Source: a virus
Length of the DNA: 64,000 nt
Reading direction: 5' to 3' (one strand)
IMG/VR virus record: IMGVR_UViG_3300038463_000401
A program made the translations under genes and the position numbers. How positions within the stretch are numbered: position 1 is the first letter of the stretch; every line of letters begins with the position of its first letter. This document shows, piece by piece, positions 1 through 64,000 of the stretch. The notes below the pieces were generated by a model, which was not told the DNA's origin, made no database searches, and worked only from the letters and a program-made list of their open reading frames with translations.

Positions 1-618
1 GGCGCCGGCCCATACGGCGGCGGTCCTTACGGTATTGGCTCAGGCGCTGATTATTACCTCGTAGTGAACGTGCCCACCGCGCGGTTCTCGGCCTTTGAGG
101 ACAGCTACATCGTCATAAGCTCGGCCTACTTGGGCTTTAGCTTTCAAGTCAATTACGACTACGTGCCGGAGATCCAAGAGCTACATGCCTTCGCGTCGTC
201 GGATGCCGAGCGTGTCCTCGACGGCGATGTGTTGATGAAACACATGGTGCCGGCGTATGTGGCAGGGAACATAAACTACAAGTATGACCAGACGAATACC
301 GCTATCCCCAACCAGGCCACCCTTCAAGCCCTGGTGAACGAGTTCATCTCTGGTCGCCCATCCGGCACCGATTTAGTCTTCTCAGAGATCGAGCAGTTCA
401 TCATAAGGGTTACAGACCCCTATGACCGGTTTGGTACAGAGGTGGACAACTTCCAGCTCACCGCCACTATCTTGAACGAAGACGGGTCAACTACTACGGT
501 GAATGGGACGAACAAGCTAGTCATCCCGACCAACACGCCGCAGTTCACGACTAAGCCGCTATCCCCGCGGATTGCGCATTGGATTGGTGAGAACGTGACC
601 TTAACGCTGTTGCCGTGA
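1..618 (+). CDS. 5'-truncated virion structural protein, probably baseplate wedge/J-like C-terminus
   Basis: Frame is open from base 1 (GAGPYGGGPYGIGSGADYYLVV...) into the tracked 184-aa ORF. It lies upstream of baseplate/fibre genes; the product is inferred from context. Confidence 0.55.
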   Translation, partial: GAGPYGGGPYGIGSGADYYLVVNVPTARFSAFEDSYIVISSAYLGFSFQVNYDYVPEIQELHAFASSDAERVLDGDVLMKHMVPAYVAGNINYKYDQTNTAIPNQATLQALVNEFISGRPSGTDLVFSEIEQFIIRVTDPYDRFGTEVDNFQLTATILNEDGSTTTVNGTNKLVIPTNTPQFTTKPLSPRIAHWIGENVTLTLLP

Positions 619-670
619 TAGGTGTAAAATTCCATTCAAATCACAAGCCCAAAGACGGAAATTCTATGCC

Positions 671-1462
671 ATGGCCAACCGTGGCGAGATGTCTCCAGAG
701 ACTGTAAAGACGTGGGAAGAGCACACGCCTAAGGGCAAGAAACTCCCTGAAAGGGTAGGTATGAAGAAGAAAGCTTTCTTCGAAGGATTCGACAAGCGCG
801 CCGACCAAGTCGCTGGCGCTCAAGGTGAGCCAGGAGAGCCGCTACCGGCAGAAGGCGCAGCGCCTGGCGGTGCCGCGGGTCCGCCGCCTAACCAGCCGGA
901 GAAGCTTTTAAAGTGGAATCCGGCGGGCGGCGTCGACCCTCGCTCTCCGGAAGAGATGGCAGCTGCTCAGGCGGTCGATTTGATAACCCTCCCTGAGGGC
1001 GTGGACGCGGCCTCTTGTATGAACTGCCAGTTCTTCCGGATGCTTGACCCGGCGTTAGGAACAGGTTTCTGCACTAACCCGAATGTCAAGCTGGACGTCA
1101 CGACGAAGATGCACTGCTCGCAATGGAACGCACCGGATACCTACCGGGCGTGGGAAGCACTCGACCCCTCGGCCGTGCCGGATGCGGGCATCATGGGTGA
1201 AGCGGGTTCGCTGCAAGACGGCACGATGCCGATGGAGCCGGGCGCGGTCGGGCCAGATGGACAACCGCTGGCTCCGGAAGGTGGCGCGCCGCCGGAAGGC
1301 GAGCCGAAGCCCAAAGCCAAGCCGAAGGCTAAGCCCAAAGAGAAGTCTGAGGGCGGTGGCGGCACCAACGTGCACGTCCACGTCGGCGGCGCTGGCGAGA
1401 AGAAAGAGGAGAAGGGGTCGGAGAAGAAGGCCTACGCCTTCTGGAACGGGTTTGACACTTGA
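671..1462 (+). CDS. Hypothetical virion-associated protein with HiPIP-like 4-Cys motif and F[WF]xGF tags
   Basis: CMNCQFF...GFC...V...HCSQW motif; KKAFFEGFDKRA near the N-terminus and KKAYAFWNGFDT at the C-terminus; PKAK repeats. Alternative start ATG 761. Confidence 0.8.
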   Translation: MANRGEMSPETVKTWEEHTPKGKKLPERVGMKKKAFFEGFDKRADQVAGAQGEPGEPLPAEGAAPGGAAGPPPNQPEKLLKWNPAGGVDPRSPEEMAAAQAVDLITLPEGVDAASCMNCQFFRMLDPALGTGFCTNPNVKLDVTTKMHCSQWNAPDTYRAWEALDPSAVPDAGIMGEAGSLQDGTMPMEPGAVGPDGQPLAPEGGAPPEGEPKPKAKPKAKPKEKSEGGGGTNVHVHVGGAGEKKEEKGSEKKAYAFWNGFDT

Positions 1463-1722
1463 GTCCTTCCTTCTGGCAATCCTTCGAGAAGCGCGCGTCC
1501 GGATCTGGATCCGGTAATGCAGCGGGCGGAGGCTTTACCGGAACGGGTAAGGGCAACCTTGGGACTGCGGAGCGCGATCACATCAATGGTACGATGCGCA
1601 GCCCCCAAGACACCAAGGTCGACACAGCACTGCTGGATCGCGACCGCACCTGCCGAACTGAAGATCCGTTCAGCACTGGCCCTGAGTTCCAAGACGAGAC
1701 CAACCCGCATATTAGGTACTAG
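1459..1722 (+). CDS. Small hypothetical protein with FWQSFEKRA tag
   Basis: Overlaps the previous stop by 4 nt, carries the recurrent tag, and abuts the next gene. Confidence 0.65.
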   Translation: MSPSFWQSFEKRASGSGSGNAAGGGFTGTGKGNLGTAERDHINGTMRSPQDTKVDTALLDRDRTCRTEDPFSTGPEFQDETNPHIRY

Positions 1723-1723
1723 C

Positions 1724-2653
1724 GTGGCACAGGAAGCGTCATCGCCGGGCAAGAAGCGCTTCCACAAGCGCGTCGACGCTGCGCTTGCCAAGGGACATTC
1801 ATTACTGATCCATTACAAGAAGCTGAACGGTCGCACAGTTAAGCGTAAGATAGAGCCTCGGTCGTGGCGCGGCCACACCTTAGTCGCATACGATCACAAG
1901 AGAAAGGCCGTCCGGTCTTTTAGAATGGAAAGGGTGAAGCACATGGAGAAGGCCGCGGGTATGAATTATTACCGCCTCCCCAAGGGTCATCCCCACTACC
2001 ACTTAACGACGCAGTCTGGCCCTAACGCCGGAGCAATAGCCTCCGTTCACCCCGTCAAGCAATGGGAGCAACATAAAGTGGACGAATCTTCTATGACCAG
2101 GACAGGGGGACCCTCTTTAAACAAAGAGGCGGCCGATGAACCCAAACACGACCCCGCCACCTTCAGCCATTGGGCTAGCGGACTTGGCAAGAGATTTGCC
2201 ACGATAGACAATTCGCTCGAGAAGGAGCTGATTGAGAAGAAGGCGTTTTGGGTTGGGTTCTCCAAACAAGCCTCTGATAAGCACAAGACGCGCTCAAAAT
2301 ATATAACTGCGGGATCTGCACTAGGTGGCGCTGGCGCAGGTGCCCTAACCGGGGCCGAAGAGGGTTTTAGCCCTAAACATACGGCGTTGCTAGCCGCAGG
2401 GGGAGGGGTCCTTGGCGGCTTAGCCGGATATCTTGGTGCTAAGCGCAGCGAGAAGCACGCCTCTGCCTTCGCCCACGCCGCCGAGCTCGGCGGCCTCGGT
2501 GTCCTCGCCGCACCGGCAATCCAGCACCTCCGCGGCAAAGAAATGAGCGAAGGGGCTAAGGCCAAGACCGAAGTTGCTGGCCTCGGCATCCTAGCGGCGC
2601 CCAGTCTCCATGCCGCGGGCAAGGGCTTGCTTGCCAAGGCGATGAAGCGCTAA
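1724..2653 (+). CDS. Stand-alone WYL-domain protein with KxA-punctuated Gly/Ala-rich tail
   Basis: LLIHYKKLNGRTVKRKIEPRSW...LVAYDHKRKAVRSFRMERV fits the WYL consensus (Y..R.v.P..l.a.c..r...R.Fr.dRI); no HTH visible. Start reassigned to GTG 1724, just after the previous stop. Confidence 0.75.
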   Translation: MAQEASSPGKKRFHKRVDAALAKGHSLLIHYKKLNGRTVKRKIEPRSWRGHTLVAYDHKRKAVRSFRMERVKHMEKAAGMNYYRLPKGHPHYHLTTQSGPNAGAIASVHPVKQWEQHKVDESSMTRTGGPSLNKEAADEPKHDPATFSHWASGLGKRFATIDNSLEKELIEKKAFWVGFSKQASDKHKTRSKYITAGSALGGAGAGALTGAEEGFSPKHTALLAAGGGVLGGLAGYLGAKRSEKHASAFAHAAELGGLGVLAAPAIQHLRGKEMSEGAKAKTEVAGLGILAAPSLHAAGKGLLAKAMKR

Positions 2654-4227
2654 TGCCGTCTAGCCAATACCTCGACTTTATCGGCTCAGTCTGGGAGAAC
2701 CTCCCGGACGTTGATAAAGCACGTCTTGGCGAGCTCTGGTTCGGCTATGAGCGCGTGTTCGCGTCGGTCTACCAGACGTTCATGGAGGCCCGGCTCAACA
2801 TCGCCCAGCAGACGATGCTGCCGTATTCGACACAGCGCTGGCTGCCATACACGTTCGACAGCGCAACCTTCGTCAGCCAGCCCGCGGTGGTCACGTCGAA
2901 TCAAGACCTATCCCTAGGGATCAACCTCGCTGTGCGCTCCTCGCTCTACATCAAGCTCAATGGCGGTGCGCCCGTCCTTGTAAATATACAAGGCCTGAAC
3001 CCCGGCAGCACCAAGGTCACCGAGATCATAGCCAAGATCAACGCGGCTTTTAACTTCAAGTTCGCGGCCGGCCTTTTCAGCAATTCGATCTTGCAGCTCA
3101 CGTCGAACATCTCTGGACTGTCCTCAAGCATAGAGATCCTCCCGACGCCGAACCCTATGCAGGACGCGTCAGAGTTTGTGCTTGGCGTCATGAGCCCGGC
3201 GCTATACCCGAAGTTCCCCTACATCTATTCGCTGCCCTACGGCAAAGCCGCGTCCATACCCACGATTCAGGACAAGGTCCGTGATGAGTCGGTTACTGTC
3301 TTTTTGCAAGAGACAACAGACTACGAGCTCCTGGGCAATAATCTTATTGCCTTCGCAGCCGAGCCCCCGGCGGCTATGTGGGCGCGGCGCTCTCTTTTTG
3401 ACCAAGAGAACCCGTGGAATAACTTTGGTTTTCTGATGGGCATTTACGAGACGAACTCGCCTCGTTATGTCGATGTTTTGCAGGGGTTGTGGTACGCATT
3501 CTGGACTGGGCCCACACCAAACAATGTGAGGAACTCCCTCTATCTGCTGTTTGGTTTACCAACCGCACAGCAGAATGGGGTTGTGAGCGGCCTTACCGCG
3601 ACGACGATCACGCTGACTAACGCAGACAACACCGTGTCTACGTTCTCCATTCCGGGTAACCTCGACGCAATGGTAGTTCTAGGCCAAGAGGTGAAGAAGT
3701 TTGACCCACTTGTAACCGGCATACAGGTTTTCGATAAAGTCAATTCCCCTGGGTTCATAACGGAACAGATCGGGCGTGCCGGTATACAGCGGTTCCTCTT
3801 GCCTGAGGCGACGCGCGGGCCAGGCGATACCGACGAGACCAAGGCTATGCGGATGCTCGAGGAGCACTGCTTCCTGCCGCAGATCTCAGTTAATGCTTTT
3901 ATCAATCAAGATATTAACTTAGGGAATGTGACGACGTTCCTGAACGCTATCAAGCCGCTCAGCAAAACCTATCTGTTCCAGATCGTTGTCGGGAACTTCC
4001 TCGACCCGCTGGGCCTTGACGACATGGCTGATCCTTCCGTGGACATGGACATCACAGAGAACGTAGACTCCAACGAGACAACGCTCCAGCCATCCACCGT
4101 GCTGCTGCCCTATGAGACCAACCCGAACGTCGGGCTCAATCTGGACCAGAACGGTGTATTATTGGAGGAGTCCTTGGAAATCGACGTTTACAGCTTCGGC
4201 GTTTTGGTCGACTCTTTTACCGCCTGA
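2653..4227 (+). CDS. Putative baseplate wedge protein
   Basis: 524-aa ORF translationally coupled to its neighbours in the baseplate/fibre block; function from context only. Confidence 0.55.
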   Translation: MPSSQYLDFIGSVWENLPDVDKARLGELWFGYERVFASVYQTFMEARLNIAQQTMLPYSTQRWLPYTFDSATFVSQPAVVTSNQDLSLGINLAVRSSLYIKLNGGAPVLVNIQGLNPGSTKVTEIIAKINAAFNFKFAAGLFSNSILQLTSNISGLSSSIEILPTPNPMQDASEFVLGVMSPALYPKFPYIYSLPYGKAASIPTIQDKVRDESVTVFLQETTDYELLGNNLIAFAAEPPAAMWARRSLFDQENPWNNFGFLMGIYETNSPRYVDVLQGLWYAFWTGPTPNNVRNSLYLLFGLPTAQQNGVVSGLTATTITLTNADNTVSTFSIPGNLDAMVVLGQEVKKFDPLVTGIQVFDKVNSPGFITEQIGRAGIQRFLLPEATRGPGDTDETKAMRMLEEHCFLPQISVNAFINQDINLGNVTTFLNAIKPLSKTYLFQIVVGNFLDPLGLDDMADPSVDMDITENVDSNETTLQPSTVLLPYETNPNVGLNLDQNGVLLEESLEIDVYSFGVLVDSFTA

Positions 4228-4257
4228 TGTTACTCTGGAATCCTATTGGAGAAACGG

Positions 4258-4926
4258 ATGAAACGTGCTGCCCGGGAGTTAAAGGATAAGCTTAGCCCCA
4301 AGGGCCGCGTCGAGATCTTCATCTCGAGAGGGATGCCCGCGCTTAAGCTAGGCTTCCCGGTTGGAGATCCGTGCAATAAGGTCTTCGAGTCCTGTGCGAT
4401 TGACTTCTCTGGCGTGATGATGGTCCGCAGGCCGGAGATTTTAAACATCATCGTCAACCAGGGCAAGGATCAGGTCATCACCAACCTGACTCCTACCGGC
4501 GTAGTCTACCCGATCGTACGCATGTCGATCGGAGATCGCGGCACGATACCGTCTGACCAAACGGTGCCTAAGGTGCCAGTAGCCACGGCCACCACGCTAT
4601 ATGATGAAGTGTACCGGGATGACATCGACGCGACGGTTCTAAACGTCGGTACCCCGACAGTGCACCAAGTTCAGTTCGTCAAGGCATTTAGCTCTCTCGT
4701 CATTCCCCTCACATCCTTCTCAAACCAGGCCAATCCGATCGTTAATGAGGTGGGCCTGATCACCGCTAACCTCAACATCACCCCACTGCCGCGCGCGCCT
4801 GTTGCTGCGCCGGCAACGCCGCCATCCGACGAGAAGCTCTTTGCCACGAGAACGTTTAACTCCGTCCCATTCCTGGCTGCGAACCAGATCGCAGTGACCG
4901 TCCGTTACACCATTTTCATCGAGTGA
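4258..4926 (+). CDS. Tail-collar/fibre-attachment-like structural protein
   Basis: NIIVNQGK...RMSIGD.G...NEVGL...LFATRTF...VRYTIF pattern resembles tail-collar fibre N-terminal domains; GGAG precedes ATG 4258. Confidence 0.6.
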   Translation: MKRAARELKDKLSPKGRVEIFISRGMPALKLGFPVGDPCNKVFESCAIDFSGVMMVRRPEILNIIVNQGKDQVITNLTPTGVVYPIVRMSIGDRGTIPSDQTVPKVPVATATTLYDEVYRDDIDATVLNVGTPTVHQVQFVKAFSSLVIPLTSFSNQANPIVNEVGLITANLNITPLPRAPVAAPATPPSDEKLFATRTFNSVPFLAANQIAVTVRYTIFIE

Positions 4927-4933
4927 ACGAACT

Positions 4934-6472
4934 ATGTCCTCCTCAACACCAAATTTGGGCCTTGTTCTACCCGGGAACGGTGAAGACGTCGGGGATTGGG
5001 ACGAGCCACTAAATACAAACTTTGGCATCATAGACACGCAGGTTGGCGATATCATCGCGGAGATCGCCGCAGCGGCGTCTGGCGTTGGCACGCTTTCCCA
5101 GTTCCTCGCAGTAAGCCTTGATCTGACTACCGGAGCCCTGCTCCCCGTGCCGGAAGTAGCCGAGGCTGAAAATACCTTCCTCTACGGCTATCTCATAAAC
5201 GGCTCTAGCACACCGAATTACAACCTTAAGCAGCAGTTGGATGCGGTGGGTACGGAGCTGTGGGGCGCGCGCGGCGGCGCGGCGTCACTCAAGGCGGCTG
5301 GAGCCTCCAGCGCTTTTGAGTTCCCTAACCAGCTGGTCTCCGGTCTATCCGGCGTGATCAGCAGCTCCCCTGTGCCTACGTTCGCCGGCTCCACCGGCCT
5401 GAACGTCCACATTGACGGCTCGACGACGCCACTCATGATGATGATCTCGGGCTATACGGCGCGCATTCGCACGCTCGCCCTTGCGACCGTCCCGTCTACG
5501 ACCGGCAACGGTTATCTGGTCTGCGCGACTCAGCAGCCGAACGGCACGGTTGTGGTGGACGGCAGCGGTGGGACGAATGGCTCGACCGGCGCGGACACCC
5601 TCGGCAACATGACGTTGTTCACCGACCTCACCACAAACTTCACCACGCAGAATGTGCAGGTTGGCGACTACATCACGCTGATCAACGGCAATGATGCGGG
5701 CACCTACCTGATCCAAGCGATCGGTGGCTCGTTGCAATCCCCTGGCAGCAACATCAACCAGCTGCAGATCGTTGGCAACTTCCCCGTGGGGCTACAGTCC
5801 GCTATCAGTTACCAAATCTTTGACCCGCTTGGCGTCGTCCTTAGCGTGGTCGCCCCCGCCGGCGCGGTGCCCGGAGCAGTCCCTTCTAACTCGCTGGCGA
5901 TCGCCGAAGCGGATGTTTCAGGTGGCACCATCAGCGCGGTACGTCCTAGGAACTACAAGAACGACTTCATAGGCGCTTGGCAAGCGGTGTCCGTCGCAGG
6001 CCCGGTGATAATGCCGGAAGTGATCTATACCCACTACCTCGGCACGGACAAGCTCGATATCGCTGTGCAAATCTCCCAGGCCAATGATGGCAGCGCCCCG
6101 GTGGAAGAGATCGCACTCGGCCAGGTCTCGAACAACCTGTCAGTGGCAATCACGAATGCGCTGACCCTGACGCTCGCGACTCTGGGTCAGATCAGTCCGT
6201 CTAGCGGAACCCTGACTGGCGCGCCAAGCGGCTCCTTGGCCAACGCTCTGGCTACTGGCTCTCCGCCTGCGGCTAACTTCGAAGCGCTCAGCGGCTCGAT
6301 CTCCGCTGCCCTGTCTGGCACTGTAATCGAAACCCGCTCTCTAGCCTTAAAGTGGGATCGCAACAGTGTCCACGTCAAAGGCCTAGTGTCAGGCATCCTC
6401 TATACAGACTATACCGGGACTGCGCAGACCGCTGGCTACCTACGCGTGGTCGCTCGCAGAAGAGGATATTAA
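4934..6472 (+). CDS. Tail fibre/structural protein
   Basis: N-terminal TPNLGLVLP..G...W...LNTNF..ID is typical of phage fibre N-termini; Gly/Ser/Thr-rich. Confidence 0.65.
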   Translation: MSSSTPNLGLVLPGNGEDVGDWDEPLNTNFGIIDTQVGDIIAEIAAAASGVGTLSQFLAVSLDLTTGALLPVPEVAEAENTFLYGYLINGSSTPNYNLKQQLDAVGTELWGARGGAASLKAAGASSAFEFPNQLVSGLSGVISSSPVPTFAGSTGLNVHIDGSTTPLMMMISGYTARIRTLALATVPSTTGNGYLVCATQQPNGTVVVDGSGGTNGSTGADTLGNMTLFTDLTTNFTTQNVQVGDYITLINGNDAGTYLIQAIGGSLQSPGSNINQLQIVGNFPVGLQSAISYQIFDPLGVVLSVVAPAGAVPGAVPSNSLAIAEADVSGGTISAVRPRNYKNDFIGAWQAVSVAGPVIMPEVIYTHYLGTDKLDIAVQISQANDGSAPVEEIALGQVSNNLSVAITNALTLTLATLGQISPSSGTLTGAPSGSLANALATGSPPAANFEALSGSISAALSGTVIETRSLALKWDRNSVHVKGLVSGILYTDYTGTAQTAGYLRVVARRRGY

Positions 6473-9400
6473 GTGACAGCCAACAAAATAAATGGCTACG
6501 GCGCCCCGTATCGCTCCCAGACTTTTCAGGAGCAAGCGAGCTATCAGACCAACCGCAACGGTCTGCTCGCTGTGTCCGCGCCGGTAACAAGCGGCGGCGG
6601 CACAGTTACGGTGCCAGAGTTCTCCTTTATTCAGAATGGCTTGATCGTTGATACAGAAGGCACGCGCACGTTTTCCGTGCCCAGCCTTGCGGCACCCTAC
6701 TACCTCGTAGTCACCGCGCCAACCCCGTCACAGCTTGATGACCTGCTGTTCTCGTTTGCAAAGACCCCGGAGGACCTGACAACCAACGATATTATTGTCG
6801 CGGCATATGACGGCTATGAGTGGCGCTCGCCGCAGCTTTTAAGCGTCGATGGGGTTTATAAGGACATCGACCAGGCCAACATCGACTTCGGCAGAGTAGG
6901 TCCGTACTCTGGCCTTCAGACCACGCTAAGCGGGTCTAACTACCTGAATAGCCCTGGCGTCATAGTAGACCCTAATGGTCTGCGTCAGGAGCTGCTCAAC
7001 CAGGCGTCGTTTCCGGTTGTGGTTACCGATCCCGACTATCCTCGGGTAGACCGCATTGTTTACCGCAAGCCCGCGGACTCGCCAAACCGCATAGGGATCC
7101 GTGAGTTTTTGCTCGGAGGCACCTATGCTGCATCCCCGCAGTCAAGCCATGGCGCAGTAGCGCTTGCCAACACCAAGGTTCACGGGCCGACCAAAGTCCT
7201 CATCGGCACAGATAACGCCGCGCACGTTCTCTGCGCGACGGGGTATGGCGGATCATTTCAGATTTTCTACACGAAGATCAGCTCCGACCGAACGACGATG
7301 CTAGTTGCACCGATGGCCTTACAGGCCACCACTGAGAGCGGCTTTGACGCGGCGATTGATGGCTCGAACAACATCCATCTGATCACCGTCAACAGCAGCC
7401 ATATCTATTATGCGAAGTATGGCCCGACCGGCTCCAACTTAGTGGCTGCGACGCTGATCGATGCGCAAGTAACACCGAACACCAATCCGACAGTATCGAT
7501 AGACCCCGCGAACACGAAGGTGTTCGTGGCCTATCAGAGCCTGCTCGGCGCGTCGAATAATCAGATCTTTTTCACGACGCGCGACCTGAGCGGCAACCTG
7601 ATTACGGCGCCCGCGAATGTGACCGGCAACGCCTCCAATTTGCAGACCCCGTCTATCTTCGTCACTGGCGACTTGATCGTCTATATAGCCTGGTGCGATA
7701 CCACACTGGCTAAGATTTACTTCCAAACGTTCACCGATATCGGCGGCGCGCTAACCTCACCGACTTACGTATCTGGGGCAGTAAACCGCATCGGCTACAG
7801 TGCACTTACCGATGGCGCACTAGCCCCCAAGGTTTGGGTCACCGACAACCAGAGCGTGTTCGTCACCTTCCTGCAGAACAAGGGCTCCTCCCTCTATGGG
7901 TTGTCCATCTGGAATGATGGCGTCTCGTTCATGCAGACGCTGCTGGCCAGCGGCGAGAACTTCACCGCTTACGCGTTGTATGTGGACTCCACGTTTAATG
8001 GTGTCGACCTAGTATTGGCGCAGGCCTCGACGACTGATTACGTCAAGCTTGCCGGTGTGAACGTTACGTTTACACTGAACCTGGCGGGAACTGCGGCTGC
8101 CAGTGTAGCGACGGTTCGCGACGCGCGCGGCTCTATGTTCCATGCATGGGCTGATCCGCTGGCGTCGGGGTTCCAGACTGCATACACGACCGCGTCCATC
8201 AAGGATATTGGCCCTGACGTTTTAAACAACACCTATACCGTGGTGCTGACCTCCAGCCAGCTCTTGATCCTCAAGTCGCTCTTCAGCGGCGAACAACCGC
8301 AGATCGGCGACCAGGTTACGGTCAGCGGCTCCGGCGCTGGCAACAACGGTGCCAAGACGATCTCTCTAGTCGAGACTGTAAGTTTCGTCACGACCAACGA
8401 CTACTACCGTATCACCGTCACTGCGCCGTTCGCCTCGGTCGAGCACTTACCGCCGTCGACGCTTGGCGCCTTCGCTTCGCCAAATGGTAACGCGTTACAT
8501 GTGCTAAAGAGCACGTCTGAGCTGACCACTAACGCATTCCAGCTAGTTACGATGGCCACGGATTTGCTGCTCGCCCGCATCAGCATGCCAGGCTCCCACA
8601 TCGTTAACTACTTGCCGCCTGGCGTGACGGTCGCCCTCGATGCCACGCTATTCGTGCCGCACGGCAATAACGTCTCTATAGACTGGGGCGCGACGACTTT
8701 AGGGGACCTGACCATCTCCGGTGGTCTGCAGCTTCTGGACATGCTCCACGATCAGAACTACACGCTGGTTGATGGCTCCTATCCAATGGTAGATGACGAC
8801 GCGCTGTATGTAGTTTGCGATGGCGTGGATTTTGCCCCCACCCCGCAAGTCACCGCAGTCAATACGCTTCCGTTCAGCACTCCGATCATCGTGCTTGGCG
8901 TCACCAGAGATGGGAAGTTCAACCCCGCGTTGCTCGCGGTGGCAGCTATCACCCAGCTAGACGTCGGCGAAGTAGACGTCGTAGGCGAAGACCTCCCCCT
9001 AAGCCAGCGCGAGCGGCTCGGTATCCTGAGCGAGACCTCATACCGACCATACAGCGTCGGCACTGAGTACGTCATCAATGAGGGCATGGACCATGCCCAA
9101 GCGATCGGCGCACTCGACACACAGATTGGCGCAATCGTAAACAACAACCCCAAAGAAGCGTACTGGATCGGCGATGGCTCGACGACGATCTTCGACATCT
9201 CCACGGCAACGCTGACCAACGGCACGTTTGCCTGGTTGAACGATGCTACGCACCCGGACATCACTTGCGACTACGACGGCCGTAAATTGCCGTTTGACCC
9301 TCTGTTCGCTAATGGCGGTTTCCGCAAAAACTCCACGACGGCCATCCAGCTAGCCGCGGCGCCTGACATAGGGACGTTGGTCACGGTTCGTCGCGAAGGC

Positions 9401-10429
9401 ACATCGACCGGTGGCGTGCTACCGCCAGCGCCGGGCAACCTCTGGTCCGACCAGGTCGACCACGACATCGTCCCGCCAGCGGACACTTACAAGGTTGGCA
9501 CGGCCTCCTCTCCGTTTGCAGAAATGCACACGGATAACGGCTTTCTTAAACAGCTATCTATTGCCACTGCGCTCGGGAACTGCACGCTGCTTCGCACCAA
9601 GACGAACGGCGCGGGCACCACAATCGCCGCGGGCTACCCCGTCTCTCTTTATTCGGATGGGCAGATCTACCCCGGCATGGCCCTCGGTGCGCCAAACGTC
9701 ACCTCATATGGTATCGCGCTCCAGGCGATTGCTCCTGCCGCCCAGGGCAAGGTTCTTCTATTCGGCCTGGCAGTTCCCGGCGTCCTTACCGGCCTGGGCT
9801 TCTCGCCTGGCGATACGGTCTATATCTCCGAGACTGGCACATACACCAATGGCTCGACCGGCCTCGGGGATACCGGCGATGTCATCGCTAGGATCGGCTG
9901 GGCTGACTGCGCGGATGCAACCGTATCTGGAACTGCAGTCGACCTCGTTCTCAATTACGAGAAAATTCTCGAAGTTGAGAATCCGGCCGAAGACCGCATC
10001 CTTACAGTCTCAGGGCAGACCGACTATAACTTGCCCACGCTGGTGCTCAGCGCCGACAACTCCATTCTGGATTGCCAGCTCTGGTACGACACTGGCTACC
10101 AACGGCTTGACGGCTCTGGTAGTGAGGGGTTCAAGAAGCTTTCGACCACGTCCATCCGACTGTCATCCGCCCCAACTGACGACGGACGCGAGATGGTCTT
10201 CCGCAAGGAAGGCATCGCGATCACCACCTCGGGCGGGGGCTCGTTCGATATCGCTAACATTGTGGAATCCCCGCAACCGTCCCCGTCCTTCGCGGGCTCG
10301 CTGGACATCGGCAGCCTGACCAGGCCATGGTCTGGTATCATCGTGAAGGACGATACGACCAACCAAGTCTGGCGTTTATCCATCGATAGCGGCGTGATCC
10401 AAGCCGTACAAATAGGTACGTACCCATGA
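6473..10429 (+). CDS. Large multidomain virion structural protein (1318 aa)
   Basis: GTG start; beta-rich repeats; a decoration-like domain near the C-terminus (VLTGLGFSPGDTVYIS) is shared with downstream genes. Confidence 0.7.
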   Translation: MTANKINGYGAPYRSQTFQEQASYQTNRNGLLAVSAPVTSGGGTVTVPEFSFIQNGLIVDTEGTRTFSVPSLAAPYYLVVTAPTPSQLDDLLFSFAKTPEDLTTNDIIVAAYDGYEWRSPQLLSVDGVYKDIDQANIDFGRVGPYSGLQTTLSGSNYLNSPGVIVDPNGLRQELLNQASFPVVVTDPDYPRVDRIVYRKPADSPNRIGIREFLLGGTYAASPQSSHGAVALANTKVHGPTKVLIGTDNAAHVLCATGYGGSFQIFYTKISSDRTTMLVAPMALQATTESGFDAAIDGSNNIHLITVNSSHIYYAKYGPTGSNLVAATLIDAQVTPNTNPTVSIDPANTKVFVAYQSLLGASNNQIFFTTRDLSGNLITAPANVTGNASNLQTPSIFVTGDLIVYIAWCDTTLAKIYFQTFTDIGGALTSPTYVSGAVNRIGYSALTDGALAPKVWVTDNQSVFVTFLQNKGSSLYGLSIWNDGVSFMQTLLASGENFTAYALYVDSTFNGVDLVLAQASTTDYVKLAGVNVTFTLNLAGTAAASVATVRDARGSMFHAWADPLASGFQTAYTTASIKDIGPDVLNNTYTVVLTSSQLLILKSLFSGEQPQIGDQVTVSGSGAGNNGAKTISLVETVSFVTTNDYYRITVTAPFASVEHLPPSTLGAFASPNGNALHVLKSTSELTTNAFQLVTMATDLLLARISMPGSHIVNYLPPGVTVALDATLFVPHGNNVSIDWGATTLGDLTISGGLQLLDMLHDQNYTLVDGSYPMVDDDALYVVCDGVDFAPTPQVTAVNTLPFSTPIIVLGVTRDGKFNPALLAVAAITQLDVGEVDVVGEDLPLSQRERLGILSETSYRPYSVGTEYVINEGMDHAQAIGALDTQIGAIVNNNPKEAYWIGDGSTTIFDISTATLTNGTFAWLNDATHPDITCDYDGRKLPFDPLFANGGFRKNSTTAIQLAAAPDIGTLVTVRREGTSTGGVLPPAPGNLWSDQVDHDIVPPADTYKVGTASSPFAEMHTDNGFLKQLSIATALGNCTLLRTKTNGAGTTIAAGYPVSLYSDGQIYPGMALGAPNVTSYGIALQAIAPAAQGKVLLFGLAVPGVLTGLGFSPGDTVYISETGTYTNGSTGLGDTGDVIARIGWADCADATVSGTAVDLVLNYEKILEVENPAEDRILTVSGQTDYNLPTLVLSADNSILDCQLWYDTGYQRLDGSGSEGFKKLSTTSIRLSSAPTDDGREMVFRKEGIAITTSGGGSFDIANIVESPQPSPSFAGSLDIGSLTRPWSGIIVKDDTTNQVWRLSIDSGVIQAVQIGTYP

Positions 10430-10989
10430 CAGTTTACGCAAAAATGCGCGTCGACGGGCTTATCCTCAACCCGGTGCCTGCGTCCAGCGCGGGCGACGGG
10501 GAGATGTATAACGACCAGGACAGCACCCAGATATCCGTCAAAGGATCTGGCAGTGACACAACGCCGATTGGTCCCTCAGGAAGTAGCAGCAGCCCGCTCA
10601 TCAAGGTGATGGAGAATCTCTCTGGCGGCGATATCCCTGCGGGCTCTGACGTCTGCAAGCGACCCGACGGCTCAATCGCCATGGCGAGCAGTGACACCCC
10701 GGGCTTCGAGAACGTGATCGGGATCGCGAACGTCGACATCCCAAATGCGGCCACCGGCGCGGTCGGCCTGCTCGGCCCGAATTTCCCCGCAGTGCTTACT
10801 GGCCTAGGCTTCACTCCCGGGGACATCGTTTACATGGCGGAAAGCTCTGGCCAGTACACGAATGACCTGACCACTTTTACAAACAGCGACAGAATCGTTC
10901 AGGTCGGGATCGCGGATTGTGCAGCGGGCACAGCGAGCACTACAGTAACAGATCTACTCGGCGTCCTCGTTTCGGAGGTCGTCCCTTAA
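10426..10989 (+). CDS. Structural protein, paralog of the C-terminal domain of the 1318-aa protein
   Basis: VLTGLGFTPGDIVYMAESSGQYTN...IVQVGIADC aligns with VLTGLGFSPGDTVYISETGTYTN...IARIGWADC. Confidence 0.7.
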   Translation: MTVYAKMRVDGLILNPVPASSAGDGEMYNDQDSTQISVKGSGSDTTPIGPSGSSSSPLIKVMENLSGGDIPAGSDVCKRPDGSIAMASSDTPGFENVIGIANVDIPNAATGAVGLLGPNFPAVLTGLGFTPGDIVYMAESSGQYTNDLTTFTNSDRIVQVGIADCAAGTASTTVTDLLGVLVSEVVP

Positions 10990-10998
10990 GGAGAACAC

Positions 10999-11184
10999 AT
11001 GGCTAAGAAGAAAAAGAAGGCGGTCAAGGCGAGAGAGCCTAAAGAGGCAGTAGAGTTCCGTCGCAATATCATGCTGAAGCAGCGAGTTCAAGAGTTTACC
11101 GACGCGCTGCAAAAAGAGATCACCCAGTACGGCATCAAGGGGAAGGATCTAACGGTTACGGTGCATCTTCAAATTAAAACATAG
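10999..11184 (+). CDS. Small basic hypothetical protein
   Basis: AAGGAG RBS upstream; fills the gap between structural genes. Confidence 0.65.
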   Translation: MAKKKKKAVKAREPKEAVEFRRNIMLKQRVQEFTDALQKEITQYGIKGKDLTVTVHLQIKT

Positions 11185-11193
11185 GGGCCCTAA

Positions 11194-12348
11194 ATGTCCG
11201 CAGCGAACATCCAATACTTCACATTCGTAAACGGCGTTGGTCGCGAGCTTCAAAACTCGAAGAACCAAGAGCCGATCTTCTTGACCGTCTCGGTGTCTTC
11301 TGATGGCACCGATCAAGGCACGAAGATTACGTGCGTGAGCGGGAAGTTCGACTTCAACGGCAAAGTGCTGTCGAACGCTGCTGCGGGCACTGGCACGGGC
11401 CAAGTCCTAATCTGGGACCAGATCGGCGCGAATAGCGGCGTCGCGGGCCTAGACTCGGGCGGCAAGATCCCGCTGGGTCAGCTGCCTGCTTCCTTGATGG
11501 AATACAAAGGCACGTGGAACGCCACGACTAATAGCCCCAGCCTCGCTGATGGAACTGGCGTGTCGGGCTACTTCTACCGCGTCCAGACCGCGGGCACACA
11601 AAACCTTGGCTCAGGCAGTCAGACCTTCATCGTCGGCGACTGGGTCATGTATAACGGCGCGGTCTGGCAGCTGGCGCACGCCGGCGCGGATGCGGTCGTC
11701 TCGGTCAACGGCCAATCAGGCGTCGTCAGCCTGACCACGGACAACGTTCCTGAAGGCTCGACGAACCTCTATTACACGGCGGCTAGGTTCAACACTGCCT
11801 TCAGTGGCAAGTCGACGACTGACCTAGCTGAAGGAGCGAACCTCTACTTCACCGGCGCGCGCGCTGTAACCGCGGTTGTCGTCTCGACGGTGACTAGCGG
11901 GGACACGACCCATGCGCCGTCCGGCGATGCAGTGTTCAACGCCATTGCCGCGGCAACTCCGACGCCTGCGGTCAGCTTGACTAACAACCAGGGTTCGACC
12001 GTGACTGTGCGTCAGTGCGCGTTCATGGATGCCTTCGGCTCAGCCAAGTTGCTAGGTGCAGGCGTCGCGGGCGTCACCCCGGACACCCTCTTCCTCCTGG
12101 TGAAGGACGCGAGCATCGCCAACACGGTAGCAGGTAACTATTACCTTCCTGGCCAAGTCGTTTCTGGCTTCAGCGGCGGTTCGTTCACGGTTGGTCTGCC
12201 GGTCTATGCGTCGAAAGCCACGCCCGGCAGCTTCCAGCAAGACCAGACAGGCATGGGCACTGGGGACAACGTGATCAGCCTCGGCGTCGCGACCTCCGCT
12301 ACGGCCCTCTTGTTCAACCCGCAGTTCCTCTACCAGATCGGCAGCTGA
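11194..12348 (+). CDS. Fibre/decoration-like structural protein
   Basis: YKGTWNATTNSPSL...GDWVMYNG.VWQ and TTDxxxEGxxNLYxT repeats, which are common in phage virion fibre proteins. Confidence 0.7.
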   Translation: MSAANIQYFTFVNGVGRELQNSKNQEPIFLTVSVSSDGTDQGTKITCVSGKFDFNGKVLSNAAAGTGTGQVLIWDQIGANSGVAGLDSGGKIPLGQLPASLMEYKGTWNATTNSPSLADGTGVSGYFYRVQTAGTQNLGSGSQTFIVGDWVMYNGAVWQLAHAGADAVVSVNGQSGVVSLTTDNVPEGSTNLYYTAARFNTAFSGKSTTDLAEGANLYFTGARAVTAVVVSTVTSGDTTHAPSGDAVFNAIAAATPTPAVSLTNNQGSTVTVRQCAFMDAFGSAKLLGAGVAGVTPDTLFLLVKDASIANTVAGNYYLPGQVVSGFSGGSFTVGLPVYASKATPGSFQQDQTGMGTGDNVISLGVATSATALLFNPQFLYQIGS

Positions 12349-12356
12349 TGCTACTG

Positions 12357-12394
12357 CCGGGGCGCCTGCATATAGCAGCGCCCCGGTTTATTCT
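12357..12394 (+). terminator. Putative Rho-independent terminator
   Basis: CCGGGGCG(C)CTGC-atata-GCAGCGCCCCGG stem with a 1-nt bulge, followed by TTTATTCT. Confidence 0.7.
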
Positions 12395-12408
12395 AACTGG
12401 AACACAGA

Positions 12409-12678
12409 ATGACGGCACGCTACACACAGCTCTACGGCGCGGATGGCACCAAAAAAGGCGTACCTTATCCTGGGTTTAAGGATCAGACGTTTACTGGCGG
12501 CGGGGCAACGTTCACCCTTACGGAAACCTTCGATGCAGACAACTGGTTCGACGTGTGGGTAGACGGCATCTTTCAGGACCCGAGTGCGTGGTCAGTTACC
12601 GTTGGCGCGAATACAATAACCCTGGCAAGTTCCGTAGCATCCGGGAGAGCGGTTCGGGTTAGAATCTATCTGCACTGA
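12409..12678 (+). CDS. Small structural protein (single beta domain)
   Basis: FTLTETFD...FDVWVDGIFQ resembles the C-terminus of the next gene (FTLAETMT...VQVFVDGRVQ). Confidence 0.7.
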   Translation: MTARYTQLYGADGTKKGVPYPGFKDQTFTGGGATFTLTETFDADNWFDVWVDGIFQDPSAWSVTVGANTITLASSVASGRAVRVRIYLH

Positions 12679-12685
12679 GGGGCCT

Positions 12686-14650
12686 ATGAAGAAGTTTCTA
12701 CTCTTACTTTTAGCTATGCTGGTCTGCCCGCGCGCAGATGCCGGCCTTACGATGCCCTATACCGACGAGGTGCAGAACGCCGCGGCCGACGCCAACACGG
12801 GCACCACTGCGGGCGAGCTTTTGTCGAATGACTTGACGGCCATCGGCCAGCACCTCAACGTTCCCCTAAAGCTGTATTCAACCGGCACTGACTCAAAACT
12901 CCATGTCGGTGCTAGCATCGTTTCCGCTGGTGACGGCGCGGGCAAAGTCAGGCCGCCTCTTAGCGGTGCGCTGAATACTGCTTGGACTGATACCACCATC
13001 GATTTTCAATCGGGTGCGGTCAGCGGCGGTACAATACATACAAACGGCAGTACGTTCGCCTTACCCACTATTACCACTGGCCATTACATCACTATGGCTT
13101 TGGGCTGGCGCAGCGATGGTACAGTTGACACAAACTTTTCGCCGGATACGTCGACCCTCGGTGCACAGCAGGATGTCGGTCTGACGTTTCTGCCTCTCGC
13201 AGGCGAGCAGAAGCTTGGATACGTCCTGCTTCAGGCCACTGGCGCTGCGGCATACAAGACAGCTGGATCCGCCACCGCAATCATCCAGATGGCTGTAAGC
13301 GGCTCTCCTACGATTATTAGATTGCTTGACGCGGAGGCGTCGCCACTGACTACTGCGGGCGACCTCTACTACTTCTCAACTAAAGACGACCGGCTTGCGC
13401 TCGGCGCCACCGGTACCGTGCTTCACGGAGGCAGCAGCGCCCCGTCGTACAGCCAGGTCGTGAATGCCGACGTCGCTACTGGCGCGGCGCTCGCTTGGTC
13501 GAAGCTCGCCACCGGCACAGCGAATCAGTTGGCCTATACCAACGGCTCCGGTGTCCTAACGACATCGTCGAACATGGCCTATAACGGCTCTCAAGTCACA
13601 CTCGACCTGACCGACAGCTATGGCGGGTTCAAGGTCAAGGGAGCGAGCGGTGGCGAAGCATCGTTCAGCTTGCAGCCGGATAACGTCAGCGACGGCGCCA
13701 CCGGCCAGTGGATCTTCTACACCAACGGCTCAGGGCTCAATAGTCCCAACGACTTTGCCATGTATGACAGCCAGCTCAGTGCTCCAGCGCTGATACTGCA
13801 GTCCTCAACTGCCAACGTCGGTATCGGCACGAACAACCCGCTGTCCAAGCTCTCTGTGGGCGTGGGCAGCGTCGACGGTCTTCGGGTCACGTCCTCTGGA
13901 TCGGGCTATGCCCGCATTTATGGCCCTGGCACAGGCAGCTATAGGAACTATGGCTGGGCAGCAAACTATACATCTGCCGGACTCTTTGAGCTGCAGCAGT
14001 CGACGACCGCCGCCGGTGACCCAACCCTAACCATCATGGGAACGGATGGAACGCACTTCGGCTTTGGCGGTGGTGCTAGTGGGCTTAATAGCACTCTTAA
14101 CGTAGACGGCAACGTCAGCGTAGGGAACGCCTACTACGGAACTGCGGCACCGGTCCATGGGATGATTATCCAGGGATATTTGGGACTTGGTACAACAAGC
14201 CCCAATACGTCGCTCCATGTTAATGGCGGGACGACTATGCAGGGCCTTAGTTCCCCGTCGCTACCTACCGGTAGCGCGGGCAACGGCGTCCTTTACTTCG
14301 ATACTGTAGCGGAGAAGTTCCTCTATTCGGAAAATAATGGAACATTCATCTACTGGGACACCCCGGCTGCCGCCTACACACTGACCAACCACACGATCAG
14401 CGGCACTGCCAATACGCTGCAGAACCTTGCGACTGAAGATGATTTTACCGGTGATGGGACGACAACCAACTTCACCCTAGCCGAGACCATGACGGCTACC
14501 CGCTTCGTCCAGGTCTTTGTCGACGGCCGAGTCCAACGCGAAGGCGGCAGCTACTCATGGACTCGCACCAATGCAACACCTGGCCATATCGTCTTTAATG
14601 TGGCCCCGGACAGCGGGTCTTGGGTCGACGTAACGATCGTGAATCAGTAA
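12686..14650 (+). CDS. Fibre-like protein with N-terminal signal peptide
   Basis: MKKFLLLLLAMLVCPRADA signal-like leader; VGIGTNNP and LGLGTTSP beta-fibre repeats. Confidence 0.75.
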   Translation: MKKFLLLLLAMLVCPRADAGLTMPYTDEVQNAAADANTGTTAGELLSNDLTAIGQHLNVPLKLYSTGTDSKLHVGASIVSAGDGAGKVRPPLSGALNTAWTDTTIDFQSGAVSGGTIHTNGSTFALPTITTGHYITMALGWRSDGTVDTNFSPDTSTLGAQQDVGLTFLPLAGEQKLGYVLLQATGAAAYKTAGSATAIIQMAVSGSPTIIRLLDAEASPLTTAGDLYYFSTKDDRLALGATGTVLHGGSSAPSYSQVVNADVATGAALAWSKLATGTANQLAYTNGSGVLTTSSNMAYNGSQVTLDLTDSYGGFKVKGASGGEASFSLQPDNVSDGATGQWIFYTNGSGLNSPNDFAMYDSQLSAPALILQSSTANVGIGTNNPLSKLSVGVGSVDGLRVTSSGSGYARIYGPGTGSYRNYGWAANYTSAGLFELQQSTTAAGDPTLTIMGTDGTHFGFGGGASGLNSTLNVDGNVSVGNAYYGTAAPVHGMIIQGYLGLGTTSPNTSLHVNGGTTMQGLSSPSLPTGSAGNGVLYFDTVAEKFLYSENNGTFIYWDTPAAAYTLTNHTISGTANTLQNLATEDDFTGDGTTTNFTLAETMTATRFVQVFVDGRVQREGGSYSWTRTNATPGHIVFNVAPDSGSWVDVTIVNQ

Positions 14651-14672
14651 GATAGCAGCACGAGGGGAAACC

Positions 14673-15836
14673 GTGATGAAACCATTCTTGATAGCTCTGC
14701 TAACAGCCCTGTTCGCTTCGCAAGCGCAGGCGCAAAGCTTGCAGAAGGGCCATACTACCGAGCTCCTGCACGAAAGCGCGGAAGCCCCTATCGGCGTTAT
14801 CGTCGGCACGCAGCTGAACAACGTCATCCATGACATTGGGTTGACAGTTGACCAGCCTGGGAGGCTATCTCAGACCTGGCCGACGGCCGACGCAGTGCTG
14901 CATATCCGCGCGCCGCAAACCACCGCCGGGGATACCTCGGCGCGCTCTGTCGCGGCAACTAACAACTTGGTGCCTTTGTCCACGACCGACACGACGATTA
15001 ACTTCCTGACAGGCGGCACCACCGGCGCCACGGTCTATACCAACGGCGGCACGTTCACGCTGCCCACCTCGACGATTGGCAACTACGTTCGTATGGTCGC
15101 GGTGCTTCAGAAAGACGGCACGATCAATACGAACTTCTCAACGCAGCAAACCACCGTGGCCGCGCTGACCAACCCCGGCACGCTGCTCGGCTCACTATCG
15201 GGTGATCCGCTTGGCTGGCTAGATCTGCAGGCCGTGACCACGACCACCTACAAGTCCGCTGGCGCAGGAACATCGGTGATCCAGAACTCGGTCAGCGGCA
15301 CGCCGACGGTCACGAGTTTCGGCTCAGGCGGCGGTGGCGGCAGCGGCGCCGGGTCAAGCTTCATCCTCTGGCACCCGGTTGACGGCAATGCTCCGATCTA
15401 TGCGGAAGAGTTCAGCGAGTTCACCTATCAGTTCCCGGCGGGCGGGGGGCAGCAGCTGCGGGGAACGCTGCAGATTCCTGGTACGTACATCGCGGGGAAT
15501 CCCGTAAAGCTGTACTTGTCCCAATATTCTCCTAGCGTTACAGGAACGAGCCTCCTGACGTGCACATCGTACCTCATCCAAAAGTCCGCTGCGACAGCAG
15601 TCAGCTCGACCACTAACAGCAGGACCTCGACAAACACCGCGATCAACCTCGCGACGCTGGCGGTGGCTAACGGCTACTACCAAGTTACCTGCGATGTGAC
15701 GGACACAACGGGGCACATCAATTCGGTGGCAGTGAGCCCAGGAGATATCTTAGCGGTCTATGTTACTCGCGGGACGGATACAGATACCGCGGACCTACGG
15801 TTTTTGCCGTCGGCGGTTGGCATATCCCTTCAATAA
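14673..15836 (+). CDS. Fibre-like protein with N-terminal signal peptide, paralogous N-domain
   Basis: MMKPFLIALLTALFASQAQA leader; about 160 aa align with the N-domain of the previous gene (DTTIxF..G...G.T..TNG.TF.LPT...G.Y). Confidence 0.75.
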   Translation: MMKPFLIALLTALFASQAQAQSLQKGHTTELLHESAEAPIGVIVGTQLNNVIHDIGLTVDQPGRLSQTWPTADAVLHIRAPQTTAGDTSARSVAATNNLVPLSTTDTTINFLTGGTTGATVYTNGGTFTLPTSTIGNYVRMVAVLQKDGTINTNFSTQQTTVAALTNPGTLLGSLSGDPLGWLDLQAVTTTTYKSAGAGTSVIQNSVSGTPTVTSFGSGGGGGSGAGSSFILWHPVDGNAPIYAEEFSEFTYQFPAGGGQQLRGTLQIPGTYIAGNPVKLYLSQYSPSVTGTSLLTCTSYLIQKSAATAVSSTTNSRTSTNTAINLATLAVANGYYQVTCDVTDTTGHINSVAVSPGDILAVYVTRGTDTDTADLRFLPSAVGISLQ

Positions 15837-15846
15837 CGGTTAACTA

Positions 15847-16656
15847 GTGCAAAACATCATTTACAGCATAAAAGACGAAACGGGGCGAGTTCGCTACATT
15901 GGGCAAACATCCTTGGGGCCATCTCGTTTTAAACGCCACATCTCTGTGGCAAAAAAGGTTAGGGGCCGCGCTCCCGCAGTTATCTGGTGGATCAGAAAGC
16001 AGCTAGATCTTGGACTTTGCCCTGTCTTTAGCATACTCTACACTGTTAGTGATTCTGAGCAGCTGAATGACCTAGAGATGATTGCCATTGCTAATTATAG
16101 GGCTACAGGGACTGATCTATTAAACCACACTGACGGCGGTGGCGGAATGCGCGGCTTTCGGCTTTCTAAAGAGCACGTCGAGAAGATGGCCCAATCAAGG
16201 CGGGGTAAACCTAGTTGGGCCAAAGGTATACCAAAACCTCCAGAGGTGAGAGAGAAAATACGCAAGTCCCTATTAGGTAGGAAGATGCCGGAGGAACAAC
16301 GACAAAAACTTGCCGTAGCTATGACCGGTACCTCTCGTGGTGTAGGAAGGAAGCATAGCCGGGAGCATTGCGAAAAATTAAGAAGGGCTGCTCTTGGCAA
16401 GAAACGTGGCCCAATGAGCGAGCAGGGTAGAAAAAATATAAGTGCGGCGAAAAAAGGCAAGCGCCTGGGCTACAAGCATAGCGAAGGGTCTAAGCGTAAG
16501 ATGAGCGAGAGTCGGCGCGGCATACCCTGTGCCCTTCGCGGCAGAATCTTGCCCGAAGAGACCAAAAGAAAGATGAGCGAGGCTCGCTATAGATGGTGGG
16601 AGCGCGCTAGGATGTCAACGACTACTGACGAGGCAGCCAATGAATCAGCTAATTAA
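15847..16656 (+). mobile_element. Free-standing GIY-YIG homing endonuclease with NUMOD3 repeats
   Basis: IIYSI...RYIGQT...R...H and NHTDGG motifs; repeated HS.E...KMSE.R.G units; overlaps the next gene by 17 nt. Confidence 0.88.
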
Positions 16657-19213
16657 ACTTCTCGCGTTCATTCTAGCATTCGGCAGCAACATTGCTCTTG
16701 CGCAGTTCACGCAGGTCCAACGCCAAGAGTTTGGTCCCCAAAACCTACTTGCGCCGTACAACCCAGGTTTTGAAAACGGCAAGGCTAGGTGGACGAACAC
16801 CGGCGCAACATTCACGACGACCACGACGTCGTCGAATGTCGGCTTTGGCACGACCAGCGCTGTCTGGACACCGTCTTCGACAGGGCAAACGCTGGATAGT
16901 ACCGCGGTGACGTTGCCTGCGGGCATGCTGGGGGCGAACTGCCTTGCCTCTCTATGGTACAAAGGCGGGGACGCCAACACGACCTTCGAGGTCTATGACG
17001 TCACCTCCAGCGGCATCGTCGCTGGCGCGTCGCAAGTCCTGGCCGCCCAGACCAACTATGCCCCCGTCCTGATCCCGTTTATCTGCCCAGGCACGCAAGA
17101 TTCGATCAAGCTGCGCCTGACGTCGACCGCGAGCGGGGCTGCTGTCTATCTCGACCAAGCCTTCCTCGGCACGCCCATGGCGAACAGCGTCGTCCAGGCG
17201 AGCCCTGTGGTTTATAGCCAGGGTAAGACGGCGATCGTCGCGGTCGGTTCGACCGGCAACAACCAAGCCGGCCACATCCTGACGGCGACGGAGTGGCCGT
17301 TCACGACGGCAGGGAAACTGGCCTACTACAACTTCTCGTCATCGACGACGACCGATAACTCGGGGGCGCTGTCGTGCTCTAGCGGAACAGTGGCTTGTAC
17401 GCTGACCGCGACTGGTCCGCCGACGATTGGCAGCGCCAACATTTTCAATACGGCTAGCGCAGCGCTGACGCTGAACGGGACGTCGCAGTATGTCAGCAGC
17501 TCAGATTCATTTTTCAACCCAGGTAATGGCAAATCTTTTGATGTCGGCGGTTGGTTTGCAGCTACCAACTGGTCATCTGGGGCCGCCCATTATTTGCTGT
17601 TCCAAGGGAACACTAGTGACGTCGCTTTCGGTATTTATCTAAATACAGACAATTCCATCAATTTTGCCGCCACCAATACAGCTGCTTCGTTTGATACGAC
17701 CATCAGTATCGCTGCTCCTGGTTTTTCGGCTAACAGTTTTCACCACTTTGCTATGGTCTATAATTATACGACCACAACTCTTTATGCCTACATTGATGGA
17801 AAGATGGTTGGTAGCGCAATTCAAAGCAATGTGCGCGCGGCATCAAGCGCTAATTTCAAGATAGGTGCGCAAAATTCTCAGTATTATTTTGCGGGTGCTA
17901 TTGAAGATGTTTTCTTCATAAATAATACCGTCATGACGTCCGACGATATCCGCAAGACGATGGCGTTGTCGATCGCCCACAACAAGAACCTCCCAGCAGC
18001 CAGCCAGCTCTGGTCCGGCAACTGGTATCGAAGTGATGCGAACATCGCTAACCAGCTCACGTCGTCTTGGATCGTGTCAAAGACGCCGAACACGCTCTAT
18101 GCCGACTTCTCTGACTTCGCTGCCGGGGCCTTCGTCGACTACTCAATGCAGACCTTCGGCATGACGGCGACGACGGCGCAGTTCACGGGGTATGACTCTG
18201 GGTGGCTATCTTCGACCCCCGGTACGACGATCGCGCACGGCCTCGGCGGGGCGCCGGACACGGTGAAGGTACAATACCAGTCTGGTGCGTTGACAGCCGG
18301 TGCTTATCAAGAGTTGCCTAGTGGCTCATACTGTTCGTATGACAGTACCAACCTCTATTGCGACTGGACGGGGCTGACCGTGAGCGGCTCGGCGCAAGTT
18401 CGCATCTTGGCGTGGCGCGGAAACGCCAATACTGTAGTGCCCGCCGCTAACGCGAGCACGAACGGGCTTGTCAACACGAGCGCGCAGACGTTTGGCGGGA
18501 CGAAGACTCTAAGCGGAGGCGTATTACTCCCCATAGACACGGTGTCATCCGCAAACTATGCCATGACAAACTCTGACGGATACGCTGAGGTTGATGTCAG
18601 CACTGGATCGTCGCAGCGCACCATTACATTGCCGAATCCGTCTCAGAACGTCGGCCGAAAGATCACGATCAAAAAGACTGACAGCGGCGCTGGCACGGTG
18701 CTGATTAATCCATACGCTTCGGAGACGATCGAGGGGGCGTCGAGCAACACGCTTAACGCGCAGAATAGCTTCGTGCGGCTCTACACCGATGGTACCAACT
18801 GGTTTAGTGAGGGATCTTGGGACTTGCTATCTGCCACAGGAGCTGGATCACCATCTAATGGCAATTACGTCAATAGTGCTAGCCTGTCTTTGCCTCCCGG
18901 TGTCTGGTCAGTATCTGGCATGGGTGAGTTCAATCAGGGTGGCACACAGCTCGGCACTCCGGGCATTCTAGCGGTCGGTATTTCTACATCATCGTCATTG
19001 CTAGATTCGACCAGTAGTGGTGGTTTCTTTGCGACATTTGGTGTCAATACCATCATTACTGCATCAAACACCGGACGCTTCCCGGTTAACCCGCGCATCT
19101 TTAGTTTCACGTCGGCAACGACGGTCTATCTTGTTCAGCGTATCGACTACGGTACTTTAAACGGTTTCGCTTTTGGCGCTGCTACCAATATGGCAGCTAT
19201 TCGGTCGAAATAA
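16640..19213 (+). CDS. Signal-peptide fibre/adhesin-like protein with LamG/ConA-like domain
   Basis: MNQLIKLLAFILAFGSNIALA leader; FDVGGWF...FHHFAMVYN...YIDG LamG pattern; ITLP...GRKITIKKTD module near the C-terminus. Confidence 0.75.
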   Translation: MNQLIKLLAFILAFGSNIALAQFTQVQRQEFGPQNLLAPYNPGFENGKARWTNTGATFTTTTTSSNVGFGTTSAVWTPSSTGQTLDSTAVTLPAGMLGANCLASLWYKGGDANTTFEVYDVTSSGIVAGASQVLAAQTNYAPVLIPFICPGTQDSIKLRLTSTASGAAVYLDQAFLGTPMANSVVQASPVVYSQGKTAIVAVGSTGNNQAGHILTATEWPFTTAGKLAYYNFSSSTTTDNSGALSCSSGTVACTLTATGPPTIGSANIFNTASAALTLNGTSQYVSSSDSFFNPGNGKSFDVGGWFAATNWSSGAAHYLLFQGNTSDVAFGIYLNTDNSINFAATNTAASFDTTISIAAPGFSANSFHHFAMVYNYTTTTLYAYIDGKMVGSAIQSNVRAASSANFKIGAQNSQYYFAGAIEDVFFINNTVMTSDDIRKTMALSIAHNKNLPAASQLWSGNWYRSDANIANQLTSSWIVSKTPNTLYADFSDFAAGAFVDYSMQTFGMTATTAQFTGYDSGWLSSTPGTTIAHGLGGAPDTVKVQYQSGALTAGAYQELPSGSYCSYDSTNLYCDWTGLTVSGSAQVRILAWRGNANTVVPAANASTNGLVNTSAQTFGGTKTLSGGVLLPIDTVSSANYAMTNSDGYAEVDVSTGSSQRTITLPNPSQNVGRKITIKKTDSGAGTVLINPYASETIEGASSNTLNAQNSFVRLYTDGTNWFSEGSWDLLSATGAGSPSNGNYVNSASLSLPPGVWSVSGMGEFNQGGTQLGTPGILAVGISTSSSLLDSTSSGGFFATFGVNTIITASNTGRFPVNPRIFSFTSATTVYLVQRIDYGTLNGFAFGAATNMAAIRSK

Positions 19214-19223
19214 GGGAGACACC

Positions 19224-19811
19224 ATGATCCGCATCCTTCTCTCCATCCTCCTCCTGCTCTCCACGACGGCCCGCGCCGACGACGTGCAGGGGATTTTCTA
19301 CAACGCCGTGACTGGACAGGTTTCGGCTAAGACACGAGCAAACGGAGATAAACTTTTAGACCAGACGGCGTTGGCAGCCGACGCGATTTATACGTGCGAC
19401 ATCCTCTCGAATTTTGCATCTGGATGGAGCAGCAGCTCGAATACCTACAACACCAACTCTTCAACAAACAAGTACATAGACACGCTTAGTAGTTATAGTG
19501 GCACTACGTGGACTGCCAAAGTTGCTGGCACCTATCGCGTAACAGCAACCGGATACATCACCAAGACCTCGGGGACGTTCACCACAGGCGATGCTATCGC
19601 TGCCGCCTTTATTAAAAATGGCTCGATTTATGGAACTGGGCAGAATGTCGATGGCTCTGGCGCCGTAGCTACCAACCCGTACACGCTGACAGGATTTATT
19701 CCCATGGCTGTCGGTGACACGTTGATTGTCAGATTGGGCTGGAACGGCACTGGCGGACATACGTTCACTGGCACGGTAACCTATGCCTGCCTCACTGTTT
19801 CACGTCTTTAA
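19224..19811 (+). CDS. Signal-peptide protein with C1q-like/fibre-tip domain
   Basis: GGGAG RBS then ATG 19224 (MIRILLSILLLLSTTARA); WTAKVAGTYRV is C1q-like. Confidence 0.7.
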   Translation: MIRILLSILLLLSTTARADDVQGIFYNAVTGQVSAKTRANGDKLLDQTALAADAIYTCDILSNFASGWSSSSNTYNTNSSTNKYIDTLSSYSGTTWTAKVAGTYRVTATGYITKTSGTFTTGDAIAAAFIKNGSIYGTGQNVDGSGAVATNPYTLTGFIPMAVGDTLIVRLGWNGTGGHTFTGTVTYACLTVSRL

Positions 19812-19906
19812 TTGAGGTGACTATGAACCGCATCCTAATCCTATGCCTGCCTCACTGTTTCACGTCTTTAATTAAGGAGCACCCATGAACCGCATCCTAA
19901 TCCTAT
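19780..19906 (+). repeat. Interleaved direct repeats (34 bp at period 60; 22 bp at period 62) across a gene boundary
   Basis: CCTATGCCTGCCTCACTGTTTCACGTCTTTAATT at 19780 and 19840; ATGAACCGCATCCTAATCCTAT at 19823 and 19885. Confidence 0.9.
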
Positions 19907-20478
19907 TCCTCGCCATCCTCTCCACGTCGGCGCAGGCGACTGGTGTAGATATCCCTGCGGCAAAAAACCTCACGGGGGGAAAGAGCTGCCTCTATAGCGG
20001 ATCAAGCGCCGAGGTCTGTGCCGCAACGGCCGGTACAGCGCCGAGTGGCAACGTCGTCGGGACGTCGGTGACGATTAAAACGTCAAGCGGCGTGAACGTC
20101 ACGTCCGGGACGCAGGCTTATCCGATCTTCGGATCGGCGTCGGTCCCAGCTGGTGTCTGGTTGCCTTGTGTAAATATACAGATTGTCGATACAGGCACCG
20201 CCACGGTCAACGAGTCAGATGCCATTGGGTTCACTACGGATAGCAGCGCGACGACATGGAGTGACCTAGATCTTACGGGCATCACGAATTCGGTTACGCC
20301 AAGCGTCATATTGGGGGGTGCAACGCTGACAGCCACGCAGATTCGGTGGGGCGCCGGTTCGTGTTTTCCACCGATTACAGTAGCGTCGCCGACTACTTAT
20401 TATTTCAAGTCGATCAATCGTGTGACCTCTGGGACGCTGACATATAACGGATTTTTGACATTCACCCGCGTCTACTGA
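19885..20478 (+). CDS. Signal-peptide fibre-tip-like protein
   Basis: AAGGAG RBS; MNRILILFLAILSTSAQA leader; Ser/Thr/Gly-rich beta domain. Confidence 0.7.
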   Translation: MNRILILFLAILSTSAQATGVDIPAAKNLTGGKSCLYSGSSAEVCAATAGTAPSGNVVGTSVTIKTSSGVNVTSGTQAYPIFGSASVPAGVWLPCVNIQIVDTGTATVNESDAIGFTTDSSATTWSDLDLTGITNSVTPSVILGGATLTATQIRWGAGSCFPPITVASPTTYYFKSINRVTSGTLTYNGFLTFTRVY

Positions 20479-21311
20479 TGCGCTCTCTAGTCTTCTCCGG
20501 CGAAGGCGCCAAGGGCGGCTTCCAGGCCGCCATTGCTTTACAGCGTGCGCAGCAGCCTGATCTAGTAATCGGCACCAGCTCGGGCGCGGTTAATGCTGTC
20601 GGCTATGCTTACCTAGGCCCGCAGGGCCTGGTAAATCTATGGAAGACGATCAATAGCACCAGCCAAGTCTTCCGGCTGAGCGTGCTGGACGCGCTGGTAG
20701 GCAATGGCCTCTACTCGTCAGCGCCGATCAACAAGATCCTTCAGGATGTGATCTACGATAACAAGCCGTCCTGCGAGGTGATCGTAACGCGCGCCAGTGA
20801 CGAGACCGGCGCACTCGAATACGTCTCTAATCGTGCCGTAGGCACAGATGAATTCTATGAGGCAGTCTGCGACGCCATCGCCATCCCCGCAGTGGTCGAC
20901 CATCCCGATGGATTTGTTGACGGCGTTGTCGGCACGGACTTGCCGCTCAGCTATGCAATCCAATGCGGCGCTACCGATCTGACCGCGATCATAGGTACAC
21001 CGCCTATTCCGTATGCCGTTACCTCCAAGGCATGGCCGGTGTTCGACTTCATCAGCCGCGGCTACCGGTTTGTCGACCTCCTCCTAAACCAAGTCATGTT
21101 TGGGGATCTTGCAGTTTGCACTCTGCGCCAACAGATCAACCCATCGATTACCCTACGGGTATACGGGCCGAGGGGGTATCTCTTCGAGCCACTTGACTTC
21201 GCGAGTACAGTTCATGGCGTGGAAATGGCTATGTCTGGCCAGTACGGAGAGTGGATTTACTCATCTAAAGGCTGGCAGTTCTCTGGTACACTTGGGGGGT
21301 ATCCCTTCTAG
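20478..21311 (+). CDS. Patatin-like phospholipase
   Basis: SGEGAKG glycine loop, GTSSG nucleophile elbow (GxSxG), and FVDGVV in place of the usual DGG. Confidence 0.88.
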   Translation: MRSLVFSGEGAKGGFQAAIALQRAQQPDLVIGTSSGAVNAVGYAYLGPQGLVNLWKTINSTSQVFRLSVLDALVGNGLYSSAPINKILQDVIYDNKPSCEVIVTRASDETGALEYVSNRAVGTDEFYEAVCDAIAIPAVVDHPDGFVDGVVGTDLPLSYAIQCGATDLTAIIGTPPIPYAVTSKAWPVFDFISRGYRFVDLLLNQVMFGDLAVCTLRQQINPSITLRVYGPRGYLFEPLDFASTVHGVEMAMSGQYGEWIYSSKGWQFSGTLGGYPF

Positions 21312-21320
21312 GAGGCCCCC

Positions 21321-21725
21321 GTGCAAGACACTACCGCCTTGTCCAACGAGGCGCTTCTCGCCATTTTCGCGGCAATCCAGGTGTTGTCCGTCGCCTTGTC
21401 AAAGGTAATCGACTATTTCGTTGACAAGAGCAGACAAGACCCTGTCGAGGCGAAGATCGATAAGCTTCTTGAAAATGATGATGAGCGCCAGGAACATATC
21501 AAGTCCAACTACGATATGTACCGCATGATTGCCGACATGTACGCGATGCATAAAGTGATTGACGACGAAGGCCGTCCGGTATGGTACTTCCCTAAGAAAA
21601 TGCTGGATATGGCGGATAAGCATCTTGAGCTGCTGCGCGACATTTCCAATGCGCAGAAGGAAACAGCCTCAAAGATGGAATCGATTGTTAGTCAACTTAT
21701 GTGCATAAAGGCGAAGCATGACTAG
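21321..21725 (+). CDS. Membrane-anchored protein, holin/antiholin-like
   Basis: GGAGG RBS and GTG start; one N-terminal hydrophobic helix followed by a soluble charged domain. Confidence 0.5.
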   Translation: MQDTTALSNEALLAIFAAIQVLSVALSKVIDYFVDKSRQDPVEAKIDKLLENDDERQEHIKSNYDMYRMIADMYAMHKVIDDEGRPVWYFPKKMLDMADKHLELLRDISNAQKETASKMESIVSQLMCIKAKHD

Positions 21726-22662
21726 GTTATTTTTAATTTCATTAATAATCGCCTTGGCAGGCTGCCATAAAGCACCGTCAGCTGTGGACAGCAACGGGCT
21801 ACCAGCCCCGGAAGACGTCTCCCACTTCGACAGCCAGTTTGCCACCATCGCCGGCCTAGCCATGCTCCACAACATCGACCCTAACGGGCAGATTGCTTTA
21901 AGCACGCCGGAGGGCGGATGGGCGGACCAGGGCGATAGCTTCTTCTTTACCGGGCTGACGCTGGCCGCGTTTGACTGCGCCCCCGGCACGCCGCTACTCG
22001 CGGTGATCCTGAAAGGCATTTACGACAACGGCGGCATGATCCCGAGCCACAACCCGCTGCTACCCAACTTCACAGTCACGTCGCGCGACCAAGTCACCGG
22101 GGTCATGCTTGGCCTTGTAGAGCGTTGGCGCCGCTGCCCTGCCGATAGGCCTGCAATCGCGGACGCTTGGCGCGCGCACATCGCGTATGTCGCCGCCAAC
22201 GGCGGCAACCTCGGCCCCACCGCGGACGCGGACATGCTCAGTTTGCGCTGGCTGTGGGGCCAAGTCGGTCAATACTTCGGCGTTGGCGGCGCCGGTGGTT
22301 CAGAGGATTCCTTTGAGGTGAGCCTCGTAGCCACGGCTGCGAGTATCAACGCAGCGCACAGTGCTTGCTACCCCGTTCATACTGGCACACTGCAGGCGAT
22401 CATCGCGGCCAAGATCCATCAGCCGATCGCGGGTAAGGGTGCGTTTTGCGACGCAACCCGCGGACTTGGTTTACCACTCACTGAGTGGATGTGCGGCCGC
22501 GCAACCGGCCAATCCTGGCTTAAGCAGTTCGAGCCGGATGTGTGGATAGACCAAAATCAGCGCTGCCCCAACTGGGAAGGCAAGCCGGATGCCGGCGGCA
22601 ATATGACGCCGGGTGTTGACTTCTTCGAGGTTTACCGATTAGCCGCAGAAGGCAATAGCTGA
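21718..22662 (+). CDS. Putative lipoprotein (helical enzyme-like domain)
   Basis: MTRLFLISLIIALAG-C lipobox; DQGDS and SRDQ motifs look like conserved acidic sites; function unknown. Confidence 0.7.
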   Translation: MTRLFLISLIIALAGCHKAPSAVDSNGLPAPEDVSHFDSQFATIAGLAMLHNIDPNGQIALSTPEGGWADQGDSFFFTGLTLAAFDCAPGTPLLAVILKGIYDNGGMIPSHNPLLPNFTVTSRDQVTGVMLGLVERWRRCPADRPAIADAWRAHIAYVAANGGNLGPTADADMLSLRWLWGQVGQYFGVGGAGGSEDSFEVSLVATAASINAAHSACYPVHTGTLQAIIAAKIHQPIAGKGAFCDATRGLGLPLTEWMCGRATGQSWLKQFEPDVWIDQNQRCPNWEGKPDAGGNMTPGVDFFEVYRLAAEGNS

Positions 22663-22733
22663 CAAGCCTTTCCAGGGAGTGTACAATCAGGCTCTCTGTG
22701 CCCACTTTTTACCCACTTGGGGAGGATTATCCA

Positions 22734-23057
22734 ATGGTGACGGACGTAAATAACGTGCTTATCGGCTTGAACGAAGTCGCTCTTCAACTCGTCAAAGGCA
22801 TGAAAGACGGCGTGCTTGGCGATTTCGAAGCGTTCTGGTCTGCATACCAAAGCAACCCGGACTTCCAAGCGCGGCTGCAAACCGCCTATCAAAGCCTGGC
22901 CGCCTGCCCGGCCGAACTCTCCGGCCTTGGCGTCGGCGACTTCGTCACCCTCGCCGCGACGGAAGTCGGCTACATCCCGCAGTTCATTGCCGCGCTGGCT
23001 CAGCCCGCTCCGGCCGCCGCGCCGACGCCGGCCGCTGATCCCGCTCCCGCAGCTTGA
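22734..23057 (+). CDS. Hypothetical amphipathic helical protein with Pro/Ala tail
   Basis: GGAGG RBS before ATG 22734; last gene of the block before a hairpin. Confidence 0.65.
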   Translation: MVTDVNNVLIGLNEVALQLVKGMKDGVLGDFEAFWSAYQSNPDFQARLQTAYQSLAACPAELSGLGVGDFVTLAATEVGYIPQFIAALAQPAPAAAPTPAADPAPAA

Positions 23058-23064
23058 TCGCCTA

Positions 23065-23110
23065 GCCTGCTTAGGGGTACCCTAGCCTAAGCAGGCCATT
23101 GTTTCCTTTC
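23065..23110 (+). terminator. Putative intrinsic terminator
   Basis: 11-bp stem GCCTGCTTAGG/CCTAAGCAGGC followed by CATTGTTTCCTTTC. Confidence 0.55.
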
Positions 23111-23123
23111 AGGAGAAACGCCA

Positions 23124-23585
23124 GTGGTTCTTTCTCTCGATCAAGTGAACGCCGGCGTCCCCTTCCTCCCGGGGCGCGCTCGCTACAATATCGTGACGGA
23201 TCGCAGCTCTACCTGGGTATCGCATACGATGGCCACGGGCGCTGCGCTTGACGGCACGTACACCCAGACTGCAACTCAGTCTGACCCGACGCAGATCGAC
23301 CCCGTCGTCACCGGCGGCGCCGCAGGATGGACGAACCTGACCCATGGCGGTCTCTTCACCATGCTCGCGGATACTGGCCGGGAGATCTTGATTGAGGGCT
23401 TTACTAACCAAGCAGGGGCTACATTCAGCACGGTTGACCAAAGCGGCAATGTGCTGCGGTCTACGCTAGACCTCTCGGTCTTGCCGGTTAAGCTTGCCCC
23501 CTACGAAACCATCAAAGCGACGGGCGGCGCCACCGGCGGTAAGGTCGCGTTCCTGGTCCGTTACGACTGGGCGACGATCCTGTGA
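23124..23585 (+). CDS. Hypothetical structural protein
   Basis: AGGAG RBS, GTG start, coupled to the next gene. Confidence 0.65.
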   Translation: MVLSLDQVNAGVPFLPGRARYNIVTDRSSTWVSHTMATGAALDGTYTQTATQSDPTQIDPVVTGGAAGWTNLTHGGLFTMLADTGREILIEGFTNQAGATFSTVDQSGNVLRSTLDLSVLPVKLAPYETIKATGGATGGKVAFLVRYDWATIL

Positions 23586-24190
23586 AATACCAAGGACAGC
23601 TAGCCCAAGTAGCGATCCGCCTCTTCGACACACTGGGCGTCCCCGTAACTGGGGTGCTTTACAGCGCGGTCACCGCGAAGATCTGGAAAGCCGGAACCTT
23701 GGGGTTTGTGCCCAAAACCCTAGCGTCCGCGGATTGGCTAGAACTCGGCTACGGCATCTACATCATCAACTTCTCCCCAACAGACATGAACACCCTGAGC
23801 ACGTTTGCCTACTACCTGACTGGCGCGGGCTTTGTGCCATACTGGAACACCTTTGATGTTACACCGGCGCCGCTAAGCTTGCTGGCGAACACCCCCCTGT
23901 GTGTCGTCACCGGCAACGTCGTCGACCTAGGAGGCCAGTCCTTCTCGGATCAGAACCAGAACCTCGTGATCTCGTTCCGCATCGCGAACGTGCCGCAGTC
24001 GGTCGGTGGAACCAGCATCGTCTCTTCGAAGTTGCTGACGACGACTACCGACGCCTTTGGCAACTTCTCTGTCGCCATCTTGCAGGGCGCCGTGGTTATC
24101 GTGGAGATCGCCCCACTCGGTCTACGGCAGAAGATCACGATACCCGCGACGACAAGCGCAACTCTTCTTAGCCTTCTTCCCCCGTTTTGA
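23582..24190 (+). CDS. Structural protein with C-terminal beta-sandwich shared with 31609-32607
   Basis: PLCVVTGNVVDLGG...TTDAFGNFSVAILQGAVV.VEI...ITIP aligns with PVCVVQGIVTDLQG...TGPDGRFNLPLLQGALV.IEI...VTIP. Confidence 0.7.
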   Translation: MKYQGQLAQVAIRLFDTLGVPVTGVLYSAVTAKIWKAGTLGFVPKTLASADWLELGYGIYIINFSPTDMNTLSTFAYYLTGAGFVPYWNTFDVTPAPLSLLANTPLCVVTGNVVDLGGQSFSDQNQNLVISFRIANVPQSVGGTSIVSSKLLTTTTDAFGNFSVAILQGAVVIVEIAPLGLRQKITIPATTSATLLSLLPPF

Positions 24191-24207
24191 TAGCATGGGT
24201 ACCAACC

Positions 24208-24241
24208 ATAGCTAAAGAAAAACCGGGGGCCTATGCCGGTT
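24208..24241 (-). terminator. Putative minus-strand intrinsic terminator
   Basis: AACCGG/CCGGTT stem followed on the - strand by TTTCTTTAGCTAT. Confidence 0.5.
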
Positions 24242-24265
24242 GTAAGGGTTATCGTGTGGACAGGA

Positions 24266-24409
24266 TTAGGTTGTTTGAGCAAATGTGCGGTTGACGAACA
24301 GAACGGCGAGAGCGCAAAGGCCTGCTCGCACGACATCCTTAGCAATAGCCTTAGCTGAAGGTTTGCAGGCTGAGAGCAGCGACAGGAACCAGGACCAGAC
24401 CTTCTTCAT
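24266..24409 (-). CDS. 47-aa putative small lipoprotein/membrane peptide (below the ORF-track cutoff)
   Basis: Hand translation gives MKKVWSWFLSLLSAC-KPSAKAIAKDVVRAGLCALAVLFVNRTFAQTT. AAGGG lies upstream; the ORF sits between a promoter-like motif and a terminator. Confidence 0.45.
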   Translation of the reverse strand: MKKVWSWFLSLLSACKPSAKAIAKDVVRAGLCALAVLFVNRTFAQTT

Positions 24410-24440
24410 GACATGCCCTTAATTTATATGATATTCTTTC

Positions 24441-24455
24441 CAAGTTACTTATACC
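24441..24455 (-). promoter_or_regulatory. Recurrent promoter-like motif GGTATAAG-N4-TTG (copy A)
   Basis: Plus strand reads CAAGTTACTTATACC, at a divergent gene junction. Confidence 0.55.
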
Positions 24456-24471
24456 CATAAAGGGACGGAAA

Positions 24472-25557
24472 ATGTTGAAGTTAGCTAATCAAGTCATCGA
24501 CGCCTACGACGACGTCGAGCGCGAAGGCCTGAAGAAGCTGGCGGCGCTCGGACCGTCCATCCACTACATGACACCGGAAGAGCGCGGCGCGCTGCGCGAC
24601 GGTGACTTTGCGTTATCTCTGATAACCAAGAAGGCATCGAAGCTCAACAAGTTCGCCATCGACTCCCACGACAACACCTGGCTGTCCAACCACTACTTCG
24701 ACATGAACTGCCACAAGCTCCCCGAGACTGCCGCGAAGCTCGCGGCGGCCAACATCAAGACGGCGTGCGCGCGTCATGGCATCGCTCCCATGCCGGCGGT
24801 TGTGATCTTTGCCGGAATGCACAAAGAGGCTGGCGCCGGCAATACCTTCTGCGAAGGCGCAGATACCAAGCTGGCCAAAGCCAACATCGTGCAAGTCGAC
24901 TTGACCAAGCTCGCCAATGTCCACCAGATGGGCGAAAACTATACACACGCGCAGTACGCTATGCGCACTCCTGCTGCCGTGAAGATTGCCTCGAAGTACT
25001 TCGACGACAACCACAAGGAGATGCAAGTTGAGGCGCGCCACAAGTACGCCGCGGCCATCCAGCGAAGAGCACATGAGCTTGGGATGCCGGCTGAAAAGAG
25101 CATGGTCGGCAAATATGCCTCGGATCATTATAGTGGTCTTGTTGATGCTCATGTTCGCGCTCGGCTTTCCCTTCTTGATGAAAGCACAAATAAAGAGATT
25201 CTTTCGAAGATCGCGTCGATGCGCAGCGAGCTCAGCCCCACCGACTTCGCCCGCGCGCTCTACGGCTTCGACAAGAAGGCGGGATTGTCCCGTTATTACG
25301 GGTCGCATCTGACCGATCCGTTTCAAGCAACGTTCGCTGCCGAGCCGGACCAAAAGCCCTGGCGCGTCAAGGTCGGCTCCGCCTCGATGGGCCGGGACGA
25401 CCTGAAGATGCTGGCTAACGAGAAGTACGCCAAGATCAAGGATTACTTCGGCTCAAGCGTTGCTGACGAGTTCCGCAAAGACCCTCAAAGCATCTTCGAA
25501 TCTTTGCCGATGGACAGCAAAGAAGTCCTGGCGGGCATTTTCAATGGCACAGCCTGA
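24472..25557 (+). CDS. KxA-rich putative internal head protein
   Basis: Many K-x-A triplets (KLA, KKA, KFA, KTA, KEA, KIA, KYA); head-gene context; function inferred. Confidence 0.55.
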   Translation: MLKLANQVIDAYDDVEREGLKKLAALGPSIHYMTPEERGALRDGDFALSLITKKASKLNKFAIDSHDNTWLSNHYFDMNCHKLPETAAKLAAANIKTACARHGIAPMPAVVIFAGMHKEAGAGNTFCEGADTKLAKANIVQVDLTKLANVHQMGENYTHAQYAMRTPAAVKIASKYFDDNHKEMQVEARHKYAAAIQRRAHELGMPAEKSMVGKYASDHYSGLVDAHVRARLSLLDESTNKEILSKIASMRSELSPTDFARALYGFDKKAGLSRYYGSHLTDPFQATFAAEPDQKPWRVKVGSASMGRDDLKMLANEKYAKIKDYFGSSVADEFRKDPQSIFESLPMDSKEVLAGIFNGTA

Positions 25558-26248
25558 GGTCAACGACCCCAAAGGGCTGGACGCCCTGCGCACAGCCAAG
25601 GCCGCGGTCAAGTTCGCAGAGAACCCGCAGAAGGCAGTCGTGCGCGCCATCGTCCGCTCTGCTCTTGAAAAGAACGGTGGGCTTTCCCCGTTGAAGATAT
25701 TTTCAATGTTGAACGACCACTACGGCCACGAGTGGTGGGACTGGGAGCCCGAGACCATCTGGTCAACACTCGCCGCACAGCACGGCCTGGCAATTACGCC
25801 AGAGCTGCGTAACATCGTCGGCGCCCTTCAAACTACGCTGAACACCAACTTCGCGTTCGAGCTCTGGCACGTCTTTGAAAAGACCGGGCTGGCCTTCAAT
25901 CTGCATCACGTCGACCCTGACGTGGTGCAGCCGCTCGAGCCGAATGAAGCCTCGCTCACAATTTTCATCCTAAAAATGCTGAGGCCGAAGCTTGACTTCG
26001 AGCCCGATGTGCTTGGCTATGTTGCCGCGCTGTGCCACGAGGCCGGCCTGGTCTATGCTCCGCCTGAGCTCTTCGGCCCCGTTGGCGCGCAAGGCTGGCT
26101 GGAGAAGATTGCCCCCGACCATAGCGGAGTTGGACACCAAACCGCGATGGCCTGGCCGCGCAAGCCTAGCGAAAGCGACCCGCCTGCGCTTAGAATACAG
26201 CTGGCCCGGCTCCATGAGATTAAAGACTATGTAAAAGCGAGGTTATAA
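25544..26248 (+). CDS. Hypothetical virion/head protein
   Basis: ATG 25544 overlaps the previous gene's end; 234 aa containing WWDWEPETIW. Confidence 0.65.
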   Translation: MAQPEVNDPKGLDALRTAKAAVKFAENPQKAVVRAIVRSALEKNGGLSPLKIFSMLNDHYGHEWWDWEPETIWSTLAAQHGLAITPELRNIVGALQTTLNTNFAFELWHVFEKTGLAFNLHHVDPDVVQPLEPNEASLTIFILKMLRPKLDFEPDVLGYVAALCHEAGLVYAPPELFGPVGAQGWLEKIAPDHSGVGHQTAMAWPRKPSESDPPALRIQLARLHEIKDYVKARL

Positions 26249-28434
26249 TGCGCAAGCTCTTACTGGCCCTGGCCATCCTTGGCTTCGCTCCTACCGCGAT
26301 GGCGGACACACCACCAGCACGAGTTATCAATGCTGAAGCATACGATGCTGCGGGTAACCCTATCGGCAGCACCAGCGGCAGCCTCAACGTCAACGTGACG
26401 AATCCGACTGGTCTGCCTGCGGGGGCGTCGACCGCCACGCTTCAGACCGCGGGGAACACCACGCTATCCTCGATTGACACCGCGCTCAGCTCGGTTTCGA
26501 CCGCGGCCAATCAGGCGTCTGAAATAACCTACCTCAACGACATCAACGGTAAGATCTCGGCCTTCAACTTGAACACGAGCGGCGCCGAATACGACCAGGG
26601 CGTGTCGCTGCGCTTCGCCTCCCCTGGTGGCTCAATCCCGGCCGGTGTCGATGCAAACCCCCTGCGCGTAGACCCCACTGGAACGACGACTCAGCCCGTA
26701 AGTGCCGATTCGCTTCCGCTGCCTACTGGAGCGGCAACGGAGTCGACGCTCTCCACCCTCAATGGGAAGCTGACGACAACGTCGAATGGGATCAAGGTGG
26801 ACGGCTCAGCGACAACCCAACCAATCTCGGCCTCCGCGCTACCTTTACCGACGGGTGCCTCAACTGATGCCACGCTCAGCGCCCTCAGCGCCAAGCTAGG
26901 CACGCTCGGGCAGAAGGCCATGGCGGGCTCGGCCCCGGTCGTGATCGCCTCTGACCAGGCACCCATCCCGGTGTCCGGTACGTTCAGTGCCACGAACCCG
27001 TCCATTGCCACGAACGGCTCGGCCATCCCGGCGAGCTCTACCCAGGTGGGCGGCAAAGACAACTCAGGCAACCTCCAGCCACTTCAGCTGACGTCCACCA
27101 AAGCCCTGATCGTGGACGCCTCGGCCACCACGCAGCCCGTCAGCGGGACGTTCTGGCAGGCCACGCAGCCTGTCTCAGGAACGATCGCCGTCTCGAACCT
27201 CCCCGTCACTCAGCCGGTGAGTGTAGCAAGTCTGCCTCTGCCAGCGGGTGCGGCAACGTCCGCCCTACAAAGCACGGGGAACACCTCGCTCTCCGACATC
27301 GACACCAAGCTCCCTGCGCTTGTCAGCAGCCGTGTCCCCGTGGACGGATCTGGCGTAACTCAGCCAGTTAGTGGCACGTTTTGGCAGACGACACAGCCCG
27401 TAAGTGGCACGGTCACGGTCAACCAGGGAACGGCTGGCGCCTCGGCTTGGAAGGTAGACGGGTCCGCAGTGACGCAGCCTGTCTCCGGCACCTTCTGGCA
27501 GGCCACGCAGCCCGTCAGTGGCACCGTGACGGCCAACGCCGGCACAGGGACGTTCGCGGTCAGCGCCGCGAGCCTCCCGCTTCCGACCGGTGCCTCGACG
27601 GCGGCTAAGCAGCCAGCGCTCGGCACGGCGGGTACGGCCTCCACAGATGTCATCACGGTGCAGGGCATCGCGTCCATGACCGCTCTGAAGGTGGATGGCT
27701 CAGCTGTTACCCAGCCCGTCTCCGGTACCTTCTGGCAGTCGACCCAGCCGGTGAGCGCGGCGAGCTTGCCTCTGCCAGCCGGTGCGGCCACCAGTGCGCT
27801 GCAAACGACCGGCAATACGTCCCTCTCCGACATCGACACGAAGACGGCAACGCTCGTCAGTGGTCGCGTGCCAGTTGACGGGTCCGGTGTGACCCAGCCC
27901 GTGAGCGGGACGTTTTGGCAGGCCACCCAGCCCGTCAGCGGCTCAGTCAGCGTGTCCAATTTCCCTGGCTCGCAGGCGGTCACTGGGACCTTCTGGCAGT
28001 CCACGCAGCCGGTGAGCCTGGCAACCGTCCCACTGCCCTCGGGAGCGGCCACGTCCGCCAATCAGGCGACGGAAATCTCGTCGCTGTCGTCGATCGCGGC
28101 CTCGGTGGCGGCGCCCCAGGCAAGTCCGGTGGGCCGGAGCTATGCCGACAGCATTAGGAACGTCTACAGTTCGACGACGGTCGGGACGGTCAGTTGGGTG
28201 CAGGTGAGTGCCTCCACGGCCGCCACCATGAATGTCGTGTCGATCTTCGACAGCTGCGGGCAGGTCCTGGAGCTTGGTGTTGGTGCCCTGGGCAGCGAGG
28301 TGCGGAAGACGCTCATCCCGCCCGGCGGCCTCTACAACTGGCCCCTTCTGATCCCAGGAGGCTCGCGCATATCGCTGCGGGCGGTAAGCGCGACGTGCTC
28401 CAAAGGAGAATTTGACATGACGGGTCTCAATTGA
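26248..28434 (+). CDS. Signal-peptide, repeat-rich fibre-like protein
   Basis: MRKLLLALAILGFAPTAMA leader; tandem TQPVSGTFWQxTQPVS and LPLPxGAAT repeats. Confidence 0.8.
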   Translation: MRKLLLALAILGFAPTAMADTPPARVINAEAYDAAGNPIGSTSGSLNVNVTNPTGLPAGASTATLQTAGNTTLSSIDTALSSVSTAANQASEITYLNDINGKISAFNLNTSGAEYDQGVSLRFASPGGSIPAGVDANPLRVDPTGTTTQPVSADSLPLPTGAATESTLSTLNGKLTTTSNGIKVDGSATTQPISASALPLPTGASTDATLSALSAKLGTLGQKAMAGSAPVVIASDQAPIPVSGTFSATNPSIATNGSAIPASSTQVGGKDNSGNLQPLQLTSTKALIVDASATTQPVSGTFWQATQPVSGTIAVSNLPVTQPVSVASLPLPAGAATSALQSTGNTSLSDIDTKLPALVSSRVPVDGSGVTQPVSGTFWQTTQPVSGTVTVNQGTAGASAWKVDGSAVTQPVSGTFWQATQPVSGTVTANAGTGTFAVSAASLPLPTGASTAAKQPALGTAGTASTDVITVQGIASMTALKVDGSAVTQPVSGTFWQSTQPVSAASLPLPAGAATSALQTTGNTSLSDIDTKTATLVSGRVPVDGSGVTQPVSGTFWQATQPVSGSVSVSNFPGSQAVTGTFWQSTQPVSLATVPLPSGAATSANQATEISSLSSIAASVAAPQASPVGRSYADSIRNVYSSTTVGTVSWVQVSASTAATMNVVSIFDSCGQVLELGVGALGSEVRKTLIPPGGLYNWPLLIPGGSRISLRAVSATCSKGEFDMTGLN
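27127..28020 (+). repeat. Intragenic peptide repeats (six GTFWQxTQPVS units plus a duplicated ~50-aa block)
   Basis: Visible in the translation; DNA copies differ mostly at synonymous positions. Confidence 0.85.
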
Positions 28435-30719
28435 AGAAAAATCTGCTGCTTGGCCTGATGGCGTTCTTCAGCGCGACTGTTGCCTTGGGACAGGGCAACC
28501 CGGCCTATTACGCCGGCTCGCTCATGCAGATCTATCCGACGACAGGCATTTACCTGGACACGAGCCGCACCCTGCGGTTGGGGTCCGACAACGGCACGAA
28601 CTATGTCGAGCTTGGCGCTCCGACGGGCATGTCAAGCAATTGGAGCTTAACGATGCCATCGACAGCCGGAAGCTCCGGGCTCCCATTGGTCACCGATGGT
28701 TCAGGCAATGCGTCTTGGAGCCTGGGAAATCAATCGTCGGCGTTAACAAGCGGGTACCTGTCTTCTACCGACTGGAACACGTTCAACAATAAGCAAAGCT
28801 CTCTGACTTTTGGGTCAATCAGTACGACCACAACAGGCGTGACGATCGGCAGCGGAAACAACTCTACGGTCGGGCCTAATGTCACAGTGAACATTCAAAC
28901 GGCGAGCACGTCTCAGCCAGGCATTTTGGCTGCGGCAGATTGGAATACGTTTAATAATAAACAGCCATCCGGGAACTATATCACTGCGCTGACAGGCAAC
29001 GTGGTGGCGAATGGACCGGGTAGCGTGAGCGCTACCATTCAGGCCAACGTAGTTTCAAACTCGATGTTGTCGCAAATGGCGACCAACACCATCAAGGGTA
29101 ACAACACCGGATCGACCGCCAACGCTGCTGACCTGACCACGGCGCAAGTCGCGGCCATCTTACCAGCGTTTATTGGTGATAGCGGCGCCGGCGGAACACA
29201 AGGCCTTGTTCCTGCTCCTCCGACTGCCTCGCGGCAATATGCCGACTACCTATCGGCCAGCGGAAGCTGGGCATATGTCGATCAAGCTCAGCCGATATAC
29301 CCGGCGTTCAGCTTTGTAAATCAGACAGCGTCACCGCTGACAGCCACAAAATATGAAAACGTCGCTGTCTATACTGGCATTGATGGGTACAAGCAATACG
29401 CTGCGATTGTCGCTGGCGGCGGTACTGGTACTCTTTTTATCTACGACGTGACCGATCCAAATATCCCTGTGTACATCAACAAAATTGTATTGTCGGGGGC
29501 ATACAATTTATCCATTGCCACAATATCTGGATCGGTTTACGCGTTCATTCCTTCTAGTGGTGGATCGACTCTTTACATTGAAAACATCACAAACCCATAT
29601 TCGATCAGCACCTATTCGAGCCTTGCCTTAAGTGGTAGCCCAGGTGCTCTATACTCTTGCCAATACGCCAACGGGTATGTCTATGTCGCAACACAAAACA
29701 AGGGATTGACGGTCGTAGACGTTGGCGGTGGACTGGCTGGCGGCACACTTGCCGTGCCAATCCAAAGCTTCCAAGAGGGTGGCACAACCAACAAAACAGC
29801 GGGCGTCGCCGTCAGCGGAAACTACGTTTACACAACCAACTATCAAACGAGCTTTCCTGCCACCGTTCGATATTTTAAAACCTGGGAACTAGCGGCAGGC
29901 GGCGGCACTCTTGCCGTACCGTTTCTTGCCAATACGTTCACCGTCGCTGGTGGTCCGACAGGAACTTCAAGTAAGCCTCAGGGAGTTTCGATCAGTTCGA
30001 GCGGCACGACGGCCTTTGTCACCGACGGAAATCAGTCAGTTTACGATATTATTGATATCACCACGCCGACCAGCCCAGTCTATTTGACGTATGTGACACC
30101 CACTTTTCCAACGGTCCCCAACAACACGCTCGGCGTGGCCATTCAGAGCGGAAACTACCTTTATATTTCAAGTGGAGCCAATGCCACATACGGCGGCGCC
30201 ATAGACTTCTTTGACATCACGAATAGATCTAGTCCGGTAAAAATCAGTACGGTTTACAACAACGACCCTTCGTCGCCATTTGGCGGCATCGCACTGGCCA
30301 ATGGGTACATTTACGTTGCCGACTACGGTTCTGCAGCTGGTTTAAGTTATCTCGATATCTTCACTCAGCCTCAGATGAGCGTTCCATTTGGCAATCAAGT
30401 CGGTTCAACACTTTCTGTAAAAGGACTCACTGAGGGAATAACTCCAGTGACGGCCTCCTATACAGCGCTTACCACCGACACCACGATCATGGCCAACGCA
30501 TCGGCGGCCGCCTACACGGTCACGCTTCCAACTGCGGTAGGAATAGCTGGTAAGATCTACAACATAAAGAAAACCGACAGCAGTGCCAACGCCGTGACTG
30601 TTGGAACGACTTCGTCTCAAAACATCGAAGGCAGCACGACATATTCATTATCTGTGCAGTATAAATATGTTGACGTGATAAGCGACGGAACGCAGTGGTG
30701 GGTGATTGGAAACAATTAA
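28431..30719 (+). CDS. Signal-peptide fibre protein with LVIVD-like beta-propeller
   Basis: TTG start, MKKNLLLGLMAFFSATVALG leader; DWNTFNNKQ repeats; IYDVTDP, ENITNP, IDITTP and FDITNR propeller blades. Confidence 0.78.
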   Translation: MKKNLLLGLMAFFSATVALGQGNPAYYAGSLMQIYPTTGIYLDTSRTLRLGSDNGTNYVELGAPTGMSSNWSLTMPSTAGSSGLPLVTDGSGNASWSLGNQSSALTSGYLSSTDWNTFNNKQSSLTFGSISTTTTGVTIGSGNNSTVGPNVTVNIQTASTSQPGILAAADWNTFNNKQPSGNYITALTGNVVANGPGSVSATIQANVVSNSMLSQMATNTIKGNNTGSTANAADLTTAQVAAILPAFIGDSGAGGTQGLVPAPPTASRQYADYLSASGSWAYVDQAQPIYPAFSFVNQTASPLTATKYENVAVYTGIDGYKQYAAIVAGGGTGTLFIYDVTDPNIPVYINKIVLSGAYNLSIATISGSVYAFIPSSGGSTLYIENITNPYSISTYSSLALSGSPGALYSCQYANGYVYVATQNKGLTVVDVGGGLAGGTLAVPIQSFQEGGTTNKTAGVAVSGNYVYTTNYQTSFPATVRYFKTWELAAGGGTLAVPFLANTFTVAGGPTGTSSKPQGVSISSSGTTAFVTDGNQSVYDIIDITTPTSPVYLTYVTPTFPTVPNNTLGVAIQSGNYLYISSGANATYGGAIDFFDITNRSSPVKISTVYNNDPSSPFGGIALANGYIYVADYGSAAGLSYLDIFTQPQMSVPFGNQVGSTLSVKGLTEGITPVTASYTALTTDTTIMANASAAAYTVTLPTAVGIAGKIYNIKKTDSSANAVTVGTTSSQNIEGSTTYSLSVQYKYVDVISDGTQWWVIGNN

Positions 30720-30740
30720 ATACCTTAGCAAGGGGCTAAA

Positions 30741-31340
30741 GTGCAAGTCGTACCCGCTGGAGTGCTCTTACCCTTTGAGGTGTCGTCTTATGATGACCAG
30801 GGCGATCTCTTCCCCCTGCTCATCATCTATGACACCTCAACGGGTACGCCTGTTTTCCTTGAGACGATCGCGATGACCGCGGTGCTGGGGGGCACCTACG
30901 TCGCGTTCTTCAGCCCCGTGGGCGGCAAGAGCTACCTGCTGAGAAAGGCGTTCTACACCGACGACACCTATGCCACCCTGGACCCGCTCCGCTCCCCCGC
31001 GAGTGAGACCATCTACGCAGAGGCGGGATCCGGCGAATCCTCCACCTACACCAACGAGATGTCAACCGCCTACAACAACCTCACGCTCACCCAAGAGGTG
31101 ATAGCTTGGGCGACTCAGGACGGGCAGAGCGTCAGCGGAACGGACTGCACAGTCACCATCAAAGACTCGGCGGGCACAACGGTCTGGACGGCCACGTTGG
31201 CTGACCCCAATGGTGACGGGGTGTTCCTCTTCAGCAAAGTCATCGCGTTAACCGCGAACGAAGACTACTATGTCGTGGTGTCGATCACCGTTGACGGCGC
31301 GGTACGGACGAATATCAGACCCTTCATGACGGTTGGTTAA
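30741..31340 (+). CDS. Hypothetical structural protein
   Basis: AAGGGG RBS, GTG start, beta-rich. Confidence 0.65.
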   Translation: MQVVPAGVLLPFEVSSYDDQGDLFPLLIIYDTSTGTPVFLETIAMTAVLGGTYVAFFSPVGGKSYLLRKAFYTDDTYATLDPLRSPASETIYAEAGSGESSTYTNEMSTAYNNLTLTQEVIAWATQDGQSVSGTDCTVTIKDSAGTTVWTATLADPNGDGVFLFSKVIALTANEDYYVVVSITVDGAVRTNIRPFMTVG

Positions 31341-31612
31341 TGAGCAACAACCTCACCCTTACGGGCGTGTCGACTTTAAAGACCACCTACGACTTCACGA
31401 GCGTACCTGGTCAGCTTACGATCACGCTTACTGATATGGCCGGCCCTACGGTCGTCGGCACAATCGTTCTAGAAACCGAGAAGCACCGCGCGCTCATGGA
31501 GGCCCTGAGCGGCAACGCTGAATCCTTCGACGCACCCAACGACCCCATTCTGTTGAAGCGCAGGACGCTCCTCGACCTCAACCAAGCCACGGCGACGACG
31601 GTGTTTTCATGA
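31340..31612 (+). CDS. Small hypothetical protein
   Basis: Translationally coupled on both sides. Confidence 0.6.
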   Translation: MSNNLTLTGVSTLKTTYDFTSVPGQLTITLTDMAGPTVVGTIVLETEKHRALMEALSGNAESFDAPNDPILLKRRTLLDLNQATATTVFS

Positions 31613-32607
31613 AGATTATCACACCGTGCGTTCCGCTCGTTTTTCTTGGCAATGCCAGCATTGGTAATAACCTCGGTGCACCTGGCCCGCAGCTCCAAAC
31701 GTTCGACGCTTATTACTCCGATCCTCCGACGGTCGGCCTTGAGACGGTTGCCGCAACGGTCAACCTTGTCTTTGCGCCGCTGCCGCAGTACGTGGTGTCC
31801 GGTTATCGCGTGTACCGTAGCATCCTCGGCTTTGTTGCGCCGATCCCGCTGCCGTCTGCGCTGGCCGGCCTGACACTGATGTTATCCATATCGGGCGGCC
31901 CCACCCAGACCGTGACCTTCAACGGAGTAGACGATGTCATCACCGCAATCAATCTCGCTGTCGCCGGCGGGCGCGCCATCGCCAGTGTGGCTACCCCTAC
32001 AAATTTCATCTTCAGAGTTGGAGTTTCTACAGTTCCTGGATCACTGCAAATTGTCGGTGGAACAGCGCTGTCACTCCTTGGGCTTACCGCAAGAACTATT
32101 ACAACACAGTCCGAGTTCGGGCTGCTCGCTGCAGTACCTGCGCCGGTAGACCCGACGGTTCTCGTTGAGTTCGATGACCTTGATGGTATGCTGCAAGACT
32201 ACTACGCGATCTCGACACTAGACTCCTCTGGCAACGAGAGCCTGAAGACCGCCTTCATCCAACCGACGACAGCGACCGGGCCCGTCTGCGTGGTTCAGGG
32301 CATCGTCACCGACCTCCAAGGCGCGCGCCTGGTCGACGCCGAGGTGCGGTCAATCTTGAAGGTTGCGCCGACCAGCCTAGTCGACGGCTCCTTGGTTTCG
32401 TTGAGACATCACACCACGGTGCTCACCGGACCAGACGGCCGGTTTAACTTACCATTACTGCAAGGCGCGCTCGTTCAAATAGAGATCCGCGCGACGGGCT
32501 TCAGCCGCTACGTTACGATACCAGCACAGGCATTTGTTAACCTGACGGATCTTGAGGTAGATCTCCACTATCAGTTCTTACCAGATCCATTGCTCGGGGA
32601 GATCTAA
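31609..32607 (+). CDS. Structural protein (Ig/FnIII-like domains)
   Basis: VSGYRVYRS and DYYAISTLDSSGNES FnIII-like strands; C-domain shared with 23582-24190. Confidence 0.65.
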   Translation: MKIITPCVPLVFLGNASIGNNLGAPGPQLQTFDAYYSDPPTVGLETVAATVNLVFAPLPQYVVSGYRVYRSILGFVAPIPLPSALAGLTLMLSISGGPTQTVTFNGVDDVITAINLAVAGGRAIASVATPTNFIFRVGVSTVPGSLQIVGGTALSLLGLTARTITTQSEFGLLAAVPAPVDPTVLVEFDDLDGMLQDYYAISTLDSSGNESLKTAFIQPTTATGPVCVVQGIVTDLQGARLVDAEVRSILKVAPTSLVDGSLVSLRHHTTVLTGPDGRFNLPLLQGALVQIEIRATGFSRYVTIPAQAFVNLTDLEVDLHYQFLPDPLLGEI

Positions 32608-34596
32608 GTGGCCGATAGCCCCTCACAAGTTCAAAACCTGGACCCGAACCTAGAGTTGGGGTCTGGTAGTAATTCTGCGTCGCGCTACCCCAACCCGTTC
32701 TTCGATCTCGCTCAACAGTACATGCCTCCGACGATCAAGGAGCTGTTCCGTTGGTGCACGTTCTATTACTACAACTCGCCGATCATTGGCGCGGCGATCC
32801 GCAAGGTCAGCCGCTACCCGATTACCGACCTGATCCTAGACGACGAACTCGAGTCGGTGCGCACGCTGTGGTCGACGATCTTCAACGACTACTTGAAGAT
32901 CAAGTCCAGGCTGATGGAGATCAACCTCGACTACTACGCTTACGGCAACTCGTTCGTCTCGATGCACTTGCCGTTCACGCGGTTCTTGATCTGCCGCGGC
33001 TGCAAGAAGAGCATGCCCATCCGTCAGTGGGAGTGGAGCTTCCGCTCAGCTGTGTTCGGCTTCCAAGGTGCATGCCCCGGCTGCGGCAAGACGTGCGACC
33101 TCGACGTTAAAGACGTGCCCTACAAGGATCTCCGAGGCATCCGCCTAATCAGGTGGAACCCGGAGAACATGCAGCTCAAGTTCAACGAATACACGGGCCG
33201 CTACATTTACATGTACATGGTCCCGTCGAAGCTTAAGAACGCGATCATGCGCGGGGACAAGGACATCCTTGAGGACATCCCGCTTGTCGTGCTCGAGGCG
33301 GTGAAGAAGCGCCGCATGATCCGCTTCAATCAGGACAACCTCTTCCATCTGAAGGCGCCGACACTTGCCGAGCAGGATCAGGGCTGGGGCAAGCCACTCA
33401 TCCTGAACGTCCTGAAGGACATGTACTATTTCTACACCTTGCGCCGCGCGCAGGAAGCAATCGCCAACGAGCACATTGTGCCGTTCGACGTCATCCACCC
33501 GTTGCCAAACGGCCAGCAGGATCCGTACGTCCACACGGACCTCGGCAACTGGAAGATGAAGATCGAGGGCTTGATCAAACGCCACCGGCGCGACCCGAAC
33601 TTCAAGGCTGTCATCCCAATCCCTGTCGGGTTTGGCCGCTTAGGCGGGGATGGCAAAGCTTTGCTACTCAGCCCTGAGATGAACTTCATCACCCAGACCG
33701 TCGTTGGCGGGATGGGGCTGCCGCAGGAGTTCCTCTTCGGGGGCCTGAACTACACGGGCTCGTCAATCTCGCTTCGCACGCTTGAAAACGACTTCATTCA
33801 GAACCGCGCGCAGATGCTGGACCTCTGCATTTGGATAAAGGCCAAGATCCGCAACTGGATGGCGCTTCCCAACGTCAAGTCGATTCGGTTCGCGGACTTC
33901 CGCATGGCGGACGACGTTCAACGCAACCAGCAGCTAATTGGCCTCAACGCCCAGGGCAAGGTCTCTGACCAGACCATGCTGACTGAACTCGGTTATGACT
34001 ACGACCAAGAAGTCAAGAAGAGAATTGAGGAAATCTTCGTTGCCAACTACCTGAACGACCTGGTCGCGAAGGGTGGCGCGAAGAGCCAAGGTGAGGCGTC
34101 GCTCATCGCCTACAACTACCAGTCCAAAGTGCAAGAGCTCGCGGCGCGCGGCGCGGCCGCGGCGGATGCGCGGCTTGGCTTGCCGCCGGGGACGACCGAA
34201 GCTACCCAATCCGGCACGCCAGTTCCTGGCCAGGGAGACCCCGCACTAGAACAGGGCGCAGCTCCGTCTGGCGGGGCCGCTGGCGCATCGGAACACCCGA
34301 CTGGTGGCCAGGCTGACCAAGCGACCCAGCAAGCGTCCATGGACCAGCAGATCCAATCCAAGGTCCAGGGCTGGGCAACCAAGCTCACCCAGATGCAGCC
34401 GGCGCAGGCTCAACTTACCATATCCCAGCTTAAGTCCAAGATGCCTGAGATCGGCCTGCAGGTTGAGAAGGCCTATCGGATGCTCCTCGCGGGCGCGCAG
34501 CCTGGGGCTGGCGCTAAGGGGCCTGCGGCTGGTATGGAAGTCAACATGGATCCGATGCCTACCCAAGGCGCTCCTAGGCGTGCTGGGACGGTCTGA
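32608..34596 (+). CDS. Phage portal protein with inserted zinc ribbon
   Basis: FHLKAPTL...GWGKPLILNVL, GMGLPQEFLFGG and helical architecture typical of portals; CRGC...CPGC insertion. Confidence 0.75.
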   Translation: MADSPSQVQNLDPNLELGSGSNSASRYPNPFFDLAQQYMPPTIKELFRWCTFYYYNSPIIGAAIRKVSRYPITDLILDDELESVRTLWSTIFNDYLKIKSRLMEINLDYYAYGNSFVSMHLPFTRFLICRGCKKSMPIRQWEWSFRSAVFGFQGACPGCGKTCDLDVKDVPYKDLRGIRLIRWNPENMQLKFNEYTGRYIYMYMVPSKLKNAIMRGDKDILEDIPLVVLEAVKKRRMIRFNQDNLFHLKAPTLAEQDQGWGKPLILNVLKDMYYFYTLRRAQEAIANEHIVPFDVIHPLPNGQQDPYVHTDLGNWKMKIEGLIKRHRRDPNFKAVIPIPVGFGRLGGDGKALLLSPEMNFITQTVVGGMGLPQEFLFGGLNYTGSSISLRTLENDFIQNRAQMLDLCIWIKAKIRNWMALPNVKSIRFADFRMADDVQRNQQLIGLNAQGKVSDQTMLTELGYDYDQEVKKRIEEIFVANYLNDLVAKGGAKSQGEASLIAYNYQSKVQELAARGAAAADARLGLPPGTTEATQSGTPVPGQGDPALEQGAAPSGGAAGASEHPTGGQADQATQQASMDQQIQSKVQGWATKLTQMQPAQAQLTISQLKSKMPEIGLQVEKAYRMLLAGAQPGAGAKGPAAGMEVNMDPMPTQGAPRRAGTV

Positions 34597-34811
34597 TGAA
34601 TCACAAGACCAGGAAGACCGTAAAGATAGACACTGACGACGCCGAGGACCGCGACGCGTACGACGCGATTCTTAACGACCCCATGTGCACCATCGTTAAA
34701 GAGATCCAAGAAAAACTGACCACGATGGAATACAACGAGGATGGAAAACCATCCCACAAATCCGATAGAATAGTGCTTATCGTCACCTACGAGAAGAAGG
34801 AACTCCTATGA
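34596..34811 (+). CDS. Small acidic hypothetical protein
   Basis: Coupled to the portal gene. Confidence 0.65.
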   Translation: MNHKTRKTVKIDTDDAEDRDAYDAILNDPMCTIVKEIQEKLTTMEYNEDGKPSHKSDRIVLIVTYEKKELL

Positions 34812-35488
34812 AGCAGTTTAAAACGTTCAAGAAAACCACCGTAGGTTGGAAGCCGCAAAGCGAGTCCAGCGCGGGCCTCGGCAAGACCGCAGAAGACGCG
34901 AGCAAGGAGGAACTCCGCTCGGAACTAAAAAAGCACGAGGAGCGGGAGACCCCCGCTCAGGAGAAGGCTGAATCGGCCAAAGAACAGGAGATTGAGCGCA
35001 AAGCTGGGGTTGAGACCAAGCATGCGCATGACCTCGACGCCGCCGAGCGCAACGCGATCCCCTCCGGTGAATTTGCTGAGCCCGAAAAGCGCAAATACCC
35101 GATCGAAGACCGCGCGCACGCCGCCAACGCCAAAGCGCGAGTCTCGCAGCATGGCACGCCCGCCGAGAAGGCGAAAGTCGACGCTGCCGTCGAACGCAAA
35201 TACCCCGACATGGGCGAAAAGAAAGCCGCCGACGCCAAAGCGCTAAAAGCCCTCGCCAGTAAGGTGATCAAGAAGGAGCACCCGACCTCCATGATCATGG
35301 CCGCCCAGCGCGCGCAGAAAGCCGGCATGAAAAAGAAAGCCGACGACCCGCAAACCGCCGGCGCCGCCATGCAGAACTCGATGGTCAACGCCTTCGAAGG
35401 TAAGCCGTCGCCCTCGACCGCCTCCGCGCCGTCGATGTCCCTTGGCGCCACGATCACTGACCAGATCAACAAGCTTCGTGGCGGCTGA
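34808..35488 (+). CDS. Head-associated protein with DUF6582-like motif
   Basis: ERNAIPSGEFAEPEKRKYPIEDRAHAANAKAR; KTA and KKA punctuation. Confidence 0.65.
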   Translation: MKQFKTFKKTTVGWKPQSESSAGLGKTAEDASKEELRSELKKHEERETPAQEKAESAKEQEIERKAGVETKHAHDLDAAERNAIPSGEFAEPEKRKYPIEDRAHAANAKARVSQHGTPAEKAKVDAAVERKYPDMGEKKAADAKALKALASKVIKKEHPTSMIMAAQRAQKAGMKKKADDPQTAGAAMQNSMVNAFEGKPSPSTASAPSMSLGATITDQINKLRGG

Positions 35489-35525
35489 TAGCTAAAGAAA
35501 CCGGGAGGATTACCCCCCGGTCTTT
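35488..35525. terminator. Probable bidirectional terminator between convergent genes
   Basis: AAAGA-AACCGGGAGG-atta-CCCCCCGGT-CTTT; T-tracts on both strands. Confidence 0.65.
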
Positions 35526-35851
35526 CGGTGCGAACGCGTCCGGTGGCTCTTAAGGCCCCGGGCGCTTTTCGCAACGAACCGACACAACGTGCACGCTAGC
35601 TCCGGATCTGGCACGTGCTTACCTGAATGTTTTGAGGGAATCAGATCGAGCTGAATGCCCGTGGTGCCCACCACATTCTCCGCTGCGGCGAAGACCTCCT
35701 TTGTTTTCTCGACGAATCCAGGGTGACTCTTGAGGTACGCCCTCAAAGAGTCGCAATAGCGACGGCACACTTTGTACCGATCGAAGTGAACGCAGGCAGT
35801 GGCCGGGCGCCGACCACCGAACCGCGGGCACTCGATAAAGTGATCAAGCAC
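35510..35851 (-). CDS. Cys-rich protein with C-terminal C2H2 zinc finger
   Basis: CTLC-x12-H-x4-H at the C-terminus plus four Cys in the N-terminal part. Confidence 0.72.
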   Translation of the reverse strand: MLDHFIECPRFGGRRPATACVHFDRYKVCRRYCDSLRAYLKSHPGFVEKTKEVFAAAENVVGTTGIQLDLIPSKHSGKHVPDPELACTLCRFVAKSARGLKSHRTRSHRKTGG

Positions 35852-36264
35852 TAGCGGCCAAAGTTAGGCGCCAAGCCAGGCCAGGAATCCCCTGACGGCG
35901 GCGGCGCGTAGTTGCCTGATCTGTAATCATTTGGCCCTGGGCTAAACCCACGGGAAAAAGCAGTCGCTACCGGCGCCGGTGCAACGGGTAGCGGCTGTGC
36001 GCCACTTATCCCAAATCTCTCCTTGACCGCATCGACCTCTGGCCCATGCCCCTTCCCAAACTTCCTCCCCATCTCGATCATTGCGTGGCCACCAGCTACA
36101 ATAGCCATCTCGCCCGCTACCCTGAAGGCTGTTTTTAGTGTGAAAACCAACAGATCCCTCCAGAAGGAGGCGGTGACTAGCTGGCCAAACAAATCGTTGA
36201 CCAGCACACCTACGGACTTGACAAGTCCCTTGTTTGCCTCAATGGCAGGTTGTGGTTTCTGCAT
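35851..36264 (-). CDS. Hypothetical protein, possibly membrane-associated
   Basis: Coupled to the zinc-finger gene; hydrophobic central helix. Confidence 0.6.
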   Translation of the reverse strand: MQKPQPAIEANKGLVKSVGVLVNDLFGQLVTASFWRDLLVFTLKTAFRVAGEMAIVAGGHAMIEMGRKFGKGHGPEVDAVKERFGISGAQPLPVAPAPVATAFSRGFSPGPNDYRSGNYAPPPSGDSWPGLAPNFGR

Positions 36265-36373
36265 CTACCTTGGCCTCCTCTGTGCTAGACTTACGTGGGG
36301 CGGACAGGATAATTTCAATGGCGATTTCAAGTAGCTCGATCAACCAGTTCCCTCCTTGAAATTAACTTCTTCT

Positions 36374-36388
36374 CAAGGGGCTTATACC
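36374..36388 (-). promoter_or_regulatory. Recurrent promoter-like motif (copy B)
   Basis: Plus strand reads CAAGGGGCTTATACC, at the divergent junction before the RNAP gene. Confidence 0.55.
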
Positions 36389-36396
36389 AAAGGCCT

Positions 36397-39300
36397 ATGC
36401 GAAATTTTGACCCCACACAGCAGTTCGCTGCGATCAAGAAGTCGGCCACTGATGCGGTCAAAGAGATCTTCCCCGTTGAGGGCAAGCTCCGCACGATCCG
36501 CTTGGTAGACGTGACCGTCAACGACACGCTGGATCCGACCGACTATAAGTCGCAAGTCCAGTCCAAGGAGCGCGAAGGTACTTGGGGCGCCCCCGTCATG
36601 GCCGAGCTTGAGCTCGTGGATAAAACCACAAACAAAGTGATCGACAAGGCTAAGGTCAAACTCTTCACTTTGCCAAAGCTGACCAACCGTTTCAGCTACA
36701 TCGTCAACGGCAACGAATACCAAGTGCACAACCAGCTTCGCTTGAAGTCTGGTGTGTACACCCTGCGTAAGCAGAACGGAGAACTCAAGACGCAAGTAAA
36801 CCTTGCGAAGGGGAAGAACTTTGACCTTGCCTTTAACGAACGTACAGGATTATTCACGATCCAAAAAGTGGGCGGCGGCCAAGCGAATATCCCTCTCTAC
36901 CCTGTTCTTACTCATCTCGGTATTAGTCCTACTGGTATTGCCACTGCTTGGGGCTCTCAACTACAGCAAGCTAACTCTAAGGCCGACCCCAAAGCCGTCG
37001 CCCGCACCGAGTCAGCATTCGGGATCAAACCGGGCGAGCTGAAAGACTACCTAGCGAAGACCGTGCTAAACCCTGAGACGACGAAGACCGTGCTAGGCCA
37101 GAGCTACGAGCGCGTCGACGGCCCGCTGCTGCTCGCCGCGGCGAAAGACCTCCTGCAAGTCCACCTCGGCCAGAAGGAGCCGACCGACCGCGACTCGCTG
37201 GCGTTCAAAGAGCTGCACTCGGTCGAGGACTTCATCCACGAGCGCATCCAAAAGAATAAACAGCCCCTGGCCTTCAAGCTTCGCCGCAACGTCGACAACC
37301 TCAAGCGTGACAAATTGTCACAAATTGTGAATCCCGGCGCGTTCCAGTCGACCGTCGAAGGCTTCTTCACCCAAGACGATAAGAGCGCCACGCCTGAGCA
37401 GACCAACCCAGTCGAGATGCTCGCCGGCCAATACATGACGACGATCATGGGCTCGGGCGGCATTGGTTCCGACCATGCCGTGACGGCAGGCATGCGCGAG
37501 ATTCATCCGTCACATTACGGGTTTATGGACCCGATACACACGCCGGAGTGCTACGACCCCGAAACAGAAGTGCTAACCCAAGAAGGCTGGAAGAAGTGGC
37601 CTGACGTAACCAAGAAGGATCTCTTCGCCTGCCGTATAGACGGCGAGCTGCAATTCCATAAAGCTGAGGCCCTACACCGCAGCCACTACGAAGGGACCAT
37701 GTACGGGGCGCAGACCGGCAAGCTTGACTACTTGGTTACGCCTAATCACCGTATGCTCGTGCGCCCGCTGGACTCGAAATTAAACGCTTGGCGTATTGCC
37801 TCTGCCGAAGAGATTCACCGCAAACCCAGAACGTTCTGCACCACACATGAACCATTCAAGGGCAATAGCGACTTCACTCGCTATGCCTTTCAGTACGTGC
37901 CCGGCAGCAACTCCATGGTCCATACAGAGAGTGTGGATATCGGGGACTGGTGTGAGTTCATGGGGTGGTTCCTGGCAGAAGGCAGCACCCACATCTCTTC
38001 GAAGGTGTCTGACTACCGCGTGCACATCTTCCAAAGCAAAGAAGCCAACCCAGAGAGCTGCGCCCGGATTGAGAGACTCTTAAACCGGTTACCCTGGACT
38101 TGGAGCTTCAGCAGCGGGAACGCATACACCATTTGTGGCAAGGAACTCGTTTGCCAACTAAACGGTCAGGGCTACTGCGACACTAAGTTCATACCTACTG
38201 AGCTGCTATCTGCACCCGTCGCCGCAAGAACCAGGATGCTAGAGGCCCTCTTGCGGGGGGATGGGCGCATAGACTCTGTCAGGGCAACCGGGGTTCGCTA
38301 TAAGCAACAGGTGTTTACCACCACAAGCAAACGACTGGCCGAGGGCTTTGAGCAATTAGCCATAGGCCTCGGTTACTCAGTCCGCACTGGGCAATACAAA
38401 GACAAACGGGAAGAGCGATACCTCGACACTTACGAAGTCAGGTTACTACAGCGTCTTACCCGCTCGGCGAGAAAGCACAACAATCGTCGGAAGAGCTGCG
38501 ACTACTTTACTACCCAGTATTGTGGCGAGGTTCACTGCGCCACAGTGCCAGGCGGCCTCTTGTTCGTACGCAGAAACGGCAGCGTACCCATCTGGCTAGG
38601 CAACAGCTCGCGTGTGGGTGTAAACATGCACCTACCCATGGGCATACAGAAAGACGGTAAAGACCTCAAGATGACCGTGCTGCGCCCCGACGGCCGGACG
38701 AGCACGACGATCAACCCGACTGAAGCCTACGAAGCGCGGGTCGCGTTCCCCGGCCAAATGCCCGGCGACTCGCCGACGGTAAAGGTCCAGTACCGCGGCA
38801 AGTCTATCGTTGTTCCACGTGGAACAGTCGACTACTACACACCCGCGCCGTCGGCGCTCTTCTCCTGGTCGACCAACCTGATCCCGTTCTTGCCATCGAC
38901 CCAGGGCAACCGGTCGATGATGGCCTCGAAGATGATCGAGCAGGCTATCGCGCTCAAGCACAGGGAAGCACCGCTGATCCAAGTGGAGTCGAAACCCGGG
39001 TCGTCGTTTGAGGAGAACATCGGCAACAGCCTGGCGATCCTGGCACCGGCCGACGGCGTGATCAAAAAGGTCACGAAGGACGCGTTAGTGCTACGCACAA
39101 GCGAAGGCGACAAGATCTTCAATCTCTATAACAACTTCACGCTCAACCGTAAGTCCTTCATGAACCACGAGCCGCTCGTGAAGGTCGGCGACCGCGTCAA
39201 GAAGGGGCAAGTCCTCGCGGATAGCAACTTCACCAAGGGCGGCACGCTCGCGCTTGGCACCAACATGCGTGTGGCCTACCTCCCCTATAAAGGTCTGAAC

Positions 39301-42300
39301 TTCGAAGACGGGATCGTCATCACTGAGTCCGCCGCGGACAAGCTGACAAGCGAACACATCCACAAGAAGAGCAAGGATCTCAGCGACGCCAACATCCTTG
39401 GTCTCTCCGCCTTCCGTAGCTTCTACCCAAACACGCTATCCGCACAGAACATGGCCAAGCTTGACGAGCAGGGCATCATCAAGAAGGGACAGACGGTCCG
39501 CCACGGCGAAGCCCTTGCGGCTATCCTCCAGCGCCGCGGTGCGTCGCCCATGATCAGCGTCGTCAACCGCGCGCTATCCGAACGCCCCAAAGACGCGTCC
39601 ATGTATTGGACGCTCGAGGACGACGGCCAGGTTATTGACGTGCAGAAGACACCGACCGGCGTCACCGTGTGCGTGAAGACCGAAGAGCGCGCCCGCATCG
39701 GGGACAAGCTCTCCGGCCGCTACGGCAACAAGGGTATCATCACCAAGATCCTGGCCGACAAGGAAGCGCCGCGCGACGCGTCAGGAAAGCCCGTCGAGAT
39801 CTTGCTCAATCCTCACGGCGTTATCACCCGTATCAACGTCAGCCAGATCTATGAAAGCGCTACCAGCAAGGCCGCGCTCAAGGCTGGCAAGCCTATCAGG
39901 GTCAGCAACTTTGACGGCGGGAACAACCTTGACCTTACGAAGGGGATTATCGACAAGGCGGGCACTCCCGACAAAGAGGAGCTTTTTGACCCAACGACCG
40001 GGAAGAGTCTCGGCAAAGTCCATGTCGGTAACCCCTATATCCTAAAATTATTCAAGCAAGGTACGGTCAACTTCTCTGTCCGTCAAGGCGGCCCCGGCAA
40101 TCCTTACGATGCCACAAACCGTCAGCCACTTAAAGCCGGCGGTGAAGAGGGCGCGAAGGCTATGGACGTGCTCACTACGTATGCCATGCTGGCCCACGGC
40201 GCACGCGCTAATCTAAGAGAAATGGGGACGATCAAGAGCGACCAGAACGACGAGTTCTGGAAGGCTTTGAAGTCCGGCCAGCCACTGCCGCCGCCCAAGT
40301 CCCCGTTTGTCTACGACAAGTTCATGGGCTACCTGCGCGCCGCGGGCATTGACGTTAAGAAAGACGGGAGCAAGCTCACGCTGGCGCCCCTGACGGATAA
40401 GCAGGTTCTTAAGCAAAGCTCCGGCGAGATTAAGAACATCCAGTTCTACCGCGGCAAAGGCGAAGGCGAGAAAGAGCCAATGAAGGGCGGCTTCTTTGAC
40501 AAGACGCTCACCGGCGGCTACAAGGGCGAGAAGTGGAACCACATCGAGCTTCATGAGCCGGTGGTCAACCCTGTCTTCGAAGTCGCAGTCAGCAAGCTCA
40601 CCGGCCTCGGCAAAAAGTACGACGACGTCGTCGCCGGCAAACTGCATTTGGACCCCAAAACAGGGTTGTTTAATACCGAGGGCAAGGGCCTGACCGGCGG
40701 GCGCGCCGTTGAACATTTGTTAAAGCAAATCGACGTCGACGCCGAGATGAAGTCGCAGCTGCGCATCGCTAGCAAGGCCACCGGCGCCGCGCTCGACGAC
40801 GCCAATAAGCGCATGCGCTATTTAACTGCGTTAAAAGTTAACGGCCTGAGCCCTGCGGAAGCCTACATCCGCAAGTCCGTGCCGATCCTGCCGCCGGCCT
40901 ACCGGCCAATCTATCCTTTACCGGATGGGTCGATGGGCAGCTCGGACATCAACTATCTCTACCAGCACGCCGGTGTGCTCAACACCATGGCGAAGCTGCC
41001 AGTCATGGACCTCCTCGCCGAAGAGGAGAAGGCTGGAATCCGCAGCGACGTCAACCAGTCCGTCAAAGCGATTGCGGGTCTGACTGACCTGGCGATCAAG
41101 GGCCGCACGCGGGAAGGCTTCATCTCCGAGATCAAAGGCGGCACTGGCGGCCAGCCCAAAGAGGGCTTCTTCATCAGCAAGATGATCTCGAAGAAACAGG
41201 ACTTCGTCGGCCGCGGCACGATCATCCCCGAGCCCGATCTCGGCATCGACGAGATGGCCATGCCCGAAGAGATGGCATGGAAGCTTTTCGAGCCATTCGT
41301 TATTCGCGAATTGAAGAACCACGGGAAGAACCCGCTGCAAGCCCAGGATGAGATTAAGAATAAAACCCCCTTGGCAAAGCGCGCGCTCGACATCGTCATG
41401 GCCCAGCGCCATGTCCTGCTCAACAGAGCGCCGTCGCTGCACAAGTTCTCAATCATGGCCTTCCGCCCCAAGATCACTGCCGGCCGCGCGCTGAAGATTC
41501 CACCGCTAGTTTGCAAAGGATTTAATGCTGACTTCGACGGCGATGATCAACAGAATTTGATAGCGACATTCGTAACAAATGAAGGTATAAGCAATCTGTT
41601 AAAGATTGTAAAGCCATCTTTTGTTACGGAGAGGATCATGACAGCCCGATTTAAGGTTCAACTGCCGACCATGAATCATAAAGGTGAGATTTTATTGTTC
41701 AACTTAGAAGACTTTCCCCATGGAGAGCTTCTAGGCAGCAAAGAAGGGGAAAAGGGTAGGATAGATTTCTACAGGGCACTGCCAGGATTCCATGTTGTGG
41801 CCCACGATGCTGTCACTGGCAGGTTGGATTGGAAGCCGGTGTTTGGTTGGTCGAAGCACTACCAGCGCGAGGTAGAAGTTGTTACGCTTGCCAGCGGGCA
41901 GCAAATAATCACGGATGATGATCCGCGGGCTATTTACGGAATCGCGCGCGGTAGCCTAGAATTTAGCCGCTTCCGCCCTAAAGATGCCACAGGTGTCTTT
42001 GTTCCAAGAGCCTCCAGAATCACTTTAGACGGGGCTCCTATTTACAATGCAGTGCCTTTTGGTGATAAAGAATTGCAACCGCTCAATGAGGACTTTGGTT
42101 ACTTCGTTGGCTGTTTGGTCTCCAACGGGTGGGTTGAGCATCATCTAGAAAAACCTACAGGGAGGGTTTTCCTCGCAGCTAAGACAGAGGAAGTCTCCAG
42201 AAAATACCTGCGCATAGTAAAAGAATTATTCGGCGATCGCCACATTTGTCGGCAAGAGCGCGGGGAGCCTGGGCCAGATGATAATTTCTACGGCGAGGCT

Positions 42301-45045
42301 GTTAAGCACTCGTTCATGTACCATGATCTGGCAGAGGCAATTGCCGCATGGATTGGCTGCGGGGCTCGCAATAAGCATCTGCCCGCATTCTTCTTATCGG
42401 CGCCTAAAGAATTTCAGCTTGGAATGCTTGCGGGGTTAATGGATAGCGATGGCTCAATCAGTGTAAGCCATGGCAAGAAAACCCCCCAGCTCGGAGTCCA
42501 ATACTCTAGCAGCAGCCTACGTCTTCTCCAAGAGATTCAGCTGCTAACTAGAGCCTTAGGTATCAAATCTAGGATTACACCGTTTAAAACCCCGGCTGGA
42601 GAGCCTTTCTGGTATTTAAGCTTTTCCACGCCAGATGCTAAAACTTGGAACGGGCGCGGCATGGTTCATCCTGCGAAGGTAGGAAACCTGCACAATACCT
42701 TTGTCGATGCGGAATCCAATGTGGTTGCCCGTTACGATATTGTGCCGATCTCTTCAAGTCTTGCTAGCCTTATGCGCAAAATATTGGGAGCACCGAGAGA
42801 TGCCAGCCATGAGCATAAGTGCATCTACGCCATTCTTTCCAAGTCTCTGACATCGGGGAGTCTAAGCAGGCAGACGGCTAAAAGGCTCTTCAACTATTTA
42901 GACCGCGCAAAGGTTTGCGACCACCCTGACTTAAAGGTGTGGGAGGGGATCGTCGAAAATGAGGATATCGCGTGGGATCAAGTAGAGGGGTTTGAACGGT
43001 CCCACATCAGGGAAGACGGCTACGACCTGACAGTCCCGGGCTTTGAAACCTTTATGAGTGTTGAAGGAATCATCCTCTCCAACACTATGACCGTGCATGT
43101 ACCCATTAGCGAGGACGCTAACCAAGAGGCGGCTAAGCTTCTGCCATCAAGGAACCTTTTTCAACCTGGGACGGGGCGCCTCATGGTAGCCCCGTCCCAA
43201 GAGGCCCAGGTGGGCCTCTTTTACCTATCAAAGGCGCCGGCCGGCAAAGCGATCCTGGCCAAGATCATCGGCCCGAAATTTGAGTTACCTCAAATATTCG
43301 ATAAGAAGGCTACCGGCGCTTTGCTGCAAAGCATGGCCAAAGGCATGACCGCGCCGGAGTTCTCCACCGCGGTCGCCGCGCTTAAGCACGCCGGCGAGAC
43401 CCACGCCTACGACTCGGGGTTCACCCTCGGTATCGACGACCTGATCGGCATCCGCAAGGACCGCGACGCCATCGTGGCGGCGGCGACCACTCAGGCGGGC
43501 AAAGCCAAAGACGAGGCCGGTGTTGCCGCTGTGAACAAGTCCGCAACTGCCCTTATTGACAAGGCAATAGACAAACGACTGAAGGGCACGAATAACCCCC
43601 TCTATGACATGGTAGAATCAGGAGCGCGCGGCGATCGGTCGCAGCTGCGAAGCATCATAGCGACCCCGCTCTTCATGACCGACGCCCACGGCGGTACCGT
43701 CCGGACACCGATCAAGCGCTCCTATAGCGAAGGGCTCGACGTAGGGGATTACTGGACCAGCATGTACGGCGCCCGCACGGGGGCAATGGCCCGCTCGATC
43801 CAGTCAAGCCTGCCAGGCGCGTTCAACAAAGACGTTATGGCTACGACGATCGACAACGTAATCACGGCCAACGACTGCGGGACAAAGGATGGCGTCACCC
43901 TTCCGATCACGGATACAGCTGATATCCTGGATCGCTATACAGCCGGTGGCGTTCTTGGCCAGCCGTACAACGCCTTGGTCGATCAGCGACTTCTGGCATC
44001 GCTTAGGGCGAGCGGGGCCAAAACCATCAAAGTCAGATCTCCGCTCACTTGCCACCGGCCGAAAGGAATCTGCGCACACTGCCACGGACTCGACGCCCAC
44101 AGCAAGCTCCCAGAAATCGGAGACAACGTAGGCGCGGTGGCCGGGCAGACGATCAGCGAACCACTCATTCAAATCGTCATGAATGCTAGGCACACTGGCG
44201 GCGTGGCCGGCGCAAAGGGCTCTTCTCAGGGTGGTTACCAGAGGATAGACCAACTACTAAAATTGCCAAAGATAGTAGTTGGTGCGGCAGCCTTGGCCCC
44301 CAAGGCCGGCACGGTCAAGAAGATCGAGAAGGGCTTGGCTGGAGGCTTCAACGTTACGGTTGGCGAGACTGTCAACCACGTTGAGAGCGGGCTGGCCTTG
44401 AAGATCAAGGTCGGCGATCACGTCGCGGCAGGTGACGCGCTCTCGGATGGGGTTTTAAAACCCCAAGACCTAGTGCGCTTCAAGGGCATGCAGCCGGCGC
44501 AGCAGTACATCGTCGACGAGCTCCACAAGGCCTACCACGCTGAAGGCGTGCCGATCGCCAAGCGGATCTTTGAGACCGTGGTGCGGTCGCTAGGGAACAC
44601 CACCACTGTTTTGAATAATTCAAAAGATAGCGGGCACCTTCCCGGAGACACCGCGCCTTACACGGTCGTCCAGGATTTCAACCGCAACCTGATCACAGGT
44701 GTACCGCTGGACGAGGCCGATGGGATGACGCTCGCCGAGGGCGTAGGGGGACTTCGGACAGGGCACGTCCTGACGCCAGATGATCTTAAATTGCTACGCG
44801 TTAAGGGCGTCGTCCAAGTCAAGATCAGCCGAGACCCGATCGTGCACGCGCCGTTCCTCAAGGGCATTACGACGCTGCCGCTTCTAAAGAAGGACTGGAT
44901 GAGCGCGCTCGGCTACCGTTACCTTGCGAAGTCCCTCACTGAAGGCGCGTCGCAAGGCTGGAAGACCGACGTGGCCGCAGAGCACCCGATACCCGCGCTC
45001 GCACATGCAGCATCGTTTGGTCAGGGCAAGGGAGGGAAGTACTGA
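36397..45045 (+). CDS. rpoBC: Single-chain multisubunit-type RNA polymerase, beta and beta' fused, with two inteins
   Basis: beta motifs HPSHYG..PIHTPE, GDKLSGRYGNKG, ILLNPHGV.R.N; beta' motifs HIEL, LLNRAPSLH, NADFDGD, trigger loop EP..Q..M...HTGG, and Zn site C..RSP..C......C..C. Confidence 0.96.
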   Translation: MRNFDPTQQFAAIKKSATDAVKEIFPVEGKLRTIRLVDVTVNDTLDPTDYKSQVQSKEREGTWGAPVMAELELVDKTTNKVIDKAKVKLFTLPKLTNRFSYIVNGNEYQVHNQLRLKSGVYTLRKQNGELKTQVNLAKGKNFDLAFNERTGLFTIQKVGGGQANIPLYPVLTHLGISPTGIATAWGSQLQQANSKADPKAVARTESAFGIKPGELKDYLAKTVLNPETTKTVLGQSYERVDGPLLLAAAKDLLQVHLGQKEPTDRDSLAFKELHSVEDFIHERIQKNKQPLAFKLRRNVDNLKRDKLSQIVNPGAFQSTVEGFFTQDDKSATPEQTNPVEMLAGQYMTTIMGSGGIGSDHAVTAGMREIHPSHYGFMDPIHTPECYDPETEVLTQEGWKKWPDVTKKDLFACRIDGELQFHKAEALHRSHYEGTMYGAQTGKLDYLVTPNHRMLVRPLDSKLNAWRIASAEEIHRKPRTFCTTHEPFKGNSDFTRYAFQYVPGSNSMVHTESVDIGDWCEFMGWFLAEGSTHISSKVSDYRVHIFQSKEANPESCARIERLLNRLPWTWSFSSGNAYTICGKELVCQLNGQGYCDTKFIPTELLSAPVAARTRMLEALLRGDGRIDSVRATGVRYKQQVFTTTSKRLAEGFEQLAIGLGYSVRTGQYKDKREERYLDTYEVRLLQRLTRSARKHNNRRKSCDYFTTQYCGEVHCATVPGGLLFVRRNGSVPIWLGNSSRVGVNMHLPMGIQKDGKDLKMTVLRPDGRTSTTINPTEAYEARVAFPGQMPGDSPTVKVQYRGKSIVVPRGTVDYYTPAPSALFSWSTNLIPFLPSTQGNRSMMASKMIEQAIALKHREAPLIQVESKPGSSFEENIGNSLAILAPADGVIKKVTKDALVLRTSEGDKIFNLYNNFTLNRKSFMNHEPLVKVGDRVKKGQVLADSNFTKGGTLALGTNMRVAYLPYKGLNFEDGIVITESAADKLTSEHIHKKSKDLSDANILGLSAFRSFYPNTLSAQNMAKLDEQGIIKKGQTVRHGEALAAILQRRGASPMISVVNRALSERPKDASMYWTLEDDGQVIDVQKTPTGVTVCVKTEERARIGDKLSGRYGNKGIITKILADKEAPRDASGKPVEILLNPHGVITRINVSQIYESATSKAALKAGKPIRVSNFDGGNNLDLTKGIIDKAGTPDKEELFDPTTGKSLGKVHVGNPYILKLFKQGTVNFSVRQGGPGNPYDATNRQPLKAGGEEGAKAMDVLTTYAMLAHGARANLREMGTIKSDQNDEFWKALKSGQPLPPPKSPFVYDKFMGYLRAAGIDVKKDGSKLTLAPLTDKQVLKQSSGEIKNIQFYRGKGEGEKEPMKGGFFDKTLTGGYKGEKWNHIELHEPVVNPVFEVAVSKLTGLGKKYDDVVAGKLHLDPKTGLFNTEGKGLTGGRAVEHLLKQIDVDAEMKSQLRIASKATGAALDDANKRMRYLTALKVNGLSPAEAYIRKSVPILPPAYRPIYPLPDGSMGSSDINYLYQHAGVLNTMAKLPVMDLLAEEEKAGIRSDVNQSVKAIAGLTDLAIKGRTREGFISEIKGGTGGQPKEGFFISKMISKKQDFVGRGTIIPEPDLGIDEMAMPEEMAWKLFEPFVIRELKNHGKNPLQAQDEIKNKTPLAKRALDIVMAQRHVLLNRAPSLHKFSIMAFRPKITAGRALKIPPLVCKGFNADFDGDDQQNLIATFVTNEGISNLLKIVKPSFVTERIMTARFKVQLPTMNHKGEILLFNLEDFPHGELLGSKEGEKGRIDFYRALPGFHVVAHDAVTGRLDWKPVFGWSKHYQREVEVVTLASGQQIITDDDPRAIYGIARGSLEFSRFRPKDATGVFVPRASRITLDGAPIYNAVPFGDKELQPLNEDFGYFVGCLVSNGWVEHHLEKPTGRVFLAAKTEEVSRKYLRIVKELFGDRHICRQERGEPGPDDNFYGEAVKHSFMYHDLAEAIAAWIGCGARNKHLPAFFLSAPKEFQLGMLAGLMDSDGSISVSHGKKTPQLGVQYSSSSLRLLQEIQLLTRALGIKSRITPFKTPAGEPFWYLSFSTPDAKTWNGRGMVHPAKVGNLHNTFVDAESNVVARYDIVPISSSLASLMRKILGAPRDASHEHKCIYAILSKSLTSGSLSRQTAKRLFNYLDRAKVCDHPDLKVWEGIVENEDIAWDQVEGFERSHIREDGYDLTVPGFETFMSVEGIILSNTMTVHVPISEDANQEAAKLLPSRNLFQPGTGRLMVAPSQEAQVGLFYLSKAPAGKAILAKIIGPKFELPQIFDKKATGALLQSMAKGMTAPEFSTAVAALKHAGETHAYDSGFTLGIDDLIGIRKDRDAIVAAATTQAGKAKDEAGVAAVNKSATALIDKAIDKRLKGTNNPLYDMVESGARGDRSQLRSIIATPLFMTDAHGGTVRTPIKRSYSEGLDVGDYWTSMYGARTGAMARSIQSSLPGAFNKDVMATTIDNVITANDCGTKDGVTLPITDTADILDRYTAGGVLGQPYNALVDQRLLASLRASGAKTIKVRSPLTCHRPKGICAHCHGLDAHSKLPEIGDNVGAVAGQTISEPLIQIVMNARHTGGVAGAKGSSQGGYQRIDQLLKLPKIVVGAAALAPKAGTVKKIEKGLAGGFNVTVGETVNHVESGLALKIKVGDHVAAGDALSDGVLKPQDLVRFKGMQPAQQYIVDELHKAYHAEGVPIAKRIFETVVRSLGNTTTVLNNSKDSGHLPGDTAPYTVVQDFNRNLITGVPLDEADGMTLAEGVGGLRTGHVLTPDDLKLLRVKGVVQVKISRDPIVHAPFLKGITTLPLLKKDWMSALGYRYLAKSLTEGASQGWKTDVAAEHPIPALAHAASFGQGKGGKY
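37549..38604 (+). mobile_element. Intein 1 in the beta region (Cys1...Asn, +1 Ser) with LAGLIDADG endonuclease
   Basis: HTPE|CYDPETEVLT...TPNHRM...WFLAEG...LLRGDG...VHCATVP...WLGN|SSRVG. Confidence 0.92.
41545..43083 (+). mobile_element. Atypical intein 2 inserted immediately after NADFDGD, with LAGLIDADG endonuclease
   Basis: NADFDGD|DQQNLI...LAGLMDSDG...YDLTVPGFETF...ILSN|TMTVHVP; removal restores NADFDGDTMTVHVP. Confidence 0.85.
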
Positions 45046-46076
45046 TGACTGCCTTCTGGGACGGCTTCGAAAAGCGCGGCTCGCTTCAGAAAGAGGCGAT
45101 CTTCGGCGCGCTCGGCGCCCACCTTGCTCAGAACGTCCTCATGCAAAAACTCATTCGCAGTAAGCGGTTTGGCGGCTCTCTCGCAGGAGAGTTTCAGCAC
45201 GGGCTCGCTGGCAGAAGTCCAGGCAGGATCAGCCAATTCATTAGAGGCATGGCCACTGGCGCAACCGCCCCAGAGATAAAAATGATGAAGGATCACGCCA
45301 GAGAAATGGGCGGGCATGTCGCTCAGTCTCTTAGAGAGCAGGGCGTCACGCACCTCAAGCCGCAGGATATCTCCCTCGCCAGAAGTCTGACCCAGGGCCG
45401 GTTTAGCCGCCTCCTTGACCCGAAGCACTTCCAGGCAGATAACCCAACCCATCAAGCCATCCTAAATGTGGCAAACAAGCATCTTGGCACAGGGATCACA
45501 CCAGAGCTGCTACGCTCGTCACCAGAGCAACTGAAGCCGCATCTCGGCCGGCTGGAAGAAGCCTGGCGCAGCAAGAAGTCCCCAGTAACATCTAATCTGT
45601 TCTCCCAGCTCACGAAGAATCCAGGCAAGCCTGGGTTCATACCGAGAGCTCAGATGGCGAACGTAGCCCATGAGGTCGGGAATAAGCCGATAGACCTGCG
45701 GCACAAGTCTGGTCTTGCTGGTGGGCTCGTTGGCTCCGCAGCAACTGGGGTTATAGATCCGGCTACCGGTGCGCTAAACGCAAGCAAGATCATGACGACC
45801 AACCCGGCAGGCAGAGCGCTAGTCTCTCAAGCACCCCTGGGGCAAAAGGCCCTAGTAGCCGCGGATAAGCATTTCTTCACGCAGCCCATACAGAATGCCG
45901 CTCAACAGGGCCTCAGCGGGCAGAGGACCAGTCCGATACGGCACGCCGTCAATAGCCTCGGCCTAAATGCGGCCACCGCAGAAATGGCACACTCTGCTAA
46001 CCAGCTCGGCGCTGCGGCGTCGAATGTCGCCCCCAGACCGCTTATGCTCAAACGAGCGCTAGAGGAGGGGTACTGA
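45045..46076 (+). CDS. Hypothetical virion protein with N-terminal FWDGFEKR tag
   Basis: MTAFWDGFEKRGSLQKEA start; coupled to the RNAP stop codon. Confidence 0.7.
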   Translation: MTAFWDGFEKRGSLQKEAIFGALGAHLAQNVLMQKLIRSKRFGGSLAGEFQHGLAGRSPGRISQFIRGMATGATAPEIKMMKDHAREMGGHVAQSLREQGVTHLKPQDISLARSLTQGRFSRLLDPKHFQADNPTHQAILNVANKHLGTGITPELLRSSPEQLKPHLGRLEEAWRSKKSPVTSNLFSQLTKNPGKPGFIPRAQMANVAHEVGNKPIDLRHKSGLAGGLVGSAATGVIDPATGALNASKIMTTNPAGRALVSQAPLGQKALVAADKHFFTQPIQNAAQQGLSGQRTSPIRHAVNSLGLNAATAEMAHSANQLGAAASNVAPRPLMLKRALEEGY

Positions 46077-46336
46077 TGGCCGGCGCAGCCCCAATCCTCA
46101 TCGGAGGTACCTTCACCCCAACCTGGCACGTGCCCAGCTGCCCGTGCGATAGTTGTATTGCTACGCGCAAGACCCTAGACGGTCTTGGGGAGTTCCTAAA
46201 GGAACTGGAGAAGGACCCTGCCAAGAAGGCAGAGTGGCAGGCCAAGGTTCACGCTCGCTTGGATAAGCACAGACGAACTAAACCCGTAAAGCTACAGCCA
46301 CGTAACTGCGATTGTTGCCACTGCAGGAGATACTAA
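46076..46336 (+). CDS. Small Cys-rich protein
   Basis: CPCDSC and CDCCHC clusters; coupled on both sides. Confidence 0.55.
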   Translation: MAGAAPILIGGTFTPTWHVPSCPCDSCIATRKTLDGLGEFLKELEKDPAKKAEWQAKVHARLDKHRRTKPVKLQPRNCDCCHCRRY

Positions 46337-47286
46337 TGTCACCAAGTGAAGAAATCAAAGCACGCTGGGCACTACTTAAACGCGACCGCGCACCATCCCC
46401 AGAGATGATGGCTGGCGAGAAGACTGCTAAAGAGCTGACCTCCAAGTCCAGGGGCAACCTACCGGACAGCGCGTTCGTCTTCCCCAAGGAACGAAAATTT
46501 CCGATACACGACGAAGCCCACGCCAGAAACGCTTTAGCCCGTGCTCACTTCGCTTCTGATCCAGCGAAGGTCAGGGCGGCTGTGCACGCGCGTTACCCCG
46601 GCATCCAAGAGAAGGTTGCAAGCGTTGCCAAAGGCCTCCTCTCCGGCCTCCTAGGCGTCAGCGACTTCACCCCGACAGTTCTATCCCGCCAGGCGGGCAA
46701 GGGCATCCGTCGCGCAGTCGTCCCCGTCGGAGCGGCCGGCGGTGCCGCGGCCCTCGTCAAGAAGCAAGAGCAGGATGAAGACGACCAGGAGCCGGCCAAG
46801 GAGGCGGGCGTGCGCGACAACCTCCACCTCGGCCTTCTTGGCCTTGGTACGGTCGGAGCGCTTTCCAGTGCGCATTCCGCGCATCGCGCCGCGACCACTC
46901 GCGAGAAGGAATACAAGCAAAAGTACGAGAAGACGGCGATGTGGGACGGGTTCGACAAAGAGGCGACCGTCTTCAATATCAAGCACGGCAAAGAGCTGTC
47001 GGCAGTAACGCAGAAGCTTCGCAACCTGATGAACAAGAAGGCCGGCATCTTCGATGCAATAGGACGGCTTGCCAAAACGGAGCACAAAGTCGTCCATGAG
47101 CTAGGACCCGAGTCTCTCGCGGCGATACACAGGATGGCCGAAGGCGTTGGAAAGAAGTCCAAACCCATGGAGATCTTGAAGAGCGGTTTGCTCGGTGCAG
47201 GCGGCCTCGCTGCGGGGACGGCTATTGGCGGCGCGCTGGGCAGCCGACTCGGGCGGCGCGTGGCGCCGGCGAAGCCTGATACCTAA
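46336..47286 (+). CDS. KxA-punctuated protein with DUF6582-like motif and glycine-zipper segments
   Basis: LPDSAFVFPKERKFPIHDEAHARNALAR; KTAMWDGFDKEA; GGLAAGTAIGGALG. Start reassigned to ATG 46336. Confidence 0.7.
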   Translation: MSPSEEIKARWALLKRDRAPSPEMMAGEKTAKELTSKSRGNLPDSAFVFPKERKFPIHDEAHARNALARAHFASDPAKVRAAVHARYPGIQEKVASVAKGLLSGLLGVSDFTPTVLSRQAGKGIRRAVVPVGAAGGAAALVKKQEQDEDDQEPAKEAGVRDNLHLGLLGLGTVGALSSAHSAHRAATTREKEYKQKYEKTAMWDGFDKEATVFNIKHGKELSAVTQKLRNLMNKKAGIFDAIGRLAKTEHKVVHELGPESLAAIHRMAEGVGKKSKPMEILKSGLLGAGGLAAGTAIGGALGSRLGRRVAPAKPDT

Positions 47287-47554
47287 AAATAACCGCAACA
47301 TTTTATAGCCACGATAACCCCTTGCGGGGCGCTTTATTTTAGTTCTTTTCTTTCGAAAAGCGATCCACTTGTTCTGCTTGCGCAGCTACATATATCGACA
47401 TGAACACAACTCCGTTCCCACGCTGTACACAACTTCCATGTCATGAATTCAGCGTAGCACTAAGGCAAGGAATACCAGCTTTCGTAACCTTCCCTTAGAT
47501 CAGTTAACAGTTCAACAGACACACAAAGATCATCCAGTAATCTAAGTGTCGCTT

Positions 47555-47569
47555 CATAATACTTATACC
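47555..47569 (-). promoter_or_regulatory. Recurrent promoter-like motif, variant (copy D)
   Basis: Plus strand reads CATAATACTTATACC (one mismatch in the CAA part). Confidence 0.4.
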
Positions 47570-47604
47570 AAATTTCTGGGTGCCCCAATATTTTGCCGAT
47601 AGGT

Positions 47605-47634
47605 AAAAGAAACCGACTGGTGTTACCCAGTCGG
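47605..47634 (-). terminator. Intrinsic terminator closing the RAMP gene plus array transcript
   Basis: Perfect 8-bp stem CCGACTGG/CCAGTCGG with a 6-nt loop, followed on the - strand by TTTCTTTT. Confidence 0.85.
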
Positions 47635-47635
47635 C

Positions 47636-48374
47636 CCTTTGCCCTTACGAAGCGATGCCCGACTGGACCTCGCCAGTACGCCTGGACGCGTAGCAAAACC
47701 TCGCCGATACGCAACCTGAGAATACTAGGCCACTACGTGAACTCGCCTCGCCTTAATTTGCCGATGCCATGCATTTCGCTACCAAGCCTCCGCATCGCCG
47801 AGAGGTGCGATACCACACCGCTACACAACTGCGCTGCACATCGCCGTGCCCCAACTGAACTTTGCGGTAACCCACAGTACCTCAACAAAAGATCGCATTG
47901 CAGAACCGCCACTCAACTCCGATTAACTCTGCTTCGCCCATGCCCTACGTCGTCATACGATGCCCTAACTTCACGGTAATGCGCTTTGCCCTCGCCAGAA
48001 CTGAACGGTGCGATGTAAGACTATGCCCTAACGGCAATAAGCTATGCCTAGACATTACCCGAAATGACAGTACCCCGACTCCACCGTGCGATGCATAGCC
48101 CCCGCAGAAAGGGACCGCGCAACGCAGCACCTGTACTTCACAGCACTAGGCTATGCCACTGCAAAACGGATCGATGCTATACCACTACCATGCTGAACTG
48201 AACGGCGCTGTGCCACAACTCAACTCAACAACAGCCTGCTTTGCCTTAACAAAACTTCACGGGATTCGACAGGGCAGCGCCGAAGCTTCGCGTCGCGATA
48301 GCTCGCCTCGCCGTGACGGGACTCGACTCCACGACACCATGCCTTCGCCCGACCACGTGGTGCCATGCCCTGCC
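47636..48374 (-). ncRNA. Non-coding 5-nt-periodic (GGY/NGY)-NN array, putative guide-RNA precursor (VIPR-like)
   Basis: The - strand right after the stop codon reads GGC AG GGC AT GGC AC CAC GT GGT CG GGC GAA GGC AT GGT GT CGT GG AGT CG AGT CC CGT... The pattern persists to the terminator, and no long - strand ORF spans it. Confidence 0.8.
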
Positions 48375-49217
48375 CTAGCTAAGCTTCTGTATTTCATGTG
48401 AAAACATTCCAGCCCCACTCGAGCGCCATTGGCCAAGCCCAACCAGTTCTCCATAGGAGAACATGATTTCCAGAGGAATCCCCGTGAATGTCGGCTCTAC
48501 CCCCTTCTTATACTCGATCGCCTTAATCAACGGCGAACCACTCATTACCTTCAATGTGAAGTTAAGCTTTGCCCCTGCAGGTACGGCCTCCGACTTCGCC
48601 AAACACACGCGCTCACCCTGCGGTGTCTTCGCGCGCAAGGAACGCTGCAGATAATAGATCGAGCCGTCTTCGTTATGCCGGAGATCCTGATCGAACGGGA
48701 TAAACTGCTTCTCGCACCGGACGTGCTGGTTGATCAAGCTCTGCGTATAGGACGTGGAGTGTAGAGGCAAGCCGTTAAGGCGAGGCGTGCCGGCGCGCCC
48801 AATCGCCTCAGCAGCCGCCTTCAGAAAACCGTTGATCATGTGGCTACCAATGCATGGCTTGTTCGTCTCCTTATCCCAAAAGAAGATTGTAGTGCCGGTC
48901 GTCTTCAACTCAACGAGCGTCTCCTTCAACGACTTGAGATCGCCAGCCACCGCGGCCTTGCGCTCATCATCGGTAAGCGTGACGCCCGTCAGCTTCTCGA
49001 GACGATCAATCAGCATGTTGACCTCCGCCTCGCCACGCTGCGCGGAGATCTGAATAGCGTCCAGGTACTTATTGATCTCCTTGTTGACCTGGCTTTCTTC
49101 GAGGATGAGCTTCCTTTCCTTGCCGATGATGTGCTTGTCGTGAACGTTAGGATCGCAGGGGTTGGTGCCGAGCTGGTCGCGGAGCAATGTCAGTTGAACT
49201 TGGAACTTCGTAAACAT
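48375..49217 (-). CDS. Solitary Cas7/RAMP-superfamily protein (Vipr-like)
   Basis: N-terminal QLTLLRDQLGT strand, IGSHMINGFLKAA helix, RSLRA.TPQGERV.LA.SE, and the C-terminal G-rich loop YG..VGLGQWRSSGAGMF; no other cas genes in the window. Confidence 0.82.
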   Translation of the reverse strand: MFTKFQVQLTLLRDQLGTNPCDPNVHDKHIIGKERKLILEESQVNKEINKYLDAIQISAQRGEAEVNMLIDRLEKLTGVTLTDDERKAAVAGDLKSLKETLVELKTTGTTIFFWDKETNKPCIGSHMINGFLKAAAEAIGRAGTPRLNGLPLHSTSYTQSLINQHVRCEKQFIPFDQDLRHNEDGSIYYLQRSLRAKTPQGERVCLAKSEAVPAGAKLNFTLKVMSGSPLIKAIEYKKGVEPTFTGIPLEIMFSYGELVGLGQWRSSGAGMFSHEIQKLS

Positions 49218-49294
49218 CTTAACCCTTTCAGGGAAATGGCAAGCCCAGCCTTGGGAACACCAAAGCTGGGCGTGATGGTAAGTCAGTAACTGCG

Positions 49295-49603
49295 TTACTT
49301 CTTCGGCGGAAGCGGGGCGGGCGGCTGAATACCAGCCTTCTGTTCGAGGGCAGCGAGGCGGGAATTAACCATACCGGCGTAGTCGTTGACGGCTTTGCTG
49401 TTCTGGTCAACAACTTGAGAAACATGCGCAGCATTGGCTGCCACGTCCTCCAGCTTGATCTGCCCGCGGCCGGCAAACCAACTACCGCCTCCTAGGACAA
49501 GAGCCGCGAGGCCTAGGACGTAGCCGCGGTCAGCGACCCGTTCCCATCTGTCCATGCGAACGACAGATTCGGTGTGGACGAACTTAGTAGCTTCTTCTCC
49601 CAA
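49295..49603 (-). CDS. Small single-pass membrane protein
   Basis: GYVLGLAALVLGGGSWF hydrophobic segment followed by a coiled-coil-like tail. Confidence 0.6.
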   Translation of the reverse strand: MGEEATKFVHTESVVRMDRWERVADRGYVLGLAALVLGGGSWFAGRGQIKLEDVAANAAHVSQVVDQNSKAVNDYAGMVNSRLAALEQKAGIQPPAPLPPKK

Positions 49604-49658
49604 GGGGAACTCCTCTAAATGTTGGAAAGTGCGCGGGGCGTTAGCCCCGCCTACCCGC

Positions 49659-49940
49659 TTAGCGCGAACGGTTCACGGCTTCCTTGAAGCCTTTACCCGG
49701 CCTGAACTTCGGGTACTTCGACGCGGGGATGCGAATCTCCTCGCCCGTTTGCGGGTTGCGGCCAGTGCGAGCAGCGCGGGCGCTTTTCTCAAAGATGCCG
49801 AAACCAGCCAAGACTACCTTGTCTCCCTTTTTCACGGCAAGTGTGATCTCACTCGTGATCACGCCGAGCACTTCTTTCGCGGCCACTTTCGTGATGCCGG
49901 CCTTCTTAGCAATCGCACTAACCAAGGTTTGAGCGTTCAT
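49659..49940 (-). CDS. hup: HU-family DNA-binding protein
   Basis: GDKVVLAGFGIFE...RAARTGRNPQTGEEIRIPA...PKFRPGK signature; AGGAGG RBS. Confidence 0.96.
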   Translation of the reverse strand: MNAQTLVSAIAKKAGITKVAAKEVLGVITSEITLAVKKGDKVVLAGFGIFEKSARAARTGRNPQTGEEIRIPASKYPKFRPGKGFKEAVNRSR

Positions 49941-50024
49941 TTCTCTTTCTCCTCCTGGTTAAAGACCGTTCTTTAACCGATGTTAATGTTGGGAGCATTA
50001 ACCAGGGGTGATGAAAGATCAAGC

Positions 50025-50456
50025 TCAAAAAGGTATCTCGTCCATACCGGGCAGGGGCCCCTCGTGCTGCTGAGCAGCTGGCTTCTGCCCAGATGCCGCC
50101 GCAGGCTTACCTTCCGCAGCATTGGGGTTGCCCCCAACGAACTTGACCTGCTCTGCGACGATCTCTGTCGTCCAGCGGTCCTTGCCCTCTTTATCCTGCC
50201 ACTTGCGAGTCTGAAGACGGCCCTCGACTAGCACTTGGCGGCCTTTAAGCAAGTACTTGCCGCAGTTCTCAGCAAGCTTCTGCCAAGTCACGATGCTGTG
50301 CCATTCCGTGAACTCTTGCTTGTTACCATCTTTGTCCGTCTTATAGTCGGTTGTCGCGATACGAAAGTTACACACAGCCGTCTGGTTCTGTGTGTAACGC
50401 AGCTCGGGGTCAGCCCCCAAGTGGCCAAGGAGGAGGACCTTATTCATGGAAGCCAT
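50025..50456 (-). CDS. ssb: Single-stranded DNA-binding protein
   Basis: [18 protein letters not shown]...TEWHSIV...[16 protein letters not shown]...TTEIVA and C-terminal DEIPF. Confidence 0.97.
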
Positions 50457-50486
50457 TGGAATTCCTTACTTAAATGGTGTTACGTA

Positions 50487-50840
50487 TTAGTGCGCGACTT
50501 CGGCGCCCGCTTCGCTGTGGCCATTGGAATAGCCAACCGGGGTGTCATCTTCCTTGGTGATGAAATCCTCGAACTTGGCCGGCTTGGCCACGATCGTGCC
50601 GCAGCCGCCAAGGAGGACGTGATGGCCCTTTAGCGTGATCGCGACAATGTCACCGCGGTCGGCGGCAGCCTTCACTTCCGCAGTAAGGCGCTTGACAACA
50701 CAAGCCGTGCCCGCGGGCACGTTAATGCAAAGCACGCCAGCCATCGGGGCGCGAGCTGCCACGACTTTGCGCTTGGCTTTGATTTTGGACTTCGTCCGCG
50801 ACTTAGACTTGGCTTTCGCCTTTTTCTTACCACGAGGCAT
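50487..50840 (-). CDS. Hypothetical protein with Lys-rich N-terminus
   Basis: AAGGAG RBS; first gene of the - strand block. Confidence 0.65.
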   Translation of the reverse strand: MPRGKKKAKAKSKSRTKSKIKAKRKVVAARAPMAGVLCINVPAGTACVVKRLTAEVKAAADRGDIVAITLKGHHVLLGGCGTIVAKPAKFEDFITKEDDTPVGYSNGHSEAGAEVAH

Positions 50841-50927
50841 TTGAATTCTCCTTATCGGGCACTGCCCGAGTGTTGTTCACTATTCTCCTACTCCTCCCTG
50901 AAGTCTGGTGCAACATTAATCTAGCCA

Positions 50928-50942
50928 CAAATGGCTTATACC
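50928..50942 (-). promoter_or_regulatory. Recurrent promoter-like motif (copy C)
   Basis: Plus strand reads CAAATGGCTTATACC, at a divergent junction. Confidence 0.55.
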
Positions 50943-50988
50943 GTGTTTTTAAAATGACTGCGGAGCGGGGTTCTGCTACCGTCGGTGC

Positions 50989-52206
50989 ATGGCTGACCAC
51001 AGTATCTACGAAAAAGACCACCCAGCACGACAGGCCACCAAGTTTGCGATCTGCATGGGTCGTGTTACTTCGGTCGATCCCGCCTCGCGCTTATGTTCGA
51101 TCAAGACGTTCAACGGCACGCACCCCAGCGTCGAAGACCGGGTGATCGATAAGTGCCAGTGGCTGAGCATGGACGCCAACCCCGCGGGGGACGAGTGCAC
51201 GTCCATCCCTAGAGTGAACTCTATCGGCATGGTGCTAATCATCCAGGGCGAAGCCTACATCTTCGGCTTCATCCGTGGTCTTAATTCCCAGGCCCAAGCC
51301 ATTACTGGGGACGAGGTCGCCCAGTTGACCGAGGGCGATAAGATCTTCTCCACGGTCGGTGGGAATTACTTTCAGATCTCCGCCAACGGTCTCCTCCAGC
51401 TCTACTCAAAGGCCACCCTCTACACACTGTACATTCCCAACGGAAAAGCAGGTGGCACATCCCTCCTCGCAGATCTCTGCCGCAACTACCAGATGGACGC
51501 TGACGGCGGCCACATCGACTGGAAGAGCGATGAGACGGACAACACGCTTTTTAACGCTACGTACCGAAATAACATCGCCCCAATCGCAACGCTCATCGAG
51601 CAGAATGGCGCGGTCGACGGCGGCCTAACAGTTATCCGCCGCATAGCCGTGGCGCCGGGTACCGGTGCTTTCGGCAACATCTTCGTCTATGAGCAAACGG
51701 TAGGTGTGGACGGAACAGTAACCACCACGGTCGGCCCTCCAGGCGTGGCCGCCTATATCTCCACGGTAAAGCCTGACGGGTCGTTCTCCGTGAACAACGG
51801 GCCAGGCGGCTCTGGCGGCTACAGCGCGGCGGTAGACCCCACTGGCGCCCTCGATCTCGCGTTCGGCCCTCTCGTATCCGTGAGTGTCGGAATAGACGGC
51901 GCGATCGATGTGACCACGCCAGGCCTGAGCTTCTCCGCGGATGCCACAGGCAATATTGACGTGACCTCCGCGGGCAAGGGCAGCTTCACTTTCGCCGACG
52001 ACGTCGATATGACAATCGCGGGGGCGGTCAAGATCGTCTCGCTGGGAGACGTGACGCTGTCGGCCGCGGGCGGTATCAAGCTCGACGGCATCGGCGGCGA
52101 AGGCGCCGGTGCGATGTTTGGCGTGCTCACCTTTCCTAATGTGATTGACCCGCTGACGGGGACGCCGCTTGGGCCGGGAAGTACCACAGTCACCGCATCC
52201 ATCTAG
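50989..52206 (+). CDS. Baseplate spike (gpV/gp5-like) protein
   Basis: N-terminal OB-fold pattern GRVTSVD...WL...P.VN..GMV, followed by beta-helix-like repeats. Confidence 0.7.
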   Translation: MADHSIYEKDHPARQATKFAICMGRVTSVDPASRLCSIKTFNGTHPSVEDRVIDKCQWLSMDANPAGDECTSIPRVNSIGMVLIIQGEAYIFGFIRGLNSQAQAITGDEVAQLTEGDKIFSTVGGNYFQISANGLLQLYSKATLYTLYIPNGKAGGTSLLADLCRNYQMDADGGHIDWKSDETDNTLFNATYRNNIAPIATLIEQNGAVDGGLTVIRRIAVAPGTGAFGNIFVYEQTVGVDGTVTTTVGPPGVAAYISTVKPDGSFSVNNGPGGSGGYSAAVDPTGALDLAFGPLVSVSVGIDGAIDVTTPGLSFSADATGNIDVTSAGKGSFTFADDVDMTIAGAVKIVSLGDVTLSAAGGIKLDGIGGEGAGAMFGVLTFPNVIDPLTGTPLGPGSTTVTASI

Positions 52207-52215
52207 GAGAATCAC

Positions 52216-52422
52216 ATGAGGTCCATACTCAACGCTACCGACACCACCATACTGCTTGACGACGAGGTCATCGGCCTGATCGCCAAGATCTCGATCACCT
52301 ACAAAATGGAGTCGATCCTCGTCGAGGCCGACATCGAATATGTGAGCGGCGAGAAGGGGCCCTACTTCGTCGAGAGCATCGACTACGGCGGCGCGTTGAT
52401 CTGCCTGCGCAGCAAGACCTAA
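52216..52422 (+). CDS. Small hypothetical protein
   Basis: AGGAG RBS; coupled to the next gene. Confidence 0.6.
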   Translation: MRSILNATDTTILLDDEVIGLIAKISITYKMESILVEADIEYVSGEKGPYFVESIDYGGALICLRSKT

Positions 52423-53111
52423 TGCCAGCGCCCACCTCAGCTCAACTGGTTAGCTTTATTAACCAGTCATTTCAGCAGCAAGGATCTGGCGGCTCGCAAT
52501 TCTTCCAAACGGTGGCCACGGCGATCGCCAGTGGCTGGTCCACCTGGGAGACGGGGCTCGTGGTTGGCGCGCTTACTTGCTCCGGCGCAGGCGTCGGCGC
52601 ATGGGCCGGTATGGGACAAGGAGGCGCGATCGGCGGCGCGCCCTACCAGCTGCCGCCCACTGATTTTGACAAGCAAGACGCCAAGCAAGTCAAGCTAGTT
52701 AACGGCTTGCGCCAAGTTTTACCACAATTCATGACTACGTGGTCAACTTCGTTCAAGTTTCTATCACTGGCCTATATCGGGGCGAGCACCGCTACGATAC
52801 CCAATCCCGGCACGGTGACCGCTACCAATACGCCAACCCCATTGGGGTCAGCCGGCAAGGGCACCGACCCCATTGGGGCTATGATCGCCCAGGCGTGGCT
52901 TGCCACGTTGACCCCACCGGACTTTGACCTCAGCTCGCCGAAGGGCAAGACGCAGGAGCTTGTCAACGCTATAAGTAGCGCGATAGAACAGGCATTTGGT
53001 ACTATCTGGCTGTTAGGTGCGACCGTCACTGGCAACGCGCTCTCGGGCGCCGCCGCGCCGGGCGGAGTAGTAAGTGGTCTTCCTAGCCAGACCAATGGTA
53101 AAATAGTTTGA
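52422..53111 (+). CDS. Baseplate-associated hypothetical protein
   Basis: Gly/Ala-rich, directly downstream of the spike gene. Confidence 0.55.
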   Translation: MPAPTSAQLVSFINQSFQQQGSGGSQFFQTVATAIASGWSTWETGLVVGALTCSGAGVGAWAGMGQGGAIGGAPYQLPPTDFDKQDAKQVKLVNGLRQVLPQFMTTWSTSFKFLSLAYIGASTATIPNPGTVTATNTPTPLGSAGKGTDPIGAMIAQAWLATLTPPDFDLSSPKGKTQELVNAISSAIEQAFGTIWLLGATVTGNALSGAAAPGGVVSGLPSQTNGKIV

Positions 53112-53139
53112 CCTTTGACCTTTTTAAGGGGCACGCACA

Positions 53140-55176
53140 ATGACTCTTCCCGCTAACCTCTTCGTCGATACTCCCGAGATGGAAGACGTCTCCCTCCACC
53201 ACCTCAGCAGCAACGTCGAAGAGTGGCCGGAAGAGATCATCACCAAGGTGAAAGAACGCCTCCCGCGCGCCGGCGGCATGAACATGATGGTCAAGTTCAT
53301 GAAGAAGGACGACGAGAACGGCTGCGCCACTGGCTCGGTTGTCGCCCACAGCTCAGACAAATCAGCCATCATCCCGATCATCGTCAAAGACTTCATGCTC
53401 TACCCACTCGACGTGTTCATCGCGGACAAGAAGCTGTTGCCACTGAATCCCAACTACTTCGACGCGGTCTTCTCCAAGAACGAACTCTTCGATAAGATCG
53501 AGGAGTACCCGACATTCGGCGGTCTTGGGAGGTTCGAGGATGCAAATCTCTGGAACGCAATCTATCCTCCTTCTCTTGGGCGTTATGCTTACGCTAGTGC
53601 CGGATATCCTATACTTGATTCGATTGCCGAAACGATTGATGGAACAGCGCTTAGCGGATTCCTTAAAGAGCCAGGAAACGCCAAGTACGCCGCCCGACTC
53701 CTCGCAGGGCCCCACGCCGAAGTGATCCGCAAGGTCGCCAATCTGCGTCCGGTGAACATGAATGAATTCACCCAAGGCGTGACCAACCTGATCCCGCGCA
53801 GCGTCGTCATGCTGCGCCGCGGCGGCCCCAATAAGTACAGTTTACTATCCAATAGCGACACCGTGTTCCATCCCGGCGTGATGCACATGAACCGGCACGA
53901 AATGATGCAGAACCTCTCCACGCTGTGTGAGAAGCCGGAAGACGAGATGAACGACGTCGACCAGAACGGCGAGAAGTTCCTCGTGTTGCCAACGCCAAAA
54001 AACAACGTCATCCTGGCGAAGGAAGACCAGGAAGTTCCTGAGTCTGCCGATGAGTTCGGCCACTACGTCGTCAAGGCCAAGACTGGCGTTGAAGTCGAAG
54101 GCGTCGTCGTTCCTCACGTCGTGGACTTCGACCAAAAGCGTGTTGACCTGAAGGTCTTCCTTGGAAAGACCATGTCCACGATTCAACCGAACATCTTCGG
54201 CGTGCGAGTCAAAAACAGCCGCTTTAACCCACTCCGTGAACAGTGCCATCCGCAAATCGGCCAGACCGGCACGTTCCTCTACATGGCGGACAGCAAGCAC
54301 GGCCTGTGCACGATCCCAGTCACGATCCATTCCGTCACCGACGACTGCGGCCAGCTCTCCCTTAAGGCCCATGACCTCATGGGTCGGGCGATGAAGCTGC
54401 ACCTACAGAGTTCCTCTGGACCTGGAAGTGTCCAACGCATCGTCAAGACCGGCCCCGGCGAATATATGCTTCCGCATTCCATGCGCTGGGTCGCCATGGA
54501 AGACTTCGGAGAAGTCACCAACTCGGTTGACGACTACGCCGTGAAGCAAGCCGGTGCCCGCAAGACCGACTGGCCAGTCACCGTGATCGGCATGGGACAA
54601 GGCGGCTACGCGATCCGCGGCGCGGACAAATACGCTAGCGCGATGGGAGTCGACAAGACGAACCTCGACGCTGGCACCGTGCGCTTCCTCTTGGCCTCGC
54701 TAGGGGCTGGCCAAGACAAGATCGCGATGGCGTTTGACCACATCCGCAAGTTCGGCGCTGCTGAGTTTCATAACCTGAACCGCGTGCCACTATTCGCTGA
54801 GAAGGTAGCGAAAGCGAGGCCGCTGGCGGCCAAGATCGCCGCGGTTGCCAACGGTCTGCGCTGCAACCTCTGGAAAGAGGCGAGCATGCTTCAAGGCTTG
54901 TCCAAGAAGGCCAGCGCCCTCGAGAACAGCCAGACCGTCGACGCGCTGCTATCCTTGAACTTCGTTAACCCAGACAACGTGTCTAAGTACGTCGGCAAGC
55001 TACCTAGTCTCAAATCGGCTGTCTCGCACCTCGCCTCGTGTCTTTTGGCAAGCCGATTAGGAATGAAAGAGATCCCCGAGCTCGCAGCGAGCACAGCGAT
55101 GGTTCGCCTTGTCGAAGTGGTCGACGGGCTAGAGAAACTTAAGGCGACGCATGATATTGCGGCGCAACAGGGGTGA
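53140..55176 (+). CDS. Large KxA-rich putative prohead core/maturation protein
   Basis: 678 aa with many K-x-A triplets (KYA, KVA, KQA, KIA, KEA, KKA); near the terminase; function inferred. Confidence 0.5.
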   Translation: MTLPANLFVDTPEMEDVSLHHLSSNVEEWPEEIITKVKERLPRAGGMNMMVKFMKKDDENGCATGSVVAHSSDKSAIIPIIVKDFMLYPLDVFIADKKLLPLNPNYFDAVFSKNELFDKIEEYPTFGGLGRFEDANLWNAIYPPSLGRYAYASAGYPILDSIAETIDGTALSGFLKEPGNAKYAARLLAGPHAEVIRKVANLRPVNMNEFTQGVTNLIPRSVVMLRRGGPNKYSLLSNSDTVFHPGVMHMNRHEMMQNLSTLCEKPEDEMNDVDQNGEKFLVLPTPKNNVILAKEDQEVPESADEFGHYVVKAKTGVEVEGVVVPHVVDFDQKRVDLKVFLGKTMSTIQPNIFGVRVKNSRFNPLREQCHPQIGQTGTFLYMADSKHGLCTIPVTIHSVTDDCGQLSLKAHDLMGRAMKLHLQSSSGPGSVQRIVKTGPGEYMLPHSMRWVAMEDFGEVTNSVDDYAVKQAGARKTDWPVTVIGMGQGGYAIRGADKYASAMGVDKTNLDAGTVRFLLASLGAGQDKIAMAFDHIRKFGAAEFHNLNRVPLFAEKVAKARPLAAKIAAVANGLRCNLWKEASMLQGLSKKASALENSQTVDALLSLNFVNPDNVSKYVGKLPSLKSAVSHLASCLLASRLGMKEIPELAASTAMVRLVEVVDGLEKLKATHDIAAQQG

Positions 55177-55179
55177 GAC

Positions 55180-55428
55180 GTGGAACACTTCTTCGCAGGT
55201 TTTGAGAAGAGGGCTCTGAGTGAGGGGCTTCTCTATAAAGCTCACCGTGCGGCTCAAGCTGGTGTTGGCAAGGCAGTCGCTGCGGGCAACAGCGCGTTGG
55301 CAACGAAACGCGTAGGTCAGGCAGAGCGGTTCGGAATGGCAGCGCTCAAGAAGAGGCCTAAGGAGCACTTCGGGACTCACCCAGGAGAGAACGGGGAGCG
55401 TGTGTTGGCTCCTTGGATGAAGAAGTAG
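55180..55428 (+). CDS. Small protein with FFAGFEKRA tag
   Basis: GTG start right after the previous stop; carries the recurrent tag. Confidence 0.65.
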   Translation: MEHFFAGFEKRALSEGLLYKAHRAAQAGVGKAVAAGNSALATKRVGQAERFGMAALKKRPKEHFGTHPGENGERVLAPWMKK

Positions 55429-55431
55429 CCC

Positions 55432-55749
55432 TTGAAGCACTTCTGGCACGGCTTTAGCTCGAAAGTCGCATCCCAGGTGCAGTTCAAGAAACACGTCCTC
55501 GTTCTATACTGGGAGCCTGGTGCCGCCGTTTCCGACGAGACGCGCAGCACTTTCGGTAAGATGGCTCTGCGCTTTCCCTCCGTAAAAGTGAAACTGGTCA
55601 ACGTCAAAAAAGATCCGACAGCCCCCGTGCAACACCATGTAGCTAAGTTCCCTACGGTTTTGCTCTTACGAGATGGCCGGGAAGTTGATAGACTGACCGG
55701 TGGGGGCTCATCGCTTCTCGAACAGTTGTTTCGCAAAGCGCATGTATGA
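55432..55749 (+). CDS. Thioredoxin-fold protein lacking CxxC, with FWHGF tag
   Basis: VLVLYWEPGAAVS replaces WCxxC; V..FPTVLLLRDGREVDRLTG cis-Pro strand is retained; the protein has no Cys. Confidence 0.72.
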   Translation: MKHFWHGFSSKVASQVQFKKHVLVLYWEPGAAVSDETRSTFGKMALRFPSVKVKLVNVKKDPTAPVQHHVAKFPTVLLLRDGREVDRLTGGGSSLLEQLFRKAHV

Positions 55750-55755
55750 CAAGCA

Positions 55756-56691
55756 ATGCCAACACCATATGACCTTTACGTCCGCTTTCTTGTCACTAAA
55801 GGCGAGACGGATCTTGGCGTCGTTAATGCCAAGCTGGACGAGCTAAACCTTCCCCCGATTGAAGAAATCCACTTCGAGGTCCAACAGGATATCGTGGGCG
55901 AGGCCATCCCAGATGGCATCGGCGCGCAGATCGTAAAGAAGACCTATAGCGCCGACTTTATGAAGTGGATGACGATACTCCAGGTTGCTGAGCTTTGGCA
56001 AGGAGAGCCTTTCGTCAAAGACCGCGAGGCGCGCAGCGTCTGCAAGCTCGTCTATGACGTGCACCAAGACATCGTCATGCGTATGACGATCAACGCTCTT
56101 CTCGTAAAAGCCGTGCCGGCGCGGGAAGTTATACAGGCCGTCAACGCCAAATACGCCTCGCTCCTCAGAGAGCACCACATTACGCTCTACGAGAAGTTCT
56201 TCTTCAACCCCCGGCAGATGACCCGGGCGGGGTGGAAAGCCTATCTGCGTCGATGTGTGCAACGCGAGGCGGCCATCTACTTCACCGCCCTCTCCGAGCC
56301 CCTCGACGTGGTCAAGACAGAGCTTGAGCTGCCGGCTCAACTCTCCAGTTCAGAGAGCCTGCAGTACCTCGCGACCAAGACGTTCCTTAAGGCCAAGAGT
56401 GCCTTGGAAGTGAACACCCCCGGTGGCGCCGACGAGGCTAGGAAGTGGGTCGGCCTCTTCCTTAACGTGACCGACAAGTATGAGAAGTACCGCACGGGCG
56501 ATACGGCAGATTTCGGTAACAGTCTGCAGATGGAATTTGACTTCATCGATGATGAGTTTCTTACCCCAGACCAGGAAGTACAGAAAGAGCTTGCTGAGAA
56601 AAAGAGCAAGGCCGACGGTAAAGGCGGAGAGGTGCCTACAGATTCTACAGTTCTCCCGGCGCTCACGGCGCTCCCGGAGGGGGGTCTGTGA
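55756..56691 (+). CDS. Hypothetical protein, candidate terminase small subunit
   Basis: Helical 311-aa ORF immediately upstream of terL; positional inference only. Confidence 0.45.
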   Translation: MPTPYDLYVRFLVTKGETDLGVVNAKLDELNLPPIEEIHFEVQQDIVGEAIPDGIGAQIVKKTYSADFMKWMTILQVAELWQGEPFVKDREARSVCKLVYDVHQDIVMRMTINALLVKAVPAREVIQAVNAKYASLLREHHITLYEKFFFNPRQMTRAGWKAYLRRCVQREAAIYFTALSEPLDVVKTELELPAQLSSSESLQYLATKTFLKAKSALEVNTPGGADEARKWVGLFLNVTDKYEKYRTGDTADFGNSLQMEFDFIDDEFLTPDQEVQKELAEKKSKADGKGGEVPTDSTVLPALTALPEGGL

Positions 56692-56721
56692 GGCCGTGAG
56701 GACCAAAAAGGTCAGTCTTAT

Positions 56722-56766
56722 TATATATATAAATATAGTGTTTAGACACTCACTTTTATATATATA
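56722..56766. repeat. AT-rich imperfect palindrome between the candidate terS and terL
   Basis: TATATATATAAA (56722-33) and TTTATATATATA (56755-66) enclose AGTGT/ACACT. Confidence 0.8.
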
Positions 56767-56941
56767 GAAATAGAAGCTCATAGGAGAGAGAGAATATTTC
56801 TCAGAGCACATATAAAAATTTATTTCCACATAACCCCCCTTCTGTCCCACGGTCCGCCGTGAGGCGGGAGTTTTGTCGTAACAGTGCGCTATTACTAAAT
56901 AATACACTGTTTTTTTCAAAGTGAGGTCTGGAGGCATTTCC

Positions 56942-59900
56942 GTGAGTACTGCTGAAGAAATAGACACACTTGATGAGGAAAAGGATTACGACGACGAGCC
57001 GCTGCCGCCCGATCCGACGACCGTTGCGAAGGTCCGTCAAGAGTTTAACGAGAACGGAACGATAAGAAAGTGCATAAAGGCTAGGAAATCCGCGTTCGTA
57101 CACAACCTCATCTACCTCGATGGGGCGAAGTTTAGCTTCCTTGGGCGCGAGTACCTCCTACCTATCTATGATAGGAAAGACTCTAGAATCCTTCTGAAAA
57201 CTAGCCGTCAGGTTGAGAAATGTTGTCACGTTAACTCCACAGTTGTCCTCGCAAGTGGGCTGGAGAAGCGAGCTTCCGAGCTTGTGCCAGGAGACCGCAT
57301 TGTAGCTGCGGGCGAGGGATGGCACCAAGCCGTAGACACAGTCATAGTGTCAGAGACCAATGGGGACAAGCCGTGTGTTCGCATAAAGACACGCCTAGGC
57401 TCGACTTTGGAGGTAACCCTCAACCACCCTCTTAAGAAGCTAACTACTTGGATAGACGCCGGTCAGCTGAAGAAGGGCGATAAGCTAGCTGCGCTTAGGT
57501 CAGTCGGACATTTTGGAAAGATCTCTGAACCCCTTGCTCCTCTTCTGGGGCTGATGATTGGCGATGGTGCCATGACCGAGAGCTGTTGCCGGTTCACCTG
57601 CAAAGACCCAACCATCCAGGCCTGGTTTGAGCAATTATACGGCCCTATTAACTTCCATGTAGACAACCGCTCTGGCACAAGAAACTACTATGTTGGCATA
57701 AACTCGCCGGTTATAGCCTATGTAAAGCAGCACGGTCTGTTTGGTAAAGTGGCCTACCAGAAAGAACTCCCTCCTATTTGCTTCAGCTACACTAAGGAGT
57801 CCACGCGAGAGCTTCTTCGCGGGTTGTGGGCTACAGACGGGCATTGCAAAAACGTAACAAAATCTAAGATAGACTTGGTGTACTGCACGACCAGCCCAAT
57901 CTTAGCGCGGCAGGTCAGAATGCTACTGCGCAAGTTTGGGGTGGTCACGGTTCAACGCGAGAACCGGCCAAGCAACGGTGGGCGACTGGCCTATATTATC
58001 CGGGTGGTTACTCGCCGCTCGATCGAGGCATTCCACCGAGAGCTTGGACCAATACCTGGCAAGCCGTTTGAGCTTCCGACATGCAAGGCCAAGAGCAATT
58101 TAGACACACTCCCGCAAGAGGTGCACGGTCTGATTCTAAAGGCCAGAAAGGACAACGGTTCTCATTGGACCAGAGACAGCCTTGGTAAGCTGGGGCTCAT
58201 CCAGCACATGGAATATTGTCCTACTTACGAAAAGGTTTCTGAGCTTCAGAAAGTTGCTAGAAGCGAGGAGGTTCAGAGAGTCCTAGATAGCGATATCATC
58301 TGGGACGAGGTGGTTTCAGTCGAAGACATCGGCGTGCAGCCGACATGGGCGCTTCAGACAGGAACGGAAACATTCCTCAGTGACTTCGTTGTTAACCACA
58401 ACACTACAAGCTTGGCCAATCACCTAGTTGTCCGAAGTGTAGTCAAACCGTACAACAAGAGCCTCTACGTATCTCCGTCCCACACCCAAACTCGTCAGTT
58501 CTCCTCTGAGAAGCTGAAGCCTGCGATAGAGCGCTCACCGTTCATCATGCGGTACCTCCAGGATAGTCAAGTGTCCAGCCAGGTTTTCGAGAAGGGCTTT
58601 ACAAACGGGTCATTTATCTTCCTGCGGTCAGCCTTCCGAAGTGCTGACCGGGCGCGGGGTATCAGCGCAAGAGACTTGTGCTACGACAAAGACGCTTATG
58701 CGCTAACTAGGCTAGGTTGGAAGAAAATCTCAGACATCGTCGAGGGGGATGAGCTAGCTGATGTCAATGACAGTGGCTTGGTGGAGTGGAACAAGCCAAC
58801 TCGTATAATTAGTAAAAAACACACAGGCAGGATGATCTCCTTTGAGCATGGCGGTTTTCACCTACGAGTCACGGATGACCATAGTTTATGGGTAAACTTC
58901 AAAGTTAAGGCCAAATCTTACAAAGAGGATAGGTACGAGTTCAGTAAGGCGTCAGCTCTGTTGGAGGATCGCAGCATGGGTTTTAAGATGACCTGCTCCG
59001 CGTCCTGGCCACTAAGCAACGAACCGCGAACTATTATCAATGGAGTTGACCTTCTAACAAAGGAGTTCAATGCGTTACTTGGTTGGTATCTAGCTGAGGG
59101 CTGTATGTCTTCAGGGTACCCCGTTCTTAACCTTCACGAGAAGGATCTTACTTACATAGAGCCACTGCTTAAGTCTATGGGGTTGAGATATAACATATAC
59201 CCCAACGCGCACAACAAGTCTGGGCCGGGTAAGACGCTATGGGTGATGTCCAAACCACTTGGTAGCTACTTTAAAAGACTAGGTAAATCCTATACGAAGT
59301 TCATACCAAGAGATGTTTTGGATGCTGGCCTATATCTTGATGAGTTGCTTAAAGGCCTGTTCCTTGGGGATGCTTGCTACCATAAGGGGGAGAGGTGGCA
59401 GCATGGTACCCTCCGTACCAGGTCTAAGCAACTAGCGGAAGATGCCCAGGAGGCTTGGTTACGTCTAGGCAAGCCCGCGGCCCTACATACAAGGATGCAC
59501 CCGAACAAAGCCCGAAATCTCAATCCTGATGAGCCTTTTGAACTAGTTCCCATGTATGAGGTTTGCGCCTATGATCTTGACTACATAATCTTTTGGCGCA
59601 GTCAGAGAGACGCTCGGATCATTCCTGAAGAAGTTGTGGAAGAGGATGTATTCTGTTTTACGATAAAAAATCACCGTCCTATCGTGAAGGGCAACCATAG
59701 CTCTAAGCCAGTAATATCTGGGAACTGCATAGATGAGATCCAGGACTTTTACACCAGCGAGATCCCTGTTATCCGCGAGTGTACCTCTCACTTTCCAGAC
59801 TCCACCGAGATCATGGCGGGTACTCCCAAAAGCCATGACAACCCTATTGAAATCTACTGGGGTGAGACTACACAGAACGAATGGCTTGTTCCCTGTTCCT

Positions 59901-60925
59901 GCGGTAAATGGAACTTCCTAGACGAACAGAATATCGCCCCTACCGAGATGTACACTTCTGGTAAGTTGCCACCAGGACCGGTCTGCAAGAAGTGTATGAA
60001 GCCAATCAATGTCCGCGCCGGTAAGTGGATGTCCACGTCACCAGGCAAGTCTATCCAGGGCTACAGAATTCCGCAGCTCATGGTGCCGTGGATTGTCGGC
60101 ACGTTAAGCCAGTGGTTAAAGTTAACGTGGAAGCGTGACAACTATCCTTTTGGTCAGTTCTATAACGAAGTTCTCGGGCTCAGCTATGACTCTGCCTCAA
60201 AACCGGTTACCCGAGACGAGCTAATAGCCTGCTGCAGCGATTACGACCTATGGAACCCCGAGGCAATGACCCAGCAGCAGCTGGCAGAGGCCCGGGGATC
60301 GGTTCTGACGGCCGGGGTCGACTGGGGTGAGGGAATTGACGGGTCAGAGAAGTCGCCCTCTGGAAAGGTACGGAACGCCTCCTACACGGTGCTTACAATC
60401 GGCACCTATATCAACCAGCGGCAATGGGCCGTCAAGCTGGTCAAGAAGTACATGGGTAAGGAGATCGAGCCCGACCACGTCGTGGCGGACATCTGCCGCA
60501 TCGTCGGGGGGCTTAACGTCGCGATCACCGGCGTTGACTGGGGCCACGGCTGGGGCGTCAACAACTCTCTCGTCCGCAAGCTTGGGCCGAGCCGCGTCGT
60601 CCAGTATCAATATTTGCCAAAGCTTAAACAACGGATGAAGTGGGATCCGCTAGGATACCGGTACCATCTTCAGCGAAACTTCATGCTGTCCGAGCTTTTC
60701 TATGACCTCAAGCACGGACATGTTATGTTCCCGAGATGGGCTCAGATTGAGCCGTACGCCAAAGATATTTTATCAGTGTATGCCGAGTATTCTGAGTACC
60801 GACGAGAGATCAAATATGACCATAGGCCAAGTGATCCCGACGATTGGCTGCATAGCCTCCACTATGCCAAGCTAACTAGCGATATTCATTTGGGAAAGAG
60901 CCGTCGGTACACTTTGCCTGAATAA
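56942..60925 (+). CDS. terL: Terminase large subunit with two inteins
   Basis: GGAGG RBS and GTG 56942. Intein removal restores Walker A-like SRQVEK-TT and Walker B DL-CIDE. C-terminal nuclease motifs AGVDWG and PDDWLHS. Confidence 0.9.
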   Translation: MSTAEEIDTLDEEKDYDDEPLPPDPTTVAKVRQEFNENGTIRKCIKARKSAFVHNLIYLDGAKFSFLGREYLLPIYDRKDSRILLKTSRQVEKCCHVNSTVVLASGLEKRASELVPGDRIVAAGEGWHQAVDTVIVSETNGDKPCVRIKTRLGSTLEVTLNHPLKKLTTWIDAGQLKKGDKLAALRSVGHFGKISEPLAPLLGLMIGDGAMTESCCRFTCKDPTIQAWFEQLYGPINFHVDNRSGTRNYYVGINSPVIAYVKQHGLFGKVAYQKELPPICFSYTKESTRELLRGLWATDGHCKNVTKSKIDLVYCTTSPILARQVRMLLRKFGVVTVQRENRPSNGGRLAYIIRVVTRRSIEAFHRELGPIPGKPFELPTCKAKSNLDTLPQEVHGLILKARKDNGSHWTRDSLGKLGLIQHMEYCPTYEKVSELQKVARSEEVQRVLDSDIIWDEVVSVEDIGVQPTWALQTGTETFLSDFVVNHNTTSLANHLVVRSVVKPYNKSLYVSPSHTQTRQFSSEKLKPAIERSPFIMRYLQDSQVSSQVFEKGFTNGSFIFLRSAFRSADRARGISARDLCYDKDAYALTRLGWKKISDIVEGDELADVNDSGLVEWNKPTRIISKKHTGRMISFEHGGFHLRVTDDHSLWVNFKVKAKSYKEDRYEFSKASALLEDRSMGFKMTCSASWPLSNEPRTIINGVDLLTKEFNALLGWYLAEGCMSSGYPVLNLHEKDLTYIEPLLKSMGLRYNIYPNAHNKSGPGKTLWVMSKPLGSYFKRLGKSYTKFIPRDVLDAGLYLDELLKGLFLGDACYHKGERWQHGTLRTRSKQLAEDAQEAWLRLGKPAALHTRMHPNKARNLNPDEPFELVPMYEVCAYDLDYIIFWRSQRDARIIPEEVVEEDVFCFTIKNHRPIVKGNHSSKPVISGNCIDEIQDFYTSEIPVIRECTSHFPDSTEIMAGTPKSHDNPIEIYWGETTQNEWLVPCSCGKWNFLDEQNIAPTEMYTSGKLPPGPVCKKCMKPINVRAGKWMSTSPGKSIQGYRIPQLMVPWIVGTLSQWLKLTWKRDNYPFGQFYNEVLGLSYDSASKPVTRDELIACCSDYDLWNPEAMTQQQLAEARGSVLTAGVDWGEGIDGSEKSPSGKVRNASYTVLTIGTYINQRQWAVKLVKKYMGKEIEPDHVVADICRIVGGLNVAITGVDWGHGWGVNNSLVRKLGPSRVVQYQYLPKLKQRMKWDPLGYRYHLQRNFMLSELFYDLKHGHVMFPRWAQIEPYAKDILSVYAEYSEYRREIKYDHRPSDPDDWLHSLHYAKLTSDIHLGKSRRYTLPE
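57221..58402 (+). mobile_element. TerL intein A (in the Walker A loop) with LAGLIDADG endonuclease
   Basis: RQVEK|CCHVNS...TLNHPL...LMIGDG...GLWATDG...VVNHN|TTS. Confidence 0.93.
58679..59725 (+). mobile_element. TerL intein B (just before Walker B) with LAGLIDADG endonuclease
   Basis: ARDL|CYDKD...TDDHSL...WYLAEG...LFLGDA...VFCFTI...ISGN|CIDE. Confidence 0.92.
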
Positions 60926-60945
60926 ATAAATACGACGTAGAACAC

Positions 60946-61707
60946 ATGGCCAAAGAAGAAAAAATCCTTAAAACTAGTCCAGCTAAACTGGCAGCTGCTC
61001 ACCGTTATAGAGAGAAAACTAAAGATCGGATGAAAGAGTATCAACGTACTTATAGAGAGAAAACTAAAGAAAAGAAGGCAGAGTACTTCCGTCTTTATAG
61101 AGAGGAAAACAAGGCCGGACTTATTGCAAAAGCGAAAGAATATTACGCTCGCAACAAAGAGATCATGGCTATTAAAAAGCGGAATTGTCCTTCAGCAACC
61201 CCCGAAAAAAGAAGCAAAGCCAACGCTGAGTACCGTGCCGAAAATAGGGAGAAACTCAAGGCTATACGCGCCACCCCAGAATACCGAGCCGATCATGCTG
61301 CTCGTGTGCGGAAGCTACGAGCAACCAGTGCGCTAGCCTGTATTCGCGGCAGACTGGCAGGCAGATTAAATCATGCCATGAGAACCTACAGAACAGAGAA
61401 ATCTGCTTCTACCCTCAGGCTGGTTGGTTGCACTCGCGAAAAACTCCGAGCATACTTGGAGTCAACCTTACCCATAGGGATGACTTTAAAGATGGCTCTA
61501 GACGCCGGATTCCATGTAGACCACATCAGACCGTGCGCCTCTTTTGACCTTACGGATGAAGAACAGCGGCGGGCGTGTTTTCATTATACCAACCTGCAAA
61601 TGCTACCCTCGGCAGTCAACAGGTCTAAGAACTCTAAGTGGAACGGGAAATATTGGAGAACCCCAAGGAAGGAGGCCTCGCGTGAACAAGGAAGCGTATC
61701 AGTTTGA
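60946..61707 (+). mobile_element. HNH endonuclease-like protein with basic helical N-terminal repeats
   Basis: FHVDHIRPCASFDL...CFHYTNLQML....NRSK. Confidence 0.82.
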
Positions 61708-62728
61708 GCAACCTATAGACCGTAAGCTCGAACGTCCGTTCCAGCGACAAGATAAACTGCACGAACCGCTCTATGTCATCACTCCCGTGTTCAACGCCGC
61801 CCGCTATCGTTCGCGCTGGCGGCTATACGCGGACTTCAAGAAGATGGTCGCCGAGGCCGGGGCCATTCTCTATACGATCGAGGTTGCCTTCGGTGACCGC
61901 GACTTCGTGGTGACGTCGCCGGACGATCCGCGCAATATTCAGTTGCGAACGTTCCACGAACTTTGGCTCAAGGAGGCCTTAATAAATCTTGCTGTGCAGC
62001 GGTTGCCGCTTGGCTGGGGGAAGATGGCCTTTATTGACGCTGACACTCATTTTGCCAGGTACGACTGGGCGAACGAAACTCTACATCTACTAGAGCACTA
62101 CCCCGTCATTCAAATGTGGAGCCAGTTGCACGACCTCAACAGTAAACACGAACTTGTTGGGACGATCCGTTCGTTCGCTGACTACTGGAACGAGCACGGC
62201 CCGGTGGACGGCGGTAAGCTGCCTTACAAGGAAGACTTTCATTACCCATATCCGAGCACGACAAAGCCCGGCTACCCCGGCGCCCCCGGTCTCGCGTGGG
62301 CCATGCGCCGCGAAGCATGGGATCAGCTAGGTGGCCTGATTGATTGGGGAATCCTGGGTGCCTCCGATTGGTACATGGCCCATGCACTGACCGGCCAATG
62401 CAACCGAGTCGTCCGCCCAGACCAGGGCCGTATGGGCGAGATGTTCCTCGAGTGGGAAGACCGCGCGCGCAAATCCTTGTGGAACGAACGCGCAATACTT
62501 GGCAATCTGGGAGTGATGCCCGGCGTAGTTTTCCATTATTGGCACGGGGCCAAAGCAGGTCGGTTATATGGAACGCGCGAGCAGATCCTAGCGAAGAACG
62601 AGTTCAATCCAGATCTGGACTTGAAGAGAGACTGGCAGGGCTTGTATCAAGTCACGAACCGCAAGCCTCAACTCCGCAGAGACTTGCAATGGTACTTCGG
62701 GCAGCGCTCAGAAGACGCCCTCTCCTGA
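61682..62728 (+). CDS. GT-A fold glycosyltransferase
   Basis: AAGGAGG RBS and GTG 61682; VITPVFN, LWLKEALINLA, FIDAD (DxD) and GLAWAMRRE.W..LGG motifs. Confidence 0.78.
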   Translation: MNKEAYQFEQPIDRKLERPFQRQDKLHEPLYVITPVFNAARYRSRWRLYADFKKMVAEAGAILYTIEVAFGDRDFVVTSPDDPRNIQLRTFHELWLKEALINLAVQRLPLGWGKMAFIDADTHFARYDWANETLHLLEHYPVIQMWSQLHDLNSKHELVGTIRSFADYWNEHGPVDGGKLPYKEDFHYPYPSTTKPGYPGAPGLAWAMRREAWDQLGGLIDWGILGASDWYMAHALTGQCNRVVRPDQGRMGEMFLEWEDRARKSLWNERAILGNLGVMPGVVFHYWHGAKAGRLYGTREQILAKNEFNPDLDLKRDWQGLYQVTNRKPQLRRDLQWYFGQRSEDALS

Positions 62729-63453
62729 TGAGAACTAGGACTAGATCTAAGGAAGAAACTCTTGCTAAGGCTAGGGCCTGGAAGGCAGCCAATAGAGAGC
62801 GCGTGCGCGCCATGCGTGCAGCGCACTACGCTAAAAATAAGTCGCACGAGCGCGCCACAAATGAGGCGTGGAAAGCGGCCAACCCAGAGAAGCTTAAACA
62901 AACTAAGGCCAGATCGGATGCGCGGTGGAGGGAAAACAACCGAGACCGCCTGAGGGCCTACTTTCGTTCACCTGAGGTTAAGGCCCGCGCCACCGCCCGC
63001 AGTATGGAAAGATACCACTCTTGTAAGGAGGCGAGAATCAAGTCGCTGCTCAGAGCATCGCTGTGGCAGGCGCTAAAGCTTCAGGGCATAAAAAAGAACC
63101 ATTCTATAACCTCCTTGGTGGGTTGCACCTTGGCTGAATTAAAAACCCACCTGTTATCTCAGCTCCCAGAGGGGGCAACCCTTGGGCGGGATTTTCATGT
63201 CGATCATAAAAGGCCGTGCGCTTCCTTTGATCTTAGCGACCCAGAACAGCAGAAGCAGTGTTTCCACTTCACTAATTTGCAGGTTTTGCCAGCTAAGGAT
63301 AACCTGTTGAAAAGTTCTATTTGGGAAGGCGTCCGGTACTGGAGGTACCGTAAGTCAGCTTCTAAAAACACACAGGAGTCCGCTTATGACGGAGAAGTCA
63401 TCCAAAGCCGAAGCTTACGCAAAGGCCCCAAAGCCGTCATGCCCAACAATTAA
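62728..63453 (+). mobile_element. Second HNH endonuclease-like protein, paralog of 60946-61707
   Basis: Start reassigned to ATG 62728; FHVDHKRPCASFDL...CFHFTNLQVL....NLLK. Confidence 0.82.
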
Positions 63454-63586
63454 GTTGGAACACTCCTCAGCATTTGTTACTTCTAATGGAGAGCTAATGT
63501 TGAAGCAGGGCGAGATCCGGATGACGTTGCACCCGAAGCAAGCGTTGAAGCTGCGCGACTGGATCACCGACACGTTCGAACCATAA
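63386..63586 (+). CDS. Small hypothetical protein
   Basis: AGGAG RBS; overlaps the HNH 3' end. Confidence 0.55.
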   Translation: MTEKSSKAEAYAKAPKPSCPTIKLEHSSAFVTSNGELMLKQGEIRMTLHPKQALKLRDWITDTFEP

Positions 63587-63598
63587 TGGTGGGTGGCC

Positions 63599-64000
63599 AT
63601 GGAATACTTCCACATTGCCATGGTCATCCTCTGGAACATCTCCGCGGCATTTTTAGTTTGGGGCACGATCTATACGATCTGGCGGGCGCAGTTCGCGCCA
63701 TCCCCCGTCTTCAACGAGCACAGCGCGCCACCAGTCTCCATCCTGAAGCCTCTCTGTGGCAACGATCCCCAGCTATTCGAGAATCTTGAAAGCTTCCTAC
63801 ATATTGATTACCCCGAGTACGAGGTGATCTTCTTTCTTGCGGATGCAAAAGATCCTGCATTCGCCGTGCTGATCCGGCTGCACCAGAAGTACCCCGAGGC
63901 AGGCTTTCGTATCGTGCTTAGCGACTCCACAATAGGGCCCAACCCGAAGGTTGCAAATCTAGACAGGGCGTGGTCTCTCGCGAAGTACGACGTGGTTCTT
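63599..64000 (+). CDS. 3'-truncated GT21-like ceramide glucosyltransferase/HpnI-type glycosyltransferase (absent from the ORF track)
   Basis: Hand translation gives an N-terminal TM helix, then PPVSILKPLCGNDPQLFENLESF...DYPEYEVIF...DPA...L...YP...GPNPKVANL...AKYDVV; open to the window edge. Confidence 0.88.
   Translation, partial: MEYFHIAMVILWNISAAFLVWGTIYTIWRAQFAPSPVFNEHSAPPVSILKPLCGNDPQLFENLESFLHIDYPEYEVIFFLADAKDPAFAVLIRLHQKYPEAGFRIVLSDSTIGPNPKVANLDRAWSLAKYDVVL

What the first reader, a model, noticed from the sequence alone, without database searches (positions are those of the whole stretch)
47605..49217. Solitary Cas7/RAMP-like gene plus a 5-nt-periodic GGY-NN array and terminator: candidate non-CRISPR RNA-guided system
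Seen: a 280-aa protein with RAMP hallmarks (G-rich loop GLGQWRSSGAGMF). A ~740-nt non-coding tract starts at the first base after its stop, with fixed GGY/NGY triplets alternating with variable dinucleotides, and ends in a perfect terminator. There is no cas1/2/3/5/6 and no repeat-spacer array in the window. Known: Cas7-family subunits polymerise on guide RNA with a fixed nucleotide step. From memory (to be verified), recent work named such loci VIPR and proposed that the NN pairs jointly specify a gapped DNA target in competing phages. Inference: the protein coats units cut from this array and silences targets without a nuclease.
Basis: partly seen in the sequence, partly recalled or inferred. 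Interest (0 to 1): 0.95.

Follow-up and report, generated by a model that had tools for sequence, protein, structure and literature searches.

The report
Phage VIPR locus, staggered guide array
An uncultured ~177-kb phage carries a genuine VIPR system, the CRISPR-related RNA-guided DNA silencer first described in 2026 preprints: a lone Cas7-like protein followed by about 25 very short guides written in five-base units. It is a well-supported new example of a known kind, and its targets are still unknown.

Summary

**Protein.** Gene 48375-49217 (minus strand) encodes a 280-aa protein. It has a Cas7/Csm3 RAMP fold (VIA Z 12.7; Foldseek E 3e-6, top hits all Cas7-type). Its family profile aligns with the characterised SUSP1 Vipr (hhalign 89%, E 2e-6) and shares the G-loop GxGxWR.

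**Array.** From the first base after the stop codon, 731 nt (48374-47644, minus strand) form a pentamer array that ends in an intrinsic terminator.
- It is not one continuous period-5 tract. It is 26 modules of 5k+1 nt, mostly 26 or 31 nt.
- Each module starts with a strict GGY (25/25). Inner units are relaxed to NGY-NN, and the last unit has 6 nt.
- This matches the "staggered vrRNA arrays" named but not experimentally confirmed in the VIPR preprint.
- The same grammar, with entirely different NN content, follows the vipr homologues in 12 of the 14 related phage loci parsed.

**Context and targets.** I found no cas genes, no CRISPR array, no tail hairpin, no ribozyme and no conserved accessory gene. 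Target searches, each with shuffled or reversed controls, found nothing above chance.

**Novelty.** VIPR is published and this scan has already met it on other DNA (74 notes, at least 61 genomes). This is a new member of a known kind. Interest is modest, and lies mainly in the very short guides and the relaxed first G.

The parts
48375..49217 (-). vipr gene: 280-aa stand-alone RAMP (Cas7-like) protein, with stop TAG at 48377-48375. Model elements: RRM core, helical insertion at about residues 25-106, thumb beta-hairpin at about 189-212, G-loop 256-270 (GELVGLGQWRSSGAG).
   Evidence: ORF and translation. AF2 model pLDDT 78. Foldseek: all listed top hits Cas7-type, E 3e-6. VIA-align Z 12.7 to Csm3 6ae2_B, with the top 35 rows all RAMPs. 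hhalign to SUSP1 Vipr 89%, E 2e-6. No Pfam, PHROG, PADLOC or NCBIfam hit.
47644..48374 (-). vrRNA array of 26 modules. Starts (minus strand): 48374, 48343, 48312, 48281, 48245, 48214, 48183, 48157, 48131, 48100, 48074, 48048, 48027, 47996, 47990, 47964, 47938, 47907, 47881, 47850, 47819, 47788, 47762, 47731, 47705, 47674. Each module reads GGY-NN, then (NGY-NN) repeated, then NGY-NNN, giving 5k+1 nt. k = 6 in 14 modules, 5 in 9, and 7, 4 and 1 once each.
   Evidence: Parse. Significance. GG at the first unit in 25/25 modules against 23/90 inner units, Fisher p 2e-12. No excess RNA structure, z +0.7. No Rfam family. Invisible to TRF. Same grammar in relatives.
47600..47643 (-). One more GGCAA unit that runs into an intrinsic terminator (hairpin 47637-47610, then a T-tract). 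It closes the vipr-array transcription unit.
   Evidence: Arrays of relatives L007, L010 and L012 also end in a hairpin plus T-run.
49218..49294 (-). 77-nt leader between the upstream 102-aa gene and vipr. It has a Shine-Dalgarno-like AAGGG 6 nt before the ATG. No sigma-70-like promoter and no pentamer repeats.
   Evidence: Sequence.

Best explanation
This is a phage-encoded VIPR system of the 'staggered array' class.

**Proposed mechanism.**
1. vipr and the 731-nt array are transcribed as one unit, from upstream of 49217 to the terminator at about 47610.
2. Vipr protomers bind one per 5-nt unit. Each clamps the G-Y of the unit through the conserved G-loop W264/R265 and leaves the two following bases (NN) exposed.
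3. After 5-6 units the G-Y register slips by +1 at a strict GG junction. This breaks the filament, so the transcript yields about 25 short RNPs of 26 or 31 nt. That is about one helical turn of the SUSP1 filament, which has 5-6 subunits per turn.
4. By analogy with SUSP1, each RNP reads double-stranded DNA with the gapped NNx code (15-18 bp, 10-12 specified bases) and blocks transcription without cutting. The likely targets are a competing mobile element or the host.

**Shown here:** the RAMP fold, homology to SUSP1 Vipr, the array grammar and its conservation alongside hypervariable NN, the operon layout, the viral setting and the absence of cas genes.

**Inferred:** transcription and processing at the GG junctions, one protomer per unit, the NNx rule for this clade, silencing, and the identity of the targets.
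For: **Protein**
- Fold.
- The family profile A2 aligns full-length with SUSP1 Vipr (179 columns, probability 89%, E 2.2e-6).
- The G-loop GLGQWR aligns with SUSP1 GVGDWR. In SUSP1, W178 stacks on G2 and R179 holds Y3 (paper .720927; residue numbering checked).

**Array**
- Array statistics.
- The same 5k+1 grammar follows vipr homologues at 29-60% identity in L001, L002, L006-L008, L010-L014, L016 and L044.
- Guide content is unique in each locus. Matches between different loci never exceed 4 shared NN and are as frequent as in shuffled controls; the only longer matches are duplications inside the L012 array.
- Inner-unit position 1 is unconstrained (A27 C22 G23 T18). This fits the replacement of SUSP1's G1-contacting D177 by Q263, which is Q in 212 of 270 family members held and never D.
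- Pooled over the arrays, N4N5 composition fits sense codon positions 1-2 best of six alternatives (r 0.48). That is what wobble-skipping guides would give.

**Setting**
- The family is 88-100% viral in the ESM Atlas clusters.
- It was not found in one genome each of 185,579 prokaryote species, by a scan with two conserved peptide patterns of the close clade.
- The neighbouring genes are phage genes: SSB, HU, an intein-bearing terminase and an RNA polymerase.
- The preprint names staggered arrays and YNNNG-type repeats.
Against: **Missing or weak evidence**
- There is no expression or binding data for this locus.
- The staggered class itself was not experimentally confirmed in the preprint.
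- Sequence similarity to SUSP1 Vipr is remote. hmmsearch of the family profile gives E 0.3 to PDB chain 36pp_D.
- For the window alone, the codon-like NN composition is weak (r 0.21, n = 115).

**Departures from the characterised systems**
- Guides of 5-6 units specify only 10-12 bases, far fewer than the characterised 9-16-unit guides. Stable, specific binding by a single module is therefore uncertain.
- No conserved vap gene is present, although most VIPR types have one.

**No target found**
- No target was found under any of seven pairing rules in 270 kb of related phage DNA.
- None was found in the window itself: 4 exact hits against 1.7 +/- 1.3 in controls.
Confidence: 0.8

Rival explanations
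1. It is the same VIPR system, but the modules are not separate guides. The transcript stays long, or is cut into pieces of several modules. The +1 slip would then be a built-in hinge or stutter in a continuous or multi-turn filament, and several adjacent modules would jointly give specificity.
For: - A single module specifies only 10-12 bases.
- No tail, ribozyme or hairpin marks the boundaries.
- Another agent of this scan read a similar 1.2-kb array as about 15 guides (e1-5812517), where my parse of the comparable L007 array gives 42 modules.
- Module length equals one helical turn of the SUSP1 filament.
Against: - The first unit of every module has a distinct strict signature (GG 25/25, C-rich Y, purine at N4). 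That looks like a start or processing signal.
- Duplications inside the L012 array respect module boundaries.
- The preprint's legend describes boundaries of individually processed vrRNAs at the 1-nt stagger.
- Module number k varies from 3 to 9 among relatives, so it is not locked to helical geometry.
Confidence: 0.15
2. The Vipr-RNA complexes act on the phage's own genome or transcripts, as temporal gene regulation, or on RNA rather than on a competitor's DNA.
For: - The locus sits in an early-looking module with SSB and HU.
- No external target was found.
- The closest solved folds, Csm3 and type VII Cas7, are RNA-targeting subunits.
Against: - There is no excess of self-matches in the 64-kb window.
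- The preprint found no self-targeting at 80% or more NN match in any system it examined, and showed dsDNA binding for SUSP1.
- NN content is hypervariable between related phages whose genomes are conserved. That argues against fixed self-regulatory sites.
Confidence: 0.04
3. It is not an RNA-guided system at all. The tract would be a degenerate CRISPR remnant, a coding or compositional artefact, or a structural or decoy RNA unrelated to the RAMP gene.
For: None beyond the lack of direct RNA data.
Against: - A period of 5 with +1 slips cannot be coding.
- There is no repeat-spacer structure.
- Parse z = 18.
- The array-after-vipr layout recurs in 12 of the 14 related loci parsed, and three of those arrays (L007, L010, L012) also end in a terminator.
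Confidence: 0.01

Closest known systems
VIPR systems with staggered vrRNA arrays (bioRxiv 10.64898/2026.04.26.720920, main text and fig. S18 legend; YNNNG-type repeats in Methods)
   Same: - A lone Vipr RAMP gene in a phage.
- A pentamer array directly adjacent.
- Successive guides offset by 1 nt, with the end of one marking the start of the next.
- No tail and no ribozyme.
- Hypervariable NN.
   Different: Nothing demonstrably different. The preprint gives only a figure legend for this class and did not confirm it by sRNA-seq.

The explicit grammar derived here is my own description, not stated in the text I could read:
- 5k+1 nt modules, with k mostly 5-6;
- strict GG only at the junction;
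- relaxed position 1 in inner units;
- Q in place of SUSP1 D177.

The type (I-VII) of this clade could not be determined, because the figures and tables were not available.
Type II VIPR of Escherichia phage SUSP1 (Vipr ALH47069-region gene, L004:28474-29061; PDB 36pp)
   Same: - RAMP protein with an RRM core, thumb and G-loop GxGxWR.
- G-Y clamped and NN exposed.
- Phage-encoded, with an array downstream of the gene.
   Different: - SUSP1 Vipr is 195 aa; this protein is 280 aa, with a longer helical insertion.
- SUSP1 vrRNAs have about 9-16 strict GGY-NN units plus a conserved 3' tail or pseudoknot, and a vap1 partner. Here there are 5-6 units, no tail and no vap.
- Here G1 is free in inner units, and D177 is replaced by Q.
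CRISPR-Cas Cas7 backbone subunits (Csm3 of type III-A; Cas7 of type VII)
   Same: These are the best structural matches (Z 12-12.7; Foldseek E 3e-6). They share the thumb-mediated periodic base flipping on a guide RNA.
   Different: - No CRISPR repeat-spacer array, and no Cas10, Cas5, Cas6 or Cas1-2.
- A 5-nt rather than 6-nt step.
- A guide made of tandem repeats with only 2 informative bases per unit.

Membership tests
VIPR (Vipr + vrRNA) | Vipr protein with a RAMP fold: RRM core, glycine-rich loop and thumb | tested here: met
   AF2 model. Foldseek top hits all Cas7-type. VIA Z 12.7 to Csm3, with the top 35 rows all RAMPs. G-loop at 256-270 and a beta-hairpin thumb at about 189-212.
VIPR (Vipr + vrRNA) | Sequence homology to a characterised Vipr (SUSP1) | tested here: met
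   hhalign of the 81-sequence family profile against SUSP1 Vipr gives probability 89%, E 2.2e-6, over 179 columns. hmmsearch gives 12-13 bits over the G-loop region. The relationship is remote but full-length.
VIPR (Vipr + vrRNA) | Adjacent tandem pentanucleotide repeats GGY/NN or a related consensus, at least 4 units | tested here: met
   141 units, 121 with G-Y in register, parse z = 18. The array begins at the base after the vipr stop codon.
VIPR (Vipr + vrRNA) | Conserved GY scaffold with hypervariable NN across related loci | tested here: met
   The same grammar appears in L001, L002, L006-L008, L010-L014, L016 and L044. No guide is shared between loci beyond chance.
VIPR (Vipr + vrRNA) | Non-CRISPR context: no cas genes, no repeat-spacer array | tested here: met
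   Searches cover the whole window. Searches scanned 15 ORFs against Pfam (five flank the vipr gene), and none is a cas gene. Not every small ORF of the window was scanned.
VIPR (Vipr + vrRNA) | Viral or proviral genome (typical, not obligatory) | tested here: met
   Uncultured phage, with a contig of 177,025 bp carrying the protein. Phage genes lie around it. The family is at least 88% viral in the Atlas clusters.
VIPR (Vipr + vrRNA) | vap accessory gene next to vipr (typical of six of the seven types) | tested here: inconclusive
   The upstream 102-aa gene has no family hit. HU and SSB lie further upstream. Neighbours are not conserved in L001, L002, L007 or L010. This is compatible with a vap-less type.
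VIPR (Vipr + vrRNA) | vrRNAs expressed and co-purifying with Vipr | not testable with these tools
   Needs sRNA-seq or RIP.
VIPR (Vipr + vrRNA) | dsDNA recognition by the NN code with a 1-nt skip | tested here: inconclusive
   - No enrichment under any of seven rules.
- No self-targets.
- NN composition is codon-1/2-like when pooled (r 0.48) but weak for the window alone.
- Long guides of relatives gave in-frame hits, but a reversed-order control gave 10 hits.
Type II (SUSP1-like) VIPR | vrRNAs of 9-16 strict GGY-NN repeats capped by a conserved structured 3' tail | tested here: not met
   Modules have 5-6 units. There is no tail, no excess structure (z +0.7) and no Rfam hit. SUSP1 vrRNAs are shown for comparison.
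CRISPR-Cas class 1 effector (type III/VII Cas7) | CRISPR repeat-spacer array and partner Cas subunits (Cas10/Cas5/Cas6/Cas14) | tested here: not met
   Only the fold is shared.

The most novel reading that the evidence does not exclude
In the large 'GxGQWR' Vipr clade to which this protein belongs, guides would be defined purely by phase. A strict GG junction would nucleate a filament, a +1 register slip 5-6 units later would terminate it, and no tail or nuclease signal would be needed. The first G of the GGY triplet would no longer be read (SUSP1 D177 replaced by Q). The resulting one-turn RNPs would specify only 10-12 bases, so they would have to work cooperatively, with about 25 guides converging on one element, or use a pairing rule not yet described. 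That would be a distinct assembly and termination logic within VIPR, and a natural minimal guide length.
Probability: 0.25. Interest if true: 0.55.

Novelty: new member of a known kind. Interest (0 to 1): 0.33.

Why it matters
VIPR is a very recent discovery, and only SUSP1-type (type II) systems are mechanistically characterised. This locus is a clean, compact example (1.6 kb, one protein, no accessory gene) of the staggered class that the preprint predicted but did not verify.

It has about 25 guides of only 5-6 units. It could therefore serve directly to test three things:
- how short a VIPR guide can be;
- how filaments are started and stopped without a tail;
- whether the D-to-Q change in the G-loop relaxes recognition of the first G.

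It does not change what is known about the kind of system.

Tried and rejected
1. **Fixed period 5.** There is no global phase (z 0.2). I replaced it with a register-tracking parse.
2. **TRF and Rfam on the array.** Nothing found, including no hammerhead ribozymes.
3. **Sequence-library hits for the protein.** Pfam, PHROGs, PADLOC and NCBIfam gave none. Single-sequence phmmer against the PDB gave only a chance hit.
4. **Seven pairing rules.** NN, NNx, NNxx, NNxxx, NNN, NNNx and NNNxx were tested with 173 guides from nine arrays against 270 kb of related phage DNA. The only excess came from the arrays matching themselves.
5. **Self-targets in the window.** Not above shuffled controls.
6. **IMG/VR scans with 9-unit guides of relatives.** The window's own guides are too short for the tool's 14-base minimum.
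   - The L012 and L006 guides gave 0 hits.
   - The L008 guide gave one in-frame gene on two related contigs, but the other L008 guides do not converge there.
   - The L007 guide gave 23 in-frame hits spelling K-E/D-D/E-A-I/M-Q/H-K/N-Q-S/R, mostly one redundant marine phage family. Its reversed-order control gave 10 hits.
   - I therefore do not count any of these as targets.
7. **Contiguous-triplet reading (N4 N5 N1').** No hits. In the two putative relative targets, N1 matched the wobble base in 1 of 17 positions.
8. **Host inference.** A genome-contig scan with two conserved peptide patterns of the close clade found no prophage relatives, and no whole genome is held for the window.
9. **D versus Q correlation with G1 strictness.** Not testable. 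None of the 270 family members in hand has D, so SUSP1 is the only D-type example.
10. **Thumb residue R138.** Equating SUSP1 R138 with a residue here was rejected, because the alignment in that region is unreliable.

Full report
**What is there**

The minus strand of 47600-49294 holds a compact unit.
- A 77-nt leader carries an AAGGG ribosome-binding site.
- A 280-aa ORF runs from 49217 to 48375.
- From the very next base, a 731-nt non-coding tract runs from 48374 to 47644.
- One further GGCAA unit follows and runs into an intrinsic terminator. The hairpin lies at 47637-47610, with core CCGACTGG/CCAGTCGG, followed by TTTCTTTT.

The same sequence, base for base, occurs in contigs from two other sequencing runs, so it is not an assembly artefact. 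The window belongs to an uncultured phage. The protein lies on a contig of 177,025 bp. The neighbours are SSB, HU, a giant intein-bearing RNA polymerase and an intein-bearing terminase. No whole genome is held for the window.

**The array**

Lag-5 autocorrelation is 0.417 against about 0.23 at neighbouring lags, with echoes at lags 10, 15/16, 21 and 26. Folding the tract at a fixed period of 5 gives no signal (z 0.2). Periods of 26 and 31 do give signal (z 8.8 and 11.5). A register-tracking parse explains why.
- The tract consists of 26 modules, each 5k+1 nt long. k is 6 in 14 modules, 5 in 9, and 7, 4 and 1 once each.
- A module reads GGY-NN, then NGY-NN units, then a last unit of 6 nt.
- The only steps used are 5 nt (115 times) and 6 nt (25 times). 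Shuffles and flanking control regions use 3-7 nt steps.
- G-Y is in register in 121 of 141 units. The parse score is 18 sd above shuffles.
- Position 1 is G in 25 of 25 first units but unconstrained in inner units (A27 C22 G23 T18; Fisher p 2e-12).

An equivalent description is (G-Y-N-N-N)k followed by G. The junction GG is then the last G of one frame abutting the first G of the next, one base out of phase. [quoted passage not shown] It also matches the 'YNNNG' repeat variant named in the preprint's Methods.

The RNA has no excess secondary structure (z +0.7). It matches no Rfam family and contains no hammerhead. TRF does not see it. No second array exists in the window.

**The protein**

No sequence library names it. 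It has 245 close and 871 more distant cluster-level relatives. In the ESM Atlas these are almost all viral. A scan of one genome each of 185,579 prokaryote species with two conserved peptide patterns of the close clade found none.

An AlphaFold model built on 37 homologues has mean pLDDT 78, with a confident core. It matches only RAMPs at the top of both structure searches.
- Foldseek: E 3e-6 to type VII Cas7 and Csm3, with 101 hits at E of 1e-3 or better.
- Foldseek-independent search: Z 12.7 to Csm3 6ae2_B, and the first 35 rows are all RAMPs.

An 81-sequence family profile aligns end to end with the characterised SUSP1 Vipr, taken from KT454805. The alignment has probability 89% and E 2.2e-6 over 179 columns.

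The G-loop GLGQWR aligns with SUSP1 GVGDWR. According to the structure preprint, W178 stacks on G2, R179 holds Y3, and D177 together with H17 reads G1 (numbering verified).
- Here W264 and R265 are nearly invariant across the family.
- D177 is replaced by Q263. That position is Q in 212 of 270 family members held and never D.
- The H17 region falls in an alignment gap.

I infer, but have not shown, that this explains why G1 is free in inner units.

**Conservation of the grammar**

Downstream of vipr homologues at 29-60% identity, the same 5k+1 modules appear, with a strict GG start and relaxed inner position 1. This holds in L001, L002, L006, L007 (42 modules, 1.2 kb), L008, L010-L014, L016 and the human-gut phage L044. 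Three of these arrays (L007, L010, L012) also end in a hairpin plus T-run.

L005 and L045 showed no array immediately downstream. k ranges from 3 to 9 among relatives.

Guide content is unique to each locus. Only duplications inside the L012 array exceed shuffled controls. So the scaffold is conserved and NN is hypervariable, which is the defining VIPR pattern.

**What it is**

VIPR systems are published. They consist of a lone RAMP protein plus vrRNAs of GGY/NN pentamers. They are mostly in phages. They read dsDNA with NN, skip one base (usually the codon wobble position), and silence transcription. Seven types and several array architectures are described, including staggered arrays, which were not confirmed by sRNA-seq.

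Every criterion I could test on sequence is met (see the membership table). The locus is not SUSP1-like (type II). It has no tail and no vap partner, its guides are shorter, and G1 is relaxed. Its type could not be assigned because the figures and supplementary tables are not held.

This scan has met VIPR loci before on other DNA, with 74 notes in at least 61 genomes. Several of those were also read as staggered arrays. None overlapped this protein by sequence.

**Mechanism proposed**

The locus is co-transcribed. One Vipr protomer binds per unit. The filament starts at the GG junction and stops when the register slips +1. This yields about 25 RNPs of 26 or 31 nt, roughly one helical turn of the SUSP1 filament, which has six subunits per turn when free and five on DNA. 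Each RNP then reads DNA with the gapped NNx code and silences transcription.

Only the sequence-level parts are shown. Processing, stoichiometry, the pairing rule and the targets are inferred. A single module specifies only 10-12 bases. So either many guides converge on one element, as the preprint reports for SUSP1 and P. fulva, or modules act jointly (rival 1).

**Targets**

- Seven pairing rules tested on 270 kb of related phage DNA gave no enrichment.
- The window has no excess of self-matches.
- Pooled N4N5 composition fits sense codon positions 1-2 best (r 0.48). For the window alone this is weak (r 0.21).
- The window's guides are too short for the collection scans, so I tested four 9-unit guides of relatives. 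Two gave nothing.
- One matched a single gene in frame, on two related contigs, with no convergence of its sister guides.
- One gave 23 in-frame hits to a K-E-D-A-I-Q-K-Q-S-like motif. Its reversed-order control gave 10 hits (the other control gave 0).

I therefore claim no target.

**Verdict**

This is a real VIPR locus of the staggered class. It is a new member of a known kind and a good experimental handle on short, tail-less guides. It is not a new system.

Noticed in passing
L001:6800-7435 (+), contig logan:SRR21686410_10496: In the closest relative (Vipr 60% identical), a 211-aa HNH-domain gene sits between vipr and its staggered array. It gives a weak hit to the HNH region of IscB (37.8 bits, far below the family cut-off of 175 bits). 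It could be a homing endonuclease insertion or a nuclease-type vap.
   Followed up: partly
L002:6001-6798 (+) and 7850-8674 (-), contig ena:ERZ25039529:contig_86640: One 152-kb phage contig carries two convergent vipr paralogues (P0007 and P0046, both with GLGQWR). Only the first has a pentamer array downstream. The roughly 480 nt after the second is not pentamer-periodic.
   Followed up: partly
window 56921-60925 (+): The large terminase subunit (GpA_ATPase) is interrupted by an intein with a LAGLIDADG homing endonuclease. This is a second intein-bearing gene besides the RNA polymerase at 36397-45045.
   Followed up: no
window 19780-19910 (+): Two near-identical tandem copies of a roughly 60-nt unit, seen as a 38-nt and a 26-nt repeat at 97% and 96% identity. 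The region was not examined further.
   Followed up: no
L044 (MT835520.1 22084-27554, human gut phage), locus 2990-3550: A distant Vipr relative (29% identity) has a staggered array whose modules end in a recurrent last unit (AGCTAT / GGCAAC / AGCAAC / CGCAAT). Its conserved dinucleotide is G-C or G-A rather than G-Y. This hints at clade-specific 3' junction signals.
   Followed up: no
L021-L043, e.g. L023:2872-4071 (+): A nine-residue motif K-E-D-A-I-Q-K-Q-S recurs in marine phage proteins with otherwise different flanks and lengths (about 400 to 1291 aa). In L023 the gene lies between the portal gene and a virion structural gene. It may be a conserved functional peptide of scaffold-like proteins.
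   Followed up: partly

Follow-up and report, generated by a model that had tools for sequence, protein, structure and literature searches.

VIPR systems, described in 2026, are CRISPR-related RNA-guided DNA silencers that consist of a lone ancestral RAMP, Vipr, and of vrRNAs (10.64898/2026.04.26.720920). According to the text of that preprint, the vrRNAs are runs of 9-16 GGY/NN pentamers in which the NN bases pair with DNA and every third target base is skipped, the systems fall into seven types, and VIPR loci 'typically' carry vap; its methods list NNNGG, YNNNG and NNNNG as alternative repeats (10.64898/2026.04.26.720920). The same text describes staggered arrays, where one vrRNA ends in what is also the beginning of its successor, an architecture that it does not place among those confirmed by small-RNA sequencing (10.64898/2026.04.26.720920). 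The published structures show one Vipr protomer per repeat, in which H17 and D177 recognise G1, R138 and W178 recognise G2, and R179 together with a narrow pocket recognises Y3, while the skipped target base is held by an alpha-helical bundle (10.64898/2026.04.26.720927). The protomers form a right-handed filament with six of them per turn in the free, binary state and five on DNA, in the ternary state (10.64898/2026.04.26.720927).

VIPR is very recent, and in the preprint's text array architectures other than that of type II are described only briefly so far. Here we examine a phage locus found in a 64,000-nucleotide stretch of viral DNA, called the window below, with the phage genome SUSP1 (KT454805) as a control; in the SUSP1 vrRNAs, GGYNN units follow each other strictly every 5 nt, with no 6-nt step, and tails are present. 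That the window locus is a fresh instance of the kind published in 2026, with an explicit array grammar, is a solid conclusion.

The vipr-like gene and the array behind it

The locus is made up of the following features.

48375..49217, minus strand: vipr-like gene, 280 aa, a lone RAMP modelled as Cas7/Csm3-like, with an enlarged alpha-helical insertion (residues ~25-105)
47638..48374, minus strand: vrRNA array of 737 nt, ~145 N-G-Y-N-N units in ~27 modules of 5n+1 nt (Viterbi segmentation)
47601..47637, minus strand: predicted intrinsic terminator (47637-47610), with an 11-bp stem that includes 6 G-C pairs, a 6-nt loop and a run of T

The first base of the array is the base right after the vipr stop codon, and the predicted terminator closes the vipr-array transcription unit at the array's end. 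On the minus strand the G residues of the array recur with a period of 5.2 nt (power 7.0, harmonic at 2.6), and across the 64-kb window it is only here that 5.2-nt-periodic windows form a sustained run. A Viterbi segmentation allowing units of 5 or 6 nt gave columns in which position 2 is G in 83% and position 3 a pyrimidine in 96% of the ~145 units, the composition of positions 4, 5 and 1 being near-uniform. A preliminary description of this DNA had remarked that the first triplet base is often not G, and the segmentation agrees, with G at position 1 in 38% of all units and in 23% outside module starts. The locus thus carries tandem 5-nt repeats with a consensus related to GGY next to a vipr-like gene, as a VIPR locus should, and 11 of the 12 related loci do likewise.

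Beyond this regularity the array is plain. Tandem Repeats Finder (TRF) reported no tandem repeat over the array region, no exact repeat of at least 13 nt occurs in the array, and the repeat search returned short partial matches only. At E <= 1, an Rfam search of 46500-49500 found no ribozyme, hammerhead included, and no known family; its single hit was a chance snoRNA match inside the gene. Secondary structure is not in excess in any third of the array (fold z-scores of -0.7, +0.6 and +0.1), the window array has no recurring 3' tail, and the variable triplets are not depleted in stop codons, with 4 against 4.5 expected in the forward direction and 7 against 5.4 in the reverse. Three of the window modules, at 47852-47866, 47998-48012 and 48195-48209, contain the unit pair CGTTC-AGTTC (or AGTTC-AGTT), and this recurrence may mean that several modules are aimed at similar sequences. 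About 40 nt past the terminator, at 47562-47569 on the minus strand, GGTATAAG is followed by TATTATG; this putative phage promoter motif may be the start of the next minus-strand transcription unit.

The 280-aa protein belongs to no Pfam or PHROG family. An AlphaFold (AF2) model built on 34 homologues reached a pLDDT of 78, the helical insertion being modelled at low confidence. The top structural matches of the model are all Cas7-type RAMPs: Csm3 (9g9a_D, Z 12.6; 6ae2_B, Z 12.3), the type VII Cas7 (8yhd_A, Z 11.6) and, further on, Cmr4, Cas7-11 domains and the type IV Csf2; Foldseek gave 8z4j_J with an E-value of 1.5e-6. The model therefore points to a Cas7/Csm3-like RAMP fold. A profile comparison with hhalign aligned the protein weakly to the SUSP1 Vipr family (probability 76%, E 2.2e-5, 132 columns including the G-loop) and, over the C-terminal half, to the single SUSP1 Vipr sequence (probability 67%), while tblastn across phage GenBank gave no link between the two families. 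A VIPR effector is expected to be a minimal RAMP with an RRM core, a glycine-rich loop and a thumb, and the modelled Cas7-type fold with its C-terminal G-loop agrees with this. Since the protein looks like a Cas7/Csm3-type RAMP and aligns, if weakly, with the SUSP1 Vipr, we take the locus to be a VIPR system whose repeat is the relaxed YNNNG and whose array lacks tails, probably one of the staggered type as far as the preprint's text describes it.

The G-loop differs in a way that goes with the relaxed repeat. In the present family it reads G260-L-G-Q-W-R, with Q263 in 34/34, W in 33/34 and R in 34/34 sequences; in the SUSP1 family it is G-[LVI]-G-D-W/Y-R, with D177 in 22/26. The residue that reads G1 is replaced and those that read G2 and Y3 are kept, which fits N-G-Y units instead of G-G-Y, as a correlation. 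The earlier proposal of a relaxed NGY variant gains from this change of the G1-reading Asp of SUSP1 Vipr to an invariant Gln, and from the listing of YNNNG as an alternative repeat in the part of the preprint that sets out its methods (10.64898/2026.04.26.720920).

The neighbours of the locus in the window are genes for HU, SSB, a single-chain RNA polymerase and tail proteins, and across the related loci no gene at all is conserved as a neighbour of vipr, a vap included. The HU/IHF-type DNA-binding gene (49659-49940, minus strand; PF00216, E 3e-31) has the same orientation as vipr and is the second gene upstream of it. It has no tblastn match in the twelve IMG/VR loci (L001-L012) and is probably not a vap.

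Extra-G punctuation and its conservation

The occasional 6-nt steps mentioned in the preliminary description are real, 28 of the ~145 units of the window array being 6 nt long, one every 5-7 units. Without exception, the unit that follows such a step starts with G (28/28), against 27/116 units elsewhere. This G is found whatever unit is given the extra base: wherever the spacer from a Y to the next GY measures 4 nt and not 3 nt, the base before that GY is G. In the simplest description, the separators of the array are GY, each fifth to seventh separator is GGY after a 4-nt spacer, and the modules measure 5n+1 nt. The window modules open with a unit of distinct consensus, GGC-R-(not G).

Module starts (first G of GGY), minus strand: 48374, 48343, 48312, 48281, 48245, 48214, 48183, 48157, 48131, 48100, 48074, 48048, 48027, 47996, 47990, 47964, 47938, 47907, 47881, 47850, 47819, 47788, 47762, 47731, 47705, 47674, 47643, 47637

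The distances between steps in the window are 31 nt (13-16 times, by how the ends are counted), 26 nt (9 times), 36 nt and 21 nt (once each) and 6 nt (twice).

The same grammar is found in relatives of the locus. The 280-aa protein has 245 metagenome homologues at 50-60% identity and no homologue among 185,579 species genomes. Twelve related loci on IMG/VR contigs of 42-175 kb were compared. In 11 of them a G periodicity of 5.15-5.2 nt follows the homologue on the same strand, with protein identity down to 30%; the twelfth holds a gene fragment only. Under identical segmentation, 6-nt steps followed by G-G-Y recur in all 11 related arrays. The logo of 268 boundaries reads N-G-Y-N-N-N and then G (78%)-G (94%)-Y-A/G (83%)-W, against 26-33% G at position 1 of ordinary junctions in these arrays. 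Module lengths in the clade are 21 nt (12 cases), 26 nt (43), 31 nt (65), 36 nt (35) and 41 nt (12), so modules of the clade comprise 4-8 units, with 5 or 6 the usual size in the window. Taken alone, the identity of the locus as VIPR together with its GGY/5n+1 punctuation appears to us very likely.

The region from vipr through the array to the terminator is identical base for base in Logan contigs of two further public samples (SRR11569172, L014; SRR23247739, L015), which argues that the array is stable and not subject to the fast turnover of a CRISPR array. The short array of a second phage, P0039, is likewise identical across six contigs (L016-L021), and no gain or loss of modules was seen among the copies compared (the window array and its two samples; the P0039 array in its six contigs).

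Several of these arrays have features of their own. P0039 is a much smaller phage (contigs up to 36 kb), in which vipr adjoins an ERF recombinase gene; its array of ~190 nt (L016:3305-3495, and the same in L017-L021) contains an internal duplication of ~52 nt, with copies starting from GGTTA at ~3335 and 3387 that differ at variable positions only. In L008, three identical 16-nt, three-unit modules, GGTGAAGTAGTGTGGT, lie at 4295-4310, 4491-4506 and 4661-4676; each copy is bounded exactly by module marks and their neighbours differ, and the module could represent either a guide present in several copies or a conserved element that resembles a spacer. The same array holds a 41-nt module duplicated in tandem (4512/4553). 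In IMGVR_UViG_3300045017_000165 (G004, 60844-61588; L004:1-750), another array with a 5.2-nt period is found in addition, ~3.3 kb upstream of vipr. It has no RAMP gene adjoining it, the adjacent ORFs being of 106, 144 and 631 aa, and stands alone as the upstream vrRNA of SUSP1 is described to do. Finally, in L001 a gene for a 443-aa papain-family cysteine protease (4821-6152; PF00112, E 7e-19) is placed between vipr and the array.

Modules, guides and alternative readings

Beside the anatomy of the array, its conservation in the clade, the terminator and the modelled protein fold, we propose a scenario of function that draws on the published systems. Transcription would run on from vipr into the array and end at the terminator. 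As in the solved SUSP1 complex, each 5-nt unit would carry a single Vipr protomer, which would grip the fixed G-Y and leave the variable bases exposed to pair, with gaps, with target DNA. GGY would no longer need its first G in this clade, in keeping with the Gln that replaces Asp in the G-loop, and the canonical GGY-R at the module head would set the register. Processing would take place at the marks, and the variable bases, as in the systems of the preprints, would guide binding to rival DNA.

Our preferred reading is that of a VIPR guide array punctuated by an extra G, whose modules are likely the individual guides of a tail-less staggered array, and we assign to this statement as a whole a probability of about 0.55. 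Its last element, that the modules are individual guides, is evenly balanced when taken alone. The handle-like consensus of the start unit and the variable length of the modules speak for it, as does the implausibility of a continuous R-loop triplex of 435 bp. On the other side, 5-6 units supply 10-12 informative bases under the published xNN rule, which is short for a specific guide, and very short modules exist, of 6 and 21 nt in the window and of 16 nt, three times, in L008. The negative target searches described below, the weak alignment with SUSP1 Vipr and the lack of a conserved vap count against the reading as a whole.

A more specific form of this idea, which we consider rather improbable, is that every 5n+1 module serves as a complete guide by itself and gives rise to exactly one filament turn, its head GGY-R acting as the nucleation and register signal, roughly a one-protein equivalent of the crRNA 5' handle. 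Since the first base of all other units is free, a unit may read three target bases and not two, and the modules would then be contiguous or near-contiguous guides of 15-21 nt, written in a second VIPR code.

Targets were sought under both pairing rules. Modules were decoded under an NNx and under an NNN rule, once including and once omitting the first unit; 10-unit windows across the steps, with zero or one additional target base, were taken as well. All of these were compared with 1.4 Mb of related phage DNA (the window, five whole related phage records and other loci); the matches stayed at the level of reversed controls. In IMG/VR an 18-base NNx pattern from L008 had no match, and a 16-base pattern had 11 matches in 6 sequence families, about as many as expected by chance, 1-2 of them in a wobble-consistent frame. 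Two NNN-decoded 18-mers from window modules gave no match in IMG/VR, nor did a 20-mer in the 185,579 species genomes.

It is also conceivable, though in our judgement somewhat unlikely, that the 6-nt steps are hinges or register corrections made once per turn in longer Vipr filaments, and that a guide spans several modules, for example the 2-4 that the spacing of the octamers discussed below would suggest. The usual module length of 31 or 26 nt is that of the RNA wound into a single turn of the filament in the published Vipr structures (10.64898/2026.04.26.720927), and the vrRNAs of 9-16 units given in the preprint's text correspond to about two modules. The modules of 6, 16 and 21 nt, too short to serve as lone guides, and the few informative bases per module under the xNN rule both speak for such hinges, and some of the internal repeats of L008 span module boundaries. 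However, the decoded 10-unit windows across steps, with zero or one extra base, did no better than reversed controls in the 1.4 Mb searched, a range of 4-9 units is unexpected for a fixed geometric correction, and the start unit has a handle-like consensus of its own, GGY-R-W.

The preliminary description placed the marks elsewhere, in octamers of the form GGC(A/G)(A/T)AGC taken as the processing or nucleation boundaries of guides of roughly 8-14 units. Five such octamers do lie on the minus strand, at 47931, 47983, 48041, 48150 and 48238, with exact sequence, and their spacings are the stated 52, 58, 109 and 88 nt, which amount to 2, 2, 4 and 3 modules.

48238..48245, minus strand: octamer GGCAAAGC, a module's first unit plus A-G-C of the next unit; the previous unit is 6 nt long
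48150..48157, minus strand: octamer GGCATAGC, module start
48041..48048, minus strand: octamer GGCATAGC, module start
47983..47990, minus strand: octamer GGCAAAGC, module start
47931..47938, minus strand: octamer GGCGAAGC, module start
48176..48183, minus strand: variant GGTATAGC, module start

As for the variants that had been reported, GGTATAGC at 48176 and GGCGAAGG at 48342 are as described, while the sequence at 47637 reads GGGCAAAG and GGCAAAGG begins one base away, at 47636. All five octamers and GGTATAGC coincide with a unit that comes directly behind a 6-nt step. This does not hold for the two GGCRAAGG variants, which do not begin modules but consist of a 6-nt unit and the GG with which the following module opens.

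The idea of an internal punctuation was sound, and it is tied to the 6-nt register shifts, but the octamer is not the mark: 22 other starts in the window have the 6-nt step and GGY without it. That the octamers are a distinct signal for guides of ~8-14 units is very unlikely in our view. They do share one register, all at module starts, and their spacings of 52-109 nt resemble the vrRNA lengths given in the preprint's text. The octamer pattern occurs 23 times in the whole 64-kb window against 12.6 +/- 3.3 in shuffled sequence, and 5 times in the array, where shuffling of units or columns leads one to expect 1.3-1.5 (P ~0.006-0.008, about 0.007 with units preserved), a modest excess. In the profile across homologous loci, which the preliminary description had called for, the generalised octamer GGYRWAGY stands at 53 of the 210 module starts in 12 arrays against 45.6 expected from independent columns. 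Because it is this close to the column expectation and is also present at GGY units that are not starts, the octamer is not a separate signal, and its AGC half is not conserved in the clade. The conserved mark is instead the extra G, which occurs 28 times in the window, mostly at intervals of 26 or 31 nt, and is kept in the 11 related arrays. The octamers are a subset of the marks, module starts in which the second unit has A as its first base by chance; their first half is the conserved mark and their second half an ordinary unit. According to these results, the true punctuation of the array is the extra G and not the octamer.

Least probable of all, and hardly to be expected, is a tract with no guide role, either a decoy or sponge RNA for the Vipr of rival phages or a DNA element phased at half a helical turn, for although no target was found and the period of 5.17 has half the numerical value of the B-DNA repeat (5.2 bp ~ 10.4/2), the signal is strand-specific, bounded by a terminator and always downstream of vipr on the coding strand, the array lies beside its own Vipr gene in 11/12 loci, and the variable positions are near-uniform, as expected of guides.

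Comparison with known systems

The locus is a clean and long example (~27 modules) of a tail-less array, confirmed by 11 relatives. Its grammar can be used by array callers: GY separators, GGY with one extra base every 5-7 units, and lengths of 5n+1. Two ties to the published structures can be tested, namely that module length equals a filament turn and that the Asp-to-Gln change accompanies the loss of the first G. If the modules are separate guides, no ribozyme, tail or spacer is needed to delimit them, and compact multiplexed designs could profit from this.

The Bacillus subtilis TRAP protein offers a likeness from outside the RAMPs. TRAP binds (G/U)AG triplets 2-3 nt apart as an 11-mer ring, with 11 triplets in the leader RNA, and its role is regulatory. 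The likeness to the window array is that many copies of one protomer would recognise short fixed triplets spaced ~5 nt apart in unstructured RNA; however, the fold is unrelated and the role is regulatory and not that of a guide. A TRAP-like, sponge or nucleocapsid-type RNA was our first reading of the array, dropped after the Cas7 fold match and the VIPR preprints.

Closer are the Cas7, Csm3 and Cmr4 proteins of types III, VII and IV, which provide the best structural matches (Z 10-12.6). Class 1 CRISPR systems are alike in that RAMP protomers form a filament along a guide RNA and a thumb interrupts the pairing periodically. In contrast to their repeat-spacer arrays and multi-gene cas operons, the window locus has a single RAMP gene, no CRISPR repeats (zero TRF repeats) and no other cas genes, its step is of 5 nt and not 6 nt, and each unit contains a fixed dinucleotide. 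Carriage by a virus and the lack of any association with CRISPR or cas genes are also traits of VIPR.

With the type II VIPR of SUSP1, the window system has in common the RAMP fold, the G-loop GxGxWR, 5-nt units with a fixed G-Y, an array after the gene on the same strand and a phage as carrier. The SUSP1 system comprises a Vipr of 195 aa, vap1 and four vrRNAs of 12-16 units, each with a pseudoknotted tail and its own spacing. The window array, by contrast, has no tails, its first G is free and a 6-nt step occurs every 5-7 units; its Vipr exceeds that of SUSP1 by 85 aa, has a larger helical insertion and carries Gln where SUSP1 Vipr reads G1 with Asp, and no vap neighbour is conserved. The SUSP1-like type II architecture of strict GGYNN units with a structured 3' tail is thus absent here.

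The closest likeness is to staggered VIPR. The 5n+1 rule, the extra G, the 31-nt mode and the GGY-R start do not appear in the preprint's text or in the legend of its Fig. S18, the material on which this comparison is based. As that text describes it, however, a staggered system consists, like the window locus, of a single phage-borne gene for a Cas7-like Vipr and, behind it, a long series of 5-nt units that has no tails and a relaxed first base, and its YNNNG repeat equals the N-G-Y-N-N of the window array.
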